Origin: Patescibacteria group bacterium
Lineage (GTDB): Bacteria; Patescibacteriota; Minisyncoccia; UBA6257; HR35
DNA: 48,488 bases
NCBI GenBank assembly: GCA_030549895.1
Contig: JAUQQM010000003.1
Coordinates: forward strand, 1 to 48,488
Reading direction: 5' to 3'
Below the pieces are notes generated by a model. That model was not told where the DNA came from and did not search any database. It worked only from the letters and a program-made list of their open reading frames with translations. Each line of letters starts with the position of its first letter. Within the stretch, counting starts at the first letter, position 1. The translations under genes and the position numbers were made by a program. Of the stretch, positions 1-48,488 are shown one piece after another.

Positions 1-155
1 TCGCGAATCTCTGCGAATATAATTAAAAGGAGTAGAAAACTTTAATTGAAATTATCCGTAAATTTAGAAAAAATTAATATCAATAAATGACAGTTTTAGA
101 TGATTAATAGAAATTGTTGCTTTAGATTTTATAAGATACTTAATTTTATTAAATA

Positions 156-244
156 GGCGGAGGGGGTGGGATTTGAACCCACGAGACCTCTTACGAGGTC
201 ACGGCTCTCCAGGCCGTCCCGTTAGACCACTCCGGCACCCCTCC
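156..244 (-). tRNA. tRNA-Ser (anticodon GGA), class II tRNA with long variable arm
   Basis: Reverse complement reads acceptor GGAGGGG ... CCCCTCC (7 bp). Anticodon stem is ACGGC/GCCGT with loop CTGGAGA (GGA). Variable arm is 16 nt (GACCTCGTAAGAGGTC). T arm is GTGGG-TTCAAAT-CCCAC and the discriminator is G. Only CC of CCA is encoded. Confidence 0.85.
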
Positions 245-251
245 AAAATAA

Positions 252-259
252 ATTATAAT
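252..259. promoter_or_regulatory. Palindromic ATTATAAT: two overlapping -10 hexamers for divergent tRNA-Ser (-) and ORF 265 (+)
   Basis: TATAAT on + at 254-259 lies 5 nt before ATG 265. TATAAT on - at 252-257 lies 7 nt before tRNA nucleotide G1 (244). Confidence 0.45.
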
Positions 260-264
260 AAATA

Positions 265-612
265 ATGCTAGTAGGAGATCATAAAATCCTCAAAATAACT
301 TTTTTTCTTTTTATCTTACTTTTCTTTTATTATCTTTTCATTTTTTCACCTCAAAAATGCACTAATCTTAATTTTATAAAAAATTCAACTATTGCTCTGC
401 CAATTTTAAATTTCGGTGCTTTAATAAGTTCTTTTTTGCTTTTTAAAAAAGACTCCCTTTTAATAAAAATCTCTCTTTTTTCTTTTTCTCTTTTGATATT
501 TATTTTAAACTTAATAATGAATATTCTTACTTTTGGTAAGTGCTCTTATCTTTTAATTTCTTTAGTGTGGATATCCGGAATTTTACCTTTTGTCTTGATG
601 CTTTTTTGGTAA
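265..612 (+). CDS. hypothetical small multi-pass membrane protein
   Basis: 115 aa, strongly hydrophobic (F/L/I rich) with about 4 predicted helices. A -10 box sits 5 nt upstream. No recognisable family. AT-rich ORFs of this kind can be spurious. Confidence 0.4.
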   Translation: MLVGDHKILKITFFLFILLFFYYLFIFSPQKCTNLNFIKNSTIALPILNFGALISSFLLFKKDSLLIKISLFSFSLLIFILNLIMNILTFGKCSYLLISLVWISGILPFVLMLFW

Positions 613-622
613 TCTAGAGTTG

Positions 623-631
623 TGATATAAT
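623..631 (+). promoter_or_regulatory. candidate 16S promoter, extended -10 TGATATAAT
   Basis: TGnTATAAT lies about 40 nt upstream of the 16S processing stem. The identical 9-mer precedes RNase P RNA. Confidence 0.4.
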
Positions 632-672
632 TATAATGCTATAAAGTAGATAAAAATTAAAAAAACCTTAAA

Positions 673-696
673 GAGTTTTCTAATCGCCTGGATGGG
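673..696 (+). repeat. 5' arm of 24-bp 16S rRNA processing stem
   Basis: GAGTTTTCTAATCGCCTGGATGGG is the exact reverse complement of 2276-2299. Confidence 0.85.
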
Positions 697-699
697 ATT

Positions 700-2228
<1,529 letters not shown>

Positions 2229-2275
2229 ATTTGAGTTTCAGTCTAAAATTTTAAAAATGAAATTTCAAACTCTTA

Positions 2276-2299
2276 CCCATCCAGGCGATTAGAAAACTC
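2276..2299 (+). repeat. 3' arm of 24-bp 16S rRNA processing stem
   Basis: CCCATCCAGGCGATTAGAAAACTC is the exact reverse complement of 673-696. It ends 4 nt before the ATG at 2304. Confidence 0.85.
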
Positions 2300-2303
2300 A
2301 ACC

Positions 2304-2678
2304 ATGAAAATTTTAGTTGTAGAGGATGAATTTTTCTTAAGGACAATTTTAGAAAAAAAGCTTCAAGCTGAAGGATTTGAGACTGTTGTTGCCACTGACG
2401 GTCAAGAAGCATTAGAAAAAATTGTTTCTGAAAAGCCAGACTTGATTTTGCTTGATATAATTTTGCCGAAAAAAAATGGTTTTGAAGTTCTCGAAGAAAT
2501 TAAAAGAGATCCTTATCTTGCTCAAATACCAGTTATTGTTGTTTCTAATTTAGGTCAAGAAATAGATATTGAAAGAGCTAAAAAATTAGGAGTTAATGAC
2601 TACCTAATAAAAGCTCACACTTCTTTAGATTTAATTTCTAAAAAAATAAAAGAAATAAAAACTAAATTACCAATTTAA
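2304..2678 (+). CDS. single-domain response regulator (CheY-like receiver)
   Basis: 124 aa. Acidic pair (VVEDE), phospho-acceptor Asp in DLILLDIILP, conserved VVVSN and Lys in YLIKAH. No output domain. Confidence 0.85.
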   Translation: MKILVVEDEFFLRTILEKKLQAEGFETVVATDGQEALEKIVSEKPDLILLDIILPKKNGFEVLEEIKRDPYLAQIPVIVVSNLGQEIDIERAKKLGVNDYLIKAHTSLDLISKKIKEIKTKLPI

Positions 2679-3227
2679 ATTATAGTCAGGCAATATATTA
2701 AGATTAGTTCCAACTTCATAAATCCCTTCACTATTTCCTCCATCATTTGTATTAGAAGCGTTATTCATATACCTAGAGCTCTCAAGCCTAGCATTGAGCT
2801 CAAATTGCATTGAAGGTGTATTTGTACAACCATAAACATAATAACCAGCACCTGCAGGATCAGCTGGAAGCATTGAAATAGGTGAACCACCAGTTATCAG
2901 AGTAAAATTAATAGGTATCCAACCAGTTCCATTAATAGCTCTTGACGTTGAACTGACTATAGAAAAACCTGAAGGTAAATTACCAGGAGATACTCCAGGA
3001 CGAGAAACATAAGCATTTGTACAAGTTCCTATAAAGGGTACTTCTACATCAGAAAGATACATAGTAATTGCCCTACTTAAAGCAGCAAGATCATTCATTC
3101 TTCTAGTATCTCTACCTCTTTTTAGAAGTTCATTTGGATTAAGAGCAGTAATTAATATTGTAGCTAAAATTACAATGATACCAATAACTACAATTAGTTC
3201 TACTAAAGTAAAACCTTTTTTTTCCAT
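2667..3227 (-). CDS. type IV pilin / pseudopilin-like protein
   Basis: N-terminus is MEKKG/FTLVELIVVIGIIVILA: a prepilin peptidase G/F site, Glu at +5 and a hydrophobic helix. The C-terminal globular part is variable. Confidence 0.8.
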   Translation of the reverse strand: MEKKGFTLVELIVVIGIIVILATILITALNPNELLKRGRDTRRMNDLAALSRAITMYLSDVEVPFIGTCTNAYVSRPGVSPGNLPSGFSIVSSTSRAINGTGWIPINFTLITGGSPISMLPADPAGAGYYVYGCTNTPSMQFELNARLESSRYMNNASNTNDGGNSEGIYEVGTNLNILPDYNLNW

Positions 3228-3244
3228 GATTTATAATAATTTAA

Positions 3245-3262
3245 AAGCATCAAAAGATGCTT
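3245..3262. promoter_or_regulatory. inverted repeat AAGCATC-AAAA-GATGCTT in the pilin/thiI divergent region
   Basis: A 7-bp perfect inverted repeat with a 4-nt spacer. A related palindrome, GCCATC-AAT-GATGGC, lies upstream of tuf (38102-38116). Confidence 0.35.
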
Positions 3263-3314
3263 CTAATTATTTTTATATATTATTATAATTATACCGCAAA
3301 ATTTATAAAAAAAA

Positions 3315-4436
3315 ATGAATTTGTGGATAATTCATTGGTCAGAAATTGGATTAAAAGGGAAAAATAGAAGTTTTTTTGAAAATAAATTAAAAGAAAATAT
3401 TGAAAAACAAACTGGCTTTAAAGTTAAAAAAATAAAAGGAAGATTTATTGTTGAAGGAGACTTAACTGAGATGATAAATAAAATTCCTGGAATAAGTTAT
3501 GGATTAAAAATAATTGGAGTTTTTGAAAAACCAGAAGAAATTGTCAAAAGTTTAAATTTCAAAGAAAGTTTTACTTTTAAAGTCATCACCAAAAGAGCTG
3601 ATAAAGATTGGCCAGAGACTTCAATAGAAATCTCGAAAAAATTAATGAAACTCATTATGGAAAAATTTCCTTATCTTCAAGTTGATTTTAAAAATCCTCA
3701 AAAAAAGATATATGTCGAATATTTTGAAAAAAAATTTTGGGTAGGACTTGAAAAAATAGTTGGAATTGGTGGTCTTCCAGTTGGAAGTTCTGGTAAAGGC
3801 CTTTCTCTTCTTTCCTGTGGTTTTGACTCACCTGTCGCCAGTTTTTTAATGCTAAAAAGAGGAATGAAATTAGATTTTTTACATTTTTACTCTTACCCTC
3901 AAACTAGTCTTCTTGAAAAAGAAGCCGCTCTTGAAATTTTTAAAATTCTCTCGAGCTATCAACCACAATCTTGTCTTTATCTTTCAAACATCCTTGAAGT
4001 TCAAAAATATCTTTTCAATAATGTGCCTAAAAAATACCTTACCCTTTTTTATAGGAGAGTAATGTTTAAAATAGCAAAAAAATTAAAAGAAGAAAAAAAT
4101 TTAGATGCTTTAATTACGGGTGAAAGTCTAGGACAGGTTGCCTCACAAACGATTCAAAATATCTTAGCTACAACTAAAGATTTAGATGTTTTAATTTTAA
4201 GGCCTCTTATTGGTTTTAATAAACAGGAAATAATAGATATTTCTTATAAAATAGGAACTGGAAAGATTAGTGAGAAAAATTTTCAAGACTGTTGCCTTCT
4301 TTTTAATCCTAAAAATCCTATCACAAAAGCAAGTTTTGAAAAAATAAGAGAAATAGAGTCCAGTCTTACAAAATTAGATGAGTTGATTCAAAAATCTTTT
4401 GAGGAAATTGAAGTTTACCACTGGCCAGGAAAGTAA
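3315..4436 (+). CDS. thiI: tRNA 4-thiouridine synthase ThiI-like (THUMP + PP-loop ATPase)
   Basis: 373 aa. N-terminal WSEIGLKGKNRSFFE, PP-loop-like LLSCGFDSPVA, and GESLGQVASQT. No rhodanese domain. Confidence 0.75.
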   Translation: MNLWIIHWSEIGLKGKNRSFFENKLKENIEKQTGFKVKKIKGRFIVEGDLTEMINKIPGISYGLKIIGVFEKPEEIVKSLNFKESFTFKVITKRADKDWPETSIEISKKLMKLIMEKFPYLQVDFKNPQKKIYVEYFEKKFWVGLEKIVGIGGLPVGSSGKGLSLLSCGFDSPVASFLMLKRGMKLDFLHFYSYPQTSLLEKEAALEIFKILSSYQPQSCLYLSNILEVQKYLFNNVPKKYLTLFYRRVMFKIAKKLKEEKNLDALITGESLGQVASQTIQNILATTKDLDVLILRPLIGFNKQEIIDISYKIGTGKISEKNFQDCCLLFNPKNPITKASFEKIREIESSLTKLDELIQKSFEEIEVYHWPGK

Positions 4437-4615
4437 GGTAAAAGTTTCATCACTCGTGCTCTTTTGACTGCTTGAGCATACCTTCTTTGATGTTTAGCAC
4501 AAAATTGCGTGTATTTTCTGTGCTTTATTTTCATTCCAGCAGAAATAAATTTCTTTAAAATATCAACTTCTTTCCAGTCAGGTTCTTTTTTATTTTTACA
4601 AAACCAGCAATTCAT
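4415..4615 (-). CDS. rpsR: 30S ribosomal protein S18
   Basis: 66 aa. CWFC ... DILKKFISAGMKI..R..TQFCAKHQRRYAQAVKRARVMKLLPY matches the S18 signature. Confidence 0.85.
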   Translation of the reverse strand: MNCWFCKNKKEPDWKEVDILKKFISAGMKIKHRKYTQFCAKHQRRYAQAVKRARVMKLLPYFPGQW

Positions 4616-4950
4616 TATACAAATTCAATCTTGGCAAGCTCACTTCCATCTTTTCTGAACTTGCCAAGCTTTATAACTCTCACATAACCGCCGTTTCTAT
4701 CTTTATATTTTTCTTTCAGTTCATAAAAAACTTTAAAAGCTATTGGCTTTTTAAAAAGACTTAAAAGATACCTAAGAGATGAAAGTCCATTCCTTTTTGC
4801 TCTACTTATTATTTTTTCGATATAACTTTTTAAAGACTTTGCTCTAGTGACTGTTGTTGTAATTCTTCCATGTTCAATCAAGTTAGAAGCTAAAATCCTC
4901 ATGAAAAGCTCTCTTTGATCTTTTTTTCTATGAAATTTTCTCTTTTTCAT
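4615..4950 (-). CDS. rplQ: 50S ribosomal protein L17
   Basis: 111 aa. LASNLIEHGRITTTVTRAKSLKSYIEKIISRAK ... GGYVRVIKLG.RKDGSELAKIEFV. Confidence 0.9.
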   Translation of the reverse strand: MKKRKFHRKKDQRELFMRILASNLIEHGRITTTVTRAKSLKSYIEKIISRAKRNGLSSLRYLLSLFKKPIAFKVFYELKEKYKDRNGGYVRVIKLGKFRKDGSELAKIEFV

Positions 4951-4958
4951 GAAATAAA

Positions 4959-4967
4959 ATTATAACA
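4959..4967 (-). promoter_or_regulatory. extended -10 TGTTATAAT, 8 nt upstream of the L17 ATG
   Basis: The plus strand reads ATTATAACA. The same 9-mer recurs before rpsS, infA and the KH-protein gene. Confidence 0.5.
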
Positions 4968-5253
4968 TATTAAGAAAAATCAAGAACAAATAGAAAACAA
5001 AAATAAAGTTAAAAAAAATATTTAGGTTCAAAATAAAATCCCTTAAATTTTTTATAAAATAAAAAACAAAAAAATTTAAAAAATTAACCAAGAGAGCAAC
5101 ATTTAAAATTTCAAAAATCTTTTCAGTTGGTCCAATTTCAAAAAAACCATTCAAAAAATTAAACCGAAGAGCCGCAATTCCAGGCTTAAAATTAAAAGAA
5201 AGAATTAAAATTAAAAAAAATAAAATTGCATTAAAAATTATTTTCCTCTTCAT
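4960..5253 (-). CDS. hypothetical small membrane protein
   Basis: 97 aa with F/L/I/N-rich hydrophobic segments. Overlaps the alaS 3' end by 23 nt. No recognisable family. Confidence 0.35.
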   Translation of the reverse strand: MKRKIIFNAILFFLILILSFNFKPGIAALRFNFLNGFFEIGPTEKIFEILNVALLVNFLNFFVFYFIKNLRDFILNLNIFFNFIFVFYLFLIFLNML

Positions 5254-6523
5254 GCTTACTTATTTGACGGTGTTCTTGAAAAAGTTCTTCAAATCTAATT
5301 TGGTCCTCTTCTGCCCACAAAATCTTTTCTTCTTTTAAAAGTTCTTTAGTAAGCTCTAAAGGAAAACCATAAGTTGAGAAAAGTAAAAATGCTCCTTTCG
5401 CTTTATCTTGAATTATTCTTTCTTTTTCTTTTTCAAATATTTTTATTCCCCTTTCTAAAATAGCCTCAAATTTTTCTTTTTCTTCTTCAAAAACTTCATA
5501 AATTTTTTCAAAATTATCTATCTCAGGATAAGATAATTTGTAAAATTCAATTACTTTTTGGATCAAAATTTTATCTGATTTTGCTGGTAAATTAAGCTTT
5601 TTGAATTTAAAGAGAAATCTTCTTATTATTCTTCTTAAAACATAACCAGCTCCAACATTAGAAGGCAAAAGTCCATCAGCTATCAAAAAAACAATACCTC
5701 TTAAATGGTCTGCTAAAATTCTTTGATCTTTTATATTTCCTTGATTTTCTTGAGGAATTAATGGCTTTAAAACCTTAAATATACTTTCAAAAGCACTCGT
5801 CTGAAAAATTGTCTCTTTTTTCTCAAAAACTTTAAGTAATCTTTCATAACCCATTCCAGTATCAACTCCTGGACTTTGAAGACGTTCTAATGTTCCATCT
5901 GGAAAACAATAATACTCATTAAAAACTAAATTCCAAACTTCAATGCCATCTATATAAAACTCAACTGTTGGACCACATGGTCCTTCTTTGCCTGTTGGCC
6001 CCCAAAAATTATCTTCTTTAGAACATCCTTTAAGATGACTTTCTTGAAAACCAAGTTCTTTTAAAATTTTGTAACTTTCCTGGTCCTGAGGAATATTATC
6101 TTGGCCAACAAAAAAAGTAACGTAGTCTATTTTAAGATTAAGTTCTTTAACTAGAAAATCTAAAGCCCACTTAATAGCTGATTTTTTAAAATAACCAGAA
6201 CCAGAAAAATCATCTGGATCATCACTCCCAATTGGACCAAAAGAAAAATTACCAAGCATCTCAAAAAAAGTAAGATGTCTCTCATCACCAACTTCTTCGA
6301 TATCAGTTGTTCGAAAACATTTTTGACAAGAAGCAACTCTTTGAGTGCCAAAATCTTTTAAAGGGTCTTTTTTTAAAGTAAAATATTCTTTAAATTGCTG
6401 CATTCCAGCCGTGGTAAGAAGAACAGATGGATCATTTTTTGGTAAAAGAGAAGATGAGGCAACTATTTTATGTCCCCTTTCTTGAAAAAACCTTAAAAAT
6501 CTTTCTTTTAGCTGAAAATACAT
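5231..6523 (-). CDS. alaS: alanyl-tRNA synthetase, catalytic core only (no editing or C-Ala domains)
   Basis: 430 aa. FLRFFQERGHKIVASSSLLPKNDPSVLLTTAGMQQFK, HLTFFEMLGNFSFG, GPCGPTVEFY, VDTGMGYERL, GAGYVLRRIIRR, TYGFPLELT. It ends where the E. coli 461-residue active fragment ends. Confidence 0.85.
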   Translation of the reverse strand: MYFQLKERFLRFFQERGHKIVASSSLLPKNDPSVLLTTAGMQQFKEYFTLKKDPLKDFGTQRVASCQKCFRTTDIEEVGDERHLTFFEMLGNFSFGPIGSDDPDDFSGSGYFKKSAIKWALDFLVKELNLKIDYVTFFVGQDNIPQDQESYKILKELGFQESHLKGCSKEDNFWGPTGKEGPCGPTVEFYIDGIEVWNLVFNEYYCFPDGTLERLQSPGVDTGMGYERLLKVFEKKETIFQTSAFESIFKVLKPLIPQENQGNIKDQRILADHLRGIVFLIADGLLPSNVGAGYVLRRIIRRFLFKFKKLNLPAKSDKILIQKVIEFYKLSYPEIDNFEKIYEVFEEEKEKFEAILERGIKIFEKEKERIIQDKAKGAFLLFSTYGFPLELTKELLKEEKILWAEEDQIRFEELFQEHRQISKHEEENNF

Positions 6524-6532
6524 ATTAATCTG

Positions 6533-7078
6533 TTAAATTTTTATGGGGAAGCCGAGGAGTTCAAAAACTTTAATTTTTTCTTCTTTATTTTTAGCTTTAA
6601 CAACCACATTTACTCCAAGACCAAAATTATAATGAACTCTCTCGGAAATTGTCTCTGGAAAAACACTTACCTCTCTAAAACCAAAATTCAAATTCCCTTC
6701 CTTATCGAAATGTTCTTTTCTAATTCCCTTAAAGTCTTTGTACCTTGGTAAAGCATAAATAAGGAGTCTGGCAAGAAAATCATACATTCTTTTTCTTCTC
6801 AAAGTAACTATTACACTTACTGGCATTCCTTTTTTAAGTTTAAAACTTGCAACTGATTTTTTTGCCTTTACAACTTTAGGCTTTTGGCCAGAAATCATTG
6901 AAAGAACCCAACTTGCTTCTTCAACGATTTTATCTGCCTGAGTAGGGTTTGAGGTCACAAGCTTTCCAATGCCAATATTAAGGACTACTTTTTCGATTTT
7001 AGGCAATTGAAGTTTATTTTTGTAATTAAATTCCTTTTGTAGCTTTTCTTCTAATTCTTTTTTTAAATCTATTTCCAT
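6533..7078 (-). CDS. rplE: 50S ribosomal protein L5
   Basis: 181 aa. LPKIEKVVLNIGIG ... ISGQKPKVVKAKKSVASFKLKKGMPV ... NLNFGFRE. Confidence 0.9.
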   Translation of the reverse strand: MEIDLKKELEEKLQKEFNYKNKLQLPKIEKVVLNIGIGKLVTSNPTQADKIVEEASWVLSMISGQKPKVVKAKKSVASFKLKKGMPVSVIVTLRRKRMYDFLARLLIYALPRYKDFKGIRKEHFDKEGNLNFGFREVSVFPETISERVHYNFGLGVNVVVKAKNKEEKIKVFELLGFPIKI

Positions 7079-7080
7079 GG

Positions 7081-7401
7081 TTAAGTTATTTTACTTTTAC
7101 ATTTTTTGCAGTATCTATATTTTTCTTCGCCCTCTATTAGAAAACCAACTCTTGTTGGTTTTTTGCAATTAGGGCAGATAAGTTTTACATTTGACCAAGA
7201 AACTTTTCGAGGAATAGCTACAATTTGTCCTTTTTCACCTGCTCTTTTAGGCTTTAAATGTTTTTTTACCAAATTAAGTCCTTCAACTATTACTTTTTGT
7301 TCTTTTGGAAAAACTTTAATAACCTTACCAGTTTTAAGCCTGTCTTTACCTTTTATCATTAAAACTAAATCTCCTTTTTTTATCTTTTGCATATTAGACA
7401 A
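7081..7401 (-). CDS. rplX: 50S ribosomal protein L24 (with C-terminal CxxC...CxxC)
   Basis: 106 aa. KIKKGDLVLMIKGKDRLKTGKVIKV...KVIVEGLNLVKKHLKP, then CPNCKKPTRVGF...YCKKCK. Confidence 0.85.
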   Translation of the reverse strand: MSNMQKIKKGDLVLMIKGKDRLKTGKVIKVFPKEQKVIVEGLNLVKKHLKPKRAGEKGQIVAIPRKVSWSNVKLICPNCKKPTRVGFLIEGEEKYRYCKKCKSKIT

Positions 7402-7696
7402 TTTCTTTTATCAGAACTTCATCAAAATAAAGTTTTGTTCCTATTTTTTTATGATATCTTGTCTTTGGTTTAAACTTACCAACAACTATCTTTTCTTTAA
7501 TCTCTCTTATCACTTCACCAATAACTTTATTTGGAAGGTATGGTTGACCTATTTTCAGCTCTTCACCATCAAAAATAAGTAAAACCTTATCAAATTCAAC
7601 AATTTTGTCTTTTTTATTCTTTATTTTTTTTATTTTTATTTTATCTCCAGGACTAACTAAAAATTGATTTCCTCCTGTCTCTATTATGGCTAACAT
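7394..7696 (-). CDS. rplU: 50S ribosomal protein L21
   Basis: 100 aa. MLAIIETGGNQFLVSPGDKIKI ... EFDKVLLI ... GKFKPKTRYHKKIG. Confidence 0.85.
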   Translation of the reverse strand: MLAIIETGGNQFLVSPGDKIKIKKIKNKKDKIVEFDKVLLIFDGEELKIGQPYLPNKVIGEVIREIKEKIVVGKFKPKTRYHKKIGTKLYFDEVLIKEIV

Positions 7697-7699
7697 GTT

Positions 7700-8398
7700 T
7701 TAGGAAATTTTTATTAAATTAAATTGATGAACTAAAATATCTATAGCCTGATTGTAAGCTTCGATTGGATCAATCGTCCCATCAGTTTCAATATAAATCT
7801 TCAAAAAATTATAATCTGTTCTCTCACCAATACGCATATTCTCAACTTCAAAATTAACCTTTCTTACTGGAGAAAAGATAGCATCCAAAAAAATAGCATC
7901 TGTCTCTGGAGAATTTTTTCTTATTTCTTCAGCGCTTACAAAACCAATACCTTTTTCAACTTTCATTCTCATTTTTAAAGATGCTTTCTTGTCAGTAAGT
8001 GTGGCTATATGAAGTTCTGGATTGACAATTCGGCAATTAGAAGGAACTGTAATGTCTCCTGCCTTTACTTCCACTTCTCCTTTTGCTTCCAAGTAAATTT
8101 CTTGTGGTTCAGAGGTAAGCATCTCTATTCTTACCTGCTTTAAGTTAAGAGTTATTTCTAACACATCCTCAAGAACGCCTGGAAGAGTAGAGAATTCATG
8201 CAAAACATTTTCTATTTTAACTGTGGTAATTGCTGCTCCAGGAATAGAAGAAAGTAAAATCCTTCTTAAAGCATTACCTACTGTTACCCCATAACCTGGA
8301 TAAAGTCCTTTTATACCTATAAGAACAGAATTTTTTTCTCTACTTAAAAGTTGAATATTTTGAGCTATAAAAATTTTGTTGGTAATAATCTGATCCAT
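7700..8398 (-). CDS. rpoA: DNA-directed RNA polymerase alpha subunit, N-terminal domain only
   Basis: 232 aa. GYGVTVGNALRRILLSSIPGAAIT, VLHEFSTLPGV.EDV, ETDGTIDPIEAYNQAIDILVHQF. The stop falls where the linker and C-terminal domain would begin. L21 starts 4 nt later. Confidence 0.85.
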   Translation of the reverse strand: MDQIITNKIFIAQNIQLLSREKNSVLIGIKGLYPGYGVTVGNALRRILLSSIPGAAITTVKIENVLHEFSTLPGVLEDVLEITLNLKQVRIEMLTSEPQEIYLEAKGEVEVKAGDITVPSNCRIVNPELHIATLTDKKASLKMRMKVEKGIGFVSAEEIRKNSPETDAIFLDAIFSPVRKVNFEVENMRIGERTDYNFLKIYIETDGTIDPIEAYNQAIDILVHQFNLIKIS

Positions 8399-8411
8399 AA
8401 TTTAAAAATAA

Positions 8412-8429
8412 AACCAACAAAAGTTGGTT
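8412..8429 (-). terminator. weak hairpin plus U-tract between rpsD and rpoA (possible attenuator)
   Basis: Minus strand reads TAACCAAC-TTTT-GTTGGTT followed by TTATTTTTAAATT and then the rpoA ATG. The stem is 5-7 bp and AT-rich. Confidence 0.3.
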
Positions 8430-9042
8430 ATCTTCCGTAAAATTCTACTATTAAAGAAAAATTAAACGGTAATTTTAATTCTTCTAAAATTGGCTCTTTA
8501 ATAAGTTTTCCTTCTAATTTTTCTTTATCAAGCTCTAAAAATGACGGTGGTTTATATCTTTTAATTCTTTCCCTAATTCCTCCAAAAAGTCCATTTTTAA
8601 GACTTTGTGGTCTTATAGAGATAACATCGCCAATTTCTACCAGGTAGGATGGTCTATCAACTCTTTTGCCATTAACAAAAATATGACCATGAACAACTGC
8701 CTGTCTTGCCTGGGGTCTAGAACTAAAAAATCCTAATCTATAGACAATATTGTCAAGTCTTCTTTCTAAAATTTTAGCTAAGGCTTGAGGGGTTGGTTCT
8801 GGCATTTTCTCTGCCATAAGAAAATATCTTTTCATTTGTCTTTCTCTTAAAAGATAATAAAACTTTACTTTCTGTTTTTCAATAAGTTCTTTACCATATT
8901 CAGAAAGAAGTCTTATCTTGGCACCATGCTCTCCAGGTCTTGTTCTCCTTCTGGTAAGAGCACATTTAGGAGAAGCGCAACGATCATTGAGTAAAAGCTT
9001 CTGGCCATACATTCTACAAAGTTTACATTTATATTTCAGCAT
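8428..9042 (-). CDS. rpsD: 30S ribosomal protein S4
   Basis: 204 aa. N-terminal Cys cluster CKLC...C..PKC, SEYGKELIEKQKVKFYY, RLDNIVYRLGF..SR.QARQ.V.HGHI.VNG. Confidence 0.9.
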   Translation of the reverse strand: MLKYKCKLCRMYGQKLLLNDRCASPKCALTRRRTRPGEHGAKIRLLSEYGKELIEKQKVKFYYLLRERQMKRYFLMAEKMPEPTPQALAKILERRLDNIVYRLGFFSSRPQARQAVVHGHIFVNGKRVDRPSYLVEIGDVISIRPQSLKNGLFGGIRERIKRYKPPSFLELDKEKLEGKLIKEPILEELKLPFNFSLIVEFYGR

Positions 9043-9043
9043 A

Positions 9044-9475
9044 TTAGACTCTCCTTACTTTTGGTGGTGTTGGGCCACCAAAAGGAACGGGTGTAATATC
9101 TTCTATCATTATTATTGGAAGTTCTTTTGAAAAAAGCATTTTAAGAGCTGAATCCCTACCAGGACCAAAACCATTAACAAAGACTTTAATCTTTTCTATA
9201 CTATAGTCTTTTAGTCTTTCAACTAAAACTTCAACTACTCTTGAACCAGCATAAGGTGTGCTTTTTTTAGTACCTTTAAAACCAATCTGACCAGTAGAAA
9301 TACTTTCATAAACATTACCATTTTCATCAGTAAGAGTTGCAAAAGTATTATTCCATTTTGCTTTAATATAAATTCTGGCAACAGGTAAACTAATTTTTTT
9401 CTTCTTCTTTTCTTGGACCTGACTTGGTGTTTTTTCTTCTATACCACTAAGGGTTGTAACTCTTTTTTTACCCAT
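9044..9475 (-). CDS. rpsK: 30S ribosomal protein S11
   Basis: 143 aa. NNTFATLTD..GN......G..GFKGTKKSTPYAG ... GPGRDSALK ... ITPVPFGGPTPPKVRRV. Confidence 0.9.
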   Translation of the reverse strand: MGKKRVTTLSGIEEKTPSQVQEKKKKKISLPVARIYIKAKWNNTFATLTDENGNVYESISTGQIGFKGTKKSTPYAGSRVVEVLVERLKDYSIEKIKVFVNGFGPGRDSALKMLFSKELPIIMIEDITPVPFGGPTPPKVRRV

Positions 9476-9476
9476 G

Positions 9477-9860
9477 TTATTTCTTTTCTAATTTTCTTTT
9501 GCCAGAGGTAACAGTATGTCTTACATTACCTCTGACGGTTCGGGAATTTGTTCTTGTTCTTTGACCCCTAACAGGAAGTTTCTTCTGGTGTCTTATCCCC
9601 CGATAGCAACCTATCCTTATAAGTCTTTTGATGTTTTCTTGAATTTCCCTTCGAAGGTCACCCTCGACTTTAAATTTTTTTTCAATATAACTTTGAAGTT
9701 TATTAATTTCTTCACTAGTAAGTTGGGATGTTTTTTTATTTGGATCAATATTAAGTTCCTGAACTATTTTTTTTGCCAAAGAAAAACCTATCCCATATAT
9801 ATAAGGGAGAGCATAAATTATTTTTTTGTCTGGCAAATTAACTCCTACAATTCTTACCAT
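9477..9860 (-). CDS. rpsM: 30S ribosomal protein S13 (start moved to MVRIVGV)
   Basis: Canonical N-terminus is MVRIVGVNLP. The track ORF start at 9902 would overlap rpmJ. Also GCYRGIRHQKKLPVRGQRTRTNSRT. Confidence 0.85.
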   Translation of the reverse strand: MVRIVGVNLPDKKIIYALPYIYGIGFSLAKKIVQELNIDPNKKTSQLTSEEINKLQSYIEKKFKVEGDLRREIQENIKRLIRIGCYRGIRHQKKLPVRGQRTRTNSRTVRGNVRHTVTSGKRKLEKK

Positions 9861-9865
9861 GCTAT

Positions 9866-9982
9866 TTAACCTTGTCTTTGTTTGTGTTTTTTTATTTTGC
9901 AAATAACATAAAGCCTACCTTTCCTTCTTACAATTTTACAATCTTGACATCTTCTTTTTACTGAAGAATGAACTTTCATCAT
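9866..9982 (-). CDS. rpmJ: 50S ribosomal protein L36 (below the ORF-track length cutoff)
   Basis: My translation of the minus strand gives [38 protein letters not shown] followed by a stop. This is the canonical L36 zinc motif. The ATG overlaps the infA TGA (ATGATGA). Confidence 0.85.
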
Positions 9983-10185
9983 TTCCTCCTTATAATCCTC
10001 CCCTTGTTAGGATCATAAGGACTAAGTTCTACTAATACAATATCCCCGGGCACAATTTTAATATAATTCAACCTCATTTTACCCGAAAGATAAGCCCAAA
10101 TTTCTCTATCTCCTACTTTTACTCTAAAGGTAGTATCTGGTAAGCTTTCAATTACCTGACCCTCGACAATTTCTTTTTTTTTCAT
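9979..10185 (-). CDS. infA: translation initiation factor IF-1
   Basis: 68 aa. G.V.E.LP...F.V.......[23 protein letters not shown]...GRI..R. Confidence 0.9.
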
Positions 10186-10196
10186 AAAGATATTAA

Positions 10197-10205
10197 ATTA
10201 TAACA
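10197..10205 (-). promoter_or_regulatory. extended -10 TGTTATAAT, 11 nt upstream of the infA ATG
   Basis: The plus strand reads ATTATAACA. Confidence 0.45.
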
Positions 10206-10219
10206 TAAAAATTTTAAAG

Positions 10220-10882
10220 TTATAAATTCAATTTTTTACCAGTTTTTTTTCTAAATTCTTCTATTTTCTTATGGTCCCCCTTTAAAAGTACTTTAGGCAC
10301 TTTGAGAATTTTATCTAAAAATTTAACTTTCTGTGGTCTAGTATAGACAGGAAAAGAAAAATAACCTCTTTTCTCTTCTAAAGAATTTTCATTAATTACA
10401 CCTTCTAAAGTTCTTGTGAGAGAATCAATCACAATCATTGCTGGTATCTCACCACCAGTCAAAATAAAATTACCAACAGAAAGTTTAAGATCACTAACCT
10501 TAGCTACTCTTTCATCAACGCCTTCATAATGACCGCAAATAAGAACAATCTCTTTGAATTTCTTTAATTTAGCTATCATCTTCTGATTAAAAATTTTCCC
10601 TTTAAGATCAAAAAATATAATTATTCTTTCTTCTTTCTTGTATTTTGATTTTTTAATTATCTTCTCGAGAGCTCGCAAAAATGGTTCTGGTTTCATGACC
10701 ATCCCATATCCACCACCATAAGGTCTGTCATCTAAGTTGTCTTTGGTAAATTTTTTAAGATCGTGAATTTTTATCTTTATTATATTTTTATTTTGAGCTC
10801 TTTTTAAAATTGAAGTAAAAAGATAACCAAATGATTCTGGAAAGGCACTTAAAATATGAAAAGTTATTTTTGGTTCCTTCAA
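10220..10882 (-). CDS. trmD: tRNA (guanine37-N1)-methyltransferase TrmD
   Basis: 220 aa. DDRPYGGGYGMVMKPEP, ICGHYEGVDERV, SVGNFILTGGEIPAMIVIDS. Confidence 0.9.
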   Translation of the reverse strand: MKEPKITFHILSAFPESFGYLFTSILKRAQNKNIIKIKIHDLKKFTKDNLDDRPYGGGYGMVMKPEPFLRALEKIIKKSKYKKEERIIIFFDLKGKIFNQKMIAKLKKFKEIVLICGHYEGVDERVAKVSDLKLSVGNFILTGGEIPAMIVIDSLTRTLEGVINENSLEEKRGYFSFPVYTRPQKVKFLDKILKVPKVLLKGDHKKIEEFRKKTGKKLNL

Positions 10883-10884
10883 GT

Positions 10885-11184
10885 TTAGCTTTTAAGATCT
10901 TCTATAACTTCGTCGACAGACATTTTACTCGATTTTGGTTCTTCAACTTTAAGGTTAACTCTGGCATGATTCTTGAGTCCTATTGCTCTTATTAAAACTC
11001 TTAAGGCCTTTATCATGTTCCCTTTTTTACCAATTACAAGGCCAACATCATGAGGATTAACTTTTATAGAAAGCAATACACCCATTTCATCAATTTTTCT
11101 TTCTATTTTTATATCCTCTGGTTTTGTTACTAATGATTTTAGAATCGTTTCAAGTACTTCTTGATAAACTGGTTTTTCCATCAT
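10885..11184 (-). CDS. KH-domain RNA-binding protein (YlqC/KhpA-like)
   Basis: 99 aa. The GLVIGKKGNMIKALRVLI (GxxG) KH motif. It sits next to trmD as in rpsP-ylqC-rimM-trmD operons. Confidence 0.75.
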   Translation of the reverse strand: MMEKPVYQEVLETILKSLVTKPEDIKIERKIDEMGVLLSIKVNPHDVGLVIGKKGNMIKALRVLIRAIGLKNHARVNLKVEEPKSSKMSVDEVIEDLKS

Positions 11185-11190
11185 ATTTGC

Positions 11191-11202
11191 AAGCGGCCGC
11201 TT
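11191..11202. promoter_or_regulatory. 12-bp perfect palindrome AAGCGGCCGCTT inside a GC-rich structured leader
   Basis: An all-G/C 8-mer core (GCGGCCGC) in a roughly 30% GC genome, 7 nt upstream of the KH-protein ATG. Adjacent hairpin GCTTT-TCGAG-AAAGC. Confidence 0.3.
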
Positions 11203-11251
11203 TCTCGAAAAGCAACACCGCCTGATTCTCTTAAAAACTTGATAATGTTAT

Positions 11252-11260
11252 ATTATAACA
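11252..11260 (-). promoter_or_regulatory. extended -10 TGTTATAAT upstream of the KH-trmD genes (about 60-nt leader)
   Basis: The plus strand reads ATTATAACA and overlaps the gap stop codon. Confidence 0.4.
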
Positions 11261-12251
11261 CACTGGAAAGTTCTAAAATATGCTTTTTAAGCATAGCACA
11301 ATAACCCCATTCATTATCATACCAGGAAAAGACTTTGACCAAGTCACCATCAATAACTCTTGTAAGAGTAAGATCAATTATAGCTCCATAAGGCTCTTTT
11401 ATAATATCAGAAGAAACAACAGGTTCTTTTACTATCTTTACGATCCCTTGCCAAAATTTTTCTACCTCTTCCTCAAAAATAGAATTAACTTCCTCGACTG
11501 AGGTTTTCCTCTTAACTAGAATTGTAAGATCTGAAAGTGAACCACAAATAACAGGGACTCTTATAGAAATACCATCAAATTTATTTTTCAAAAAAGGCAA
11601 AACTCTTACAGTAGCTTCAGCTGCACCAGTTGTTGAAGGTACAATATTAAAAGCAGCTGCCCTTCCTCTCCTAAAATCATTGCTTTTGACAATTCCATCA
11701 ACAAGGCTTTGGGTATTAGTGTAAGCATGAATAGTCGTAAGAGATGCTTTTAAAATTCCTAATCTTTTCTCTATTATGGCTAAAACTGGATTTACTGAAT
11801 TAGTGGTACAAGAAGCATTTGAAGTAATTAACTGATCTTGAAAAACAAACTCACCCAAATTTGGAGTTAAAGTTAAAATGTCATCTTTTGGAGGAGCAGT
11901 AAGAACAACAGCCTTAGCACCAGCTTTTAAATGTTTTTTTGCTTTTTCTTTTTCAGTAAAAACGCCTGTTGCTTCAACTACAAGGTCAATTTGAAGATCT
12001 TTCCAAGGAAGTTTTTCTGGATCTTGTTCTTTTAAAATTAAGATTTTTTTACCTTCAATTTTAAAATTTCCCTCTTCTAAGATGACTTCTTTTTCAAATT
12101 TACCATAAACAGAATCATATTTTAAAAGATAAAGAAGGTTTTCTGGGCTGGAAAGATCGTTTATAGCAATGAGGTCAATTCGAGGATCGTCAATCACTTG
12201 TCTAAAAAATATTCTTCCAATTCTCCCAAAACCATTAATTGCTATTTTCAT
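11253..12251 (-). CDS. gap: glyceraldehyde-3-phosphate dehydrogenase, type I
   Basis: 332 aa. MKIAINGFGRIGR, active-site SNASCTTNS, WYDNEWGY. Confidence 0.9.
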   Translation of the reverse strand: MKIAINGFGRIGRIFFRQVIDDPRIDLIAINDLSSPENLLYLLKYDSVYGKFEKEVILEEGNFKIEGKKILILKEQDPEKLPWKDLQIDLVVEATGVFTEKEKAKKHLKAGAKAVVLTAPPKDDILTLTPNLGEFVFQDQLITSNASCTTNSVNPVLAIIEKRLGILKASLTTIHAYTNTQSLVDGIVKSNDFRRGRAAAFNIVPSTTGAAEATVRVLPFLKNKFDGISIRVPVICGSLSDLTILVKRKTSVEEVNSIFEEEVEKFWQGIVKIVKEPVVSSDIIKEPYGAIIDLTLTRVIDGDLVKVFSWYDNEWGYCAMLKKHILELSSVL

Positions 12252-13284
12252 TTTTTACTAAAACTGAAGAGGAACTAAATAAGTTCTTCTCTTCAGTTTT
12301 AAAATTTTCTAACATTTTAAACCTTAAAAACACCTCTTGTAATCTTTTTAGAGAATTCTCATAAGCATTTTGAGCATTTTTTAAATGATGGCCAACTTTG
12401 GTAAAATCTTCATTTAATTTCTCAAATTCTTTATTTACTCTTTGCATCCCCTCAAGAACTTCTTTTATATTTTTTTCTATTACCTGCCCCTTTATAAGAA
12501 GTAAGATACTTTGAAGATAAGCATAAAGAATGTTGGGTGAAACTGGAATAACATTTTTAGTGCGGCAATAATCAATAATTTCTTCTTTTTGCGTTAAAAG
12601 CCAATAATAGATAGCTTCAGCTGGAATATACATAAAAGCATAAGAAAGGGTTTTTTTGTCTGGTAAAATATATTTTTTAGCTATCTCATTTACTCTTTCT
12701 TTAACGCTTTTTATAAATTCTCTCTCGTACCTTTCTTTTTCTTTTTCATCTTGAGCTTCTATCGATCTTTTATAACTTTCTAAAGGAAATTTTGAATCAA
12801 TAACAAGAACTTTATCTTCTAATTTGATAACAAAATCAGCAATTTGGCCTTCAAGAAAGTAATTTGCCTCCCAATAACTTTGTGGGAGATAATTTCTTAA
12901 AAGATCTTCAAGTAAAAATTCCCCAACATTACCTCTTATTTTAGGTATTTGAAAAAGCTCTTTTAAAGAAATAATATCTTGAGCTCTTTTTTGAATTTCT
13001 TCAAAAACACTCTGGGCTTGAGTTAAAGAAACTGAAAGACTCTTTTGCATTTCACCAAAATTCTTACTTAACTCAAAAAGACTTCTTTGAAAAGTATCTT
13101 GATGAGAAAGAAAATTTTGAAGAATTTCTTGCTTTAAAATAAAAAATTCATTTTTAGAAAAATCTGAAATTTGTTTTATTATCTCTTGGGTTTGTGTTTG
13201 TTGAGCTATCTTAATTTCTTTCTTTAAAATAATATAGACAAGAGCAAGTGCTAACAAAAAAAATATAAGATAAAAAATGTTCAT
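12235..13284 (-). CDS. rmuC: DNA recombination protein RmuC
   Basis: 349 aa. N-terminal TM helix, long coiled coil, then VLVIDSKFPLESY ... FMYIPAEAIYY ... IPVSPN, typical of RmuC. Confidence 0.7.
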   Translation of the reverse strand: MNIFYLIFFLLALALVYIILKKEIKIAQQTQTQEIIKQISDFSKNEFFILKQEILQNFLSHQDTFQRSLFELSKNFGEMQKSLSVSLTQAQSVFEEIQKRAQDIISLKELFQIPKIRGNVGEFLLEDLLRNYLPQSYWEANYFLEGQIADFVIKLEDKVLVIDSKFPLESYKRSIEAQDEKEKERYEREFIKSVKERVNEIAKKYILPDKKTLSYAFMYIPAEAIYYWLLTQKEEIIDYCRTKNVIPVSPNILYAYLQSILLLIKGQVIEKNIKEVLEGMQRVNKEFEKLNEDFTKVGHHLKNAQNAYENSLKRLQEVFLRFKMLENFKTEEKNLFSSSSVLVKNENSN

Positions 13285-13649
13285 ACAAGAGCTGGTGCTA
13301 AAGAAACTAAATCATCATAACCCCATTCTTTAAACTCCCTTGGAATTGGACCAAAAATTCTTGTACCCTTTAAAGATTTGTCTTTATCAATAATAACTCC
13401 TGCATTTTCTGAAAACCTAATATAACTTCCATCTTTTCTTCGCCAAGGTTTTTTTTGACGAACAATAAGAACTCTAACAACTGTCCCCTTTTTAATTTCT
13501 GAGGTAGGAAGTGATTCTTTAACTGAACAAACAATAATATCTCCTATTTGAGCATATTTTTTCTTTGAATAGCCTGGGATACCAATACACTGAAGTTTTT
13601 TAACTCCAGTATTATCAGCTGATTTTAAAATTGTCCTGTGTTGAATCAT
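13281..13649 (-). CDS. rplN: 50S ribosomal protein L14
   Basis: 122 aa. MIQHRTILKSADNTGVKKLQCIG ... GDIIVCSVK ... IRFSENAGVII. Confidence 0.9.
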   Translation of the reverse strand: MIQHRTILKSADNTGVKKLQCIGIPGYSKKKYAQIGDIIVCSVKESLPTSEIKKGTVVRVLIVRQKKPWRRKDGSYIRFSENAGVIIDKDKSLKGTRIFGPIPREFKEWGYDDLVSLAPALV

Positions 13650-14302
13650 ATTTTTTCTCCTTTATAAAGCCAAACTTTAATACCAACAACTCCATAGGTA
13701 CAATGAGCTTCATCTTGAGCGTAATCTATTATTGCCCTAAAAGTAGAAAGAGGAATTTTACCTTTTGGATCAGTTAACCACTCTGAACGAGCAATCTCAG
13801 CTCCATTAAGTCTACCAGAAATTTTCACTTTCACACCTAAAATCTCTTTGTGTTGCATTGCTCTTTGAATAAGTCTTTTCATTACTTTCCTTACTGGAAT
13901 TCTTTTTTCAATTTCAAGAGCAGCAAGTTCTGCTAAAATAGCAGCATGAGTATAAGGTTTTTTAATCTCTCTAACATCGAAACTAACAATAGGTATTTTA
14001 CTTTTATAAAATTCTTGAAGCATTGAATTTATCTTTTCTTTTAATTCTTTTAAATTTTTACCTTCAGGTCCAATAACAAAACCTGGTCTAGCTGTGTTTA
14101 TGATGATATTTAGTTTTTCTTGGCCATGTCTTTCTATTTGGACATTTTCTATACCAGCTCGAGGAAACATTTCTTTTATTATCTTTCTAATTTTGTAGTC
14201 AATAAATAAATAAAAAGAAAAATTTTTAGGATCAAACCATTTACTTATCCAGTCTTGAGAAATACCTAATCTTAATGCTTTTGGATTAGTTTTGTGACCC
14301 AT
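13646..14302 (-). CDS. rpsC: 30S ribosomal protein S3 (start moved to MGHKTNP)
   Basis: Canonical N-terminus is MGHKTNPKALRLGI. KH domain GFVIGPEGKNLKELK. The chosen ATG lies 1 nt after the L22 stop. Confidence 0.9.
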   Translation of the reverse strand: MGHKTNPKALRLGISQDWISKWFDPKNFSFYLFIDYKIRKIIKEMFPRAGIENVQIERHGQEKLNIIINTARPGFVIGPEGKNLKELKEKINSMLQEFYKSKIPIVSFDVREIKKPYTHAAILAELAALEIEKRIPVRKVMKRLIQRAMQHKEILGVKVKISGRLNGAEIARSEWLTDPKGKIPLSTFRAIIDYAQDEAHCTYGVVGIKVWLYKGEKI

Positions 14303-14303
14303 T

Positions 14304-14798
14304 TTAGGATTCAAATGTTTTTCTTCTAAATATCTTTGGAATAATTATACCAGATTTTGGTTTTTCTTCTTTTTGTTTAACCTGAGTTTTTTCATGATGT
14401 TTTTGCTCTCTTTCTTTCTTTTTAATTAAGCCTTCAATTTCTTTATCAGTTAGTGGTTTGTAGCCAGGAAGAGCAGAAAGAGTAAGGGTAATATGAGAAC
14501 TTCTTTTTAAAATTAAACTTGCTCTTCCATAAGCTCTTGGAAGATATCTTTTAAGTCTAGGACCTTCATTTACAGTTAAGTTGCTTATGACAAGACTCTC
14601 TTCTGGAACTCTATGTTCCAGAGCAAAACTTATTTTACCTGAGTGAATCAATTTTGTTATTGGTTTTGCTGCTCTTTTTTTTACAACTTTCAAAATAGCT
14701 AAAGCCTCTGGAACTGTCTTTCCTTTCACCAGATCAGCTACTAATCTTACTTTTCTTGGTGCAATTCTTAGGTAATTTAATTTAAATGTTTTTTCCAT
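14304..14798 (-). CDS. rplV: 50S ribosomal protein L22 (with basic C-terminal extension)
   Basis: 164 aa. LRIAPRKVRLVADLVKGKTVPEALAILK ... RAYGRASLILKRSSHITL. Confidence 0.9.
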   Translation of the reverse strand: MEKTFKLNYLRIAPRKVRLVADLVKGKTVPEALAILKVVKKRAAKPITKLIHSGKISFALEHRVPEESLVISNLTVNEGPRLKRYLPRAYGRASLILKRSSHITLTLSALPGYKPLTDKEIEGLIKKKEREQKHHEKTQVKQKEEKPKSGIIIPKIFRRKTFES

Positions 14799-14801
14799 AA
14801 A

Positions 14802-15128
14802 TTAGCTTTGGGCTGCTTGTTGAGCAGCTTTTAATTTTTTCTCTAGTTCTCTTTGTTTTTTACCACCGTGCTTTATAAATTTTCTTGTTGGAGCAAATTC
14901 TCCTAAGCGGTGCCCAACCATATCTTCAGTGACTTTAACTTCTATGAAATTTTTCCCATTATGGACTAAAAAAGTAAGACCAACCATTTGAGGAATAATC
15001 ATAGCTGCTCTATACCAGGTCTTTATGGCTACTTTCTCTCTTTCTTTTTCTGGAAGATTTTTCACTTTCTCTATTTTTTTTAAAAGTTTCTCGGGAACAT
15101 AAGGCCCTTTTTTAATACTTCTTGACAT
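14802..15128 (-). CDS. rpsS: 30S ribosomal protein S19
   Basis: 108 aa. [11 protein letters not shown] ... [44 protein letters not shown]. Confidence 0.9.
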
Positions 15129-15149
15129 ACAAATAAATTATAACATAAT
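15122..15149 (+). promoter_or_regulatory. near-consensus promoter TTGACA-16 nt-CATAAT, 6 nt upstream of ATG 15156
   Basis: -35 TTGACA at 15122-15127 overlaps the rpsS start codon. -10 CATAAT at 15144-15149. Full TTGACA boxes were otherwise seen only before rpoB and the 23S leader. Confidence 0.5.
15137..15145 (-). promoter_or_regulatory. extended -10 TGTTATAAT, 8 nt upstream of the rpsS ATG (leaderless-type)
   Basis: The plus strand reads ATTATAACA. Confidence 0.5.
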
Positions 15150-15155
15150 TTTATT

Positions 15156-15296
15156 ATGATTGAGGAATACCTTAAAAATAAAAATTTAATCTTGACTATA
15201 ATTTTTATTCTGGCTATAGTCTCTTCTTTTAATATAGGTTTTATTCTTGGTTCAAAAATATTTAAAGAAGTACCAATTTTAGTTAACTGTCCATGA
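15156..15296 (+). CDS. candidate 46-aa hydrophobic peptide (not in ORF track)
   Basis: My translation: MIEEYLKNKNLILTIIFILAIVSSFNIGFILGSKIFKEVPILVNCP. One TM helix. A consensus promoter lies directly upstream. Confidence 0.35.
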   Translation: MIEEYLKNKNLILTIIFILAIVSSFNIGFILGSKIFKEVPILVNCP

Positions 15297-15391
15297 TAGA
15301 TATTTTGGGCTTAATCTTATTTTTTACTTTTGTAGTTTTTATCTTGTTTTTAAAATTCCTTGATTGGTATGAAAAATTCTGGGAAAGTTAA
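15293..15391 (+). CDS. candidate 32-aa hydrophobic peptide overlapping the previous ORF by ATGA
   Basis: My translation: MIDILGLILFFTFVVFILFLKFLDWYEKFWES. One TM helix. Its stop overlaps the convergent rplI stop. Confidence 0.3.
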   Translation: MIDILGLILFFTFVVFILFLKFLDWYEKFWES

Positions 15392-15822
15392 TCTTCCGGT
15401 AAGATATTTACCTTTATTTTCGTTTTTATCCCATAAGGAAAGATTACTTCAACTTCGTGCTTACCAAATTTTTTTATTTTCTTAGGTAATGTATCTAGAG
15501 GAAAATCTCCAGGAAACTCTTTTTTTATTTCCTTTTCAAGACTCAAGCTATCTACTGAACCATAAGGTTGCTGGTCGTTTAACTTTTTAAGGTAAAATGT
15601 AAATTCCTTGCCCTCAAGTTTTAAAGCAAGTTTTTCTATTTTTTCTTTTTCTTCCTCTTTTTCTTTTTTAACTTTCTCTAACCAAACTTTGGAAGACTCA
15701 TCCAAAAGTTTTGCTAGTTTTTTTGGTTTTAAATAATTTAAAAAATAACCAGGTTTTACATCTTTTACCTCATTTTTCCTTCCAAGTCCAGGAATGTCTT
15801 CAAGTAAAATTACCTTTACCAT
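15388..15822 (-). CDS. rplI: 50S ribosomal protein L9
   Basis: 144 aa. MVKVILLEDIPGLGRKNEVKDVKPGYFLNYL.P.KLA. Confidence 0.85.
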   Translation of the reverse strand: MVKVILLEDIPGLGRKNEVKDVKPGYFLNYLKPKKLAKLLDESSKVWLEKVKKEKEEEKEKIEKLALKLEGKEFTFYLKKLNDQQPYGSVDSLSLEKEIKKEFPGDFPLDTLPKKIKKFGKHEVEVIFPYGIKTKIKVNILPED

Positions 15823-15839
15823 AGATAAATTATAACCTT

Positions 15840-16631
15840 TTAAATTTGATCTTGATTTTGTTTTTCTAAAGTTTTAATAAGATCCCAAATATCTTTCTGA
15901 TCAAAAAAATTAACCATAACCTGAATTTTATCTCCTGATTTTTTAATTTCTATTTTTGTCTTTAAAATCTCTTCAAGTTTTCTTTTTAAAAACAAAAGTT
16001 CAGGATCTTCTTCGACTTTTTTTGAAACTCTAATTCTTTGAATCTCTTGAACAGGTACACCCTCAGAGATGATTCTTTCAAATATTTTTCTTTGAAGTTC
16101 GGGCTCTTCAATAGAAAGTAAAATCTTTGCATGAGCTTCTGATATTTTTCCTGCCTTAAGTGCCTCTTGTATTTCTTCTGGAAGTTTTAAAAGTCTGATT
16201 GTATTAGCAACATAAGATCTTGATTTTCCTATTCTTGAGGCTATTTCTATTTGAGTCATTCCAAACTCTTCCATAAGTCTAGCAAAAGCTTTTGCTCTTT
16301 CTATTGGATTTAAATCTTCTCTTTGGATATTCTCTATGATAGAAACTTCAAGTTTTGCTTTTTCAGAAAGTTCTTTCACTATAGCTGGCACTGTTTTTAA
16401 ACCTATCATTTTAGCTGCTTGAAGTCTTCTTTCACCTGCCACAAGCTCATACCAAACATCTAGGCCATTTTCAGTGACAATTTCTTTTCGAGTAACAATT
16501 AAAGGTTCAAGAATACCAAATTCTTTTATTGATTCAGCAAGCTCTTTTAAAGACTCAGGATCAAAAGTTTTCCTTGGTTGATAAGGATTGGGTAAAATTT
16601 TTTCAACTTCTATATAGTAAACACTTTCCAT
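15840..16631 (-). CDS. parB: chromosome partitioning protein ParB/Spo0J
   Basis: 263 aa. PNPYQPRK.FD.ESLKELAESIKEFGILEPLIV, AGERRLQAAK..GL..VPAIV, and an HTH segment (MTQIEIASRIGKSRSYVAN). No parA adjacent. Confidence 0.85.
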   Translation of the reverse strand: MESVYYIEVEKILPNPYQPRKTFDPESLKELAESIKEFGILEPLIVTRKEIVTENGLDVWYELVAGERRLQAAKMIGLKTVPAIVKELSEKAKLEVSIIENIQREDLNPIERAKAFARLMEEFGMTQIEIASRIGKSRSYVANTIRLLKLPEEIQEALKAGKISEAHAKILLSIEEPELQRKIFERIISEGVPVQEIQRIRVSKKVEEDPELLFLKRKLEEILKTKIEIKKSGDKIQVMVNFFDQKDIWDLIKTLEKQNQDQI

Positions 16632-16638
16632 TTTTAAA

Positions 16639-16646
16639 ATTATAAT
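16639..16646. promoter_or_regulatory. Palindromic ATTATAAT in the 22-bp parB/lepA divergent spacer
   Basis: TATAAT on + (16641-16646) is 7 nt from the lepA ATG (16654). TATAAT on - (16639-16644) is 7 nt from the parB ATG (16631). Confidence 0.5.
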
Positions 16647-16653
16647 ATATTTT

Positions 16654-18402
16654 ATGGAATTAAGGGAAAAAATAAGAAATTTTTGTATTATAGCTCATAT
16701 AGATCATGGAAAATCTACTTTAGCAGATAGATTCTTAGAACTCACTGGCACTGTCGAGAAAGAAAAACTCCAGCCTCAGTACCTGGATCAACTTTCTGTT
16801 GAAAGAAAACATGGGGTGACAGTAAAAATGCAACCAGTAAGGTTAAAATTTAAAGACTATATCCTAAATTTAATTGATACTCCTGGACATAGTGATTTTT
16901 CTTATGAAGTCTCACGAGCTCTTATGGCTGTAGATGGGTGTCTTCTTCTTGTTGATGTAACTCAAGGAATTCAAGCCCAAACAGTTTATTATTTTGAAGA
17001 AGCAAAAAAATTAAAGAAAACTATAATTCCAGTAATCAATAAAATTGATTTAAAAACACCTGAAGAGAGTCTAAAAATAAAATTAAAAGAAATGACAGGA
17101 ATTCAACCTTTAACTATCTCAGCTAAAACAGGAGAAGGAGTCGAAAATCTTTTAGAAAAATTGATAGAAATAGTAAATCCACCCGAAGAATTTAAAGAAG
17201 ATTTAGCTTTAATTTTTGATAGTCATTATCAGGACTATTTTGGTGTAGTTTTTCATGTAAGAATTTTTGGAGGAACTTTCCAAAAAGGAGAAACAATTTT
17301 TTTACCTCACTTAAATGAAAGACTAAAAATAACTCAAGTAGGTCATTTTACTCCCCAAATGAAAGAAGCCGAAAAACTTTCAAGCGGTGAAATTGGTTAT
17401 ATTGTTTGCAATTTAAAAAAAACAAACCCCTATCTTGTTGGTGAGTCAATAACAAAAAATTCTCAAATTAAAAATATTTTTGAATTTAAAAAGCCACAAA
17501 ATTTTATTTTTGCTTCGTTCTTTCCAGCAAAAGAAAGTGATTTTTTAAAATTCAAAGAAGTTATAGAAAAAATATGTCTTAATGATCCTTCATTAAGTTA
17601 TGAAGAAATCTATTTTAAAAACTTTGGAAGAGGTTTTAAAATAGGATTTTTAGGGCTTTTTCATCTTCAAATAATAAAAGAACGAATAGAAGAAGAATTC
17701 AAGACGGAAATAATAATAACCTTTCCTCTTATTCACTATAAAGCTATTCTTAAAAATGGAAAAGAAATATATGTTTCTGAAGATCTGCCGCCAGAAAATG
17801 AAATTCTTAAAACTCAAGAGCCATGGGTAGAGGTATTTTTGATTACACCAAAAGAATATCAATCATCAATTTTTGAGTTAATAAAACAAAAAAGAGGTTT
17901 AATCTTAGAAAAAAATGAAATAGATAAATTAGAAATAAGATTTGAAATGCCTCTTGAAGAACTTATAACTAATTTTTATGATCTTGTAAAATCAAAAAGC
18001 TCTGGGTATGCTTCTTTCTGGTGGGTCTTTAAGGAATACAAAGATAAAAAAATAGGTAAATTAGACATTTTAGTAAATGGGACAAAAATTTTTAGCTTAA
18101 TTGTAAGTGAAGAAAAAGCTCAAAAAATAGGAGAAAAAATTGTAGAAAAATTAAAAGAACTCTTAAGCCCAGAAAGTTACCCTCTAAAAATTCAAGCTTC
18201 ATACAAAAATAAAATAATAGCAAGTAGAACTATACCAGCCTTAGCAAAAAATCCTGCAAGTTGGCTTTATGGGGGTGATAGAACAAGAAAAATGAAACTT
18301 TGGAAAAAACAAAAAGAAGGCCAAAAGAAACTTCAAAAACTAGCAAAAGGAAAAACAAAAGTAAGTCCAGAAGTTTTAATAAAAGTTTTTAAAGAAATTT
18401 AA
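16654..18402 (+). CDS. lepA: elongation factor 4 (LepA)
   Basis: 582 aa. IRNFCIIAHIDHGKSTLADR, DTPGHSDF, NKIDL, C-terminal YGGDRTRKMKLWKKQKEGQKK. Confidence 0.9.
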   Translation: MELREKIRNFCIIAHIDHGKSTLADRFLELTGTVEKEKLQPQYLDQLSVERKHGVTVKMQPVRLKFKDYILNLIDTPGHSDFSYEVSRALMAVDGCLLLVDVTQGIQAQTVYYFEEAKKLKKTIIPVINKIDLKTPEESLKIKLKEMTGIQPLTISAKTGEGVENLLEKLIEIVNPPEEFKEDLALIFDSHYQDYFGVVFHVRIFGGTFQKGETIFLPHLNERLKITQVGHFTPQMKEAEKLSSGEIGYIVCNLKKTNPYLVGESITKNSQIKNIFEFKKPQNFIFASFFPAKESDFLKFKEVIEKICLNDPSLSYEEIYFKNFGRGFKIGFLGLFHLQIIKERIEEEFKTEIIITFPLIHYKAILKNGKEIYVSEDLPPENEILKTQEPWVEVFLITPKEYQSSIFELIKQKRGLILEKNEIDKLEIRFEMPLEELITNFYDLVKSKSSGYASFWWVFKEYKDKKIGKLDILVNGTKIFSLIVSEEKAQKIGEKIVEKLKELLSPESYPLKIQASYKNKIIASRTIPALAKNPASWLYGGDRTRKMKLWKKQKEGQKKLQKLAKGKTKVSPEVLIKVFKEI

Positions 18403-18408
18403 TTAGTT

Positions 18409-18414
18409 TATAAT
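18409..18414 (+). promoter_or_regulatory. -10 TATAAT, 6 nt upstream of the sodN ATG
   Basis: GTTTATAATTTAATA followed by ATG. Confidence 0.4.
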
Positions 18415-18420
18415 TTAATA

Positions 18421-18903
18421 ATGATAAAAAATTTTTTCAAAAAAATCTCTAAAAAAGCTTTAGCTCATTGTGATATTCCCTGTGGTATATATGAACCAGT
18501 TATTGCCAAAATAGCTGCCAAAACAGTCTTAAGAATGTGCCTTCAATTAAAAGAAATACCTTTACCAGATGACCTTAAAAATAAAGATCAAATTTTAATT
18601 TATCTTAACCAGATAACAAGAAGGATAAATATAAAAGAAGAACATGCTGAAATTGTTAAAAAGGAATTAAGAATTCTTTGGGGAGATTTCTTTAAAAAAG
18701 AACACTTAGAAAAATATCCTGAATTAGTTGATCTTTTTTGGCAAGGATTTAAAATAGCATCAAAAGCAAAACAAAGTGTCGATCCTGAAGTAGCTCAAGA
18801 ACTTTGCCAAATTGTTGACAAAATAGCTCAAATATTTTACCAGGTTAAAAATGATCCTCAAAGATATAATGCCTATCTTGAAATTACTGAAAAACTTTTC
18901 TAA
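18421..18903 (+). CDS. sodN: nickel-containing superoxide dismutase precursor
   Basis: 160 aa. A 15-aa propeptide, then the Ni-hook HCDIPCGIYEP. Downstream LWGDFFKKEHLEKYPEL and SVDPEVAQEL parallel Streptomyces NiSOD. Confidence 0.85.
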   Translation: MIKNFFKKISKKALAHCDIPCGIYEPVIAKIAAKTVLRMCLQLKEIPLPDDLKNKDQILIYLNQITRRINIKEEHAEIVKKELRILWGDFFKKEHLEKYPELVDLFWQGFKIASKAKQSVDPEVAQELCQIVDKIAQIFYQVKNDPQRYNAYLEITEKLF

Positions 18904-19153
18904 AAAAATATTTTTCGTCAAAATTGAAGGCTTAAGTTGTTTTCCTGAAATTTTACCAGAAAAAATTTATCTTGTTCTAGATATCAAGCCAAAAATTGGT
19001 GATTTTATTGTCTTTAAAGATGAAAGAGAAATTTTTGTAAAAAAATTAAAGAAAATAAAAGATAACTTCTTAATCTTAGAAGATAGTTTCAAAAAAGAAT
19101 ATAAAATAGAAAGAGAAAAAGTTTTAGGAAAAATAGTTTTAAAAATTACCTAG
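18851..19153 (+). CDS. sodX: SodX-like NiSOD maturation protease (S24/S26 family); start uncertain
   Basis: Up to 100 aa. VKIEGLSCFPEILP (Ser nucleophile context G.S..P.L), GDFIVF, VKKLKK (general-base Lys context). Immediately follows sodN. Possible starts at 18851, 18869 and 18878. Confidence 0.6.
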   Translation: MILKDIMPILKLLKNFSKKIFFVKIEGLSCFPEILPEKIYLVLDIKPKIGDFIVFKDEREIFVKKLKKIKDNFLILEDSFKKEYKIEREKVLGKIVLKIT

Positions 19154-19322
19154 TTGGTGGAGAAGAGGTTGGTCCTTTTATTCCATAACCAGGAGGGGTT
19201 GTCGGTGGTTTTATTGGTGGAAATTGCCCAGTCTTTTTTCTGGTAACTTTTACAGGCAAAAATAAAGAAAAAACAAGAGAAATTATCAAAATTAAAACCA
19301 AAAAAGCAAAAAATTTTCTCAT
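19149..19322 (-). CDS. candidate 57-aa secreted or lipoprotein-like peptide (not in ORF track)
   Basis: My translation: MRKFFAFLVLILIISLVFSLFFACKSYQKKDWAISTNKTTDNPSWLWNKRTNLFSTN. Signal-like N-terminus with a Cys after FFA. TGCTATAAT lies 6 nt upstream. Confidence 0.35.
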
Positions 19323-19328
19323 TAAATT

Positions 19329-19337
19329 ATTATAGCA
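19329..19337 (-). promoter_or_regulatory. extended -10 TGCTATAAT, 6 nt upstream of ATG 19322
   Basis: The plus strand reads ATTATAGCA. Confidence 0.4.
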
Positions 19338-19379
19338 GAGCTTGCTTTTAAGAAAATTTCATTTAAAATATATATAGCT

Positions 19380-20180
19380 ATGTTAGATACTATTTTGAAA
19401 TTTCATAAAAAACTAGATCTTAGAGTTGGCGAAATTGTTGAAGGTGAAGTTATAGAAAAAAGAGCTTCAGAAGTTTTTATTGATCTTGGAATTTTTGGAA
19501 TTGGAAGAATATATGGACTTGAATATATGACAAATAAAGATATCATAAAAGATTTAGAAGTTGGGGAAAAAATAAAAGTAAAGGTTGTTGGACTTAAAGA
19601 TAAATTTGGTTATATTGAGCTTTCATTTAGAGGAATTAAAAATATGATAGGTTGGGAAAGAGTAAAAGAAGCTTATGAAAAAAATGAAATTCTAGAATTA
19701 GAAGTAAAAGATGTCAATAATGGTGGTCTTATTGTAAATTGCTTTTCTTTAAAAGGTTTTGTCCCTGTTTCTCATCTTATGCCCCAATACTATCCAAGAG
19801 TTCAAGAAAATGAAAAAAACAAAATTGCTTTTTATCTTAGAAATTTAATTGGCAAAAAATTAAGATTAAGAATAATAGATTTTAATCCTGAAGAAGAAAA
19901 ATTAATCCTTTCTCAAAAAGCAGCTGAAGAAGAAACTATTCAAAATTACCTTATGCAACTTAAAGTTGGTCAAATTGTCGAAGGAGTAGTTACGGGTATT
20001 AGCAAGTTTGGAGTTTTTATCAAAATAAAGGATTGGCCAATCGAGGGGCTTGTCCATATTTCTGAAATTCCTAGCCAAATAAAAGAAGAATTAAAAATAG
20101 GTTCTGACATTAAAGCTAAAATCTTAAAAATAGAAGGTAATAGAGTCTTTTTCACTTTAAAGTTTTCTGAACAAGTATGA
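19380..20180 (+). CDS. S1 RNA-binding domain protein (short ribosomal protein S1-like, about 3 S1 repeats)
   Basis: 266 aa. Repeated G.(I/V).(E/K)G.V.......G.F(I/V)..., for example VGEIVEGEVIEK..SEVFIDLG and VGQIVEGVVTGISKFGVFIKI. Confidence 0.7.
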   Translation: MLDTILKFHKKLDLRVGEIVEGEVIEKRASEVFIDLGIFGIGRIYGLEYMTNKDIIKDLEVGEKIKVKVVGLKDKFGYIELSFRGIKNMIGWERVKEAYEKNEILELEVKDVNNGGLIVNCFSLKGFVPVSHLMPQYYPRVQENEKNKIAFYLRNLIGKKLRLRIIDFNPEEEKLILSQKAAEEETIQNYLMQLKVGQIVEGVVTGISKFGVFIKIKDWPIEGLVHISEIPSQIKEELKIGSDIKAKILKIEGNRVFFTLKFSEQV

Positions 20181-22000
20181 AAAATATAAATTCTTTTCTT
20201 CAAGCATTTTTAATTGTCATCTCTCTTTTCTTGGTAATTTCAATAATTTTCAATTTCTTAACTCAAAAAGAAGTTAAAACTCAAATTTTAACTTTAAAAG
20301 AATTTAAAGAAATAATTGAAAATCAATCAAGTGCGATTGAAAAAATTGTAGTCTTCCCCCAAAAAATAAATGTTTTTACAAAAGAGAAAATTTTTGAACT
20401 ACCAAAAGATCAAAATTCAAGTTTTTATGACCTTATAAGTCTCCTTAATATCGAAAAAGAGAAATTTTCATCAATCCCAACCGACTTTAGAGAACCTCAA
20501 AATATATCTTTAATTTTGAACATTATTTTAAATCTCCTTCCTTTTGTTATTCTTTTTTGGATTCTATGGTCGCTTTCTAAACAAACTCAAAAAGGTTCAA
20601 TGCAAATATTTTCTTTCGGAAAATCAGGAATAAAAGTTTATAACCCAAATGATCCAAATAAAATTACTTTTAAAGATGTTGCTAATCTTCAAGAAGCAAA
20701 AGAAGAGTTAATGGAAGTTGTTGATTTTCTTAAAAATCCTGAAAAATTTCTCAATATCGGAGCAAAAATACCTCGAGGAGTTCTTCTTGTAGGACCTCCT
20801 GGCTCTGGAAAAACTTATCTTGCTAGAGCAACGGCAGCTGAAGCTGGAGTTCCATTTTTTTATATTTCAGGATCTGAATTTGTTGAACTTTTTGTTGGTA
20901 TTGGAGCAAGTAGGGTTAGAGATGCTTTTGCTATTGCTAAAAAAAATCAGCCATGTATTCTTTTTATAGATGAAATTGACGCAATCGGAAAATTAAGAGG
21001 TGTAGGTCTTATAGGAAGTCATGAAGAAAGAGAACAAACTTTAAATCAAATCCTAGTTGAAATGGATGGATTTGAAAAAGAAACAAAAGTAGTTGTTCTT
21101 GCAGCCACAAACAGACCCGATGTTCTGGATCCAGCTTTACTTAGACCTGGAAGATTTGATAGAAAAATAGTTTTAGATCTTCCTGATATAAAAGCAAGAG
21201 AAGAAATATTAAAAATTCATTTAAGAGATAAAAAAGTTGGAAAGATAAATTTAAAAGAAGTAGCTCTAAGAACACCTGGTTTTTCGGGAGCTGATCTTGC
21301 CAATCTCTGTAACGAAGCTGCTATTTTAGCGGCAAGAAGAAATAAAGAATTTATTGAACAAAAGGAACTTCTAGAAGCTATCGATAAAGTAATTTTAGGA
21401 CCAGAAAGAAAAACAAAAGTTTTCTCAAAGAAAGAAAAAGAAGTCGCTGCTTATCATGAAGCTGGACATGCTATTGTTGCTCATTATCTTCCTCACTCAA
21501 ATAGAGTAGAGAAAATATCAATAATTTCAAGAGGAAGGGCTGGTGGTTATACTTTAAAAGTACCAAAAGAAGAAAGAAATTTTTATTTCAAAAAAGAATT
21601 TCTAGATGAAATAGCTTCTACTTTAGGAGGTTATGCAGCTGAAAAATTGATATTTTCTGATGTAAGTACTGGACCACATAATGATCTTGAAATAGCAACA
21701 GAACTTGCAAAACAAGTTGTCACTCGTTTTGGTATGTCAGAAAAATTAGGCCCAATTTCTTTAACTAGACAACAAAAAGAATTCTTTCTTACAAGTGATT
21801 ATTCAGAAAAAACAGCTGAACTTATTGATGAAGAGGTAAAATCAATAATTAACCAAGCTCTAGAAAGAGCTAATAAAGTTCTTGAATTAAAAATAGATAA
21901 GCTTCATAAAGTAGCTAAAGTCTTAATTAAAAAAGAAGTTATTGAAAGGAAACAATTTGAAAGGTTAGTTGAAGATAAAAAAGGCTCTCTAAATATTTAA
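20177..22000 (+). CDS. ftsH: ATP-dependent zinc metalloprotease FtsH
   Basis: 607 aa. Two N-terminal TM helices, Walker A GPPGSGKT, ILFIDEIDA, SRH region TNRPDVLDPALLRPGRFDR, zinc site HEAGHAIV. Confidence 0.95.
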   Translation: MKNINSFLQAFLIVISLFLVISIIFNFLTQKEVKTQILTLKEFKEIIENQSSAIEKIVVFPQKINVFTKEKIFELPKDQNSSFYDLISLLNIEKEKFSSIPTDFREPQNISLILNIILNLLPFVILFWILWSLSKQTQKGSMQIFSFGKSGIKVYNPNDPNKITFKDVANLQEAKEELMEVVDFLKNPEKFLNIGAKIPRGVLLVGPPGSGKTYLARATAAEAGVPFFYISGSEFVELFVGIGASRVRDAFAIAKKNQPCILFIDEIDAIGKLRGVGLIGSHEEREQTLNQILVEMDGFEKETKVVVLAATNRPDVLDPALLRPGRFDRKIVLDLPDIKAREEILKIHLRDKKVGKINLKEVALRTPGFSGADLANLCNEAAILAARRNKEFIEQKELLEAIDKVILGPERKTKVFSKKEKEVAAYHEAGHAIVAHYLPHSNRVEKISIISRGRAGGYTLKVPKEERNFYFKKEFLDEIASTLGGYAAEKLIFSDVSTGPHNDLEIATELAKQVVTRFGMSEKLGPISLTRQQKEFFLTSDYSEKTAELIDEEVKSIINQALERANKVLELKIDKLHKVAKVLIKKEVIERKQFERLVEDKKGSLNI

Positions 22001-22005
22001 ACTTG

Positions 22006-22077
22006 TGCGCCGAGCTGGATTCGAACCAGCGACCCCCGACTTATAAGGTCGGTGCTCTACCGCTGAGCTATCGGCGC
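22006..22077 (-). tRNA. tRNA-Ile with anticodon UAU (reads AUA)
   Basis: Reverse complement is GCGCCGA-TA-GCTC-AGCGGTA-GAGC-A-CCGAC-CTTATAA-GTCGG-GGGTC-GCTGG-TTCGAAT-CCAGC-TCGGCGC-A. All stems are perfect. The loop is CT-TAT-AA and the discriminator is A. No CCA is encoded. Confidence 0.8.
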
Positions 22078-22082
22078 AAAAT

Positions 22083-25000
22083 TTAATCAAAAACAAAACC
22101 TCTAACACCTGTTCCAGCTGGTATTTTCTTTCCTAAAATTACATTTTCTTTTATTCCTCTTAATTTGTCAACTCTTCCTTCTATGGCTGCTTTTACCAGA
22201 ACCCTGGCAGTCTCCTGAAAAGAAGCAGCTGAAAGAAAACTATAAGTTGTAAGAGCTGCTCTTGTAATTCCCAAAAGTATTTCTTTTGCTTTAATTAGTT
22301 TTAAGCCACTCTTTTTAAGTTCTTTATTTCTTTCAAGAATAACTGCTTTTTCTACAATTTCATTTTTAACAAATTCACTATCACCCGGGTCTATAATTTT
22401 AGCTCTTGAGAACATTTGTCTTATTATAACTTCAAAATGTTTATCATGAATCGTTACTCCTTGAAAAGTATAGATTTTTTTGACTTCGTTAAGGAGATAT
22501 CTTATCGCAGCTTCTTTGCCTTTTAATTTAAATAATTTCTTTGGACTAAGAGGACCACTTGAAATTATATCTCCTTTATTTATCTGGTCTCCAGGCTTTA
22601 CATTCAAGGTAAGAACAATAGGAACATTAATTGTAATTTTTCCATTATTAGTATTAATCAAAACTTTATAATACTTTGTCTCTTTTTTAATTTCTTCAAT
22701 CTTTCCACTTACAGGACTAATAACTCCTTCATTCTTTGGATTTCTTGCTTCTAAAAGTTCTTCTACTCTTGGGATTCCTGTAGTAATATCAGCTGAACCA
22801 GCAACTCCACCTACATGAAATGTTCTCATTGTTAGCTGAGTACCTGGTTCTCCAATTGACTGCGCAGCTACTATACCGCAAGCTTCTCCTATCTTTATAG
22901 GTTTATCATAAGCAAGATCTAATCCATAACAAAGGGCACATATTCCATAAATTGATTTGCAAGTAAGAGGACTTCTTACTCTTAGGCTTTCTTTGCCTAA
23001 GCTTTCTATAATTTTTGCTTTTTCTTTAGTAATAAATTCTCCTACATCAACTATAATTTCTCCATCTTTTTCAATTCTCTCCAAGCTTACTCTAGAGTAA
23101 ATCTTATACCAAAATGGTTCATTAACTTCTTTAGCATCTTGTTTTGTTATTATCCAACCAGTTTTATCTTTACAGTCAGCTTCAATAATTGTGACATCTT
23201 GAGCAACATCAACCATCCTTCTTGTAAGATAACCAGCCTTAGATGTTTTAAGAGCAGTATCTACTGTTCCTTTTCTAGCTCCGTGGGTTGAAACGAAATA
23301 ACCTAAAGGACTAAGACCTTCTTTGTAATTTGACTTTATAGGAAGTTCTATTATTTCTCCTGCTGGATTAGTTACAAGACCTTTTAAAGAAGCCATTTGA
23401 GTTAGCTGTCCCCAGTTACCTTTTGCTCCAGCGTCTATCATAATTCTAGGAGGGTTAAAAATTTCTTTTTCAACTCTTTCTTTATACATATCATTTATCT
23501 TTTTTATAGCTCTTGAATAAATTTCTATCTTAAGTAGTTTTCTTTCTTCTTCGCTTATAAGACCGTTTTCAAAACTTTCTTCAATCTTTTCGATATCTTT
23601 TTCAATTTCTTTAAAGACCATTTCTTTTTGTTCTGGAAAACTTAAAAAGTCACTCACCGAAAGAGAAAGACCAGATTTTTCAGCATACTTAAAACCTAAT
23701 GACTTAAGACTGTCAAGGACAAAGACAACAATTTCTAAATCATACTTATGATAAATTTCATCTATAAGCTCTATCAATTTTTTCTTTGTCATTACTTCAT
23801 TTACAAAATCAAAATCAGCTGGCAAAATTTTATTGAAAATAATTCTGCCAACAGTAGTTTTTAAATCTTTTTGATTTTTAACTCTCTTAACTAAAATTTC
23901 TTCATGAAGGTTAATTTGCCCATTTTCATAGTAAAAAAGTGCTTCATCTTCGTCATAAAATACTTTTTCTTTCTCTGAAAAAGTCTTAAGAGTAAGATAG
24001 TAACAACCTAAAACAACATCTAGAGTAGGGACAGTTATTGGCTCGCCTGAGCCTGGTTTAAGAATATTTTTAGAAGAAAGCATAATCTCTCTTGCTTCAA
24101 GTTGAGCCTCATCAGTTAAAGGTAAATGAACTGCCATTTGATCTCCATCAAAATCAGCATTAAAAGCAGTACAGACAAATGGAGGAATTCTTATAGCTAG
24201 ACCATCAACTAAAACTGGCTTGAAAGCTTGAATTCCTAAGCGATGAAGAGTTGGAGCTCTATTTAAAAGCACATACTTATCTTCAATTACTTTTTCAAGA
24301 GCAGCCCAAACTTCATCGCTTTTTGTCTCAATAATATAGTTTGCATGACTTGGATTGGTAGCTATCCCTCTTTCAATAAGTTCTCTTATAACAAAAGGTT
24401 TAAAAATTTCTAAAGCTAAAGTTTTTGGAAGACCGCACTCATAAAGTTTTAATTCAGGGCCAACTATAATTACTGCTCTTCCGGAAAAATCTACTCTCTT
24501 ACCCAATAGATTTTTTCTAAATCTTCCTTCTTTGCCCTTTAAAGATTCTGCTAATGATTTAAGGGGTCTTTTTGTCCCTCCAGTTCTTTTTACAGCTTGA
24601 GTTTTTCTAATAGTATTATCTAAAAGAGCATCAACGGCTTCTTGAAGCATTCTTTTTTCATTTCTTAAAATTATCTCTGGAGCTCGAAACTCAATTAATT
24701 TTTTAAGTCTATTATTTCTGTTAATAACTCTTCGGTAAAGATCATTTAAATCAGAACTTGCATAAGTACCAGTCTCGAGCTGAATAGCGGGTCTGAGATC
24801 TGGTGGAATAACTGGAAGAACTGTTAAAAACATCCATTCAGGCCTTGTTTTATTTTTAATAAATCCTTTGATAACTTTTAATTTTAAGAGTAATTTCTTT
24901 TTCTCATTTCCTTTTGCTTTAGCGATTTTTTCTTCTGTTTCTTTTTTAAGTTTTTCTAAATCTATTTCTTCTAAAAACTTTACAATTGGCTCAGAACCAA

Positions 25001-25622
25001 TTGAAACTTCAAAAATAGCACCAAATTTCCTTGAATACTCATAGTACTCAACATCCGAAAGTATAGATTTTACTTTTATTTTTTCCAATTCCATCATATT
25101 TCTATTGTAGATCTCTTTTATTCTTTCTCTTTGAGCTGGATCTTCGGTTTTCATCAATTCTTTAAATTCTTGATCTATCTTTTCTTTTACTTTTTGTTTT
25201 TCTAATTCGTTTACTTTTGTAATGATATAAGCAGAATAATAAATAACTTTCTCTAATTGCTGAACAGGAATATCTAAAATTAAAGAAATTCTAGAAGGAA
25301 CAATTCTTAAAAACCAAATATGAGCAACAGGAATAGCTAAAGAAATATGACCCATTCTTTCTCTTCTCACATAATTAGAAGTAACCTCAACTAAGCATCT
25401 ATCACAAACCATTCCTTTAAATTTTATTCCTTTTAATTTACCACAATAACACTCGTAGTTTTTTGTAGGACCAAAAATTCTTTCAGAAAAAAGTCCATCT
25501 TTATCAGCTTTTTGAGTTCTATAGTTAATAGTTTCTGGTTTTAAAACTTCACCATAAGACCAACTTAAAATAGTCTCTGGTGAGGCAATAGTAATTTTTA
25601 ATGATTTAATTTCTCCTTTCAT
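22083..25622 (-). CDS. rpoC: DNA-directed RNA polymerase beta' subunit
   Basis: 1179 aa. Zn finger CYCGK...C.RC, catalytic NADFDGDQMAVH, and trigger loop/bridge helix regions are recognisable. Confidence 0.95.
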   Translation of the reverse strand: MKGEIKSLKITIASPETILSWSYGEVLKPETINYRTQKADKDGLFSERIFGPTKNYECYCGKLKGIKFKGMVCDRCLVEVTSNYVRRERMGHISLAIPVAHIWFLRIVPSRISLILDIPVQQLEKVIYYSAYIITKVNELEKQKVKEKIDQEFKELMKTEDPAQRERIKEIYNRNMMELEKIKVKSILSDVEYYEYSRKFGAIFEVSIGSEPIVKFLEEIDLEKLKKETEEKIAKAKGNEKKKLLLKLKVIKGFIKNKTRPEWMFLTVLPVIPPDLRPAIQLETGTYASSDLNDLYRRVINRNNRLKKLIEFRAPEIILRNEKRMLQEAVDALLDNTIRKTQAVKRTGGTKRPLKSLAESLKGKEGRFRKNLLGKRVDFSGRAVIIVGPELKLYECGLPKTLALEIFKPFVIRELIERGIATNPSHANYIIETKSDEVWAALEKVIEDKYVLLNRAPTLHRLGIQAFKPVLVDGLAIRIPPFVCTAFNADFDGDQMAVHLPLTDEAQLEAREIMLSSKNILKPGSGEPITVPTLDVVLGCYYLTLKTFSEKEKVFYDEDEALFYYENGQINLHEEILVKRVKNQKDLKTTVGRIIFNKILPADFDFVNEVMTKKKLIELIDEIYHKYDLEIVVFVLDSLKSLGFKYAEKSGLSLSVSDFLSFPEQKEMVFKEIEKDIEKIEESFENGLISEEERKLLKIEIYSRAIKKINDMYKERVEKEIFNPPRIMIDAGAKGNWGQLTQMASLKGLVTNPAGEIIELPIKSNYKEGLSPLGYFVSTHGARKGTVDTALKTSKAGYLTRRMVDVAQDVTIIEADCKDKTGWIITKQDAKEVNEPFWYKIYSRVSLERIEKDGEIIVDVGEFITKEKAKIIESLGKESLRVRSPLTCKSIYGICALCYGLDLAYDKPIKIGEACGIVAAQSIGEPGTQLTMRTFHVGGVAGSADITTGIPRVEELLEARNPKNEGVISPVSGKIEEIKKETKYYKVLINTNNGKITINVPIVLTLNVKPGDQINKGDIISSGPLSPKKLFKLKGKEAAIRYLLNEVKKIYTFQGVTIHDKHFEVIIRQMFSRAKIIDPGDSEFVKNEIVEKAVILERNKELKKSGLKLIKAKEILLGITRAALTTYSFLSAASFQETARVLVKAAIEGRVDKLRGIKENVILGKKIPAGTGVRGFVFD

Positions 25623-28600
25623 GTTTTAACTTTTTTAACTTTTTCTTCAGTTTTAACTTCTGTACCAATTTCAACTTCAATATTAAAGCCTAATCCTTTT
25701 AATTCTTGATAAAGAACATTAAAAGCTGCTGGAACTGCGGAAATTTTTATTTTTTCACCTTTAATAATAGAATTGTAGGCTTGATTTCTACCAATAACAT
25801 CATCTGACTTTATAGTTAACATTTCTTGTAAAGTAGCACTTGATCCATAACCCTCTAAGGCCCAAACTTCCATTTCACCCAATCTTTGACCTCCGCCTCT
25901 TGCTCTACCTCCTAATGGTTGTTGAGTAATTAAACTGTATGGGCCAACGGATCTTGCATGAATCTTGTCTTCAGCCATATGAATTAATTTATACATATAC
26001 ATATAACCAACAGTAACTTTTTGATCGTATTTTAGACCAGTTTTACCATCATAAAGATCAAATTTACCATCTTCACTAAATCCTGCCTTTTTTAGTTCTT
26101 CTTTTAGTATTTCTTCACTTATTTTTGACATAACTGGTATGGTAAATGATGTATTTTTCTTTTTAGCAATCATCCCAAAATGTGTTTCAAATAACTGACC
26201 AATATTCATTCTACTTATAATACCTAGAGGATTAAGAATAACCTCAACAGGAGTACCATCAGGTAAAAATGGCATATCTTCCTCAGGAACAATTCTAGAA
26301 ATAACTCCCTTATTTCCATGTCTACCACAGAGTTTATCTCCAACCTGTATTTTCCTCAATTTTGCAATTTTAACTTTTATCCTCTTAATAACATCTGTCT
26401 CTAAAGGATCGTTTCTGTCTCTTGAAAGAATGTTTATCCCAATTACTCTTCCGTCTTTACCATGCTCTAAAACAAGAGGTGTTGGTTTTATATCTGAGAT
26501 TTTTTCACCAAAAATAGCCTTAAGAAGTCTTTCTTCTGGAGAAAGCTCCACTTCTTTTTTTGGAGTAACTTTACCAACTAAAATATCCCCTGCTTTAACA
26601 AAAGTTCCAATCTTAACAATCCCATTTTCATCTAAATTAGCTAATTTTGCTTCTGGAATTCCTGGCATATCATAAGTTACCTCTTCTGGACCGATTTTTG
26701 TCTCTTTTACATCACAATAGAAATCTTCGATAGAAATCGTTGTAAAATAATCTTCTTTGACTAATTTTTCAGAAATTATGATTGCATCTTCAAAATTAAG
26801 TCCTCCCCATGAAAGAAAAGCAACCAAGACATTTCTTCCTAAAGCAATCTCACCTTGATAAGTGCCACTAACATCAGCTAAAACCTGACCTTTCTTTATA
26901 TTCTGCCCCTTTCTTACAATTGGTTTTTGATTAATACAAACATATTGATTTGTCTGTAAGAATTTTTTAAGAAAGAAACTAAGGGTTTTACCACTTTTAG
27001 TCTTTAAAACTATTTTATTTGCATCAACTTCACTAATAGTTCCATCTTCAGGAGCAATGACTAGCCAACGAGTGTCTCGAGCTATTTTTTCTTCAAGTCC
27101 AGTTTTGACAAAGGGTGGTTCGGATCTTATGGGTGCAACTGCTTGTCTTTGCATGTTAGCTCCCATCAAAGCACGGTTAGCATCATCTTTTTCGATAAAA
27201 GGAATTAAAAGCGGAGATATTGAGAAGAGTTGATAAAGAGATACATCTATTAAAGTAACTTCTTCGGCTCTTACTGTTTTAGGTTGGCCATAAGCTCTTG
27301 CCTCAACGTAGTCTTGAACTATATAGTCATCTTCAATTTCAATTGCTCTATTAGCAATCACTTCATTTTTTTCTTTTTCAGCTGTAAGCCAAACAATTTC
27401 ATTTGTAATTTTTCTATTTTTTACCCTAAAGTAAGGGGTCTCTAAAAAACCTAATGTTTTTTGAGGCCGAGCATAAAAAGCAAGATAGGAAATCACACCC
27501 ACATTTTGACCTTCAGGTGTTTGAATAGGACAAATTCTGCCATAGTAACTTGGATGAACATCTCTAATCTCAAAACCAGCTCTTTCTTTAGATACTCCAC
27601 CAGGACCGCCAGTTGTCATCCTTCTTTTATGCTCAATTTCTGCTAAAACATTTGTTTGGTCTAAAAATTGAGATAGAGGAGAAAGAAGGAAGAATTCTAA
27701 AACAGCTGAAGTTAGGTCTTTTGGGTAAAGAATTTTTGCTGGACTTATTGCTTCTTCTCCTAAAATATTTATTTTGTCCTTCATTCTTTTTATTAATCTT
27801 GTCATTCCTAACCTGAACCTATTTTGAACAAGTTCACCAACAGATCTTACTCTTTTGTTTTCCAAAGAATCAATATCATCTCCTTTAGATTTGGGATTAT
27901 TATTAAGATTTATTATTTCTTTTACAATCTCAATAATATCTTCAAGTTCTAAAAATAAACTTGTGCTTTCTCTGTTAAGTCTTTTGTTAATTTTATATCT
28001 ACCAGGGTAGGAAAGATCATATCTTTGTTTTTCTTTAAAGGTTGTTTGAAAGAATTTTATAGCATTATCTAAAGTTGAAAGTTCTAGTGGTTTTAACTTA
28101 TGATGAATTTCTATAAGAGCTTCATTAGTATTTTGAGTGTTATCTTTTTTAAGGGTGTTCTCAATATAGCTTATTTCCGAAATATCCACATCTTCAAAAA
28201 TCTTTGTTAAAGTTTGATTATCTTCAACGCCAAAAGCTTTAAGCAAAACTGTCACGGGCACTTTCTTTCTTCTGTCTATTTTTACTGTAATTATATTATT
28301 AAGCTCAGTTTGGAACTCTAACCAAGCTCCTCTTAAAGGGATTACACTTGCGCCAAAATAATTTCTGTCCCCATATGGAATACTTGAAAAATAAACTCCT
28401 GGTGATCTTACTAACTGATTTATAATTACTCTTTCAACACCATTTAAAATAAATGTACCTCTTTCTGTCATTAAAGGAATTTCTCCAAAATAAATATCTT
28501 GAGTCTCACTTTCTCCTGTTTTAAGATTTGTCACTCTTACCTTTATTCTAAGAGGCGCTGTATAAGAAACTTCTTTTTCAAAAGCCTCTTCCTGACTTCT

Positions 28601-28798
28601 AAACGGCTCCCCTATACTGTAAGAGAGAAACTCAACTTTAAAATTCTCCTGGCTGTAGTCATATGTTGGAGTAAATTCTTCTAAGATTTCCTTGATTCCT
28701 TCAGTTAAAAACCAATTATAACTTGAAAACTGTATATCTAAAAGGTCATCGGGCAAAAAAGGGCTTATTTCCTTTATTTTTTTTTGGTCAGAAATCAT
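25619..28798 (-). CDS. rpoB: DNA-directed RNA polymerase beta subunit
   Basis: 1059 aa. GRHGNKGVIS, LGGRARGGGQRLGEMEVWAL, FGEKISD. Overlaps the rpoC start by 4 nt. Confidence 0.95.
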   Translation of the reverse strand: MISDQKKIKEISPFLPDDLLDIQFSSYNWFLTEGIKEILEEFTPTYDYSQENFKVEFLSYSIGEPFRSQEEAFEKEVSYTAPLRIKVRVTNLKTGESETQDIYFGEIPLMTERGTFILNGVERVIINQLVRSPGVYFSSIPYGDRNYFGASVIPLRGAWLEFQTELNNIITVKIDRRKKVPVTVLLKAFGVEDNQTLTKIFEDVDISEISYIENTLKKDNTQNTNEALIEIHHKLKPLELSTLDNAIKFFQTTFKEKQRYDLSYPGRYKINKRLNRESTSLFLELEDIIEIVKEIINLNNNPKSKGDDIDSLENKRVRSVGELVQNRFRLGMTRLIKRMKDKINILGEEAISPAKILYPKDLTSAVLEFFLLSPLSQFLDQTNVLAEIEHKRRMTTGGPGGVSKERAGFEIRDVHPSYYGRICPIQTPEGQNVGVISYLAFYARPQKTLGFLETPYFRVKNRKITNEIVWLTAEKEKNEVIANRAIEIEDDYIVQDYVEARAYGQPKTVRAEEVTLIDVSLYQLFSISPLLIPFIEKDDANRALMGANMQRQAVAPIRSEPPFVKTGLEEKIARDTRWLVIAPEDGTISEVDANKIVLKTKSGKTLSFFLKKFLQTNQYVCINQKPIVRKGQNIKKGQVLADVSGTYQGEIALGRNVLVAFLSWGGLNFEDAIIISEKLVKEDYFTTISIEDFYCDVKETKIGPEEVTYDMPGIPEAKLANLDENGIVKIGTFVKAGDILVGKVTPKKEVELSPEERLLKAIFGEKISDIKPTPLVLEHGKDGRVIGINILSRDRNDPLETDVIKRIKVKIAKLRKIQVGDKLCGRHGNKGVISRIVPEEDMPFLPDGTPVEVILNPLGIISRMNIGQLFETHFGMIAKKKNTSFTIPVMSKISEEILKEELKKAGFSEDGKFDLYDGKTGLKYDQKVTVGYMYMYKLIHMAEDKIHARSVGPYSLITQQPLGGRARGGGQRLGEMEVWALEGYGSSATLQEMLTIKSDDVIGRNQAYNSIIKGEKIKISAVPAAFNVLYQELKGLGFNIEVEIGTEVKTEEKVKKVKT

Positions 28799-28877
28799 AA
28801 AATAAGGGCCTTTTTATTTATTTTTGCCCCCTTTTTTTAAAAATAAAACATAAATAGGGAAATTAAATTATACTTAA

Positions 28878-28905
28878 ATTATATTCAAATATTTACTTTT
28901 GTCAA
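28878..28905 (-). promoter_or_regulatory. consensus promoter TTGACA-16 nt-TATAAT for rpoBC (about 75-80 nt leader)
   Basis: Minus strand: TTGACA (28900-28905), AAAGTAAATATTTGAA, TATAAT (28878-28883). Confidence 0.55.
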
Positions 28906-28913
28906 GTTTAAAA

Positions 28914-30971
28914 TTAGCCTAAAAGGATTTTGCCTTTTTTTTGAAAGACTTCAAAAAATTCTGGAAAACTTTTAAGACTGCTGTCTTTTTCCAAAATTTC
29001 AAGAGCAGCTTTTCTTGCTACCTCCATTAATTCTTTATCATTTAAACCTTCAATAACAATATCAGGAAGACCTGACTGAGATTTGCCAAAAAATTCTCCT
29101 GGACCTCTTAATTTAAGATCAATTTCAGCTAGTTCAAAACCATTATTTACAGTTTTTATTGCTTTTAGTCTCTGATAAGAAGATTTTGTAAGTTTTTCTA
29201 CAAAAAGAAAAGCAAAACTTTCTAGACCTTCTCGAGAAAGTCTTCCTATCATCTGATAAAGCTGAGCCAAACCAAATCTTTCTGAATTTTCAATTATCAT
29301 TAAATTAAGTTTTGGCAAATTAACGCCTACCTCTAAAACAGAAGAAGAAACAAGAATTTGAATCTTACCTTCAATCATATCTTTTATTACATTTTCTTTT
29401 TCTTCGGCTTTCATTTTACCATATAAAATCCCCACAGAAAAATCTTTAAAAATCTCTTTTATCTTTTTGTACTCACTTTTTACAGCCCTTAATTCTTTTC
29501 CTTCTTCAACGCGAGGGCAAATAACAACAAGTTGAAAACCATCTCTAAGTTTTTTCTCTACTAAACTATAAACTTTTTTCCTTTGATCAGGGCCAATAAT
29601 AAAGATTTTTACTAAAAAGGGATATGGTCTTTGTTTTAAAAGCGAGACATCAAGATTACCATAAAGAATAAGAGCTATTGTTCGGGGAATGGGTGTGGCT
29701 GTCAAGGAGAGAAAATGAGGAAATATCTCTGGATGATCTGCTTTTTCAATTAATTTTACTCTTTGCTCAACACCAAATCTTTGTTGTTCATCAACTATAA
29801 TTAAGCCAATTTTTTTAAATCTTATATCCTCGCCTATTAGGGCATGAGTTCCAATAATGATGTCAATTTTTTTCATAACTACATTTTCTAAAAACTTCTT
29901 TCTTGAAATCTTTGTCCAAGCATTACCAAAGCCAAATAAAGTTTCTTTTGAAGAAATAAAACCAATTACAAGGTTAAATTTTGAAAATCTTGAAAGAAAA
30001 TTCAAAAAATGTTGTTTGGCTAAAATTTCAGTTGGAGCCATAAAAACAACTTGATATCCATTTAAAGCAACATTTAAAGCTGCCATTTGACTTAAAATAG
30101 TTTTACCTGTACCAACATCGCCCTGTAAAAGTCTTCCCATAGGTTTTGTCTGAGAAAGATCTTTTTTGATTTCCTCCCAAGCTTTTTTTTGATCATCAGT
30201 AAGATCAAAATCTAAAATTTCTTTTGTTTTTTCTTCAAATATTTTTATTTGAGGAGCTGTCTTTTTTTCTAGGATTTTTTCTTCTTTTAAAATCTTAAGA
30301 TGAAAAATTAAAAGATCTTGAAAAATAAATCTTTTCTTACTCTTACTTATGTCCTCTTCATTTTCGGGAAAATGAATTTTCTTTATTGCCTCAGAAAGAG
30401 AAATTAGATTAAATTTTGAAATTATAAAATCTGGTAAAAACTCTTTAACTTCACTCCAGTTAAGGTTATTTAACACCTCAAAGATTATCTTTCTTATAAA
30501 TTTTGTCTTCAAGTTTCCTATACTTCTGTAAACTGGAACAATTCTGGCAACATGGAGATTAAATTTTTCTTTTAATTGTGTCTGAAGAGGAGACAAATGA
30601 AGACCAAAGCTATTTTTAACAACTTTGCCAGCAATTATTATTTCTTTATCCTTAAAAGAAGTTACATATCTTTGTCCAAACCAGATAACTCTAATTGAAC
30701 CACTCTCATCAGTAAGAAGTCCTTCAACTACAAAAAGTTTCTTTTTACCTATCCTATAAGCTTTAACAGTCTTTAAAACTCCATAGACAGTGGCAATTTC
30801 TCCTAATTTTAATTCATTTATTTTTTTTACTTTACTAAAATCATCGTATCTGAAAGGAAAATAATAAATAAGATCTTCCACTTTAGAAATCCCCTCGTCA
30901 GAGAAAATTTGAAATATTTTCGGACCAACTCCTTTTACAAATTGAATTGAAGTACCTAAAGAATACTTCAT
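28914..30971 (-). CDS. recG: ATP-dependent DNA helicase RecG
   Basis: 685 aa. N-terminal wedge/OB region, helicase motif I GDVGTGKT, APTEILAKQH, DEQQRFGV, SLTATPIPRT, RGPGEF. Confidence 0.9.
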   Translation of the reverse strand: MKYSLGTSIQFVKGVGPKIFQIFSDEGISKVEDLIYYFPFRYDDFSKVKKINELKLGEIATVYGVLKTVKAYRIGKKKLFVVEGLLTDESGSIRVIWFGQRYVTSFKDKEIIIAGKVVKNSFGLHLSPLQTQLKEKFNLHVARIVPVYRSIGNLKTKFIRKIIFEVLNNLNWSEVKEFLPDFIISKFNLISLSEAIKKIHFPENEEDISKSKKRFIFQDLLIFHLKILKEEKILEKKTAPQIKIFEEKTKEILDFDLTDDQKKAWEEIKKDLSQTKPMGRLLQGDVGTGKTILSQMAALNVALNGYQVVFMAPTEILAKQHFLNFLSRFSKFNLVIGFISSKETLFGFGNAWTKISRKKFLENVVMKKIDIIIGTHALIGEDIRFKKIGLIIVDEQQRFGVEQRVKLIEKADHPEIFPHFLSLTATPIPRTIALILYGNLDVSLLKQRPYPFLVKIFIIGPDQRKKVYSLVEKKLRDGFQLVVICPRVEEGKELRAVKSEYKKIKEIFKDFSVGILYGKMKAEEKENVIKDMIEGKIQILVSSSVLEVGVNLPKLNLMIIENSERFGLAQLYQMIGRLSREGLESFAFLFVEKLTKSSYQRLKAIKTVNNGFELAEIDLKLRGPGEFFGKSQSGLPDIVIEGLNDKELMEVARKAALEILEKDSSLKSFPEFFEVFQKKGKILLG

Positions 30972-31633
30972 AAGTTAAATTTCATAATCTCGAGGTTAAG
31001 ATTTGAAGAAATGTTTTTCTCAAATCTTTTTGGATTTTCATTAATAAACCAAAGATAAAATTTTTCGTCTTTAAGAAATTTTCCAAAGCCATTATTTTCT
31101 ATTATATTTAAAGCTAAATTAATTTCAAAAAGAGTGTAATTTAAATCTTTAACAATAAAAGGATTAATAATAAAACCTGGGGGTAGTGATTTTTCTTTAG
31201 AAAAATCAAACCCAGGAAGACCGCATATCCAAATGCCAAGAGCATTATGAAAATGCTTTGGTCTTTTAAGATTTATCTTTCCAAGAAATTCCTTTCCATA
31301 AGTTTTAGCTAAATCTTTTGTAAATTTTTCAGCAAATTCATCTGGATTTTCTTCTAGATTATTTTCTTTTATAAAAAAGTTAATAGCACCACATTCTTGA
31401 TGAAAATAAATACCATCAAAAAGATCCCAATTAATTAGGTTTTTATCCTTTACAAGTACGCCAGAACCAGCAAGATGAAGACCTCCAGGTGTGCCTTCAT
31501 CTATACACCTTAGGTTTCTGTCATTCAAAAATAAAATATCTTTCTTTTTTTCGAGAATTGCTTGAAGTTTTTGCTTCTCAACAAGTTTTGAAAGGGATCT
31601 AAACTCTTTTTCAAATTTTTCAATTTTTTCCAT
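30968..31633 (-). CDS. hypothetical protein with C-x-D ... H-x-x-C-G motif pair
   Basis: 221 aa. RCIDEGTPGGLHLAGSG and YFHQECGA. No family recognised with confidence. 4-nt overlap with the recG start. Confidence 0.6.
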   Translation of the reverse strand: MEKIEKFEKEFRSLSKLVEKQKLQAILEKKKDILFLNDRNLRCIDEGTPGGLHLAGSGVLVKDKNLINWDLFDGIYFHQECGAINFFIKENNLEENPDEFAEKFTKDLAKTYGKEFLGKINLKRPKHFHNALGIWICGLPGFDFSKEKSLPPGFIINPFIVKDLNYTLFEINLALNIIENNGFGKFLKDEKFYLWFINENPKRFEKNISSNLNLEIMKFNL

Positions 31634-31642
31634 AAATAAAAA

Positions 31643-31963
31643 TTATACCTCTGAAAGTTCTTTAAGAACTTTTTCTAGTTCTTCTTGAAAAATTTTTAAA
31701 ATATTAGAATCTTTCAAAAAAAGAATTTTCTCAACAAGAAGATTAAAGATGATTTTCTTTTGTGATTCCTCGCTTAAATTATTCTTAATTATTTCATTTT
31801 CCTTAAAACTTGACACTTCTTCTAAAATTCTCTCTAGTGGATTTGGCTGGTTTAATTCTTGAAGCCTTTTTTCCACTCTTTCTCCTAAAATTTCAAAAAA
31901 TTTCTCTAATTCCTCTTTATCAAGACTTTCTATAATTTCTTTTAATTCTTCTAAATTTAACAT
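31643..31963 (-). CDS. hypothetical acidic helical protein
   Basis: 106 aa with E/K/L-rich, coiled-coil-like composition. No recognisable motif. Confidence 0.45.
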   Translation of the reverse strand: MLNLEELKEIIESLDKEELEKFFEILGERVEKRLQELNQPNPLERILEEVSSFKENEIIKNNLSEESQKKIIFNLLVEKILFLKDSNILKIFQEELEKVLKELSEV

Positions 31964-31967
31964 TTTT

Positions 31968-32333
31968 TTATTCTTTAGCTTTAACTATACTCTCGAAAAT
32001 ATGTCTATATAATTTATAGCCCAAATCAAGTACTTTACTAGCTCCAAGATAAAATAGTACTCCTAAAAATGAAAGAAAACCTTTTAATCTTTTAACTGTT
32101 AAGCTTTCTTCTCTTTCTTGACTTTTTTGATCTTCTTGATCTTCTTTTTTAATTAATCCTTTTAATCTCTTTTTTATTGATTCAATTATTTTACTTTTTT
32201 GTTTCTTTTTACCATCTTCTTTCTTTTCGGTAGTACCTCCAGCGGCTTCTAGCGTTTTTGATTGTTCTTTTTCAACTTTTTTGGAAATATTTTCGGTGTT
32301 TTTGCTAAAGTTTTTGGATTCCATCCCCTCCAT
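31968..32333 (-). CDS. hypothetical protein: charged low-complexity N-terminus plus one C-terminal TM helix
   Basis: 121 aa. K/E/Q-rich first 85 residues, then GFLSFLGVLFYLGASKVL. Starts 14 nt after the tmRNA 3' end. Confidence 0.45.
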   Translation of the reverse strand: MEGMESKNFSKNTENISKKVEKEQSKTLEAAGGTTEKKEDGKKKQKSKIIESIKKRLKGLIKKEDQEDQKSQEREESLTVKRLKGFLSFLGVLFYLGASKVLDLGYKLYRHIFESIVKAKE

Positions 32334-32346
32334 AATATTTTATTTG

Positions 32347-32652
32347 TGGAGGTGGCGGGAATTGAACCCGCGTCCAGGAAAAGTAGGTTAAAAATTCTAC
32401 GGGCGTAGTGAGTTTGGATACTTTTACAGGTGAAAAACTCACAAAACCCTGTAAAAGTTTACGGTTGGAAGTTTTAGCAAAACTGAGCGCCGTAAAACCA
32501 CTCAGTTTTGCTTGCAAGGAATTTAAAAAATTCCTTGCCTTGAAAATTTTTTTAAGTTAAGCGTAGACGGCAGTTTCTTAAGCCACTTTGAAGGCGTGGC
32601 GACCTTCCCGCCTTTTTAACCTATACTTTTCCTGTCGAATCCTTTCACCCCC
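32347..32652 (-). ncRNA. ssrA: tmRNA (transfer-messenger RNA)
   Basis: 5' end is GGGGGTGAAAGGATTCGACAGG. 3' end is GGACGCGGGTTCAATTCCCGCCACCTCCA. The acceptor stem has a G3-U70 wobble. P2 helix is CAGGAAAAGTA.AGGTTAAAAA / TTTTTAACCTACTTTTCCTG. PK1 is GGCGGGAAGGTCGCCACGCCTTC. About 306 nt. Confidence 0.9.
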
Positions 32653-32660
32653 TTTTTAGT

Positions 32661-32972
32661 TACTGAGGTGGCCCATAAGCCGGCTTCTGTTTATGAGACT
32701 ATAACTCTGGGTTAAAAATTACTTTTTAACTCAAGCGGCTCGTAGCTTAAAAGCTACACGGCCTTGCACCCAAGAGCTAGGAACCAAAAGCTTTAGGTCA
32801 CCCTAAAGCTTTCATCTAATAACCAAGAAAAGATTTTCTTGGCTATTAGATACGTTTCACTTTACTTCGTCTCTGTGGTCCCTAGAAAAAATTACTTTTT
32901 TCTGGCTTTCGCCAGCTCCAAATGGGTGGCCGGACTTTCCTCCCTTTAAAGGGCAGTCTCTTGGGCCACCTC
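32661..32972 (-). ncRNA. rnpB: RNase P RNA (bacterial type A-like, compact)
   Basis: P1 is GAGGTGGCCC / GGGCCACCTC. P4 strands are GGGAGGAAAGTCCGGCC and ACAGAAGCCGGCTTAT. Also GGGTGCAAGGCCGTGTAGC. About 310 nt. Confidence 0.85.
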
Positions 32973-32978
32973 TTATTA

Positions 32979-32987
32979 ATTATATCA
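32979..32987 (-). promoter_or_regulatory. extended -10 TGATATAAT, 6 nt upstream of the RNase P RNA 5' end
   Basis: The plus strand reads ATTATATCA. The predicted start coincides with the first G of the P1 helix (32972). Confidence 0.5.
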
Positions 32988-32998
32988 TTATTTTTAAT

Positions 32999-34252
32999 TC
33001 AGTCAAAATTTTCAATTAATTTTCTTATAGTTTTACTTTCAACTTGTCCTATCAAACTTAAAGAGAGTCTTTCTTTTCTAAAAACTTCTCTTGCTAAGTT
33101 AATTAAGTCTTGTTTTTTAATCTTCTTAATTCTTTTTATTATCTGGGTTGGTTCTTCTATTTTACCTTTTAAAAATTTACTTAAACCATAAAATCTAGCA
33201 AGATCATCTGAAGTTTCCAAACTTAAATAAAATCTTCCTATAAAATTTGAAATAGCCCTTTCAAGTTCTTCATCAGATATTTTTACTTTTGTTTCTTTAT
33301 AGACATTCAAAATTTCATTTAAAGCCTCAAGAAAAAGTTCATTTTTAAGACCAGCAAAGGTAGCAATAAATCCATGATCAGAAAGTCCTTCATTTTCGGT
33401 TCTTATATAATAAGCAGCGCCCATCTTTTCTCTTATTTTTTCAAACATTCTTGAGCTCATCATTCCACCTATAAGGTTTGCAAGAATTTCTAATTTCTCA
33501 AATCTTAAATCATTTAAAGGAAAACCTAAAAATCCAACACCAACATGAATCTGATTTGTTTGTTTTTTATGAATTATAAAGTTTGGGAGCTTTGGTTCCT
33601 TAAAAACACTTTTTAAAGATCTTTCTCCTTGTCTTACTTTTGAAAATTTTTCTATAACAAAATCTATGCTTTTATTTTTTATATTACCAGCAACTACAAC
33701 TAAAATATTTGGAGCAGTGTAAATCTTTGAATAAAACTTCAAAATATCTTTTCTTTTTATTTTTTTAATATTTTTTTCGCTACCACTTATTAACCAACCA
33801 GCTGGCTGATCTCCGTAGAGTGCTTTTAAAAATAAATCTTGAATATATCTTGCAGGAGTATCTTTGTACAAATTTATTTCTTCTATAACAACTCCTTTTT
33901 CTTTTTCTATTTCGCTTTCTGGAAAAATTGGGTTAATTAAAATATCGCTTACAAGAAAGACAACTTTAGGAAAATTTTCAAAACTTGATTTTGCATAATA
34001 ACCTATATATTGATAAGAAGTAAAAGCATTATAATCAATCCCTATCTTATCAAATTCTGAAAGTAGCTCTTGATAGCTAGGAAAGTTTTTTGTTCCTTTA
34101 AAACATAAATGCTCTAAAAAATGGGAAATACCATTATTTTCTTTATTTTCATACTCAGTACCTCCCCTTACTAAAACGAGGATTGTTACTGTGGGAATAT
34201 CTTTTTTTATAAAAAGAAAATTTAACTTGTTCTTAGTTTTTTCTATAACCAT
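32999..34252 (-). CDS. M16 family zinc peptidase (pitrilysin/insulinase-like)
   Basis: 417 aa. Inverted zinc motif HFLEH in GISHFLEHLCFKGT, with downstream E in the EYENKE/EIEKEKGVVIEEI region. Confidence 0.8.
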   Translation of the reverse strand: MVIEKTKNKLNFLFIKKDIPTVTILVLVRGGTEYENKENNGISHFLEHLCFKGTKNFPSYQELLSEFDKIGIDYNAFTSYQYIGYYAKSSFENFPKVVFLVSDILINPIFPESEIEKEKGVVIEEINLYKDTPARYIQDLFLKALYGDQPAGWLISGSEKNIKKIKRKDILKFYSKIYTAPNILVVVAGNIKNKSIDFVIEKFSKVRQGERSLKSVFKEPKLPNFIIHKKQTNQIHVGVGFLGFPLNDLRFEKLEILANLIGGMMSSRMFEKIREKMGAAYYIRTENEGLSDHGFIATFAGLKNELFLEALNEILNVYKETKVKISDEELERAISNFIGRFYLSLETSDDLARFYGLSKFLKGKIEEPTQIIKRIKKIKKQDLINLAREVFRKERLSLSLIGQVESKTIRKLIENFD

Positions 34253-34255
34253 AAT

Positions 34256-34780
34256 TTATCTTGAATAAAGACCATAAAATTCTCCTTCAGCTATAATTTT
34301 GTCTTTTAAAGAAGAAAGGACTTCTTCTTTTTTACTTCCACTAGGTAAATTAAGATAAGAATTTATAGCGTAAAGTTTAAAGTAATATCGATGAGCTTTA
34401 CCTGGTGGGGGGCAAGGACCACCATAATTTATTTTGCCAAAATCATTTAAGCCCTCCCGTGGAGCTTTAAAACCTTCTTCTATAAAATTTTTTGGCTCAA
34501 TATTCCAAGCTAACCAGTGCAGAAAAAGACCTTGAGGAGCATCATAATCTTGAACTAAAATAACTAAACTTTTGGTTGTTGGTGGTAAATTATCTATATA
34601 AATTGGTGGACTTAAATCAAGACCATCACAAGTATATTTCTGAGGAATAAATTCTCCATTTTTAAAAACTGATCTTGCATTTAGAGTTTGTAATTCCTTT
34701 TGCTTTATTTTTTTTAAAAAAATACTTCCTCCAGTAATTATAAGTAAAAGAACTAGCACAAATAAAATTTTAAGCTTCAT
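34256..34780 (-). CDS. YbhB/YbcL family (PEBP, Raf kinase inhibitor-like) protein with signal peptide
   Basis: 174 aa. CDGLDLSPP, LVQDYDAP, FLHWLAWNI, YGGPCPPPGKAHRYYFKLYA. Confidence 0.8.
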   Translation of the reverse strand: MKLKILFVLVLLLIITGGSIFLKKIKQKELQTLNARSVFKNGEFIPQKYTCDGLDLSPPIYIDNLPPTTKSLVILVQDYDAPQGLFLHWLAWNIEPKNFIEEGFKAPREGLNDFGKINYGGPCPPPGKAHRYYFKLYAINSYLNLPSGSKKEEVLSSLKDKIIAEGEFYGLYSR

Positions 34781-34782
34781 AA

Positions 34783-35331
34783 TTAAAATTTAACTTCTGG
34801 CTTTTGTTCTTCCTCTTCGGGGATATCAAAAAATTGTTCCTCTTTAAAATTAAAAATTAAATTCAAAATATTATTTGGAAAAATATGCAAAAATGTATTG
34901 TAATCTAAAACTGTCTGATTATAGAATCTTCTTGCTGCTTGAATTTTATCTTCAGTGAGGGTAAGTTCTTTCTGAAGTTCGAGAAAATTCTCATTTGCTT
35001 TAAGGTTTGGATAATTTTCAACTAAAAGGAAAAGTTCTTTTAAACCTCTTACAAGTTGAGTTTCGTTTGCTGCTAGCTCTTCTTTGCTCTTACTTGAGAC
35101 TGCCATATTTCTTGCCTGAATAATTCTTTCTAAAGTTTCTCTTTCATGGACCATATAACCTTTTACACTGTTTATTAAATTCTCTATCAAATCATGTCTT
35201 CTTTTAAGCTGAACTTCAATATCAGACCAAGCTTCTTTTACTCTAAACCTTCTCCTTACTAGGCTATTGTAAGCAAAAATAACATAAAGAACAATTACTA
35301 AAATTGTGGCTAAGAGAATTTTTTCAATCAT
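34783..35331 (-). CDS. lemA: LemA family membrane protein
   Basis: 182 aa. N-terminal TM helix, YNSLVRRR..V.EAWSDIEVQLKRRHDLI.NL...VKGY..HE..TL, RFYN..V..YN. Confidence 0.8.
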   Translation of the reverse strand: MIEKILLATILVIVLYVIFAYNSLVRRRFRVKEAWSDIEVQLKRRHDLIENLINSVKGYMVHERETLERIIQARNMAVSSKSKEELAANETQLVRGLKELFLLVENYPNLKANENFLELQKELTLTEDKIQAARRFYNQTVLDYNTFLHIFPNNILNLIFNFKEEQFFDIPEEEEQKPEVKF

Positions 35332-35944
35332 TTTTATTTAGTCTTGACTCAAGAATCTTGAGCCCATTAATATCTAATAAAAGATATTTATGGCAAAGTA
35401 TATCTTTAAGGTTAAGATTTCTAACTTCAGTTCCAAAAACTTTTTCGATATTTCTTGTACCTTTTATTAAGTTTTTTTCTTGATCACAAAAACCAATGAC
35501 CGCACTTTTAATATTTAATTTTTTTAACAAATCACTAATTTCTTTTGTTTTTGGTTTTAGAGGCAAGAAATCTTCAATTATCTTAATCTCCCCATCTTTT
35601 GCTTTTTTTGTAAGAGCACTTTTTAGAGCATTTAATCTCATTTTTTTAGGAACTTTAAACTCATATATTTTCTCATTTCTTGGACCAAAAGTTACTCCTC
35701 CACCTTTCCAAAGAGGAGATCTAATAGAACCATGTCTTGCTCTTCCAGTTCCTTTTTGAGGCCATGGTTTTTTACCACCACCCCTAACTTCACTTCTTGT
35801 TTTTGTGTGAGCCCAAGGATAATGAGTTTTGGCTAAATAATAACGCCAAACTTGATGAATTAAACTTTCATTATAAGACGTATCGAAAGGAAATTCTATT
35901 TCTTTTATAACTTCACCTTGTAAATTGTAAACTGGGAGTTTCAT
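35324..35944 (-). CDS. rplD: 50S ribosomal protein L4
   Basis: 206 aa. TKTRSEVRGGGKKPWPQKGTGRARHGSIRSPLWKGGGVTFGP. Confidence 0.9.
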   Translation of the reverse strand: MKLPVYNLQGEVIKEIEFPFDTSYNESLIHQVWRYYLAKTHYPWAHTKTRSEVRGGGKKPWPQKGTGRARHGSIRSPLWKGGGVTFGPRNEKIYEFKVPKKMRLNALKSALTKKAKDGEIKIIEDFLPLKPKTKEISDLLKKLNIKSAVIGFCDQEKNLIKGTRNIEKVFGTEVRNLNLKDILCHKYLLLDINGLKILESRLNKND

Positions 35945-36552
35945 ATTTTTATTAGTTTACCTTTTTGGGTAATATAACTTGGTCTTATTTCAACTAAAGT
36001 TCCACGAGAACCAGCTACAGAACCTTTAACAGCTATTAAATTGTTTTCCTTATCAACATCAACAATTTCTAAATTCCTAATAGTTATTCTTTTATTTCCC
36101 ATCCTTCCTGCCATTTTTCTTCCTTTAAAAACTCTTTGAGGATATGATGGACCAATCGATCCTGGATGACGAAGTCTATCTTGTTGACCATGAGATTTCG
36201 GTCCACCTTTAAAACCATGTCTTTTTACTACTCCTTGAAATCCTTTCCCTTTTGAAATGCTACTAATTGTAACTTTTTCTGGTAAAAAAGAAACATCTAT
36301 TTTATCACCAACTTTTATTTCTTTTATTTTCTCTAAAAGCTCTTCAGGAAATCTAAATTCTTTTATAAATCTAAACGGGGGATGGGTTTTTGTTTGTTTT
36401 TTTAATCTTTCAAAACCAAGTTTTAAAGCAAGGTAAGGCTTTGTCTTAATTTCTAAGACCTCAGCCGGTCCTGCCTCAATAATTGTCACTGGCAATACTT
36501 TTCCATCTTTAAAAATCTGACTCATACCAATTTTTTTACCTAACAAGAACAT
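35941..36552 (-). CDS. rplC: 50S ribosomal protein L3
   Basis: 203 aa. GKKIGMSQIF...G..LPVTIIEAGP, ISKGKGFQGVVKRHGF.GGP.SHG, GRMG....T..NLEIV. Confidence 0.9.
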   Translation of the reverse strand: MFLLGKKIGMSQIFKDGKVLPVTIIEAGPAEVLEIKTKPYLALKLGFERLKKQTKTHPPFRFIKEFRFPEELLEKIKEIKVGDKIDVSFLPEKVTISSISKGKGFQGVVKRHGFKGGPKSHGQQDRLRHPGSIGPSYPQRVFKGRKMAGRMGNKRITIRNLEIVDVDKENNLIAVKGSVAGSRGTLVEIRPSYITQKGKLIKI

Positions 36553-36554
36553 GT

Positions 36555-36854
36555 TTAAATAACTTCTATTTCAATTTCAACTCCAGCTGGTATAGCAAGA
36601 TCTTTTAAGATTGAAAAAATTTGAGGAGTAGGTTTGATGACATCTATAATTCTTTTATTAATTCTAATTTCAAATTGTTCTCTTGAATCTTTATAAATAA
36701 AAGGGGACCTATTAATAGTAAATCTTTTAATCGATGTTGGAAGAGGTATTGGACCTTTATACTCTACACCGAATCTTTTAAGAATATCAATAATCTCTCG
36801 ACAGGAATTATCAATCAGTTTGTTGTCATAAGATTTTAATTTAATCCTAATCAT
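36555..36854 (-). CDS. rpsJ: 30S ribosomal protein S10
   Basis: 99 aa. IRIKLKSYD..L.D......I........GPIPLPT.....T..RSPF..K.SREQFE.R. Confidence 0.9.
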   Translation of the reverse strand: MIRIKLKSYDNKLIDNSCREIIDILKRFGVEYKGPIPLPTSIKRFTINRSPFIYKDSREQFEIRINKRIIDVIKPTPQIFSILKDLAIPAGVEIEIEVI

Positions 36855-36884
36855 TAAAACCTTTTATAAAAATTTAATTTGTAT

Positions 36885-38084
36885 TTACTTTATTATTTTT
36901 GTTACTACACCAGCACCAACTGTTTTTCCACCTTCTCTTATAGCAAACCTTTGACCAACCTCAAGAGCTACAGGATAAATTAAAGTAATTTTAAGGCTAA
37001 CATTATCACCTGGCATCACCATTTCAATTCCTTCTGGTAACTGAACTTCACCGGTGACATCTGTTGTTCTGATATAAAACTGAGGTCTATATCCAGAAAA
37101 GAAAGGAGTATGTCTTCCACCTTCTTCTTTTGTAAGAACATAAACTTCTGCTTCAAACTCCCGATGAGGAGTAACAGTACCTGGTTTAGCAATAACCTGT
37201 CCTCTTTCAACATCTTCTTTTTTAATACCTCTTAAAAGTAAACCAACGTTATCTCCTGCTCTAGCTTCCTCTAATGTTTTGTTAAACATTTCAATACCGG
37301 TAACAACAGTTTTTTGAGTTTCTCTTAAACCAACAATTTCTACTTCTTCATTTAGTTTTAAAACACCTCTTTCAACTCTACCAGTCACAACTGTCCCACG
37401 ACCTTCTATTAAGAAAATATCTTCAATAGGCATTAAAAATGGTTTATCTATTTCTCTTACTGGCTCTGAAAAATAATTATCAATAGCATCTAGCAGTTCT
37501 AAAATACTCTTAGCGTAAGGATCATCTAAAGATTTAGCCTCTAAAGCTTTAAGAGCTGAGCCTCTAATGACAGGAATTTCATCTCCAGGAAATCCATATT
37601 TTTTTAGAAGTTCTCTTACTTCAGCCTCTACTAAATCTACAATTTCAGGGTCATCAACCATATCAATTTTATTTAGAAAAACTACTATTGAAGGAACTCC
37701 TACCTGTCTTGCTAAAAGAATATGCTCTCTTGTCTGAGGCATAGCACCATCAGGAGCAGAAACAACCAAAATAGCTCCATCCATCTGAGCCGCACCGGTT
37801 ATCATGTTCTTGATATAGTCAGCATGTCCTGGACAATCTATGTGAGCATAATGCCTCTTTTCAGTTTCGTATTCTGAGTGATGAATGTTAATAGTAATAC
37901 CTCTTGCCTTTTCTTCTGGAGCATTGTCAATCTCTTCAACGGTTTCTGCTTTTTCTATAAGACCTTTTAATTTTAAAATATATTGAATTGCTGCTGTAAG
38001 AGTAGTTTTACCATGGTCAACGTGGCCAATTGTTCCAATATTAAGGTGTGGTTTTTTTCTTTCAAATTTTTGTTTTTCTGCCAT
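36885..38084 (-). CDS. tuf: elongation factor Tu
   Basis: 399 aa. [48 protein letters not shown]. Confidence 0.97.
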
Positions 38085-38101
38085 AATAATTAAATTTAGA
38101 T

Positions 38102-38116
38102 GCCATCAATGATGGC
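38102..38116. promoter_or_regulatory. inverted repeat GCCATC-AAT-GATGGC upstream of tuf
   Basis: A 6-bp perfect inverted repeat 18-32 nt upstream of the tuf ATG. It shares the CATC-N3/4-GATG core with 3245-3262. Confidence 0.3.
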
Positions 38117-38176
38117 TTTTAATGTTAATTTTATAAATTATACCACAAAAACTAGAAGGCGCAATGAAATTAAGGG

Positions 38177-38204
38177 TTGCTTTTTAAAATTTTTAATTTA
38201 AAAT
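38177..38204 (+). promoter_or_regulatory. promoter TTGCTT-16 nt-TAAAAT, 7 nt upstream of the rpsF ATG
   Basis: -35 at 38177-38182 and -10 at 38199-38204. The same TTGCTT-16-TAAAAT arrangement precedes the S1-like gene (19342-19369). Confidence 0.4.
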
Positions 38205-38211
38205 TATATTT

Positions 38212-38514
38212 ATGGAAAATTTAAGGTTTTACGAAGTAGGTATCTGGACTGAAGAAAACTCGCCCGTAAAAGAAAAAATAAAAGAGTTTTTTGTAGAGAT
38301 TTTAGAAGAAAAGATATTAAAAGAACACCCAAAATTTGGAAGGCTTTATTATTTTTTAGGCTACATAGATAAAAATAGAGTAAAAGATTTAGAAAAATTC
38401 TTAAGTACTTCAAATCAGGTAAGGCAATTCATTATAGTTAAAAAGAAAGAAAAAGTTAAAAAACAACAAGAGTTAAGTTTGGAAGAAAAATTAAATGAAA
38501 TATTAAAAACATGA
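38212..38514 (+). CDS. rpsF: 30S ribosomal protein S6 (divergent, shortened)
   Basis: 100 aa. Weak N-terminal YE motif; C-terminal RLYYFLGYID......L.KFL......VRQFIIVK resembles S6. The position directly upstream of ssb supports the call. Confidence 0.55.
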   Translation: MENLRFYEVGIWTEENSPVKEKIKEFFVEILEEKILKEHPKFGRLYYFLGYIDKNRVKDLEKFLSTSNQVRQFIIVKKKEKVKKQQELSLEEKLNEILKT

Positions 38515-38933
38515 ATGTAAATAAAGTGATTTTAGTAGGAAATTTAACACAAGATGTAGATTTTAAAGTTCTTCCCGCTGGTCAACCAATAGCTAAAATG
38601 ACGTTAGCAACAAACAGAGTTTATATTGATAAAAACGGTAATAAAAAGCAAGAAGCTGAGTATCATTCAATAGTGGCCTGGGGAAAATTAGCTGAACTTT
38701 GTAATAAATTTCTTCAAAAAGGAAGAATGATTTATGTCGAAGGTAGGCTTCATACAAGAAATTATGAAAATAGCCAAGGTCAAAAAGTTACCAAAACAGA
38801 AATAATAGCTGAAAGAATAAAATTTGGTCCTAAACCAAAAGGTGAGCAGGATATTGAAAAAGAATTAGAGGAAATAGAATTTGAATCAAAAGAAGACTTT
38901 GATGAATTAGATCTTTCTGATTTTTCTTTTTAA
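38511..38933 (+). CDS. ssb: single-stranded DNA-binding protein
   Basis: 140 aa. NKVILVGNLTQD, ATNR.Y.D..G.....EYHSIVAWGKLAE....L.KG..IYVEGRL.TR.Y, acidic tail ending DLSDFSF. Confidence 0.9.
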   Translation: MNVNKVILVGNLTQDVDFKVLPAGQPIAKMTLATNRVYIDKNGNKKQEAEYHSIVAWGKLAELCNKFLQKGRMIYVEGRLHTRNYENSQGQKVTKTEIIAERIKFGPKPKGEQDIEKELEEIEFESKEDFDELDLSDFSF

Positions 38934-38935
38934 AC

Positions 38936-39121
38936 ATGAGCTGGAAATGTCAAAATTGCCTTATAAGTTATAAAAAGGCAGTAAAAAGAAAAAAAATAAG
39001 AAGTAAGTACAATCCTGTAAGAGTTTATCGACAGAAAGCAAATCTTCAAAAAACTAAAATAGGAAATAAAACTCTTTTACTTTGTCGAAGTTGTAGAAGA
39101 AAGCTCTTAAAAATAGCCTAA
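38936..39121 (+). CDS. rpmB: 50S ribosomal protein L28 (probable)
   Basis: 61 aa. N-terminal CQNC, basic KRKK.RSKYNP, ANLQKTKI (compare the L28 PNLQ motif), C-terminal CRSCRRKL. It does not match the S18 signature. Confidence 0.55.
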   Translation: MSWKCQNCLISYKKAVKRKKIRSKYNPVRVYRQKANLQKTKIGNKTLLLCRSCRRKLLKIA

Positions 39122-39612
39122 GCAAGAATTAAAGAGCCATAAAGAGCAAGAGCAAGAGCATCATAGATGTCATCTGGTAGATCGTTTTTGATTTTTTTAC
39201 TCTTAAACCAAAAATTTATATAATACTTCATATCTTCTTTATCTGAGTTTCCATCTCCAGTAATTTTAAGTTTTAATGTTCGAGGGTGAACTTCTATAAA
39301 ATCTGCATTATTTTTTGAACAAGCATATTTTATAAGACCCTGAATTTCAGCTATATAAAGAGCATTAGTTACATTTTTAGAAAAATAAATCTTTTCTAAA
39401 ACAACCAGTTTTGGTTTTATTTCTTTTATAGCACTTTCTATTTTTCTGAAGTCATTTTTAAATGAAAACTCCTTATCTTTGACAATCATTCCTAATTTAA
39501 GAATTCTTGGAAGAGATCTTGTCCAATAAATAGCTGCATACCCTAGTCTATGAGTGCCTACATCAAAGCCTAAAAACCTGCCTGTGGATTTTTCTATTTG
39601 AAATTTTCTCAT
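39118..39612 (-). CDS. ruvC: crossover junction endodeoxyribonuclease RuvC-like
   Basis: 164 aa. FLGFDVGTHRLGYAAI (catalytic Asp context), VVLEKIYF, GDGNSDKEDM, DDIYDALALALYG. Confidence 0.7.
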   Translation of the reverse strand: MRKFQIEKSTGRFLGFDVGTHRLGYAAIYWTRSLPRILKLGMIVKDKEFSFKNDFRKIESAIKEIKPKLVVLEKIYFSKNVTNALYIAEIQGLIKYACSKNNADFIEVHPRTLKLKITGDGNSDKEDMKYYINFWFKSKKIKNDLPDDIYDALALALYGSLILA

Positions 39613-39618
39613 TATTTT

Positions 39619-39626
39619 ATTATAAT
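39619..39626. promoter_or_regulatory. Palindromic ATTATAAT between divergent ruvC and hup
   Basis: TATAAT on - (39619-39624) is 6 nt from the ruvC ATG (39612). TATAAT on + (39621-39626) gives a roughly 50-nt hup leader. Confidence 0.45.
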
Positions 39627-39645
39627 TTATAAATTAACTTAAAAA

Positions 39646-39673
39646 GAGGTGATCTTTGGTTAAAAGATCCCTC
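39646..39673 (+). promoter_or_regulatory. 11-bp bulged stem-loop in the hup 5' leader
   Basis: GAGG(T)GATCTTT-GGTTA-AAAGATCCCTC, 10 nt upstream of the ATG at 39684. Confidence 0.35.
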
Positions 39674-39683
39674 TAAAAAAGCT

Positions 39684-39956
39684 ATGAGCAAGGAAAATTT
39701 AGTAGAAAAATTATCAGAAAAATACCAATTTTCAAAAAAACAGGCTCTTGAAATATTAAATTATATCTTTGACAGTATTATTGAGTCTGTCAGAAAAGGT
39801 GAGGATGTAAAAATAAGTGGTTTTGGTACTTTTAGACTTAAAGTAAGAAAAGCAAGAACAGCTGTAAATCCAAGAACAGGAGAAAAAATTGAAGTTCCAG
39901 AAAAGAAAACACCAAAATTCACTCCTAGCAAAAATTTCAAAGAGGCTGTTAAATAA
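39684..39956 (+). CDS. hup: DNA-binding protein HU
   Basis: 90 aa. GFGTFRLKVRKARTAVNPRTGEKIEVPEKKTPKFTPSK.FKE.V. Confidence 0.9.
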   Translation: MSKENLVEKLSEKYQFSKKQALEILNYIFDSIIESVRKGEDVKISGFGTFRLKVRKARTAVNPRTGEKIEVPEKKTPKFTPSKNFKEAVK

Positions 39957-40807
39957 TGCAACCATTGCTTCTTTTAAGTCCTAGTGTTTCTCTTTTAAAA
40001 TTTTATTTAGAAAAAAAACTAAACATCAAAAATTTCAAAATTCTAGACGCAAAAGAAGAAAATTTTCTTAATTTTTTTCTCGTTCAAAAAAATAAAAACC
40101 TATTTGATAAAACTGAACAAGTTCTTGTTATTAAAAATTTTTTTTCTTCTAAAAATATTCCTGAGATAAAAAGTTTCTTTATCATTTGGGAAGAAAAACT
40201 ACCTAAAAATGAAGTTTTTAATTTTTATCAAAGAAAATTTCAATTTCAAATTATAGACTTAAAAAACTTTTCTAAAGATTTTTTAGAAGAAATTATAAAA
40301 ACAAACAAAATCCAAATTAGTGAAGAATTAAAGAAAGAGTTTTTAGAAATCTTTCTCCAAGATGACGATGGTTTTGAAGCTCTTCTAAAAGAAATAGAAA
40401 AACTTTCTCTTTACAACCAAAAAATAGACTCAAGAGCAATAAATGATCTTTTTTATCCGCCATTTTGGATTAAAAATTCTCCAATATGGGAAGATATTGA
40501 AAATTCTTTAGTTGGAGCATTTTTTAGAAAATCTAAAAGTGATTTTTTAAAAAAAATGAAAAAAAATCTAAGACAAGGAATAAAGTTTGAAATGCTCTTA
40601 GGTGAGTTTAATTTTGTTTTAAAAACTCTGATATTTAAAAAATTTTTTGGTCTTCCAATAAATCGTTTCGAAGAATTTAATAAAAAATGGAGTTATCAAG
40701 AGTTAAAAAAACTAACAAATTTTTTAGCTCAAGCTGATATTAAATTTAAAAAATTCACTTCTCCTAAAGAAATTCTTGAAAGTTTATTCTTTAATTTTCT
40801 AAATTAA
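39956..40807 (+). CDS. hypothetical protein, possibly DNA polymerase III delta subunit (HolA-like)
   Basis: 283 aa. Helical, with LLKEIEKLSLYN reminiscent of the HolA ELEKL.LY motif. No P-loop. Weak call. Confidence 0.35.
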   Translation: MQPLLLLSPSVSLLKFYLEKKLNIKNFKILDAKEENFLNFFLVQKNKNLFDKTEQVLVIKNFFSSKNIPEIKSFFIIWEEKLPKNEVFNFYQRKFQFQIIDLKNFSKDFLEEIIKTNKIQISEELKKEFLEIFLQDDDGFEALLKEIEKLSLYNQKIDSRAINDLFYPPFWIKNSPIWEDIENSLVGAFFRKSKSDFLKKMKKNLRQGIKFEMLLGEFNFVLKTLIFKKFFGLPINRFEEFNKKWSYQELKKLTNFLAQADIKFKKFTSPKEILESLFFNFLN

Positions 40808-40810
40808 AAA

Positions 40811-40925
40811 GCCCTGGCGCATCCTACTTTCGCCTGCCTCTGCAGACTATCATCGGAAGGATGAAGCTTGACGACCCTGTTCGGAATGGGAAGGGGTATG
40901 GCCTTCATCCTTAAAGCACCAGGGC
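40811..40925 (-). rRNA. rrf: 5S ribosomal RNA
   Basis: Reverse complement is GCCCTGGTGC...CCATACCCCTTCCCATTCCGAACAGGGTCGTCAAGC...GCGCCAGGGC. The terminal helix closes and is followed by TTTTTAATTT. Confidence 0.9.
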
Positions 40926-40949
40926 TTTTTAATATGAAGTTATTAGAAG

Positions 40950-43925
<2,976 letters not shown>

Positions 43926-43942
43926 CTTCTAATAACTTCAGT

Positions 43943-43971
43943 TATTTAATTTTTATTTTCATTCATCTCAA
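43943..43971 (-). promoter_or_regulatory. candidate proximal 23S promoter TTGAGA-17 nt-TAAATA
   Basis: Minus strand: TTGAGA (43966-43971), 17 nt, TAAATA (43943-43948). The predicted start lies at the edge of the processing stem. Confidence 0.3.
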
Positions 43972-43985
43972 CAGTCTCTAGAATT

Positions 43986-44010
43986 AAAAAAGCCCCGCTC
44001 GATGCGGGGC
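43986..44010 (-). terminator. intrinsic terminator-like hairpin GCCCCGC-AUCGA-GCGGGGC plus U6
   Basis: A 7-bp all-G/C stem (44004-44010 / 43992-43998) followed on the minus strand by TTTTTT (43986-43991). Confidence 0.55.
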
Positions 44011-44051
44011 CAAACAAAAGCAAAAATAAAAAGGCTTTAAGTTTGGCCCCG
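44004..44051 (-). promoter_or_regulatory. alternative 11-bp antiterminator pairing CGGGGCCAAAC / GUUUGGCCCCG
   Basis: Segment 1 (44041-44051) is perfectly complementary to segment 2 (44005-44015). Segment 2 contains the 5' arm of the terminator, so the two structures are mutually exclusive. Confidence 0.45.
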
Positions 44052-44066
44052 ACATCTTCTTTCCAT
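44037..44066 (-). CDS. candidate 9-codon leader peptide MERRCRGQT
   Basis: ATG GAA AGA AGA TGT CGG GGC CAA ACT TAA on the minus strand. The ATG is about 3 nt from the predicted start of the TTGACA/TATAAT promoter. Codons 6-9 are segment 1 of the antiterminator. Confidence 0.25.
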   Translation of the reverse strand: MERRCRGQT

Positions 44067-44075
44067 GATAATAAT

Positions 44076-44103
44076 ATTATAATCAAAAACTTAACTTTGT
44101 CAA
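44076..44103 (-). promoter_or_regulatory. consensus promoter TTGACA-16 nt-TATAAT upstream of the 23S leader
   Basis: Minus strand: TTGACA (44098-44103), AAGTTAAGTTTTTGAT, TATAAT (44076-44081). Confidence 0.5.
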
Positions 44104-44114
44104 ATTCAATAATT

Positions 44115-44777
44115 CTATCCTATAAGAGTACCTCGAACAACTCCTTTTTCAAGAAATTCCTTTAAAAGAGATAAATTATTTCCATTCAAAATTATGCACT
44201 TTATTTTAAATCTTTTTGCTAGCTGAGAAGCAACAGGATCAAAAGGACTAAAAAGTCCTGGCCTCCATTTTTTAGGAATGATCCTTAAGTATTCATCCCA
44301 ACTTAATGTTTTTACACCTATTTTTCTTTTTTTTCTCTTTACATAAACATAATCTACATTTGTAAGATTTATCACAAACTTAGCTTTATATTTTTTCGCT
44401 AAAAATGTAGCTACATAATCAGTACTAAAACCTGGCTTCCAACCACAAGCAATCAAAATTTTTTCTTTAAAATTTATGTTTTTTTGAGGATTATCTATTA
44501 TCTGGGGAAAAGAGTATTTTTTAAAAAGAAGATAGACAAGATAGGCATTTAATTTAGTGACAGTTATCCCTAGTCTATCAAGATCATTTTTAGATTTAAT
44601 TTTTAACTTTTTTGCCCCAAGTTGATATTTTCTTGCTGTTTTCCCTCCACCTACAACAATAATAAATTTTTTACCTTTTTTTAAGTAATTTAAAATAAAA
44701 TTTCTAAACTTTCTAAGAAATTCAACATTTATCTCTTTTTTGACAATTAAACTTCCTCCTAAAGAAATTACATACAT
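44115..44777 (-). CDS. pyrH: uridylate kinase (archaeal-type PyrH, amino acid kinase family)
   Basis: 220 aa. YVISLGGSLI, IIVVGGGKTARKY, GWKPGFSTDYVA..LA, LTNVDYVY. Confidence 0.75.
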   Translation of the reverse strand: MYVISLGGSLIVKKEINVEFLRKFRNFILNYLKKGKKFIIVVGGGKTARKYQLGAKKLKIKSKNDLDRLGITVTKLNAYLVYLLFKKYSFPQIIDNPQKNINFKEKILIACGWKPGFSTDYVATFLAKKYKAKFVINLTNVDYVYVKRKKRKIGVKTLSWDEYLRIIPKKWRPGLFSPFDPVASQLAKRFKIKCIILNGNNLSLLKEFLEKGVVRGTLIG

Positions 44778-45460
44778 AAATTATTTGAATTTAATGAATA
44801 AAATTTTGGATTAAAAACACAAGTAAGTTCTCCTTTCAATTTTTTTTCTTTTAACATTTTTAAAAGATCTTTCACATTCCCTCTTAAATATTCTTCATGA
44901 ATTTTAGAAATTTCCCTAGCGATGACAAAATAGACATTGCCAAAAATTTCATCAATTAAATTTAAAACTTTCAAAATTCTTTTCGGTGATTCATAAAAAA
45001 CTATGGTAAAATCAAAATCCTTATATTTTTTGAGAAAATTTTCAAGCCCCTTTTTAGGTAAAAATCCCAAAAATAAAAATCTAAAACAAGGTAACCCTGA
45101 ACCAACAATGCTTGTAAGAAAAGCACTTGGCCCAGGTAAAACTTCTACAGGGATTTTTTTCTCAATAGCTTTTTTTATCAATTTATAACCAGGATCTAAA
45201 ATAGCTGGCATTCCTGAATCACTTACTAGAGCACAATCATGTTTTTTTAATAAATTTAAAATATAAGGCAGCTTCTTTTCTTCTTTCGGAGCAAAATAAG
45301 GAATTAATTTTTTCCCTTTAATATTGTAGTGCGAAAGTAAAATATTTGTTTTTCTTGTATCCTCACAAATTATACATTCGGCTTTTGAAAGAACTTCTAT
45401 TGCTCTTAAAGTTATATCTTTTAAATTACCAATTGGGGTTGGAACAACATAAAGTTTCAT
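44768..45460 (-). CDS. rsmI: 16S rRNA (cytidine1402-2'-O)-methyltransferase RsmI (start moved to MKLYVVPTPIGN)
   Basis: LYVVPTPIGNLKDITLRAIEVL......I.CEDTR.T..LL, SDSGMPAILDPG, FYESP.R. Confidence 0.85.
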   Translation of the reverse strand: MKLYVVPTPIGNLKDITLRAIEVLSKAECIICEDTRKTNILLSHYNIKGKKLIPYFAPKEEKKLPYILNLLKKHDCALVSDSGMPAILDPGYKLIKKAIEKKIPVEVLPGPSAFLTSIVGSGLPCFRFLFLGFLPKKGLENFLKKYKDFDFTIVFYESPKRILKVLNLIDEIFGNVYFVIAREISKIHEEYLRGNVKDLLKMLKEKKLKGELTCVFNPKFYSLNSNNLCM

Positions 45461-45461
45461 A

Positions 45462-46541
45462 TTAAGCCTCAGCAACACCAAATTCTACTTCTTCTTGTGG
45501 CCTTTCAACTGATCTTACATCTATTTTCCAGCCAGTAAGTTTTGCTGCCAGTCTTACATTTTGTCCGTTTTTTCCTATTGCTAGAGAAAGTTGATCTTCA
45601 GGAACAAAAACTTGAATTGTTCTTTTCTCAATAACTTTTATATCTTGAACTTTTGCTGGTGCTAAAGCATTAATTACAAATTTTTCTGGATTTGGATCCC
45701 ATAAAATAATATCTATTTTTTCACCATTAAGTTCATTAATGATTGTCAAAATTCTTGAGCCTTTTGGCCCAACACAAGAACCAATTGGATCAATATTTTC
45801 TTTTAAAGAAACTACGGCAACTTTAGATCTTAAACCAGGTTCTCTAGCTATCGCTTTTATCTCTATGATGCCTTCAGCAACTTCAGGAATTTCAACAAAA
45901 AAGAGTCTCTTTAAAAATTCTGGATGTGATCTTGAAAGGTAAACTTCTACTCCTTTTGGTGTTCTTTCAACAGCATAAACGTAAAATCTTAGTCTAAGTC
46001 CAGATCTATATTTTTCATTTGGTATTGCCTCTGAAATAAACATTGTCCCCAAAACTCTCCCAAGATCAACATAAATTACTCTTGGCTCTACTTTCTGAAT
46101 TGTTCCAGAAACAATATCATTTTCTTTTGCTTTAAACTCTTCATAAGTAACTTCCTTTTCTATTTCTTTTAACCTTTGCAAAATTACCTGTCGAGCTACT
46201 TGAGCAGCTATTCGAGAATAATCCTGTGTGCCTTCTATAGGAATAAAAACTTCATCTCCAACTTTTACATCTTTTTTTATCTTTTGAGCTTCAGAAAGAC
46301 TTATCTGTCTTTCTGGTTTTGTTTCTTTTCCATCTTCAACTACCGTTTTTACAATATAAAAATCAATTGTATTTCTTTCAAGATCAATTTTTGCCTTAAC
46401 AATATTTTCTTTAAGAGCCCTTTCTTTTTTAAGAGCTGCACCTAAAGAGTCTTCAAGTGCTTGCCACACTCTTTCTTGAGGTATCATTCTTTCTTTAGCG
46501 ATTGTCGATATATAGTCTTTTAATGCTTGAAGATTGATCAT
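45462..46541 (-). CDS. nusA: transcription termination/antitermination factor NusA (no AR repeats)
   Basis: 359 aa. N-terminal domain, S1 domain (IVSGTIQKVEPRVIYVDLG), two KH domains (DPIGSCVGPKGSRI and LSLAIGKNGQNVRLA). Confidence 0.9.
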   Translation of the reverse strand: MINLQALKDYISTIAKERMIPQERVWQALEDSLGAALKKERALKENIVKAKIDLERNTIDFYIVKTVVEDGKETKPERQISLSEAQKIKKDVKVGDEVFIPIEGTQDYSRIAAQVARQVILQRLKEIEKEVTYEEFKAKENDIVSGTIQKVEPRVIYVDLGRVLGTMFISEAIPNEKYRSGLRLRFYVYAVERTPKGVEVYLSRSHPEFLKRLFFVEIPEVAEGIIEIKAIAREPGLRSKVAVVSLKENIDPIGSCVGPKGSRILTIINELNGEKIDIILWDPNPEKFVINALAPAKVQDIKVIEKRTIQVFVPEDQLSLAIGKNGQNVRLAAKLTGWKIDVRSVERPQEEVEFGVAEA

Positions 46542-46547
46542 AAATTA

Positions 46548-46578
46548 ATTTTATCATAAAATTTTTATCCTTTATAAT
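46548..46578. promoter_or_regulatory. back-to-back -10 boxes for nusA (-) and ORF 46585 (+)
   Basis: Minus strand TGATAAAAT (46548-46556) is 6 nt from the nusA ATG. Plus strand TATAAT (46573-46578) is 6 nt from ATG 46585. Confidence 0.45.
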
Positions 46579-46584
46579 TTTAAA

Positions 46585-47682
46585 ATGCGAGGCTATATTG
46601 TCTTTATAGTCATTTTAACCCTAATTTTCCTTCTAAGTGGTGGTGTTTATCTTTTTTTTAAAAATTTTCAATTTCCAAAAGAAAATATACCTAAAACAGT
46701 CTTAAAAAAACATATTATCCCTCAAGAAAGTCAACCAAAAATAACAAAAAGACAAACTCAAATTGAAAGCCAGAAAAAATCCCAACTAACATTCAGTCCT
46801 TATATTAAAACTAAGATAAATCTTCTTTCAAAAAGCGAAGATAGAATTTTAAGATTTGAACTTTATGGTTATGATTTTTTAAATAATGAGGAAATTAAAA
46901 ATTTCCAAATAAAGGTACTTCCAATTTTTAAAGACTGGAAATATTCTGGAAAATACTTTCAAATTTCAAATATTCCAAATGAAAATATAACTATTATTGC
47001 CAGGGCAGTCAACAAAAATTTCCAAACAGGTAAAGAAGATATTTTAAACTTCAAAAGTACTCTTTCCCCATTTGCAAAAAATCTTAAAATAACTCTGACA
47101 AGGTTTTCAAGCCCTCAAGAAATTCAAATTCAAAACATAGGTACAAGCTCTGTAAATCTTGAAGGGTTTAAAATAAAAACTTCTCTTATAAATCTTACTT
47201 TAGAAAAAACTAATAAAGTTCTTTATCCATTACTTTTTGAGACTAAAGAAAGTCTAATTTTAAACCCTGGAGAAAGATTAATTCTCCTTGCTCAAAAAAG
47301 TCCTGTAGGAATAAATTTTAAAATAAATAGATGTCTACATTTTTACCCTGGATTAGAAAATTTTAAAGAAGGTACTTGTTTTTTACCAGAAATTCCAAAT
47401 TATCTTCCAGCTAAATGTAAAGAAAAAATTTCTCGTCTTACTTGTAGATTTATTGATCCTAGTACTATTTCAAAAGAATTTGGATTTTTTTATGAATGTC
47501 AAAAGTTTGTTGAAGAAAATTTCACCTATAAAGGTTGTTTCGAAAAAAACAATCAGAAAAAAGATTTCCACGAAAATAAATGGTATTATTTCCTTGGAGA
47601 AAGAACTCTAGTAGAAAAATTTGATGAATTAATATTTTTAGATCCTAATGGGCTAGTTATTGAAAAAGTTCAAATAAGATGA
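46585..47682 (+). CDS. hypothetical membrane-anchored protein with possible lamin-tail-like beta domain and Cys-rich C-terminus
   Basis: 365 aa. N-terminal TM helix. Central EIQIQNIGTSSVNLEGFKIK ... LNPGERLILLA resembles the LTD pattern. Seven Cys in the last 120 residues. Confidence 0.6.
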   Translation: MRGYIVFIVILTLIFLLSGGVYLFFKNFQFPKENIPKTVLKKHIIPQESQPKITKRQTQIESQKKSQLTFSPYIKTKINLLSKSEDRILRFELYGYDFLNNEEIKNFQIKVLPIFKDWKYSGKYFQISNIPNENITIIARAVNKNFQTGKEDILNFKSTLSPFAKNLKITLTRFSSPQEIQIQNIGTSSVNLEGFKIKTSLINLTLEKTNKVLYPLLFETKESLILNPGERLILLAQKSPVGINFKINRCLHFYPGLENFKEGTCFLPEIPNYLPAKCKEKISRLTCRFIDPSTISKEFGFFYECQKFVEENFTYKGCFEKNNQKKDFHENKWYYFLGERTLVEKFDELIFLDPNGLVIEKVQIR

Positions 47683-48023
47683 ATAAGGGTAAACTTTCTG
47701 AAAAACTTGTAGAAAATTTTCTTGTTAAAAATGGTTATGAAATTTTAGATAAAAATTTTAGATTTTCAAAAATGGGTGAAATAGACATTGTTGCTCTTAA
47801 AAAAAATAAAATTCACTGTATTGAAGTAAAATCAGGAAAATTTATGCTCTGGGAAAAAATAACTTCAAAAAAATTTAGAAATATTAAAAGAACATTTCAA
47901 ATTTGGCTAAAACTCCACAGCTTTAAATATAAAGATTTAGACTATGAAATTGATCTTGCTCAAGTAAAAATATTTAAGAAAAAATATAAAATAAAGATAC
48001 TTCATAATATAACAAAAAATTAA
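47679..48023 (+). CDS. yraN: YraN family (UPF0102) endonuclease-like protein
   Basis: 114 aa. GKLSEKLVENFLVKNGYEILDKNFR...GEIDIVA......H.IEVKS. Confidence 0.75.
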   Translation: MNKGKLSEKLVENFLVKNGYEILDKNFRFSKMGEIDIVALKKNKIHCIEVKSGKFMLWEKITSKKFRNIKRTFQIWLKLHSFKYKDLDYEIDLAQVKIFKKKYKIKILHNITKN

Positions 48024-48030
48024 CCCTTAA

Positions 48031-48488
48031 CTACTTAGTAGCCTCATATAGGCTTTTAATTTCAACAGGCGAAAGGGCGCGGTTGTAAATTCTAACTTCA
48101 TCAATGAAACCGTTGAAATAATTTTCATTAATATGCTTTTGGGCTAAGCTTAATGGAATGCCTATCAAATTAAACGTGGTACCTATACTTTGAGAAAAAG
48201 TACCATCAACATAACCTCGCAGCCTCATTCCATCGTATGTTATTACTATATGTTTCCATACCCCAATAGGAAGACTTGGATTTACTCCCGCTAAATTCCA
48301 TGATCCAAACTGTGTTTCCCCTGTGGACCTAATCAACCAATGGTGCGCTCCTGTACCTTCATTTCCTAATAATAATATCCAAGACCTATTTGGGGGTAAA
48401 ATAGATACTTTAATCCATGCTTCAATGGAGTGAATAGTATTACCCGTTGATAAACCTGAAACTGAAGCTACATTCACATAATCATCCA
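48031..48488 (-). CDS. LamG / concanavalin A-like lectin domain protein, C-terminal part (open to the window edge)
   Basis: IEAWIK, WKHIVITYDG..LRGYVDG, F.GFIDEVRIYNRALSPVEIKSLY is the classic Laminin_G_3 ending. The track start codon is GTG and the frame stays open to 48488. GC content is visibly higher than the neighbours. Confidence 0.75.
   Translation of the reverse strand, partial: DDYVNVASVSGLSTGNTIHSIEAWIKVSILPPNRSWILLLGNEGTGAHHWLIRSTGETQFGSWNLAGVNPSLPIGVWKHIVITYDGMRLRGYVDGTFSQSIGTTFNLIGIPLSLAQKHINENYFNGFIDEVRIYNRALSPVEIKSLYEATK

Follow-up and report, generated by a model that had tools for sequence, protein, structure and literature searches.

A 16S rRNA tail without the anti-Shine-Dalgarno core in a genome, probably of the Parcubacteria type, whose gene starts follow SD-independent styles

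Pairing between the Shine-Dalgarno (SD) sequence of an mRNA and the anti-SD of 16S rRNA is the textbook means by which bacteria choose a start codon, and a 16S rRNA gene that appears to lack the CCUCC core of the anti-SD raises the question of how the genes of its genome are started. Such a gene lies in the stretch of DNA analyzed here (48,488 nucleotides, referred to throughout as the window), which belongs to an assembly of 470,788 bases (470.8 kb) in 8 contigs, with ~29% GC and a completeness of 88.4%. An earlier reading of the window made from its letters alone (the sequence-only reading) had proposed that the core is missing from the 16S tail and that the genes look SD-independent or leaderless, with -10 boxes directly ahead of operon-first genes and overlaps joining many of the internal ones.

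The missing core is borne out by three lines of evidence, namely the Rfam alignment, a direct read of the letters behind helix 45 and a blastn search that finds the gene in single copy. The features concerned are as follows.

700..2230, + strand: complete bacterial 16S rRNA gene (Rfam RF00177, model positions 1-1533, 1457.8 bits, not truncated; the single blastn match in the assembly)
2194..2217, + strand: helix 45, CACCGC ... GCGGTG with a GGGGAACC loop (direct read and Rfam alignment)
2218..2235, + strand: 3′ tail AAACAACTCTGATTTGAG, in the anti-SD position and without CCTCC (direct read and Rfam alignment)
673..696, + strand: 5′ arm of the pre-16S processing stem (half of a perfect 24-nt inverted repeat whose partner is 2276-2299)
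2276..2299, + strand: 3′ arm of the pre-16S processing stem (half of a perfect 24-nt inverted repeat whose partner is 673-696)

The strands of helix 45 were read directly at 2194-2199 and 2212-2217, and in the alignment of the end region GAAACAACUCUGAU pairs with the model 3′ end GGAUcACCUCCUUu at high posterior, giving a predicted mature 3′ end for the 16S rRNA. CCTCC was not found anywhere in 2101-2400, in line with the claim that it is missing from 2211 up to the processing stem, and blastn over the 8-contig assembly found no second rrs copy. A 20-nt run without CCTCC is uninformative by itself; the observation takes its weight from the alteration of a conserved rRNA position and from the fact that relatives share the alteration. 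The inverted repeat around the 16S gene is a normal precursor processing stem, extended by base pairs between the 16S 5′ end and the trailer (duplex of -61.1 kcal/mol). A receiver-only response-regulator gene (Pfam Response_reg; 2300-2678, + strand) starts at 2304, 4 nt past the 3′ arm of this stem and without a -10 box of its own; it may be cotranscribed with the 16S precursor and freed by cleavage of the stem. The rRNA genes are unlinked, with the 16S gene (700-2230, + strand) lying ~38.6 kb from the 23S-5S pair (40812-43923, - strand).

The comparison with related genomes that had been proposed as a check indicates that the loss is inherited. The nearest relative (G011), 89% identical over the 16S 3′ domain, has the tail GAAACATCTCTGATT, and CCTCC was found in none of the 19 other family tails (20 aligned with the window's own) and in none of the 7 readable tails from the order. 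The 3′ strand of helix 45 and the tail begin GCGATGGA in 18 of these 19 family genomes, after which the family majority reads CCAATTCTGTTT, while AATTA replaces CCTCC in six of the seven tails from other families of the order. The first ~19 nt past helix 45 are conserved within the family (majority-base identity of 0.6 to 1.0) before identity falls to ~0.4, which argues that the tail is not drifting freely and is held by a constraint other than SD pairing; pure relaxed selection leaves this conservation unexplained. In another genome of the same order (L029; G032:C5) the 16S 3′ domain matches as two separate segments, 1854-2066 and 2389-2428, and the distance between them exceeds that in the query by ~250 nt, which suggests an insertion in that rRNA gene.

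Beyond the order, the motif is divided. We drew 150 genomes evenly from the class, and among the 89 that carry the exact 16S anchor, CCTCC is kept behind helix 45 in 32 and missing in 57. All stages of decay are represented in the 30 class tails that were read out. One C-to-T change (C-to-U in the RNA) is all that sets the tail of one genome (G078) apart from those of three genomes that have the same helix 45 and still carry CCTCC. Taken together, the single-step change and the range of decay stages suggest that CCUCC has been lost recurrently within the class. In a sample of 121 genomes from the phylum, which includes 116 from other classes, anchor and CCTCC occur together in 67 genomes, every one of them from another class; the count is over the whole sample rather than over readable anchors.

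Genome-wide counts agree with the claim that GGAGG-like motifs are missing ahead of most of the starts inspected. Gene calling gave 472 open reading frames (ORFs) of at least 70 amino acids under a first-ATG rule (92% coding), a crude procedure under which some starts are wrong; seven ORFs inside RNA genes were dropped, and 462 genes with 60 nt of upstream sequence were kept. GGAG, GAGG or AGGA occurs at -22 to -4 ahead of 43 of the 462 starts, compared with 66 of 462 stretches inside genes, and the 5-mers AGGAG and GGAGG number 10 upstream and 9 inside genes (of 462). G is depleted ahead of starts (5 to 18% at -25 to -1), and C is depleted too. Hybridization energies, which the sequence-only reading had asked to see against shuffled controls, carry no signal: duplexes of the -22 to -3 region with the canonical tail or with 13, 18 or 30 nt of the real tail are no better than those of shuffled upstream regions, and duplexes at start regions are weaker than those of far-upstream or intragenic stretches. 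Within the window, an SD 4-mer precedes 5 of 51 genes. Those before rpsD and rplN, like the string before rpmJ, had been listed as exceptions inside upstream coding sequence; the first two do lie there, and the third consists of the two AGG arginine codons that end infA.

The same pipeline detects SD use where it exists. In 52 genes from a stretch of Escherichia coli K-12 the SD is found upstream of 60% of starts and inside 6% of genes, with G at 40 to 48% at positions -11 to -7; we take this stretch as the real control because three CCTCC-keeping genomes of the class were themselves without SD enrichment. We ran the pipeline on 24 other genomes, with 40 to 176 genes each from crude calls and with genomes that are related and so not independent. 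Nine CCTCC-keeping genomes of the class (five with and four without the ribosomal protein uL1) all lack SD enrichment, with 7 to 16% upstream against 9 to 25% inside genes. Of the 12 genomes that represent other classes, SD use is clear in three (45% upstream against 3% inside, 41% against 12%, and 36% against 14%), weak in a few more and missing in several. Since all nine CCUCC-keeping relatives are without enrichment, the disuse of the SD probably came before the loss of CCUCC.

What stands ahead of many starts instead is a -10 box at a fixed short distance. Exact TATAAT at -14 to -11 is found at 97 of 469 starts (97 of 462 after filtering), compared with 48 of 10,602 non-start ATGs (0.45%), an enrichment of ~46-fold. 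With a match of at least 5 of 6 positions to TATAAT and a fixed TA...T, starting at -14 to -11, 131 of 462 genes (28%) have a box; control windows of the same width at -34 to -31 and -54 to -51 have 20 and 23 of 462 by this measure (5 to 8 for exact TATAAT), and non-start ATGs have 2.87%. The position of the box peaks at -12, and the aligned sites have T and G three and two bases upstream, as in an extended -10 element, and no -35 signal. In agreement with the claim that operon-first genes often stand right behind such a box, 79 of 198 first-in-unit genes have one at -14 to -11, and 98 of 198 do when spacers of up to 11 nt are allowed; divergently oriented genes have the box in 60 of 110 cases and internal genes in 52 of 264. 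ATG starts 130 of the 131 box genes, a figure that is partly circular given a caller that prefers ATG (440 of 462 overall). Across the 55 divergent pairs the gap has a median of 43 nt, and among the 32 with gaps of at most 60 nt a box is present on both sides in 13 and on one side in 14 (27 of 32 with at least one). Sampled in the same way across genomes, the signal at starts is highest here (29% against 4% in a control window) and in a family relative (22% against 9%).

Transcription by sigma-70 usually starts 6 to 9 nt from the -10 hexamer. A hexamer at -12 leaves 6 nt before the ATG, and with spacers of 5 to 8 nt the A of the ATG would be the first base transcribed, giving a leaderless mRNA; by this promoter geometry, the box genes should be transcribed from the A of their AUG. 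Every -10 box listed by the sequence-only reading was found, including the following.

4959..4967, - strand: extended -10 box TGTTATAAT, 8 nt before the ATG of rplQ (L17, 4615-4950; Pfam L17)
10197..10205, - strand: extended -10 box TGTTATAAT, 11 nt before the ATG of infA (9979-10185; Pfam IF-1)
15137..15145, - strand: extended -10 box TGTTATAAT, 8 nt before the ATG of rpsS (14802-15128; Pfam S19)
16632..16653, no strand assigned: the 22-nt gap between the divergent genes parB and lepA, with a pair of TATAAT boxes that overlap, 7 nt separating each from its ATG (Pfam ParB, LepA)
19328..19336, - strand: TGCTATAAT box as seen on the reverse complement, 5 nt ahead of the ATG of a 58-aa ORF (19146-19322)
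46548..46556, - strand: TGATAAAAT box, 6 nt before the ATG of ORF 45462-46541

The last of these faces the TATAAT box of ORF 46585 across a 43-nt gap. The TGCTATAAT element that had been placed at 19329 is present, and it is its assignment that needs correction, since the gene behind this minus-strand box is ORF 19146-19322 and not the S1 gene at 19380.

Pfam confirms the names that had been given to the genes for L17, S19, IF-1, LepA, ParB, Ni-SOD (18421-18903) and RuvC (39118-39612). For the ORF that had been named rpsF (38212-38514, + strand), Pfam has no match at E ≤ 0.001. This ORF overlaps the next one (38511-38933) by 4 nt. Among the other RNA genes of the window, a tRNA-Ile with anticodon UAU (22005-22077, - strand; ARAGORN call and Rfam tRNA match) represents an unusual way of reading AUA, a codon normally read by a lysidine-modified CAU tRNA. 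The genes for tmRNA (32344-32652) and RNase P RNA (32661-32972), both on the - strand, lie head to tail, 8 nt apart.

Three other readings of these data have to be weighed, and two of them concern the tail. The real working 16S rRNA could carry CCUCC after all, either on an unassembled second rrs copy or because the tail is misassembled here, and it is true that the genome is only 88.4% complete and that metagenome assemblies often miss rRNA genes. Contigs from three DNA sequencing runs of three studies, one run possibly being the source, nonetheless span the 16S interior, the tail and the next gene (2030-11325, 2030-3268 and 2009-7691); none of the run differences listed falls at 2211-2235, sequencing depth on the flanking contigs matches that over the remainder of the window (~156 to 170), and CCTCC is missing also from the nearest relative and from all 19 other family tails. 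We regard an artifact as extremely unlikely. That the tail holds a changed but working anti-SD, its core ACUCU pairing with a coevolved motif such as AGAGU or GAGUUG ahead of starts, could draw on the conservation of the family tail for ~19 nt past helix 45, which implies some constraint on it. Motifs complementary to the tail, however, are as frequent upstream of starts as far upstream and inside genes (AGAGT, 9, 8 and 11; GAGTT, 13, 11 and 10; AGAGTT, 5, 6 and 6), duplexes with 13, 18 or 30 nt of the real tail are not distinguishable from those of shuffled upstream regions (p = 0.08 to 0.18), and G and C are both depleted ahead of starts. This reading is largely refuted, and we hold it to be very improbable.

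The third reading accepts SD independence and disputes the leaderless part: the TATAAT-like element would be an AU-rich element of the mRNA, for example an S1 or standby site, and most mRNAs would have ordinary leaders. AU-rich start regions are expected in a genome of 29% GC, the element is also found in 52 of 264 internal genes, which would put many boxes inside operons, and the transcription starts are predictions from promoter geometry. Against this, the element has the hallmarks of a sigma-70 promoter, with an invariant TA...T, a TG two bases upstream, a sharp peak of position and a spacer of 5 to 8 nt, at which the usual start distance falls on the A of the ATG. First-in-unit (40%) and divergent (60 of 110) genes are enriched for it, 130 of the 131 genes that bear it start with ATG, and divergent gaps with a median of 43 nt leave no room for promoters plus leaders. 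We consider an element of the mRNA unlikely, and favor promoters that would yield leaderless transcripts. At the level of sequencing runs, near-identical DNA is present in 17, mostly labeled hot springs metagenome and from several studies. One of the four compared over positions 1-20000 of the window (X10) holds a strain with 167 differences over 5.7 kb. An RNA library (X16), available as contigs only, matches the same 20 kb in at least 7 pieces of 211 to 582 nt with 0 to 2 differences each; among the pieces listed none lies over the 16S 3′ end, and such contigs give no usable transcript ends.

About half of the first-in-unit genes are without a box at leaderless distance, so that another mechanism is needed for them. 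Features bearing on these genes and on the internal ones are given below.

25619..25622, - strand: ATGA stop/start overlap of rpoB and rpoC (names from the sequence-only reading), one of 8 in the window (sequence)
19380..20180, + strand: short bS1-like protein of 266 aa with three S1 domains (Pfam)

All eight ATGA or 4-nt overlaps that had been listed are real, and they represent a general habit of the genome: among 349 same-strand neighbor pairs, 62 overlap by 4 nt (ATGA) and 10 by 1 nt, and 254 have gaps of at most 20 nt. A box is missing from 324 genes, and the upstream gene is no more than 20 nt away in 208 of these. Overlapping and abutting genes are probably started by ribosomes that have just terminated, reinitiation being what this layout points to. 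Box-less genes have A at -3 in 65% of cases and C and G in 5% each. The preference is not merely an effect of stop codons, since it persists (64%) in the 91 box-less genes more than 20 nt from any neighbor; it gives a Kozak-like context that resembles what is described for Bacteroidota. The three-domain S1 protein is a candidate for helping SD-independent initiation on leadered mRNAs. Local unfolding of the mRNA was considered as a start signal and set aside: predicted structure at starts shows only a small dip (approximately -2.3 compared with -3.0 kcal/mol per 40 nt), weak because at 29% GC there is little structure anywhere in the transcriptome.

The tail can also be set beside the proteins that the genome is missing. 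uL1 (PF00687) has no match in this genome at its 88.4% completeness, whereas it was found in 14 of 14 control genomes, and it passes the cutoff in 22 of 151 genomes of the class. When uL1 and the tail are cross-tabulated by hand over the class sample, CCTCC is kept in every one of the 15 genomes that have uL1 and a readable tail, all 57 CCTCC-less genomes are without uL1, and 17 keep CCTCC without uL1. For bS21 the genome has only a subthreshold match. Era was not found in the genome, where the search returns a generic GTPase match of 33.7 bits against a cutoff of 116, and it reaches the cutoff in 1 of 151 class genomes. According to the part available of a review, the KH domain of Era binds GAUCACCUCC, described there as GAUCA plus CCUCC, and most members of the candidate phyla radiation (CPR) have lost Era (PMC10582724). 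We rejected Era as the factor that decides which lineages lost CCUCC, as it is missing from 150 of 151 genomes of the class regardless of the tail they have; its absence removes one constraint for all of them and does not separate genomes that keep the anti-SD from those without it. The small genome, the missing uL1 and Era and the pattern across the class all fit an affiliation with Parcubacteria and the CPR. The best matches of EF-Tu (71 to 77%) include Paceibacterota, Campbellbacteria, Moraniibacteriota and Nomurabacteria, but non-CPR lineages are found among them as well, and the protein is too conserved for a firm assignment.

We think it probable that this is a CPR bacterium of the Parcubacteria/Paceibacteria type whose ribosome works without anti-SD pairing, that its genes are started in leaderless, coupled and AU-rich modes, and that the core was lost under relaxed selection. 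Under this model about a quarter of the genes, and ~40 to 50% of those first in their unit, would stand 5 to 8 nt behind an extended -10 box, have their transcripts begin on the A of the AUG and be read as leaderless mRNAs. The majority of the remaining genes, which overlap or abut the one before them, would be begun by ribosomes that have just terminated there, and the few leadered first genes would rely on AU-rich, barely structured starts with A at -3, possibly helped by the three-domain S1 protein. The mRNAs would have stopped using the SD before the CCUCC core was lost, and Era, the assembly GTPase that binds GAUCACCUCC, would have gone from the class. With both known readers of the core (SD mRNAs and Era) gone, the core may be expected to decay under relaxed selection, which is how loss of CCUCC has been read elsewhere once the SD is unused (PMC10783764). 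More tentatively, loss of the anti-SD could be the last step of an ordered dismantling of SD initiation across Paceibacteria, a possible but doubtful extension of the model. Era would have gone class-wide, with the SD unused even where CCUCC and uL1 were kept; uL1 would then have been lost, and CCUCC would have decayed only in the uL1-less part and repeatedly, as the single C-to-U step of G078 might illustrate. The conserved replacement tail of ~19 nt may then have a new job, for example in 30S maturation or in the handling of 5′-terminal AUGs on a ribosome specialized for leaderless mRNAs.

Each element of this arrangement has counterparts in known systems. In bacteria rich in leaderless genes (Actinobacteria and Deinococcus; "group C" of GeneMarkS-2), a -10 box lies at a fixed short distance from the ATG; these bacteria keep a working anti-SD and use the SD on their leadered genes, and their transcription starts have been mapped experimentally. 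The likeness lies in the box at a fixed short distance, which in our genome is found in 28% of genes with a peak at -12, and the difference is that here the anti-SD is gone, the leadered genes are without an SD and the starts are predicted from sequence. Bacteroidota keep the anti-SD but sequester it, initiate independently of the SD and have a Kozak-like A at -3. They share with this genome the lack of SD enrichment, AU-rich start regions and A at -3 (65% here), and differ in that they keep the anti-SD, whereas here CCUCC is missing and leaderless promoters are far more frequent. The nine CCUCC-keeping relatives from the class resemble the Bacteroidota state, with an anti-SD that is kept and unused.

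Among systems without the core, the closest likeness outside the CPR is the SD-scarce, CCUCC-less category iv of a recent survey, which shares the absence of CCUCC and of stable pairing between 16S rRNA and mRNA upstream of starts (PMC10783764). Its members are Nanoarchaeia, Flavobacteriia of the Weeksellaceae type, haemoplasmas, Hodgkinia and the like, and the main text of the survey makes no mention of Parcubacteria, Patescibacteria or CPR (PMC10783764). The SD scarcity reported here was measured with 4-mers and duplexes, by which very low SD pairing was found, a measure different from the 5.5% thermodynamic threshold of that survey (PMC10783764). In the main texts of the literature searched, we found no description of a leaderless gene organization in Patescibacteria, CPR or Parcubacteria.

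The loss as such has been described. In the portion available of Tsurumaki, Saito, Tomita, and Kanai (2022, RNA 28:1041, PMC9297842), an anti-SD motif is detected in 48% of Parcubacteria and a subgroup lacks it, and the likeness to our genome, itself probably of the CPR/Parcubacteria type, is a 16S rRNA without CCTCCT. The overlap that they report between anti-SD-less genomes and the uL1-lacking group is reproduced here (57 of 57), and the share that keeps the motif is similar, 32 of 89 in our class sample compared with their 48% (PMC9297842). That portion of the paper treats the absence of the motif in two sentences, leaves its function open and does not analyze SD use, promoters or leaderless layout (PMC9297842).

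A large and abundant lineage without the rRNA half of the SD:anti-SD pair is a natural test of whether leaderless and coupled initiation can carry a whole proteome. It also has a practical side: gene callers whose scoring includes ribosome-binding sites will put starts in the wrong place in such genomes, and a model based on promoter distance would do better. Loss of the anti-SD tail is already published for a subgroup of Parcubacteria, to which this organism probably adds one more case, and the SD-independent styles of its gene starts (leaderless, coupled and A-rich) are known from elsewhere, so that the window contributes confirmation and context rather than a discovery. What our analysis adds is the class-wide disuse of the SD even where CCUCC is kept, the nested pattern that the tail forms with uL1 and Era, and the conservation that the tail retains; all three can be tested on existing genomes.

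Follow-up and report, generated by a model that had tools for sequence, protein, structure and literature searches.

Alanyl-tRNA synthetase (AlaRS) is known for failing to exclude serine and glycine. Its editing activity, treated as nearly indispensable, is kept across the three domains of life, is duplicated as AlaX, and mild defects in it lead to neurodegeneration in mice. We know of no aminoacyl-tRNA synthetase (aaRS) editing function that is regarded as more universally conserved. Mycoplasma AlaRS retains editing; the PheRS, LeuRS and ThrRS of Mycoplasma are reportedly editing-deficient. In the split AlaRS of Nanoarchaeum equitans and in free-standing AlaX, the functions of AlaRS are spread over shortened polypeptides, with editing on a second gene. 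Engineered AlaRS fragments aminoacylate tRNA-Ala as well as G3:U70 microhelices.

Compact forms also exist in nature. The small-AlaRS of CPR and DPANN consists of the catalytic, ATL and editing domains (bioRxiv 10.1101/2023.05.29.542759). A mini-AlaRS from Tupanvirus (TuAlaRS; Antika et al. 2023) can rescue yeast and charges tRNA-Ala; its authors describe it as the one natural aaRS that consists of nothing but the aminoacylation domain (PMC10036535). The G3:U70 pair is read by two residues, E. coli N303 and D400, and TuAlaRS is still G3:U70-dependent despite altered canonical recognition residues (PMC10036535). Full-text literature searches turned up no description of a patescibacterial AlaRS that lacks editing.

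Here we describe such a protein, encoded in a 48,488-nucleotide stretch of DNA from a Patescibacteria group bacterium; this whole stretch, as analysed, is referred to as the window. Our reading, to which we assign a probability of roughly 80%, is that the 430-aa product of alaS would be the organism's sole, functional alanyl-tRNA synthetase, pared down to the aminoacylation core by loss of editing, with its errors either tolerated or handled by a factor not yet recognised. The features on which the discussion draws are:

5231..6523, (-) strand: alaS, a 430-aa mini-AlaRS with catalytic and tRNA-recognition (ATL) domains only (PF01411)
6533..7078, (-) strand: rplE (L5), part of the alaS operon and 9 nt upstream of that gene (PF00281, PF00673)
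4960..5253, (-) strand: small hydrophobic ORF of 97 aa in another frame, overlapping the 3' end of alaS by 23 nt
4615..4950, (-) strand: rplQ (L17), next after alaS and the small ORF in the downstream direction and followed by rpsR (PF01196)
32344..32652, (-) strand: tmRNA, the second AlaRS substrate (Rfam RF00023, 112 bits, E 4e-43)

The alaS frame runs from an ATG start to a TAA stop, just as the first-pass annotation had placed it. PF01411 (tRNA-synt_2c) is the sole Pfam match of the product (E 5e-104), with protein residues 5-428 on profile positions 2-434 of 552, and the same search gave no match to tRNA_SAD or DHHA1 within the 430 aa. This agrees with the initial description of a class II AlaRS core that lacks both the editing domain and C-Ala. 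The TIGR00344 alaS equivalog is covered at just positions 2-431 of 847 and scores under its cut-off; with only half of the model matched, this is expected for a half-length protein. In a local alignment residues 4-420 pair with residues 7-434 of E. coli AlaRS, and the C-terminus falls near E. coli residue 444. The end point had been equated with that of the 461-residue E. coli fragment, which needs correcting: the protein is coextensive with the crystallised 441-residue fragment.

The predicted structure is in keeping with these boundaries. An AF2 model of the mini-AlaRS (pLDDT 93.4, pTM 0.90) has high confidence as far as residue 427; superposed on 3hxu, the AlaRS441 fragment of E. coli, it gives a TM of 0.87 and an rmsd of 2.3. 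Against 3hxu, 1riq and 5knn, all of them engineered fragments of the catalytic core, the TM values are 0.82-0.88 at 32-35% identity. The catalytic domain is present with its class II motifs and its alanine/ATP pocket residues. As a natural protein with the aminoacylation domain only, the 430-aa product is a mini-AlaRS; it is not a small-AlaRS, which combines catalytic, ATL and editing domains, the last of these being absent here.

Is a protein of this size likely to be active, and what would it charge? In E. coli structures the alanine/ATP pocket comprises R69, W170, N212, V214, D235 and G237 (E. coli numbering); all six, together with N303, are invariant in 103 minis. Since the amino-acid pocket is unchanged, we infer that catalytic activity persists and that serine and glycine continue to be misactivated. 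The tRNA-recognition domain is present too. Its Asn is kept (N289), and the Asp equivalent to D400 is Ser383 in the window's protein. Of the 103 minis, 98 have Thr, Ser or Ala at this position; small forms have Glu, Gln or Asp there, and 63 of 67 long forms have Asp. Given this replacement, the mode of tRNA recognition may differ from that of the textbook.

The substrates follow the usual rule. Three tRNA-Ala genes (UGC, CGC and GGC) lie on contig C5, each with G3:U70 and A73. Among 41 tRNAs no others combine the two, so that with this confinement to tRNA-Ala the alanine identity rule is intact; the tmRNA also carries both. Missed by ARAGORN and detected by Rfam, the tmRNA has an acceptor stem (ends read directly) with G1-C72, G2-C71, G3:U70 and discriminator A73, and the G3-U70 pair ascribed to it at first sight is thereby borne out. 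Next to the tmRNA, 8 nt away and in the same orientation, lies the RNase P RNA (32661-32972, -). Because a C-Ala domain is missing, and by analogy with TuAlaRS and the engineered fragments, the enzyme is presumably, indeed most likely, a monomer that would read tRNA-Ala and tmRNA by the acceptor stem alone (G3:U70, A73), a mode shown for TuAlaRS.

The short form is not a peculiarity of one assembly. It occurs in 25 of 25 genomes of a Patescibacteria (Parcubacteria) family, the window's genome included, and two of these genomes are single-contig or closed (634 and 680 kb). In the other 24 the AlaRS open frame measures 412-450 aa, compared with 553-642 aa among the order's 16 sister families. 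All 24 relatives have one full-length AlaRS gene apiece, the G023 copy being read as two pieces via a TGA, and the window's genome (470,788 bp in 8 contigs, 88.4% complete) has a single PF01411 match, the 430-aa protein itself. Public databases hold about 90 protein clusters of 421-441 aa with PF01411 only; their source genomes are named Candidatus Parcubacteria, Patescibacteria or Minisyncoccia, and some of the proteins lie on contigs of 556-680 kb. The short forms share a common end point directly after a conserved H-x-x-I-S-K helix, and 83 alignment columns are invariant (n=35 sequences).

The sister enzymes reveal where this form comes from. They are about 590 aa long and end in a 160-residue domain that carries HTATH and CGGPH motifs (HxxxH/CxxxH) and matches tRNA_SAD (PF07973). 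In two trees built on the ~430 residues common to mini and small forms, the family's minis make up one clade (support 98 and 99) nested among the small-AlaRS of the same order. The mini-AlaRS of this family is derived from a small-AlaRS by loss, and the nesting means that the family lost its editing domain once. The ancestor of this one Parcubacteria family would thus have dropped an editing domain of ~160 residues from a small-AlaRS of ~590 aa that was already C-Ala-less, C-Ala being missing across the whole class before the editing domain was lost. The figure of about 400 absent residues given by the first-pass annotation is therefore right in that both the editing domain and C-Ala are missing, and too large for what this lineage itself lost, which is ~160 residues. 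The first branch inside the mini clade unites the window's protein with its three nearest database relatives.

Outside the family clade, minis are found in f47 (two genomes), f66 and f80 and among several metagenomic representatives. These sequences point to independent loss of the editing domain, at the same junction, in three or more additional lineages of the class; in the tree they are separate from the family clade, and they may also be independent of one another. Two traits that might have set the minis apart were rejected. A 13-residue insert after GNFSFG is present in the mini and also in 23 of 97 small forms, and there is no extra positive charge to compensate for lost tRNA-binding domains, the recognition domain having a net charge of +5 in minis as against +4 in the small-AlaRS.

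What happens to mischarged tRNA-Ala in such a cell? Serine and glycine would not be cleared in cis, nor in trans by AlaX or ProXp, both absent from the family. PF04073 (YbaK/INS/ProXp) is absent from 41 of 41 genomes of the order, and AlaX was found in none of the 25 family genomes, of which two are closed and the window's is 88% complete. A tRNA_SAD domain (PF07973) does occur once in the genome of each of the 24 relatives, in an ORF of about 600 aa. The one examined, in G024, is a ThrRS by domain content (tRNA_SAD, class II core and HGTP anticodon domain). A search of the 25 family genomes with the editing domain taken from a sister family's small-AlaRS gave only two weak matches, in frames of 594-611 aa, the size of ThrRS, and the one in G024 is the confirmed ThrRS. 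The three other mini-AlaRS lineages likewise have at most one tRNA_SAD ORF, of ThrRS size. The known editing domains are absent from the mini-AlaRS family.

Two side observations concern other synthetases. Genome G088 of the mini-AlaRS lineage f66 is 99% complete and has zero tRNA_SAD matches; its ThrRS may likewise be without an editing domain. Contig C5 of the window's genome (G000) encodes a 411-aa class II synthetase (L020:1411-2646, +) with the core and HGTP anticodon domain and no INS/tRNA_edit domain.

With known editing gone, the cell would either tolerate some Ser-for-Ala (and Gly-for-Ala) mistranslation or use a factor not yet recognised; the majority of family members have a divergent DTD-like deacylase that may clear Gly-tRNA-Ala. 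A stronger version of the latter idea, in which the proofreading of tRNA-Ala passed in trans to a DTD-like deacylase or some other unrecognised protein upon loss of the editing domain, making the system compensated and not error-prone, we regard as unlikely. PF02580 (DTD) is found in 19 of 24 genomes of the family and in none of 16 sister families of the order; the corresponding counts are 4/301 in a class-wide and 35/401 in a phylum-wide sample. Three of the four class-wide positives have a mini-AlaRS (f1, f47) and the fourth a small-AlaRS. The link between DTD and mini-AlaRS reaches a family-level Fisher p of about 0.004-0.03, resting on two lineages. On the other side, the mini lineages f66 and f80 are without DTD, which leaves two of four mini lineages positive, and among 34 DTD-positive genomes in other classes of the phylum, the 31 whose AlaRS is whole on its contig have frames of 604-772 aa, the length of enzymes that bear an editing domain. 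A general partnership of DTD with mini-AlaRS is hence only partly upheld.

The sequences of these DTDs are unusual in themselves. Their Pfam scores are 69-139 bits, with one at 193, compared with 150-205 for other Patescibacteria DTDs. The signature motifs of DTD are -SQFTL- and -NXGPVT- (PMC5802732). Family members read S(Q/N/E)ITL or PN(I/V)TL and N-x-G-P-(I/V/N)-(N/S), keeping the Gly-Pro; one canonical and one intermediate sequence are exceptions. The homologues lie outside the window, at the relatives' loci L034-L051 and L024:1965-2393. In 10 of the 19 genomes the gene is directly upstream of thrS, and lepA, dtd and thrS are adjacent in relatives. This arrangement does not extend to the window, where genes for Ni superoxide dismutase, S24-like peptidase, S1 protein and FtsH come after lepA, and DTD was not found in the window's 88%-complete genome by Pfam model, tblastn or family HMM. 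The Ni superoxide dismutase (PF09055, E 3e-41; 18421-19153, +) comes directly after lepA and is overlapped by the S24-like peptidase ORF.

As to substrate, DTD clears Gly-tRNA-Ala efficiently (PMC5409826), and the discriminator base steers DTD (PMC6097841). The discriminator in the window's genome is A73 in tRNA-Ala and U73 in all tRNA-Gly. Known DTDs reject L-amino acids, so that Ser-tRNA-Ala, the more harmful product, would stay uncleared. The divergent DTD-like deacylase is best treated, as a hypothesis, as a candidate partial substitute for the lost editing. We would place a little short of even odds on the broader proposition that there are either whole free-living or episymbiotic lineages without any Ser-tRNA-Ala proofreading, or a DTD-like protein that serves as a new trans-editor, its substrate range retuned to mischarged tRNA-Ala the way ATD's was in animals.

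It is very unlikely that the enzyme is simply split, with an editing half or an AlaX encoded in the 12% of the genome that is unassembled. The assembly does lack thrS, although tRNA-Thr genes are present, so at least one essential gene must lie in the unassembled ~12%, and a factor could be hidden there. For this reason the absence of a trans-editing factor from the window's organism is inferred from its relatives. Within the 88%-complete genome itself, profile searches detected neither tRNA_SAD (PF07973) nor DHHA1 (PF02272), nor was a separate AlaRS editing half found there or in the 24 relatives, single-contig genomes included; the three other mini-AlaRS lineages have no such gene either. 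The question of a free-standing AlaX or split C-terminal half, raised with the first description of the locus, thus has a negative answer within what is assembled of the family's 25 genomes. An editing protein of new fold, outside the reach of homology searches, is a possible counterpoint to our reading of a sole AlaRS that edits neither in cis nor with known partners.

Another scenario makes the protein a paralogue with a different function, for example the transfer of amino acids to an acceptor other than tRNA, with a host or a partner cell providing alanylation. NCBI indeed names the short proteins 'alanine--tRNA ligase-related protein', and a symbiotic way of life is presumed for these bacteria. 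We hold this to be more improbable still: no family genome has a second AlaRS homologue, three tRNA-Ala genes that bear the identity set are retained, and all catalytic residues as well as N303 are kept. In addition, the gene sits inside a ribosomal-protein operon. Its placement between rplE and rplQ is as originally noted, with the 97-aa ORF intervening on the rplQ side, and the order rpsD-rpoA-rplU-rplX-rplE-alaS-small ORF-rplQ-rpsR is kept in a relative with a 68% identical AlaRS (L027/L028). As a family-wide context, rplE-alaS-rplQ was rejected, being kept in the closest relatives only and not in other genera.

The surroundings have some peculiarities of their own. Over window positions 4415-9042 (-), rpoA and rplQ enclose rplU, rplX, rplE and alaS plus a small membrane ORF, an unusual order. 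The rpoA product (7700-8398, -) has 232 aa only, consisting of the RNA_pol_L and RNA_pol_A_bac domains, and the alpha C-terminal domain (PF03118) was not found anywhere in the 88%-complete genome. In the relative L027 rpoA encodes 241 aa, likewise with RNA_pol_L and RNA_pol_A_bac.

The chance that a longer alaS was cut by a frameshift, premature stop or misassembly is negligible: a T-run follows the stop codon, but length and end point are conserved in ~90 protein clusters from independent assemblies, which excludes frameshift and sequencing error, 90 C-termini of small-AlaRS, used as tblastn queries, detected no trace of an editing domain in any frame of the 1 kb downstream, and both the invariant columns and the model that stays confident to residue 427 speak for an intact protein. 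Genome-wide, the same 90 C-termini returned only chance hits, in PNPase and a glycerate-kinase-like gene. The 97-aa ORF was ruled out as a frameshifted AlaRS tail. It matches no Pfam or NCBIfam model and bears no similarity to the small-AlaRS C-termini, and a 105-aa homologue (33% identity over 67 aa, E 4e-6) follows alaS in the relative with the 68% identical AlaRS. It is, as first suggested, an unrelated hydrophobic protein in another frame, and a conserved one.

Taken together, the observations describe a cellular lineage with a mini-AlaRS as its only alanine-charging enzyme, and at least three further lineages likewise. What NCBI lists as a related protein is these genomes' only candidate for a real alaS. 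It can now be tested how much Ser/Gly-for-Ala mistranslation such cells bear, or what else proofreads their tRNA-Ala. Should lineages without Ser-tRNA-Ala proofreading exist, they would break the editing function that is regarded as the most universally conserved among aaRS. Natural, compact scaffolds that are predicted to use the acceptor stem only, and whose G3-contact residue is changed, would also be useful for studying the G3:U70 operational code.

How does this enzyme relate to the systems described so far? The small-AlaRS is the direct ancestor type, with ~45-53% identity to the mini over the first ~430 residues, and like the mini it is without the beta-barrel and C-Ala domains. It retains the HxxxH/CxxxH editing domain, whereas the mini ends ~20 residues before the point where that domain would start. 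To Mycoplasma there is a likeness in kind, a reduced-genome bacterium in which aaRS proofreading has been lost and mistranslation is presumably tolerated, but other synthetases are concerned there. The split AlaRS of Nanoarchaeum equitans and AlaX differ in that they supply editing from a second gene, and no such gene was found in the mini-AlaRS family. The engineered fragments (E. coli AlaRS 1-441, 3hxu, and 461N; A. aeolicus AlaRS453, 1riq; human 1-455, 5knn) have the same extent and fold; these, however, are laboratory truncations whose parent enzymes carry editing and C-Ala domains in vivo.

The closest natural counterpart is TuAlaRS, and here the differences are instructive. TuAlaRS is viral, comes from a eukaryotic host's enzyme and acts beside the full-length AlaRS of the host, while the mini described here is bacterial and the sole AlaRS. 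Of the two residues that contact G3:U70, the Asn is retained in this protein and the Asp alone is replaced. Since the mini clade lies within the bacterial small-AlaRS of its own order, its truncation is convergent with that of TuAlaRS and does not reflect common descent. The published natural mini-AlaRS is viral (PMC10036535); what is new here is a convergent, cellular, sole-copy one.

Follow-up and report, generated by a model that had tools for sequence, protein, structure and literature searches.

The 23S and 5S rRNA genes of the Patescibacteria genome analysed here are preceded, on the minus strand, by a compact leader module composed of a perfect consensus promoter, a 9-codon open reading frame (ORF) next to the predicted 5' end of the transcript, and two RNA structures that exclude each other. 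We hold with about even confidence that this module is a ribosome-mediated (leader-ORF) attenuator of 23S-5S, which would be read through by default and would terminate transcription when a ribosome is on the mini-ORF. The window, that is, the whole stretch of DNA analysed, has 48,488 nt.

How cells match rRNA synthesis to their need for ribosomes is an old question. Model bacteria solve it at the promoter, through ppGpp and NTP pools, and to our knowledge the original idea of a direct feedback by free ribosomes never gained a cis-acting mechanism. If our reading is true, a leader-ORF attenuator before an rRNA operon is such a mechanism, and one that can be tested by a few point mutations. In candidate-phyla bacteria genomes are minimal, rRNA genes are unlinked, the anti-Shine-Dalgarno sequence is missing and most mRNAs are leaderless; we know of almost nothing on their gene regulation, and the module would show regulatory solutions that evolved in them. 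It also carries a caution for annotators, as a promoter-terminator pair before an rRNA gene is not necessarily a small RNA (sRNA) gene or the terminator of a neighbour.

Results and discussion

Lineages and genomic context

The comparison covers three lineages in all, two of them related. Lineage W is the window together with strain L001; lineage K (L089, L098, L102-104 and L113-115) has 23S genes 82-87% identical, and lineage G3 about 67% identical. Extra members of the K and W clusters brought hardly any new variation, and the module is absent from a GC-rich lineage found in the same search. Lineage K has the same module before 23S, but behind a gene for a PCC-domain protein instead of pyrH, and the stop codon of that gene overlaps the -35 hexamer; the gene upstream of the module in G3 encodes a membrane protein. 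The search for pyrH homologues returned 1453 sequences, with a single cluster at 97% and all others at 58% or less. None of 80 GTDB loci, nor L003, has 23S next to pyrH, which indicates that the pyrH-23S synteny is lineage-specific. Homologues of the PCC gene of about 70% identity (L099-L101) have no 23S beside them either, and a protein search for related 23S starts, made with a spurious ORF on the strand opposite to the start of 23S, gave no matches. Judged by this distribution, the module belongs to 23S and not to pyrH.

Promoter and predicted transcription start

The module starts downstream of the pyrH stop codon (TAG, 44115-44117, minus strand) with a -35 hexamer TTGACA (44098-44103, minus strand), also kept in K (L089/L098) and G3, and a -10 hexamer TATAAT (44076-44081, minus strand) after a 16-nt spacer. 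A preliminary description, made from the letters alone, had read a perfect TTGACA-16-TATAAT promoter at 44076-44103; it is there, and it is commoner than chance predicts, with two copies in 48 kb against 0.04 expected and none of 100 shuffles giving two. The other perfect copy sits upstream of rpoB. Because the perfect consensus is found only here and before rpoB, the 23S-5S promoter is judged to be real. Nine nucleotides separate TATAAT from the ATG at 44064-44066. The RNase P RNA gene served to calibrate the start position: its Rfam start (32972) falls on the 7th nucleotide after its own TATAAT, and by this measure transcription of the module probably starts at A44069.

An attenuator has its regulated genes under the leader promoter, and no other acceptable sigma-70 promoter was found by scan between the module promoter and the rRNA processing stem in W, K or G3. 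A weaker second promoter had been suggested at 43943-43971. This sequence is TTGAGA-17-TAAATA, its -10 matches at three of six positions and lacks the invariant last T, and the scan is silent on it. The candidate was discarded on its score and because its spacing varies between lineages, from 17 nt here to 26 nt in K.

Competing antiterminator and terminator

Downstream of the promoter lie the strands of two structures, all on the minus strand. Segment A (GAUGuCGGGGCCAAAC, 44041-44056), the 5' strand of the antiterminator, is inside codons 4-9 of the mini-ORF and covaries with segment B (GUUUGGCCCCGCAUC, 44001-44015), which is at once the 3' strand of the antiterminator and the 5' arm and loop of the terminator. 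Between them is a very U-rich loop of 25 nt (UUUUUAUUUUUGCUUUU, 44016-44040) that holds the stop codon and is free to vary. The intrinsic terminator, GGCCCCGC-AUCGA-GCGGGGCU followed by U6 (43986-44011, -16.6 kcal/mol), lies between the ORF and the regulated genes. An 11-bp pairing had been described, and CGGGGCCAAAC (44041-44051) is indeed a perfect complement of GUUUGGCCCCG (44005-44015), but the real helix is longer: GAUG-u-CGGGGCCAAAC (44041-44056) pairs with GUUUGGCCCCGCAUC (44001-44015) over 15 bp with one bulge, at a predicted -29.5 kcal/mol (z = -7.1). The antiterminator is longer than first stated and therefore consumes the terminator loop as well. The two structures are mutually exclusive, segment B being common to both, and the predicted antiterminator is stabler than the terminator. 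The 91-nt leader as a whole folds with z = -3.5. In the folding model A:B forms first during transcription and is the minimum-energy fold; with a ribosome footprint masked at the stop codon, the predicted minimum-energy fold switches to the terminator. Reading of the pyrH 3' end revealed no upstream G/C-rich partner for segment A (an anti-antiterminator), and the window has no second copy of segment B.

The G/C hairpin was confirmed as G-GCCCCGC/AUCGA/GCGGGGC-U and then U6 at 44011-43986. It has eight pairs, seven of them G-C, and U6 in W, and nine pairs and U6 in K; the terminator of G3 is weaker (7-bp stem, U5, -9.7 kcal/mol) and was missed by the scan. Terminator-like sites occur in the window at chance level (10 against 10.5 expected, 9 against 9.3 and 11 against 10.3), and the leader hairpin is the sole site with seven G-C pairs and U6 and the only strong canonical terminator. 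According to the scans, canonical terminators are not otherwise a feature of gene ends in this genome.

Conservation and covariation were examined in the relatives. MAFFT alignments misplaced the 3' end of segment A, and a covariance model based on the window and on L001 was used instead. The three segments and the AUG/ORF are kept in K. The A:B helix is 100% paired in four distinct sequences (slid controls, 34-56%), and two of 11 pairs are compensatory in K (AU to UA, CG to AU). The terminator arms and U6 are identical between W and K, with a loop of 5 nt against 7 nt, and as this helix is invariant there is no covariation in it between the two. Between L089 and L098 the neighbouring gene is 9.5% divergent and the module 3.3%, with stems, AUG and U6 untouched and three of four module substitutions in the A-B loop (substitution counts made by eye from the alignment); likewise, three of the four intergenic substitutions between the window and L001 fall in that loop. 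G3 has the same layout made from unrelated sequence: its 13-codon ORF (MENLMTIFNKRSG) stops 1 nt after segment A, its RNAalifold consensus is the antiterminator, and every change within pairs is compatible with pairing. The covariance model does not recognise G3, so that its likeness to W and K is one of architecture alone. These patterns suggest that an exclusive antiterminator is under selection, on a small covariation sample from two independent lineages.

Mini-ORF and translation context

The mini-ORF encodes MERRCRGQT (ATG GAA AGA AGA TGT CGG GGC CAA ACT TAA; nine codons and stop, 44037-44066, minus strand). It is present as previously described, near-leaderless, with its AUG 3 nt from the 5' end if transcription starts where predicted. 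The distance from the -10 to the AUG is 9 nt in K and 9-10 nt in G3. The ORF has 9 codons in W, 10 in K and 13 in G3; in each lineage it is open through segment A, which falls in the last codons, and ends 1-6 nt past it. The stop is retained as TGA in L001. Shuffled sequences reproduce this geometry by chance in 1.4-3.1% of cases per lineage. The AUG is conserved in K, yet peptide and frame differ, and an AUG-initiated ORF over segment A is kept in the three lineages despite a 2-nt frame change. The leader ORF thus appears to be conserved as an ORF, and it overlaps the antiterminator strand, the arrangement of a ribosome-mediated attenuator.

The peptides themselves (MERRCRGQT, MRWRAGPI(E/K)(S/F) and MENLMTIFNK(R/G)SG) are not conserved between lineages. 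The ORF had been noted as Arg-rich, which holds for MERRCRGQT (three of nine codons) but not across lineages, where the Arg counts are 3, 2 and 1-0. The three peptides have no common codon bias or run of regulatory codons such as would mark amino-acid sensing, and an Arg-sensing attenuator is ruled out by the lack of conserved Arg codons. In G3, substitutions within the ORF have no clear bias toward synonymous sites.

The 3' end of the 16S rRNA lacks CCUCC, so the anti-Shine-Dalgarno tail is missing, as it is in G3. No more than six of 48 ORFs are preceded by so much as a weak Shine-Dalgarno sequence, and a -10 hexamer stands 3-12 nt before the start codon of 16 of 47 ORFs, mostly at 5-8 nt, compared with 8.5% of all ATGs. 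Translation of a near-5'-terminal AUG is plausible given the missing anti-Shine-Dalgarno and these widespread leaderless-type starts. The spacing of 9-10 nt is longer than the 5-8 nt of typical leaderless genes of the host and would imply a 5' extension of 1-4 nt, which counts against the attenuator. The 16S leader of the window has no 5' AUG and no such module.

Downstream leader and rRNA genes

Past the terminator, GUUGAGAU..UGAAAA (43955-43973, minus strand) is kept between W and K, even though the spacing to the following element is not the same. A possible likeness to the boxA consensus makes it a candidate antitermination signal; it is not a -35. In G3, a motif GGAAAGUNCNUUGAAAAYCG is common to the 16S and 23S leaders. 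The motif AAAAAUUAAAUAAC (43941-43954, minus strand), identical in K, stands directly 5' of the 23S processing stem, and a near copy, AAAAATTAAAAAAACC (652-667, plus strand), precedes the 16S processing stem in the window. The 23S stem, which the preliminary description had placed 48 nt beyond the hairpin, is there as a perfect 30-bp duplex between 43911-43940 and 40935-40964 (both minus strand) and starts 45 nt after the U-tract. Its 5' strand at 43911-43940 implies that the precursor begins upstream of 43940. By Rfam, the regulated genes (40812-43923, minus strand) are 23S rRNA (40950-43923) and 5S rRNA (40812-40923). Rfam 15 gave no match at gathering level in the intergenic region; at permissive thresholds the best hits reached 12-25 bits where the gathering scores are 35-186, and all of them were to sRNAs or leaders that contain a terminator.

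Proposed mechanism

In the attenuator as we propose it, the consensus promoter would yield a precursor starting at about 44069, whose first 30 nt or so contain the 9-codon ORF with its AUG 3 nt from the 5' end and segment A in codons 4-9. If no ribosome is on the ORF as segment B emerges, A:B (15 bp) would form and block the terminator, and RNA polymerase would run through the boxA-like element and the processing stem into 23S-5S. A ribosome loaded on the 5'-proximal AUG would cover segment A from initiation until it reaches the stop codon, since the ORF has roughly the length of one ribosome footprint; segment B would then pair with C, and we infer that transcription would end at U6. The output of 23S-5S would drop with an ample supply of initiation-competent ribosomes and increase when that supply is short, and large-subunit rRNA synthesis would respond inversely to free ribosome capacity, as the preliminary description had suggested. 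Physiologically, we tentatively favour, at somewhat less than an even chance, a feedback wired in cis: idle ribosomes on the 5' AUG would mask the antiterminator and abort 23S-5S, spare capacity would set the output, and ribosome-coupled read-through from upstream mRNA would be halted by the same module.

Some considerations count against the attenuator. The time window is short, about 50 nt of transcription being all that a ribosome has for loading. In W and K the predicted stability of the antiterminator exceeds that of the terminator by so much that termination might seldom occur. The variable peptide, the terminator helix without covariation, the weak terminator of G3, the small number of lineages and the GC-rich lineage that has no module count on the same side. 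As a stoichiometric control the feedback would be one-sided, because 16S has no counterpart of the module.

Alternative explanations

Several of the same observations would also fit a constitutive structural leader, in which A:B is a permanent part of the pre-rRNA (a hairpin of boxB-like or RNase III type, or a structure before boxA that serves folding or pausing), B:C with U6 is a pause or fail-safe, and the AUG and ORF are functionless. A:B is the minimum-energy fold and is predicted to form first, the boxA-like element and processing stem come directly after, the 16S leader of G3 has a long hairpin and then a U-run with no ORF over the hairpin, and the peptide varies between lineages. We nevertheless think this unlikely, as it leaves unexplained why the exact G/C 3' arm and U6 are unchanged between W and K while loops and spacers diverge, why the three-segment overlap recurs in G3 with unrelated sequence, and why an AUG-ORF lies over segment A in three lineages despite the frame change; moreover, where translation initiates at 5'-proximal AUGs, as in this host, an AUG in that place would pull ribosomes onto the pre-rRNA. 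The conserved competing structures could instead form a conditional terminator under non-translational control. Polymerase might pause in the U-rich loop according to nucleotide supply (sensing UTP or the initiating NTP), or A:B might be stabilised or opened by a protein, for instance a Nus factor or a ribosomal protein. The loop has a very high U content and rRNA promoters sense NTP pools, yet a high U content is general in this genome, which has about 30% G+C, the loop is no binding pocket because it is the fastest-evolving part of the module, A:B is a plain perfect duplex without a conserved internal loop for a protein, and the conserved AUG and ORF geometry stay unaccounted for. This explanation appears decidedly unlikely.

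A shade less probable still is an independent small gene, for a free RNA of about 84 nt or a peptide of 9-13 residues, with 23S served by a promoter of its own that escaped recognition. The preliminary description had offered an independent sRNA as a null hypothesis, and the unit does have its own consensus promoter and terminator and is conserved; in other bacteria, RNAs released by terminated attenuators can act in trans, as does rnTrpL of Sinorhizobium (PMC7968998). The idea is weakened by the scan, which found no acceptable sigma-70 promoter between U6 and the processing stem in any of the three lineages, the candidate at 43943-43971 having a 3/6 -10 and a spacing that changes from 17 to 26 nt in K. 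In addition, the stable fold of the full RNA is predicted to destroy its own terminator, which would be unusual for an sRNA gene, Rfam offers no match (12-25 bits against gathering scores of 35-186), and the peptides are unrelated between lineages. The other null hypothesis, that the hairpin is simply the terminator of the nusA-rsmI-pyrH operon with the rRNA promoter in front of it by happenstance, is very improbable and can effectively be rejected, although the hairpin is the first terminator after pyrH and on the same strand. The module travels with 23S, behind the PCC-domain gene in K and the membrane-protein gene in G3, and not with pyrH, which has no 23S beside it in 80 loci of other genomes; the genome is otherwise without canonical terminators at gene ends; and pyrH transcripts contain segment A too and would therefore be antiterminated as well.

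Comparison with known systems

The literature searched, with incomplete coverage, gave no description of a leader ORF or attenuator before an rRNA operon. Leader-peptide attenuation is already known, and what would be new here is its application to an rRNA operon. The proposed attenuator resembles the enterobacterial leader-peptide attenuators (trpL, hisL, pheL, thrL, leuL, ilvL) in its promoter-proximal short ORF, its intrinsic terminator before the regulated genes and an antiterminator with one strand in common with that terminator; in both, the position of the ribosome would pick the hairpin, and a ribosome at the stop codon would favour termination. In contrast to those systems, it has three segments and not four, with no 1:2 pause or anti-antiterminator hairpin, and an untranslated 23S leader would therefore read through, whereas an untranslated trp leader terminates. 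It also differs in having no run of regulatory codons and no conserved peptide, in its predicted initiation at a 5'-proximal AUG without Shine-Dalgarno, and in its product, which is rRNA and not a biosynthetic mRNA.

The likeness to rRNA leader antitermination (boxB-boxA-boxC, Nus factors) consists in the rRNA leader itself, with a hairpin, a candidate boxA-like element and an RNase III-type stem. The proposed outcome, free ribosomes depressing rRNA synthesis, is that of the ribosome-feedback model reportedly put forward by Nomura and colleagues. In E. coli, rRNA feedback acts at the promoter level via ppGpp and NTP, and the accepted model, as far as we know, has neither an ORF nor a working terminator in the leader; in the 23S module the feedback would act in cis via translation. 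The RWR (K) and RCR (W) peptide motifs, absent in G3, bear what we take to be a superficial likeness to macrolide arrest motifs.

Drug-sensing ribosome-mediated attenuators (bmrCD of B. subtilis, PMC4191407; mef/mel, PMC4335068; erm leaders) are alike in that ORF occupancy remodels a terminator/antiterminator pair in response to the state of the translation machinery and not to a metabolite. They need drug-induced stalling at defined codons and turn on resistance genes, whereas simple occupancy would turn off rRNA transcription here. Mycobacterial leaderless polycysteine sORFs, which sense Cys codons and control mRNAs (bioRxiv 10.1101/834739; leaderless landscape, PMC4633059), have in common with the 23S module, as read from its sequence, a very short ORF at the transcript 5' end, the lack of a Shine-Dalgarno and a putative cis effect on downstream genes; unlike them, the 23S module has no codon bias, an explicit terminator/antiterminator pair and an rRNA operon as target. 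The UTP-sensitive attenuators pyrBI and pyrE of E. coli are similar in the U-rich leader and in the coupling of the leading ribosome and polymerase at a terminator. There the sign is opposite, as the ribosome prevents terminator formation, and those leaders have no antiterminator hairpin and control pyrimidine genes.

Genomic setting and anatomy of the leader

The source genome of the window belongs to the Patescibacteria/Parcubacteria and is low in G+C (about 30%). Its rRNA genes are unlinked in the window, with the 16S rRNA gene (700-2230, plus strand) apart from the 23S (40950-43923) and 5S (40812-40923) genes, both on the minus strand. Upstream of the 23S gene on the same strand are nusA, rsmI and pyrH, the last encoding an archaeal-type UMP kinase (44115-44777, minus) whose nearest homologues are divided between Patescibacteria and DPANN archaea.

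Every element of the attenuator-like leader reported in the preliminary description was recovered at its place on the minus strand: a -35 box TTGACA (44098-44103), a 16-nt spacer, a -10 box TATAAT (44076-44081), 9 nt, a mini-ORF encoding MERRCRGQT (ATG at 44066, TAA at 44037), segment A with the core CGGGGCCAAAC (44041-44051), its complement GUUUGGCCCCG (44005-44015), and a G/C hairpin with U6 (44011-43986). The pairing of CGGGGCCAAAC with GUUUGGCCCCG stands, but the antiterminator helix is longer than had been proposed: GAUG-u-CGGGGCCAAAC pairs with GUUUGGCCCCGCAUC over 15 bp with one bulge (-29.5 kcal/mol, z = -7.1). In the leader as a whole (-32.4 kcal/mol, z = -3.5) this antiterminator is the fold of lowest energy, and the terminator on its own reaches -16.6 kcal/mol. 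Chance does not account for these elements. TTGACA-16-TATAAT, the perfect promoter pattern, occurs twice in 48.5 kb (0.04 expected), and, while terminator-like sites over the whole window are at shuffle level in number, the module hairpin is the only one with seven G-C pairs and a clean U6.

The second copy of the promoter pattern precedes rpoB (28798-28905, minus). It is followed by a leader of ~73 nt with a 4-codon ORF (ATG TTT TAT TTT TAA) and a hairpin AAGGG...CCCUU, then AUUUU, immediately 5' of the rpoB AUG; this leader may likewise be linked to translation.

Occurrence in three lineages

The same locus is present in close strains (L001, L002 and L105-L111; divergence about 2.2%), where the 191-nt intergenic region carries four substitutions, three of them within 10 nt of the A-B loop and one of these changing the stop from TAA to TGA. 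Promoter, AUG, both stems and U6 are all unchanged. Elsewhere pyrH homologues are at most 58% identical, and a 23S gene beside pyrH is absent at all 80 genome loci and in contig L003; the search therefore moved to metagenome contigs, where a pattern taken from the window 23S 5' end gave 13 loci.

One of these, L089, represents a lineage (K) whose 23S is 82-87% identical to that of the window lineage (W). Its module is clearly homologous: TTGACA-16-TATAAT, 9 nt, ATG CGT TGG AGA GCG GGG CCA ATA GAA TCT TAA, an antiterminator in which GCGGGGCCAAUA pairs with UAUUGGCCCCGC, and a terminator GCCCCGC-GGAAAAU-GCGGGGC with U6. The upstream gene is not pyrH; it encodes a PCC-domain protein, and its stop codon overlaps the -35 box. 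Through this neighbour further K members were found in several samples (L098, L102-L104, L113-L115). Trained on the window and L001, a covariance model detects the K modules with E about 2e-5. In the covariation check that had been proposed, the A:B helix is 100% paired in the W/K alignment, against 34-56% for slid controls, and two of its 11 pairs have changed on both sides (AU to UA, CG to AU). This score was reached by 21 of 500 shuffles, a thin statistic resting on only two independent lineages. Counted by eye, L089 and L098 show 40 differences over 420 positions of the neighbouring gene; over the 123 positions of the module from -35 to U6 they show 4, of which three lie in the A-B loop and one in the promoter spacer. 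W and K differ by 2 nt in the distance from AUG to A, and A is consequently read in another frame and the peptide is a different one (MERRCRGQT in W, MRWRAGPIES/KS/KF in K); both ORFs extend through A and stop 2-6 nt beyond it. The 23S of L098 (1823-5250) spans 3428 nt and that of the window 2974 nt; the extra ~450 nt are an insertion, possibly an intron.

A third lineage (G3; L085, L087, L090, L091, L093-L095), whose bacterial 23S shares only about 67% identity with the window 23S, repeats the architecture before its 23S in unrelated sequence. The promoter is TTGACA-16-(TG)TAAAAT, the AUG follows after 9-10 nt, and the ORF has 13 codons (MENLMTIFNK(R/G)SG), the last of which form segment A (AGAAGCGG), with the stop 1 nt later. 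An inner hairpin follows, then segment B (CCGCUUCU), which doubles as the 5' arm of the terminator CCGCUUC-UUC-GAAGCGG, trailed by U5. The RNAalifold consensus of four variants is the antiterminator, with every within-pair substitution compatible with pairing, and the two folds are nearly iso-energetic. The terminator is weaker (-9.7 kcal/mol) and was missed by a simple terminator scan, in our reading by greedy stem extension into the U-tract. No variant breaks the ORF. Several of its changes fall at third positions (TTT/TTC, AAA/AAG, AAC/AAT) but others do not, which leaves selection on coding undemonstrated. The same 23S-pattern search also yielded a GC-rich lineage (L086, L088, L097), in which the module is absent.

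Probable translation of the mini-ORF

The 3' end of the window 16S (2190-2245) reads ...GGGGAACCUGGCGGUGAAACAACUCUGAU and lacks the CCUCC anti-Shine-Dalgarno, and G3 lacks it as well (L093 3560-3610, GGAUCACUUAUU). A weak SD-like motif precedes only 6 of 48 long ORFs. A -10 hexamer ends 3-12 nt before the start codon in 16 of 47 ORFs, against 8.5% of all ATGs; ten of the 16 hexamers are perfect TATAAT, and most of the 16 are spaced 5-8 nt, indicating that the organism relies largely on leaderless-type initiation; K genes have the same spacing. The first nucleotide of RNase P RNA is the 7th after its TATAAT, with the -10 ending 6 nt before the 5' end, and on this spacing the module transcript would start at A44069, 3 nt 5' of the AUG. 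At 9-10 nt in each of the three lineages, the module's own spacing from -10 to AUG is among the longest in the range, and the mini-ORF mRNA is accordingly predicted to be near-leaderless, not strictly leaderless. The genes for RNase P RNA (32661-32972) and tmRNA (32344-32652), both on the minus strand and 8 nt apart, appear to share one promoter, TTGACT-16-TG-TATAAT (33006-32979).

Regulatory interpretation

The two folds are mutually exclusive, as had been proposed, since they share strand B, and when a ribosome footprint is placed on the stop codon, the minimum-energy fold of every variant changes from the antiterminator to the terminator. A and B are transcribed ahead of C, the terminator 3' arm, so read-through would be the default and termination would require A to be masked. 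A ribosome on the 27-30-nt ORF would mask A from initiation through release. The most likely reading, to which we would give about an even chance from sequence, is the ribosome-mediated attenuator of the 23S-5S operon suggested in the preliminary description. Ribosome-coupled read-through from the upstream gene would then be terminated, and fresh untranslated rRNA transcripts would pass. The sequence data show the elements with their mutual exclusivity, conservation and covariation, the link to the 23S and the SD-less setting, and from these the start site, translation of the ORF, termination in vivo and the direction of the physiological response are predicted.

Other explanations were weighed. 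That the hairpin is simply the pyrH terminator is very improbable, as K carries module and 23S behind the PCC-domain gene. A leader hairpin formed constitutively, with the AUG incidental, is doubtful, though the likeliest of these alternatives; the ORF geometry (AUG among the first 6 nt, frame open across A, stop no more than 10 nt beyond it) turns up in 1.4-3.1% of the shuffles for each lineage. A switch controlled by a factor or NTPs, which would use the same pair of folds, is unlikely, and an independent small gene ending at the hairpin is perhaps a shade less likely still.

The two strands of the 23S processing stem pair perfectly over 30 bp (43911-43940 with 40935-40964), and the precursor must therefore start upstream of 43940. 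The second promoter suggested between U6 and this stem (43943-43971) does not hold up: TTGAGA-17-TAAATA matches the -10 at three of six positions, without the last T, and went unreported in the promoter scan. In K the TTGAGA-TAAATA spacing is 26 nt (17 nt in W), L098 has TTGATA, and promoter scans of K and G3 leaders found no second promoter. Conserved sequence follows U6 (GUUGAGAU..UGAAAA) and directly precedes the processing stem (AAAAAUUAAAUAAC), and a near copy of AAAAAUUAAAUAAC precedes the 16S processing stem of the window. In G3, GGAAAGUNCNUUGAAAAYCG is common to the 16S and 23S leaders downstream of their hairpins; we take it to resemble a Gram-positive-type boxA. A boxA-like signal placed directly behind the terminator would imply that transcripts of the rRNA operon pass it.

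The ribosome-mediated attenuator would work like classical leader-peptide attenuators and has their structural features. It differs from them in having three segments instead of four, so that no translation means read-through, in lacking regulatory codons and a Shine-Dalgarno sequence, and in its target, an rRNA operon. In logic it stands closest to two groups already described, the leaderless sORF attenuators of mycobacteria (bioRxiv 10.1101/834739; PMC4633059) and attenuators sensing translation state, such as bmrCD (PMC4191407). No Rfam family matches the module, and in the literature searched no leader-ORF attenuator before an rRNA operon was found described. This reading draws on sequence analysis of only three lineages; the module should surprise specialists, and it makes the old idea of ribosome feedback a testable cis-element.

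16S leaders and other features

The 16S gene of the window has its own promoter, an extended -10 TGaTATAAT (623-631, plus), a short leader and a 24-bp processing stem (673-696 with 2276-2299, plus). Its leader motif AAAAATTAAAAAAACC (652-667, plus) resembles AAAAATTAAATAAC before the 23S stem; in this leader (620-700, plus) there is no terminator/antiterminator module and no AUG near the 5' end. The G3 16S leader of L093 (1817-1985, plus) has a promoter TTGACA-17-TAAAAT and a long hairpin AAACCGAAGACAC...GUGUCUUCCUGGUUU followed by UGUUU, with a competing hairpin CAGGAAG-GUGU-CUUCCUG inside, no ORF over it, and downstream the same boxA-like GGAAAGUACUUUGAAAACCG as in the 23S leader. L087 (2505-2650) and L095 carry insertions of 70-96 nt with extra hairpins between attenuator and processing stem. 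Part of the G3 16S leader has its homologue in the L095 insertion, suggesting that the two leaders have exchanged sequence.

Elsewhere in the window, the tRNA-Ile gene (22005-22077, minus) has the anticodon UAU (tat), an unusual means of decoding AUA in bacteria, where a lysidine-modified CAU tRNA is usual. A 148-aa ORF (48031-48477, minus) differs from L001 at 78 of 447 positions (17.5%), with all neighbouring genes at 1-3%; it is a hypervariable or recombined surface-type gene.
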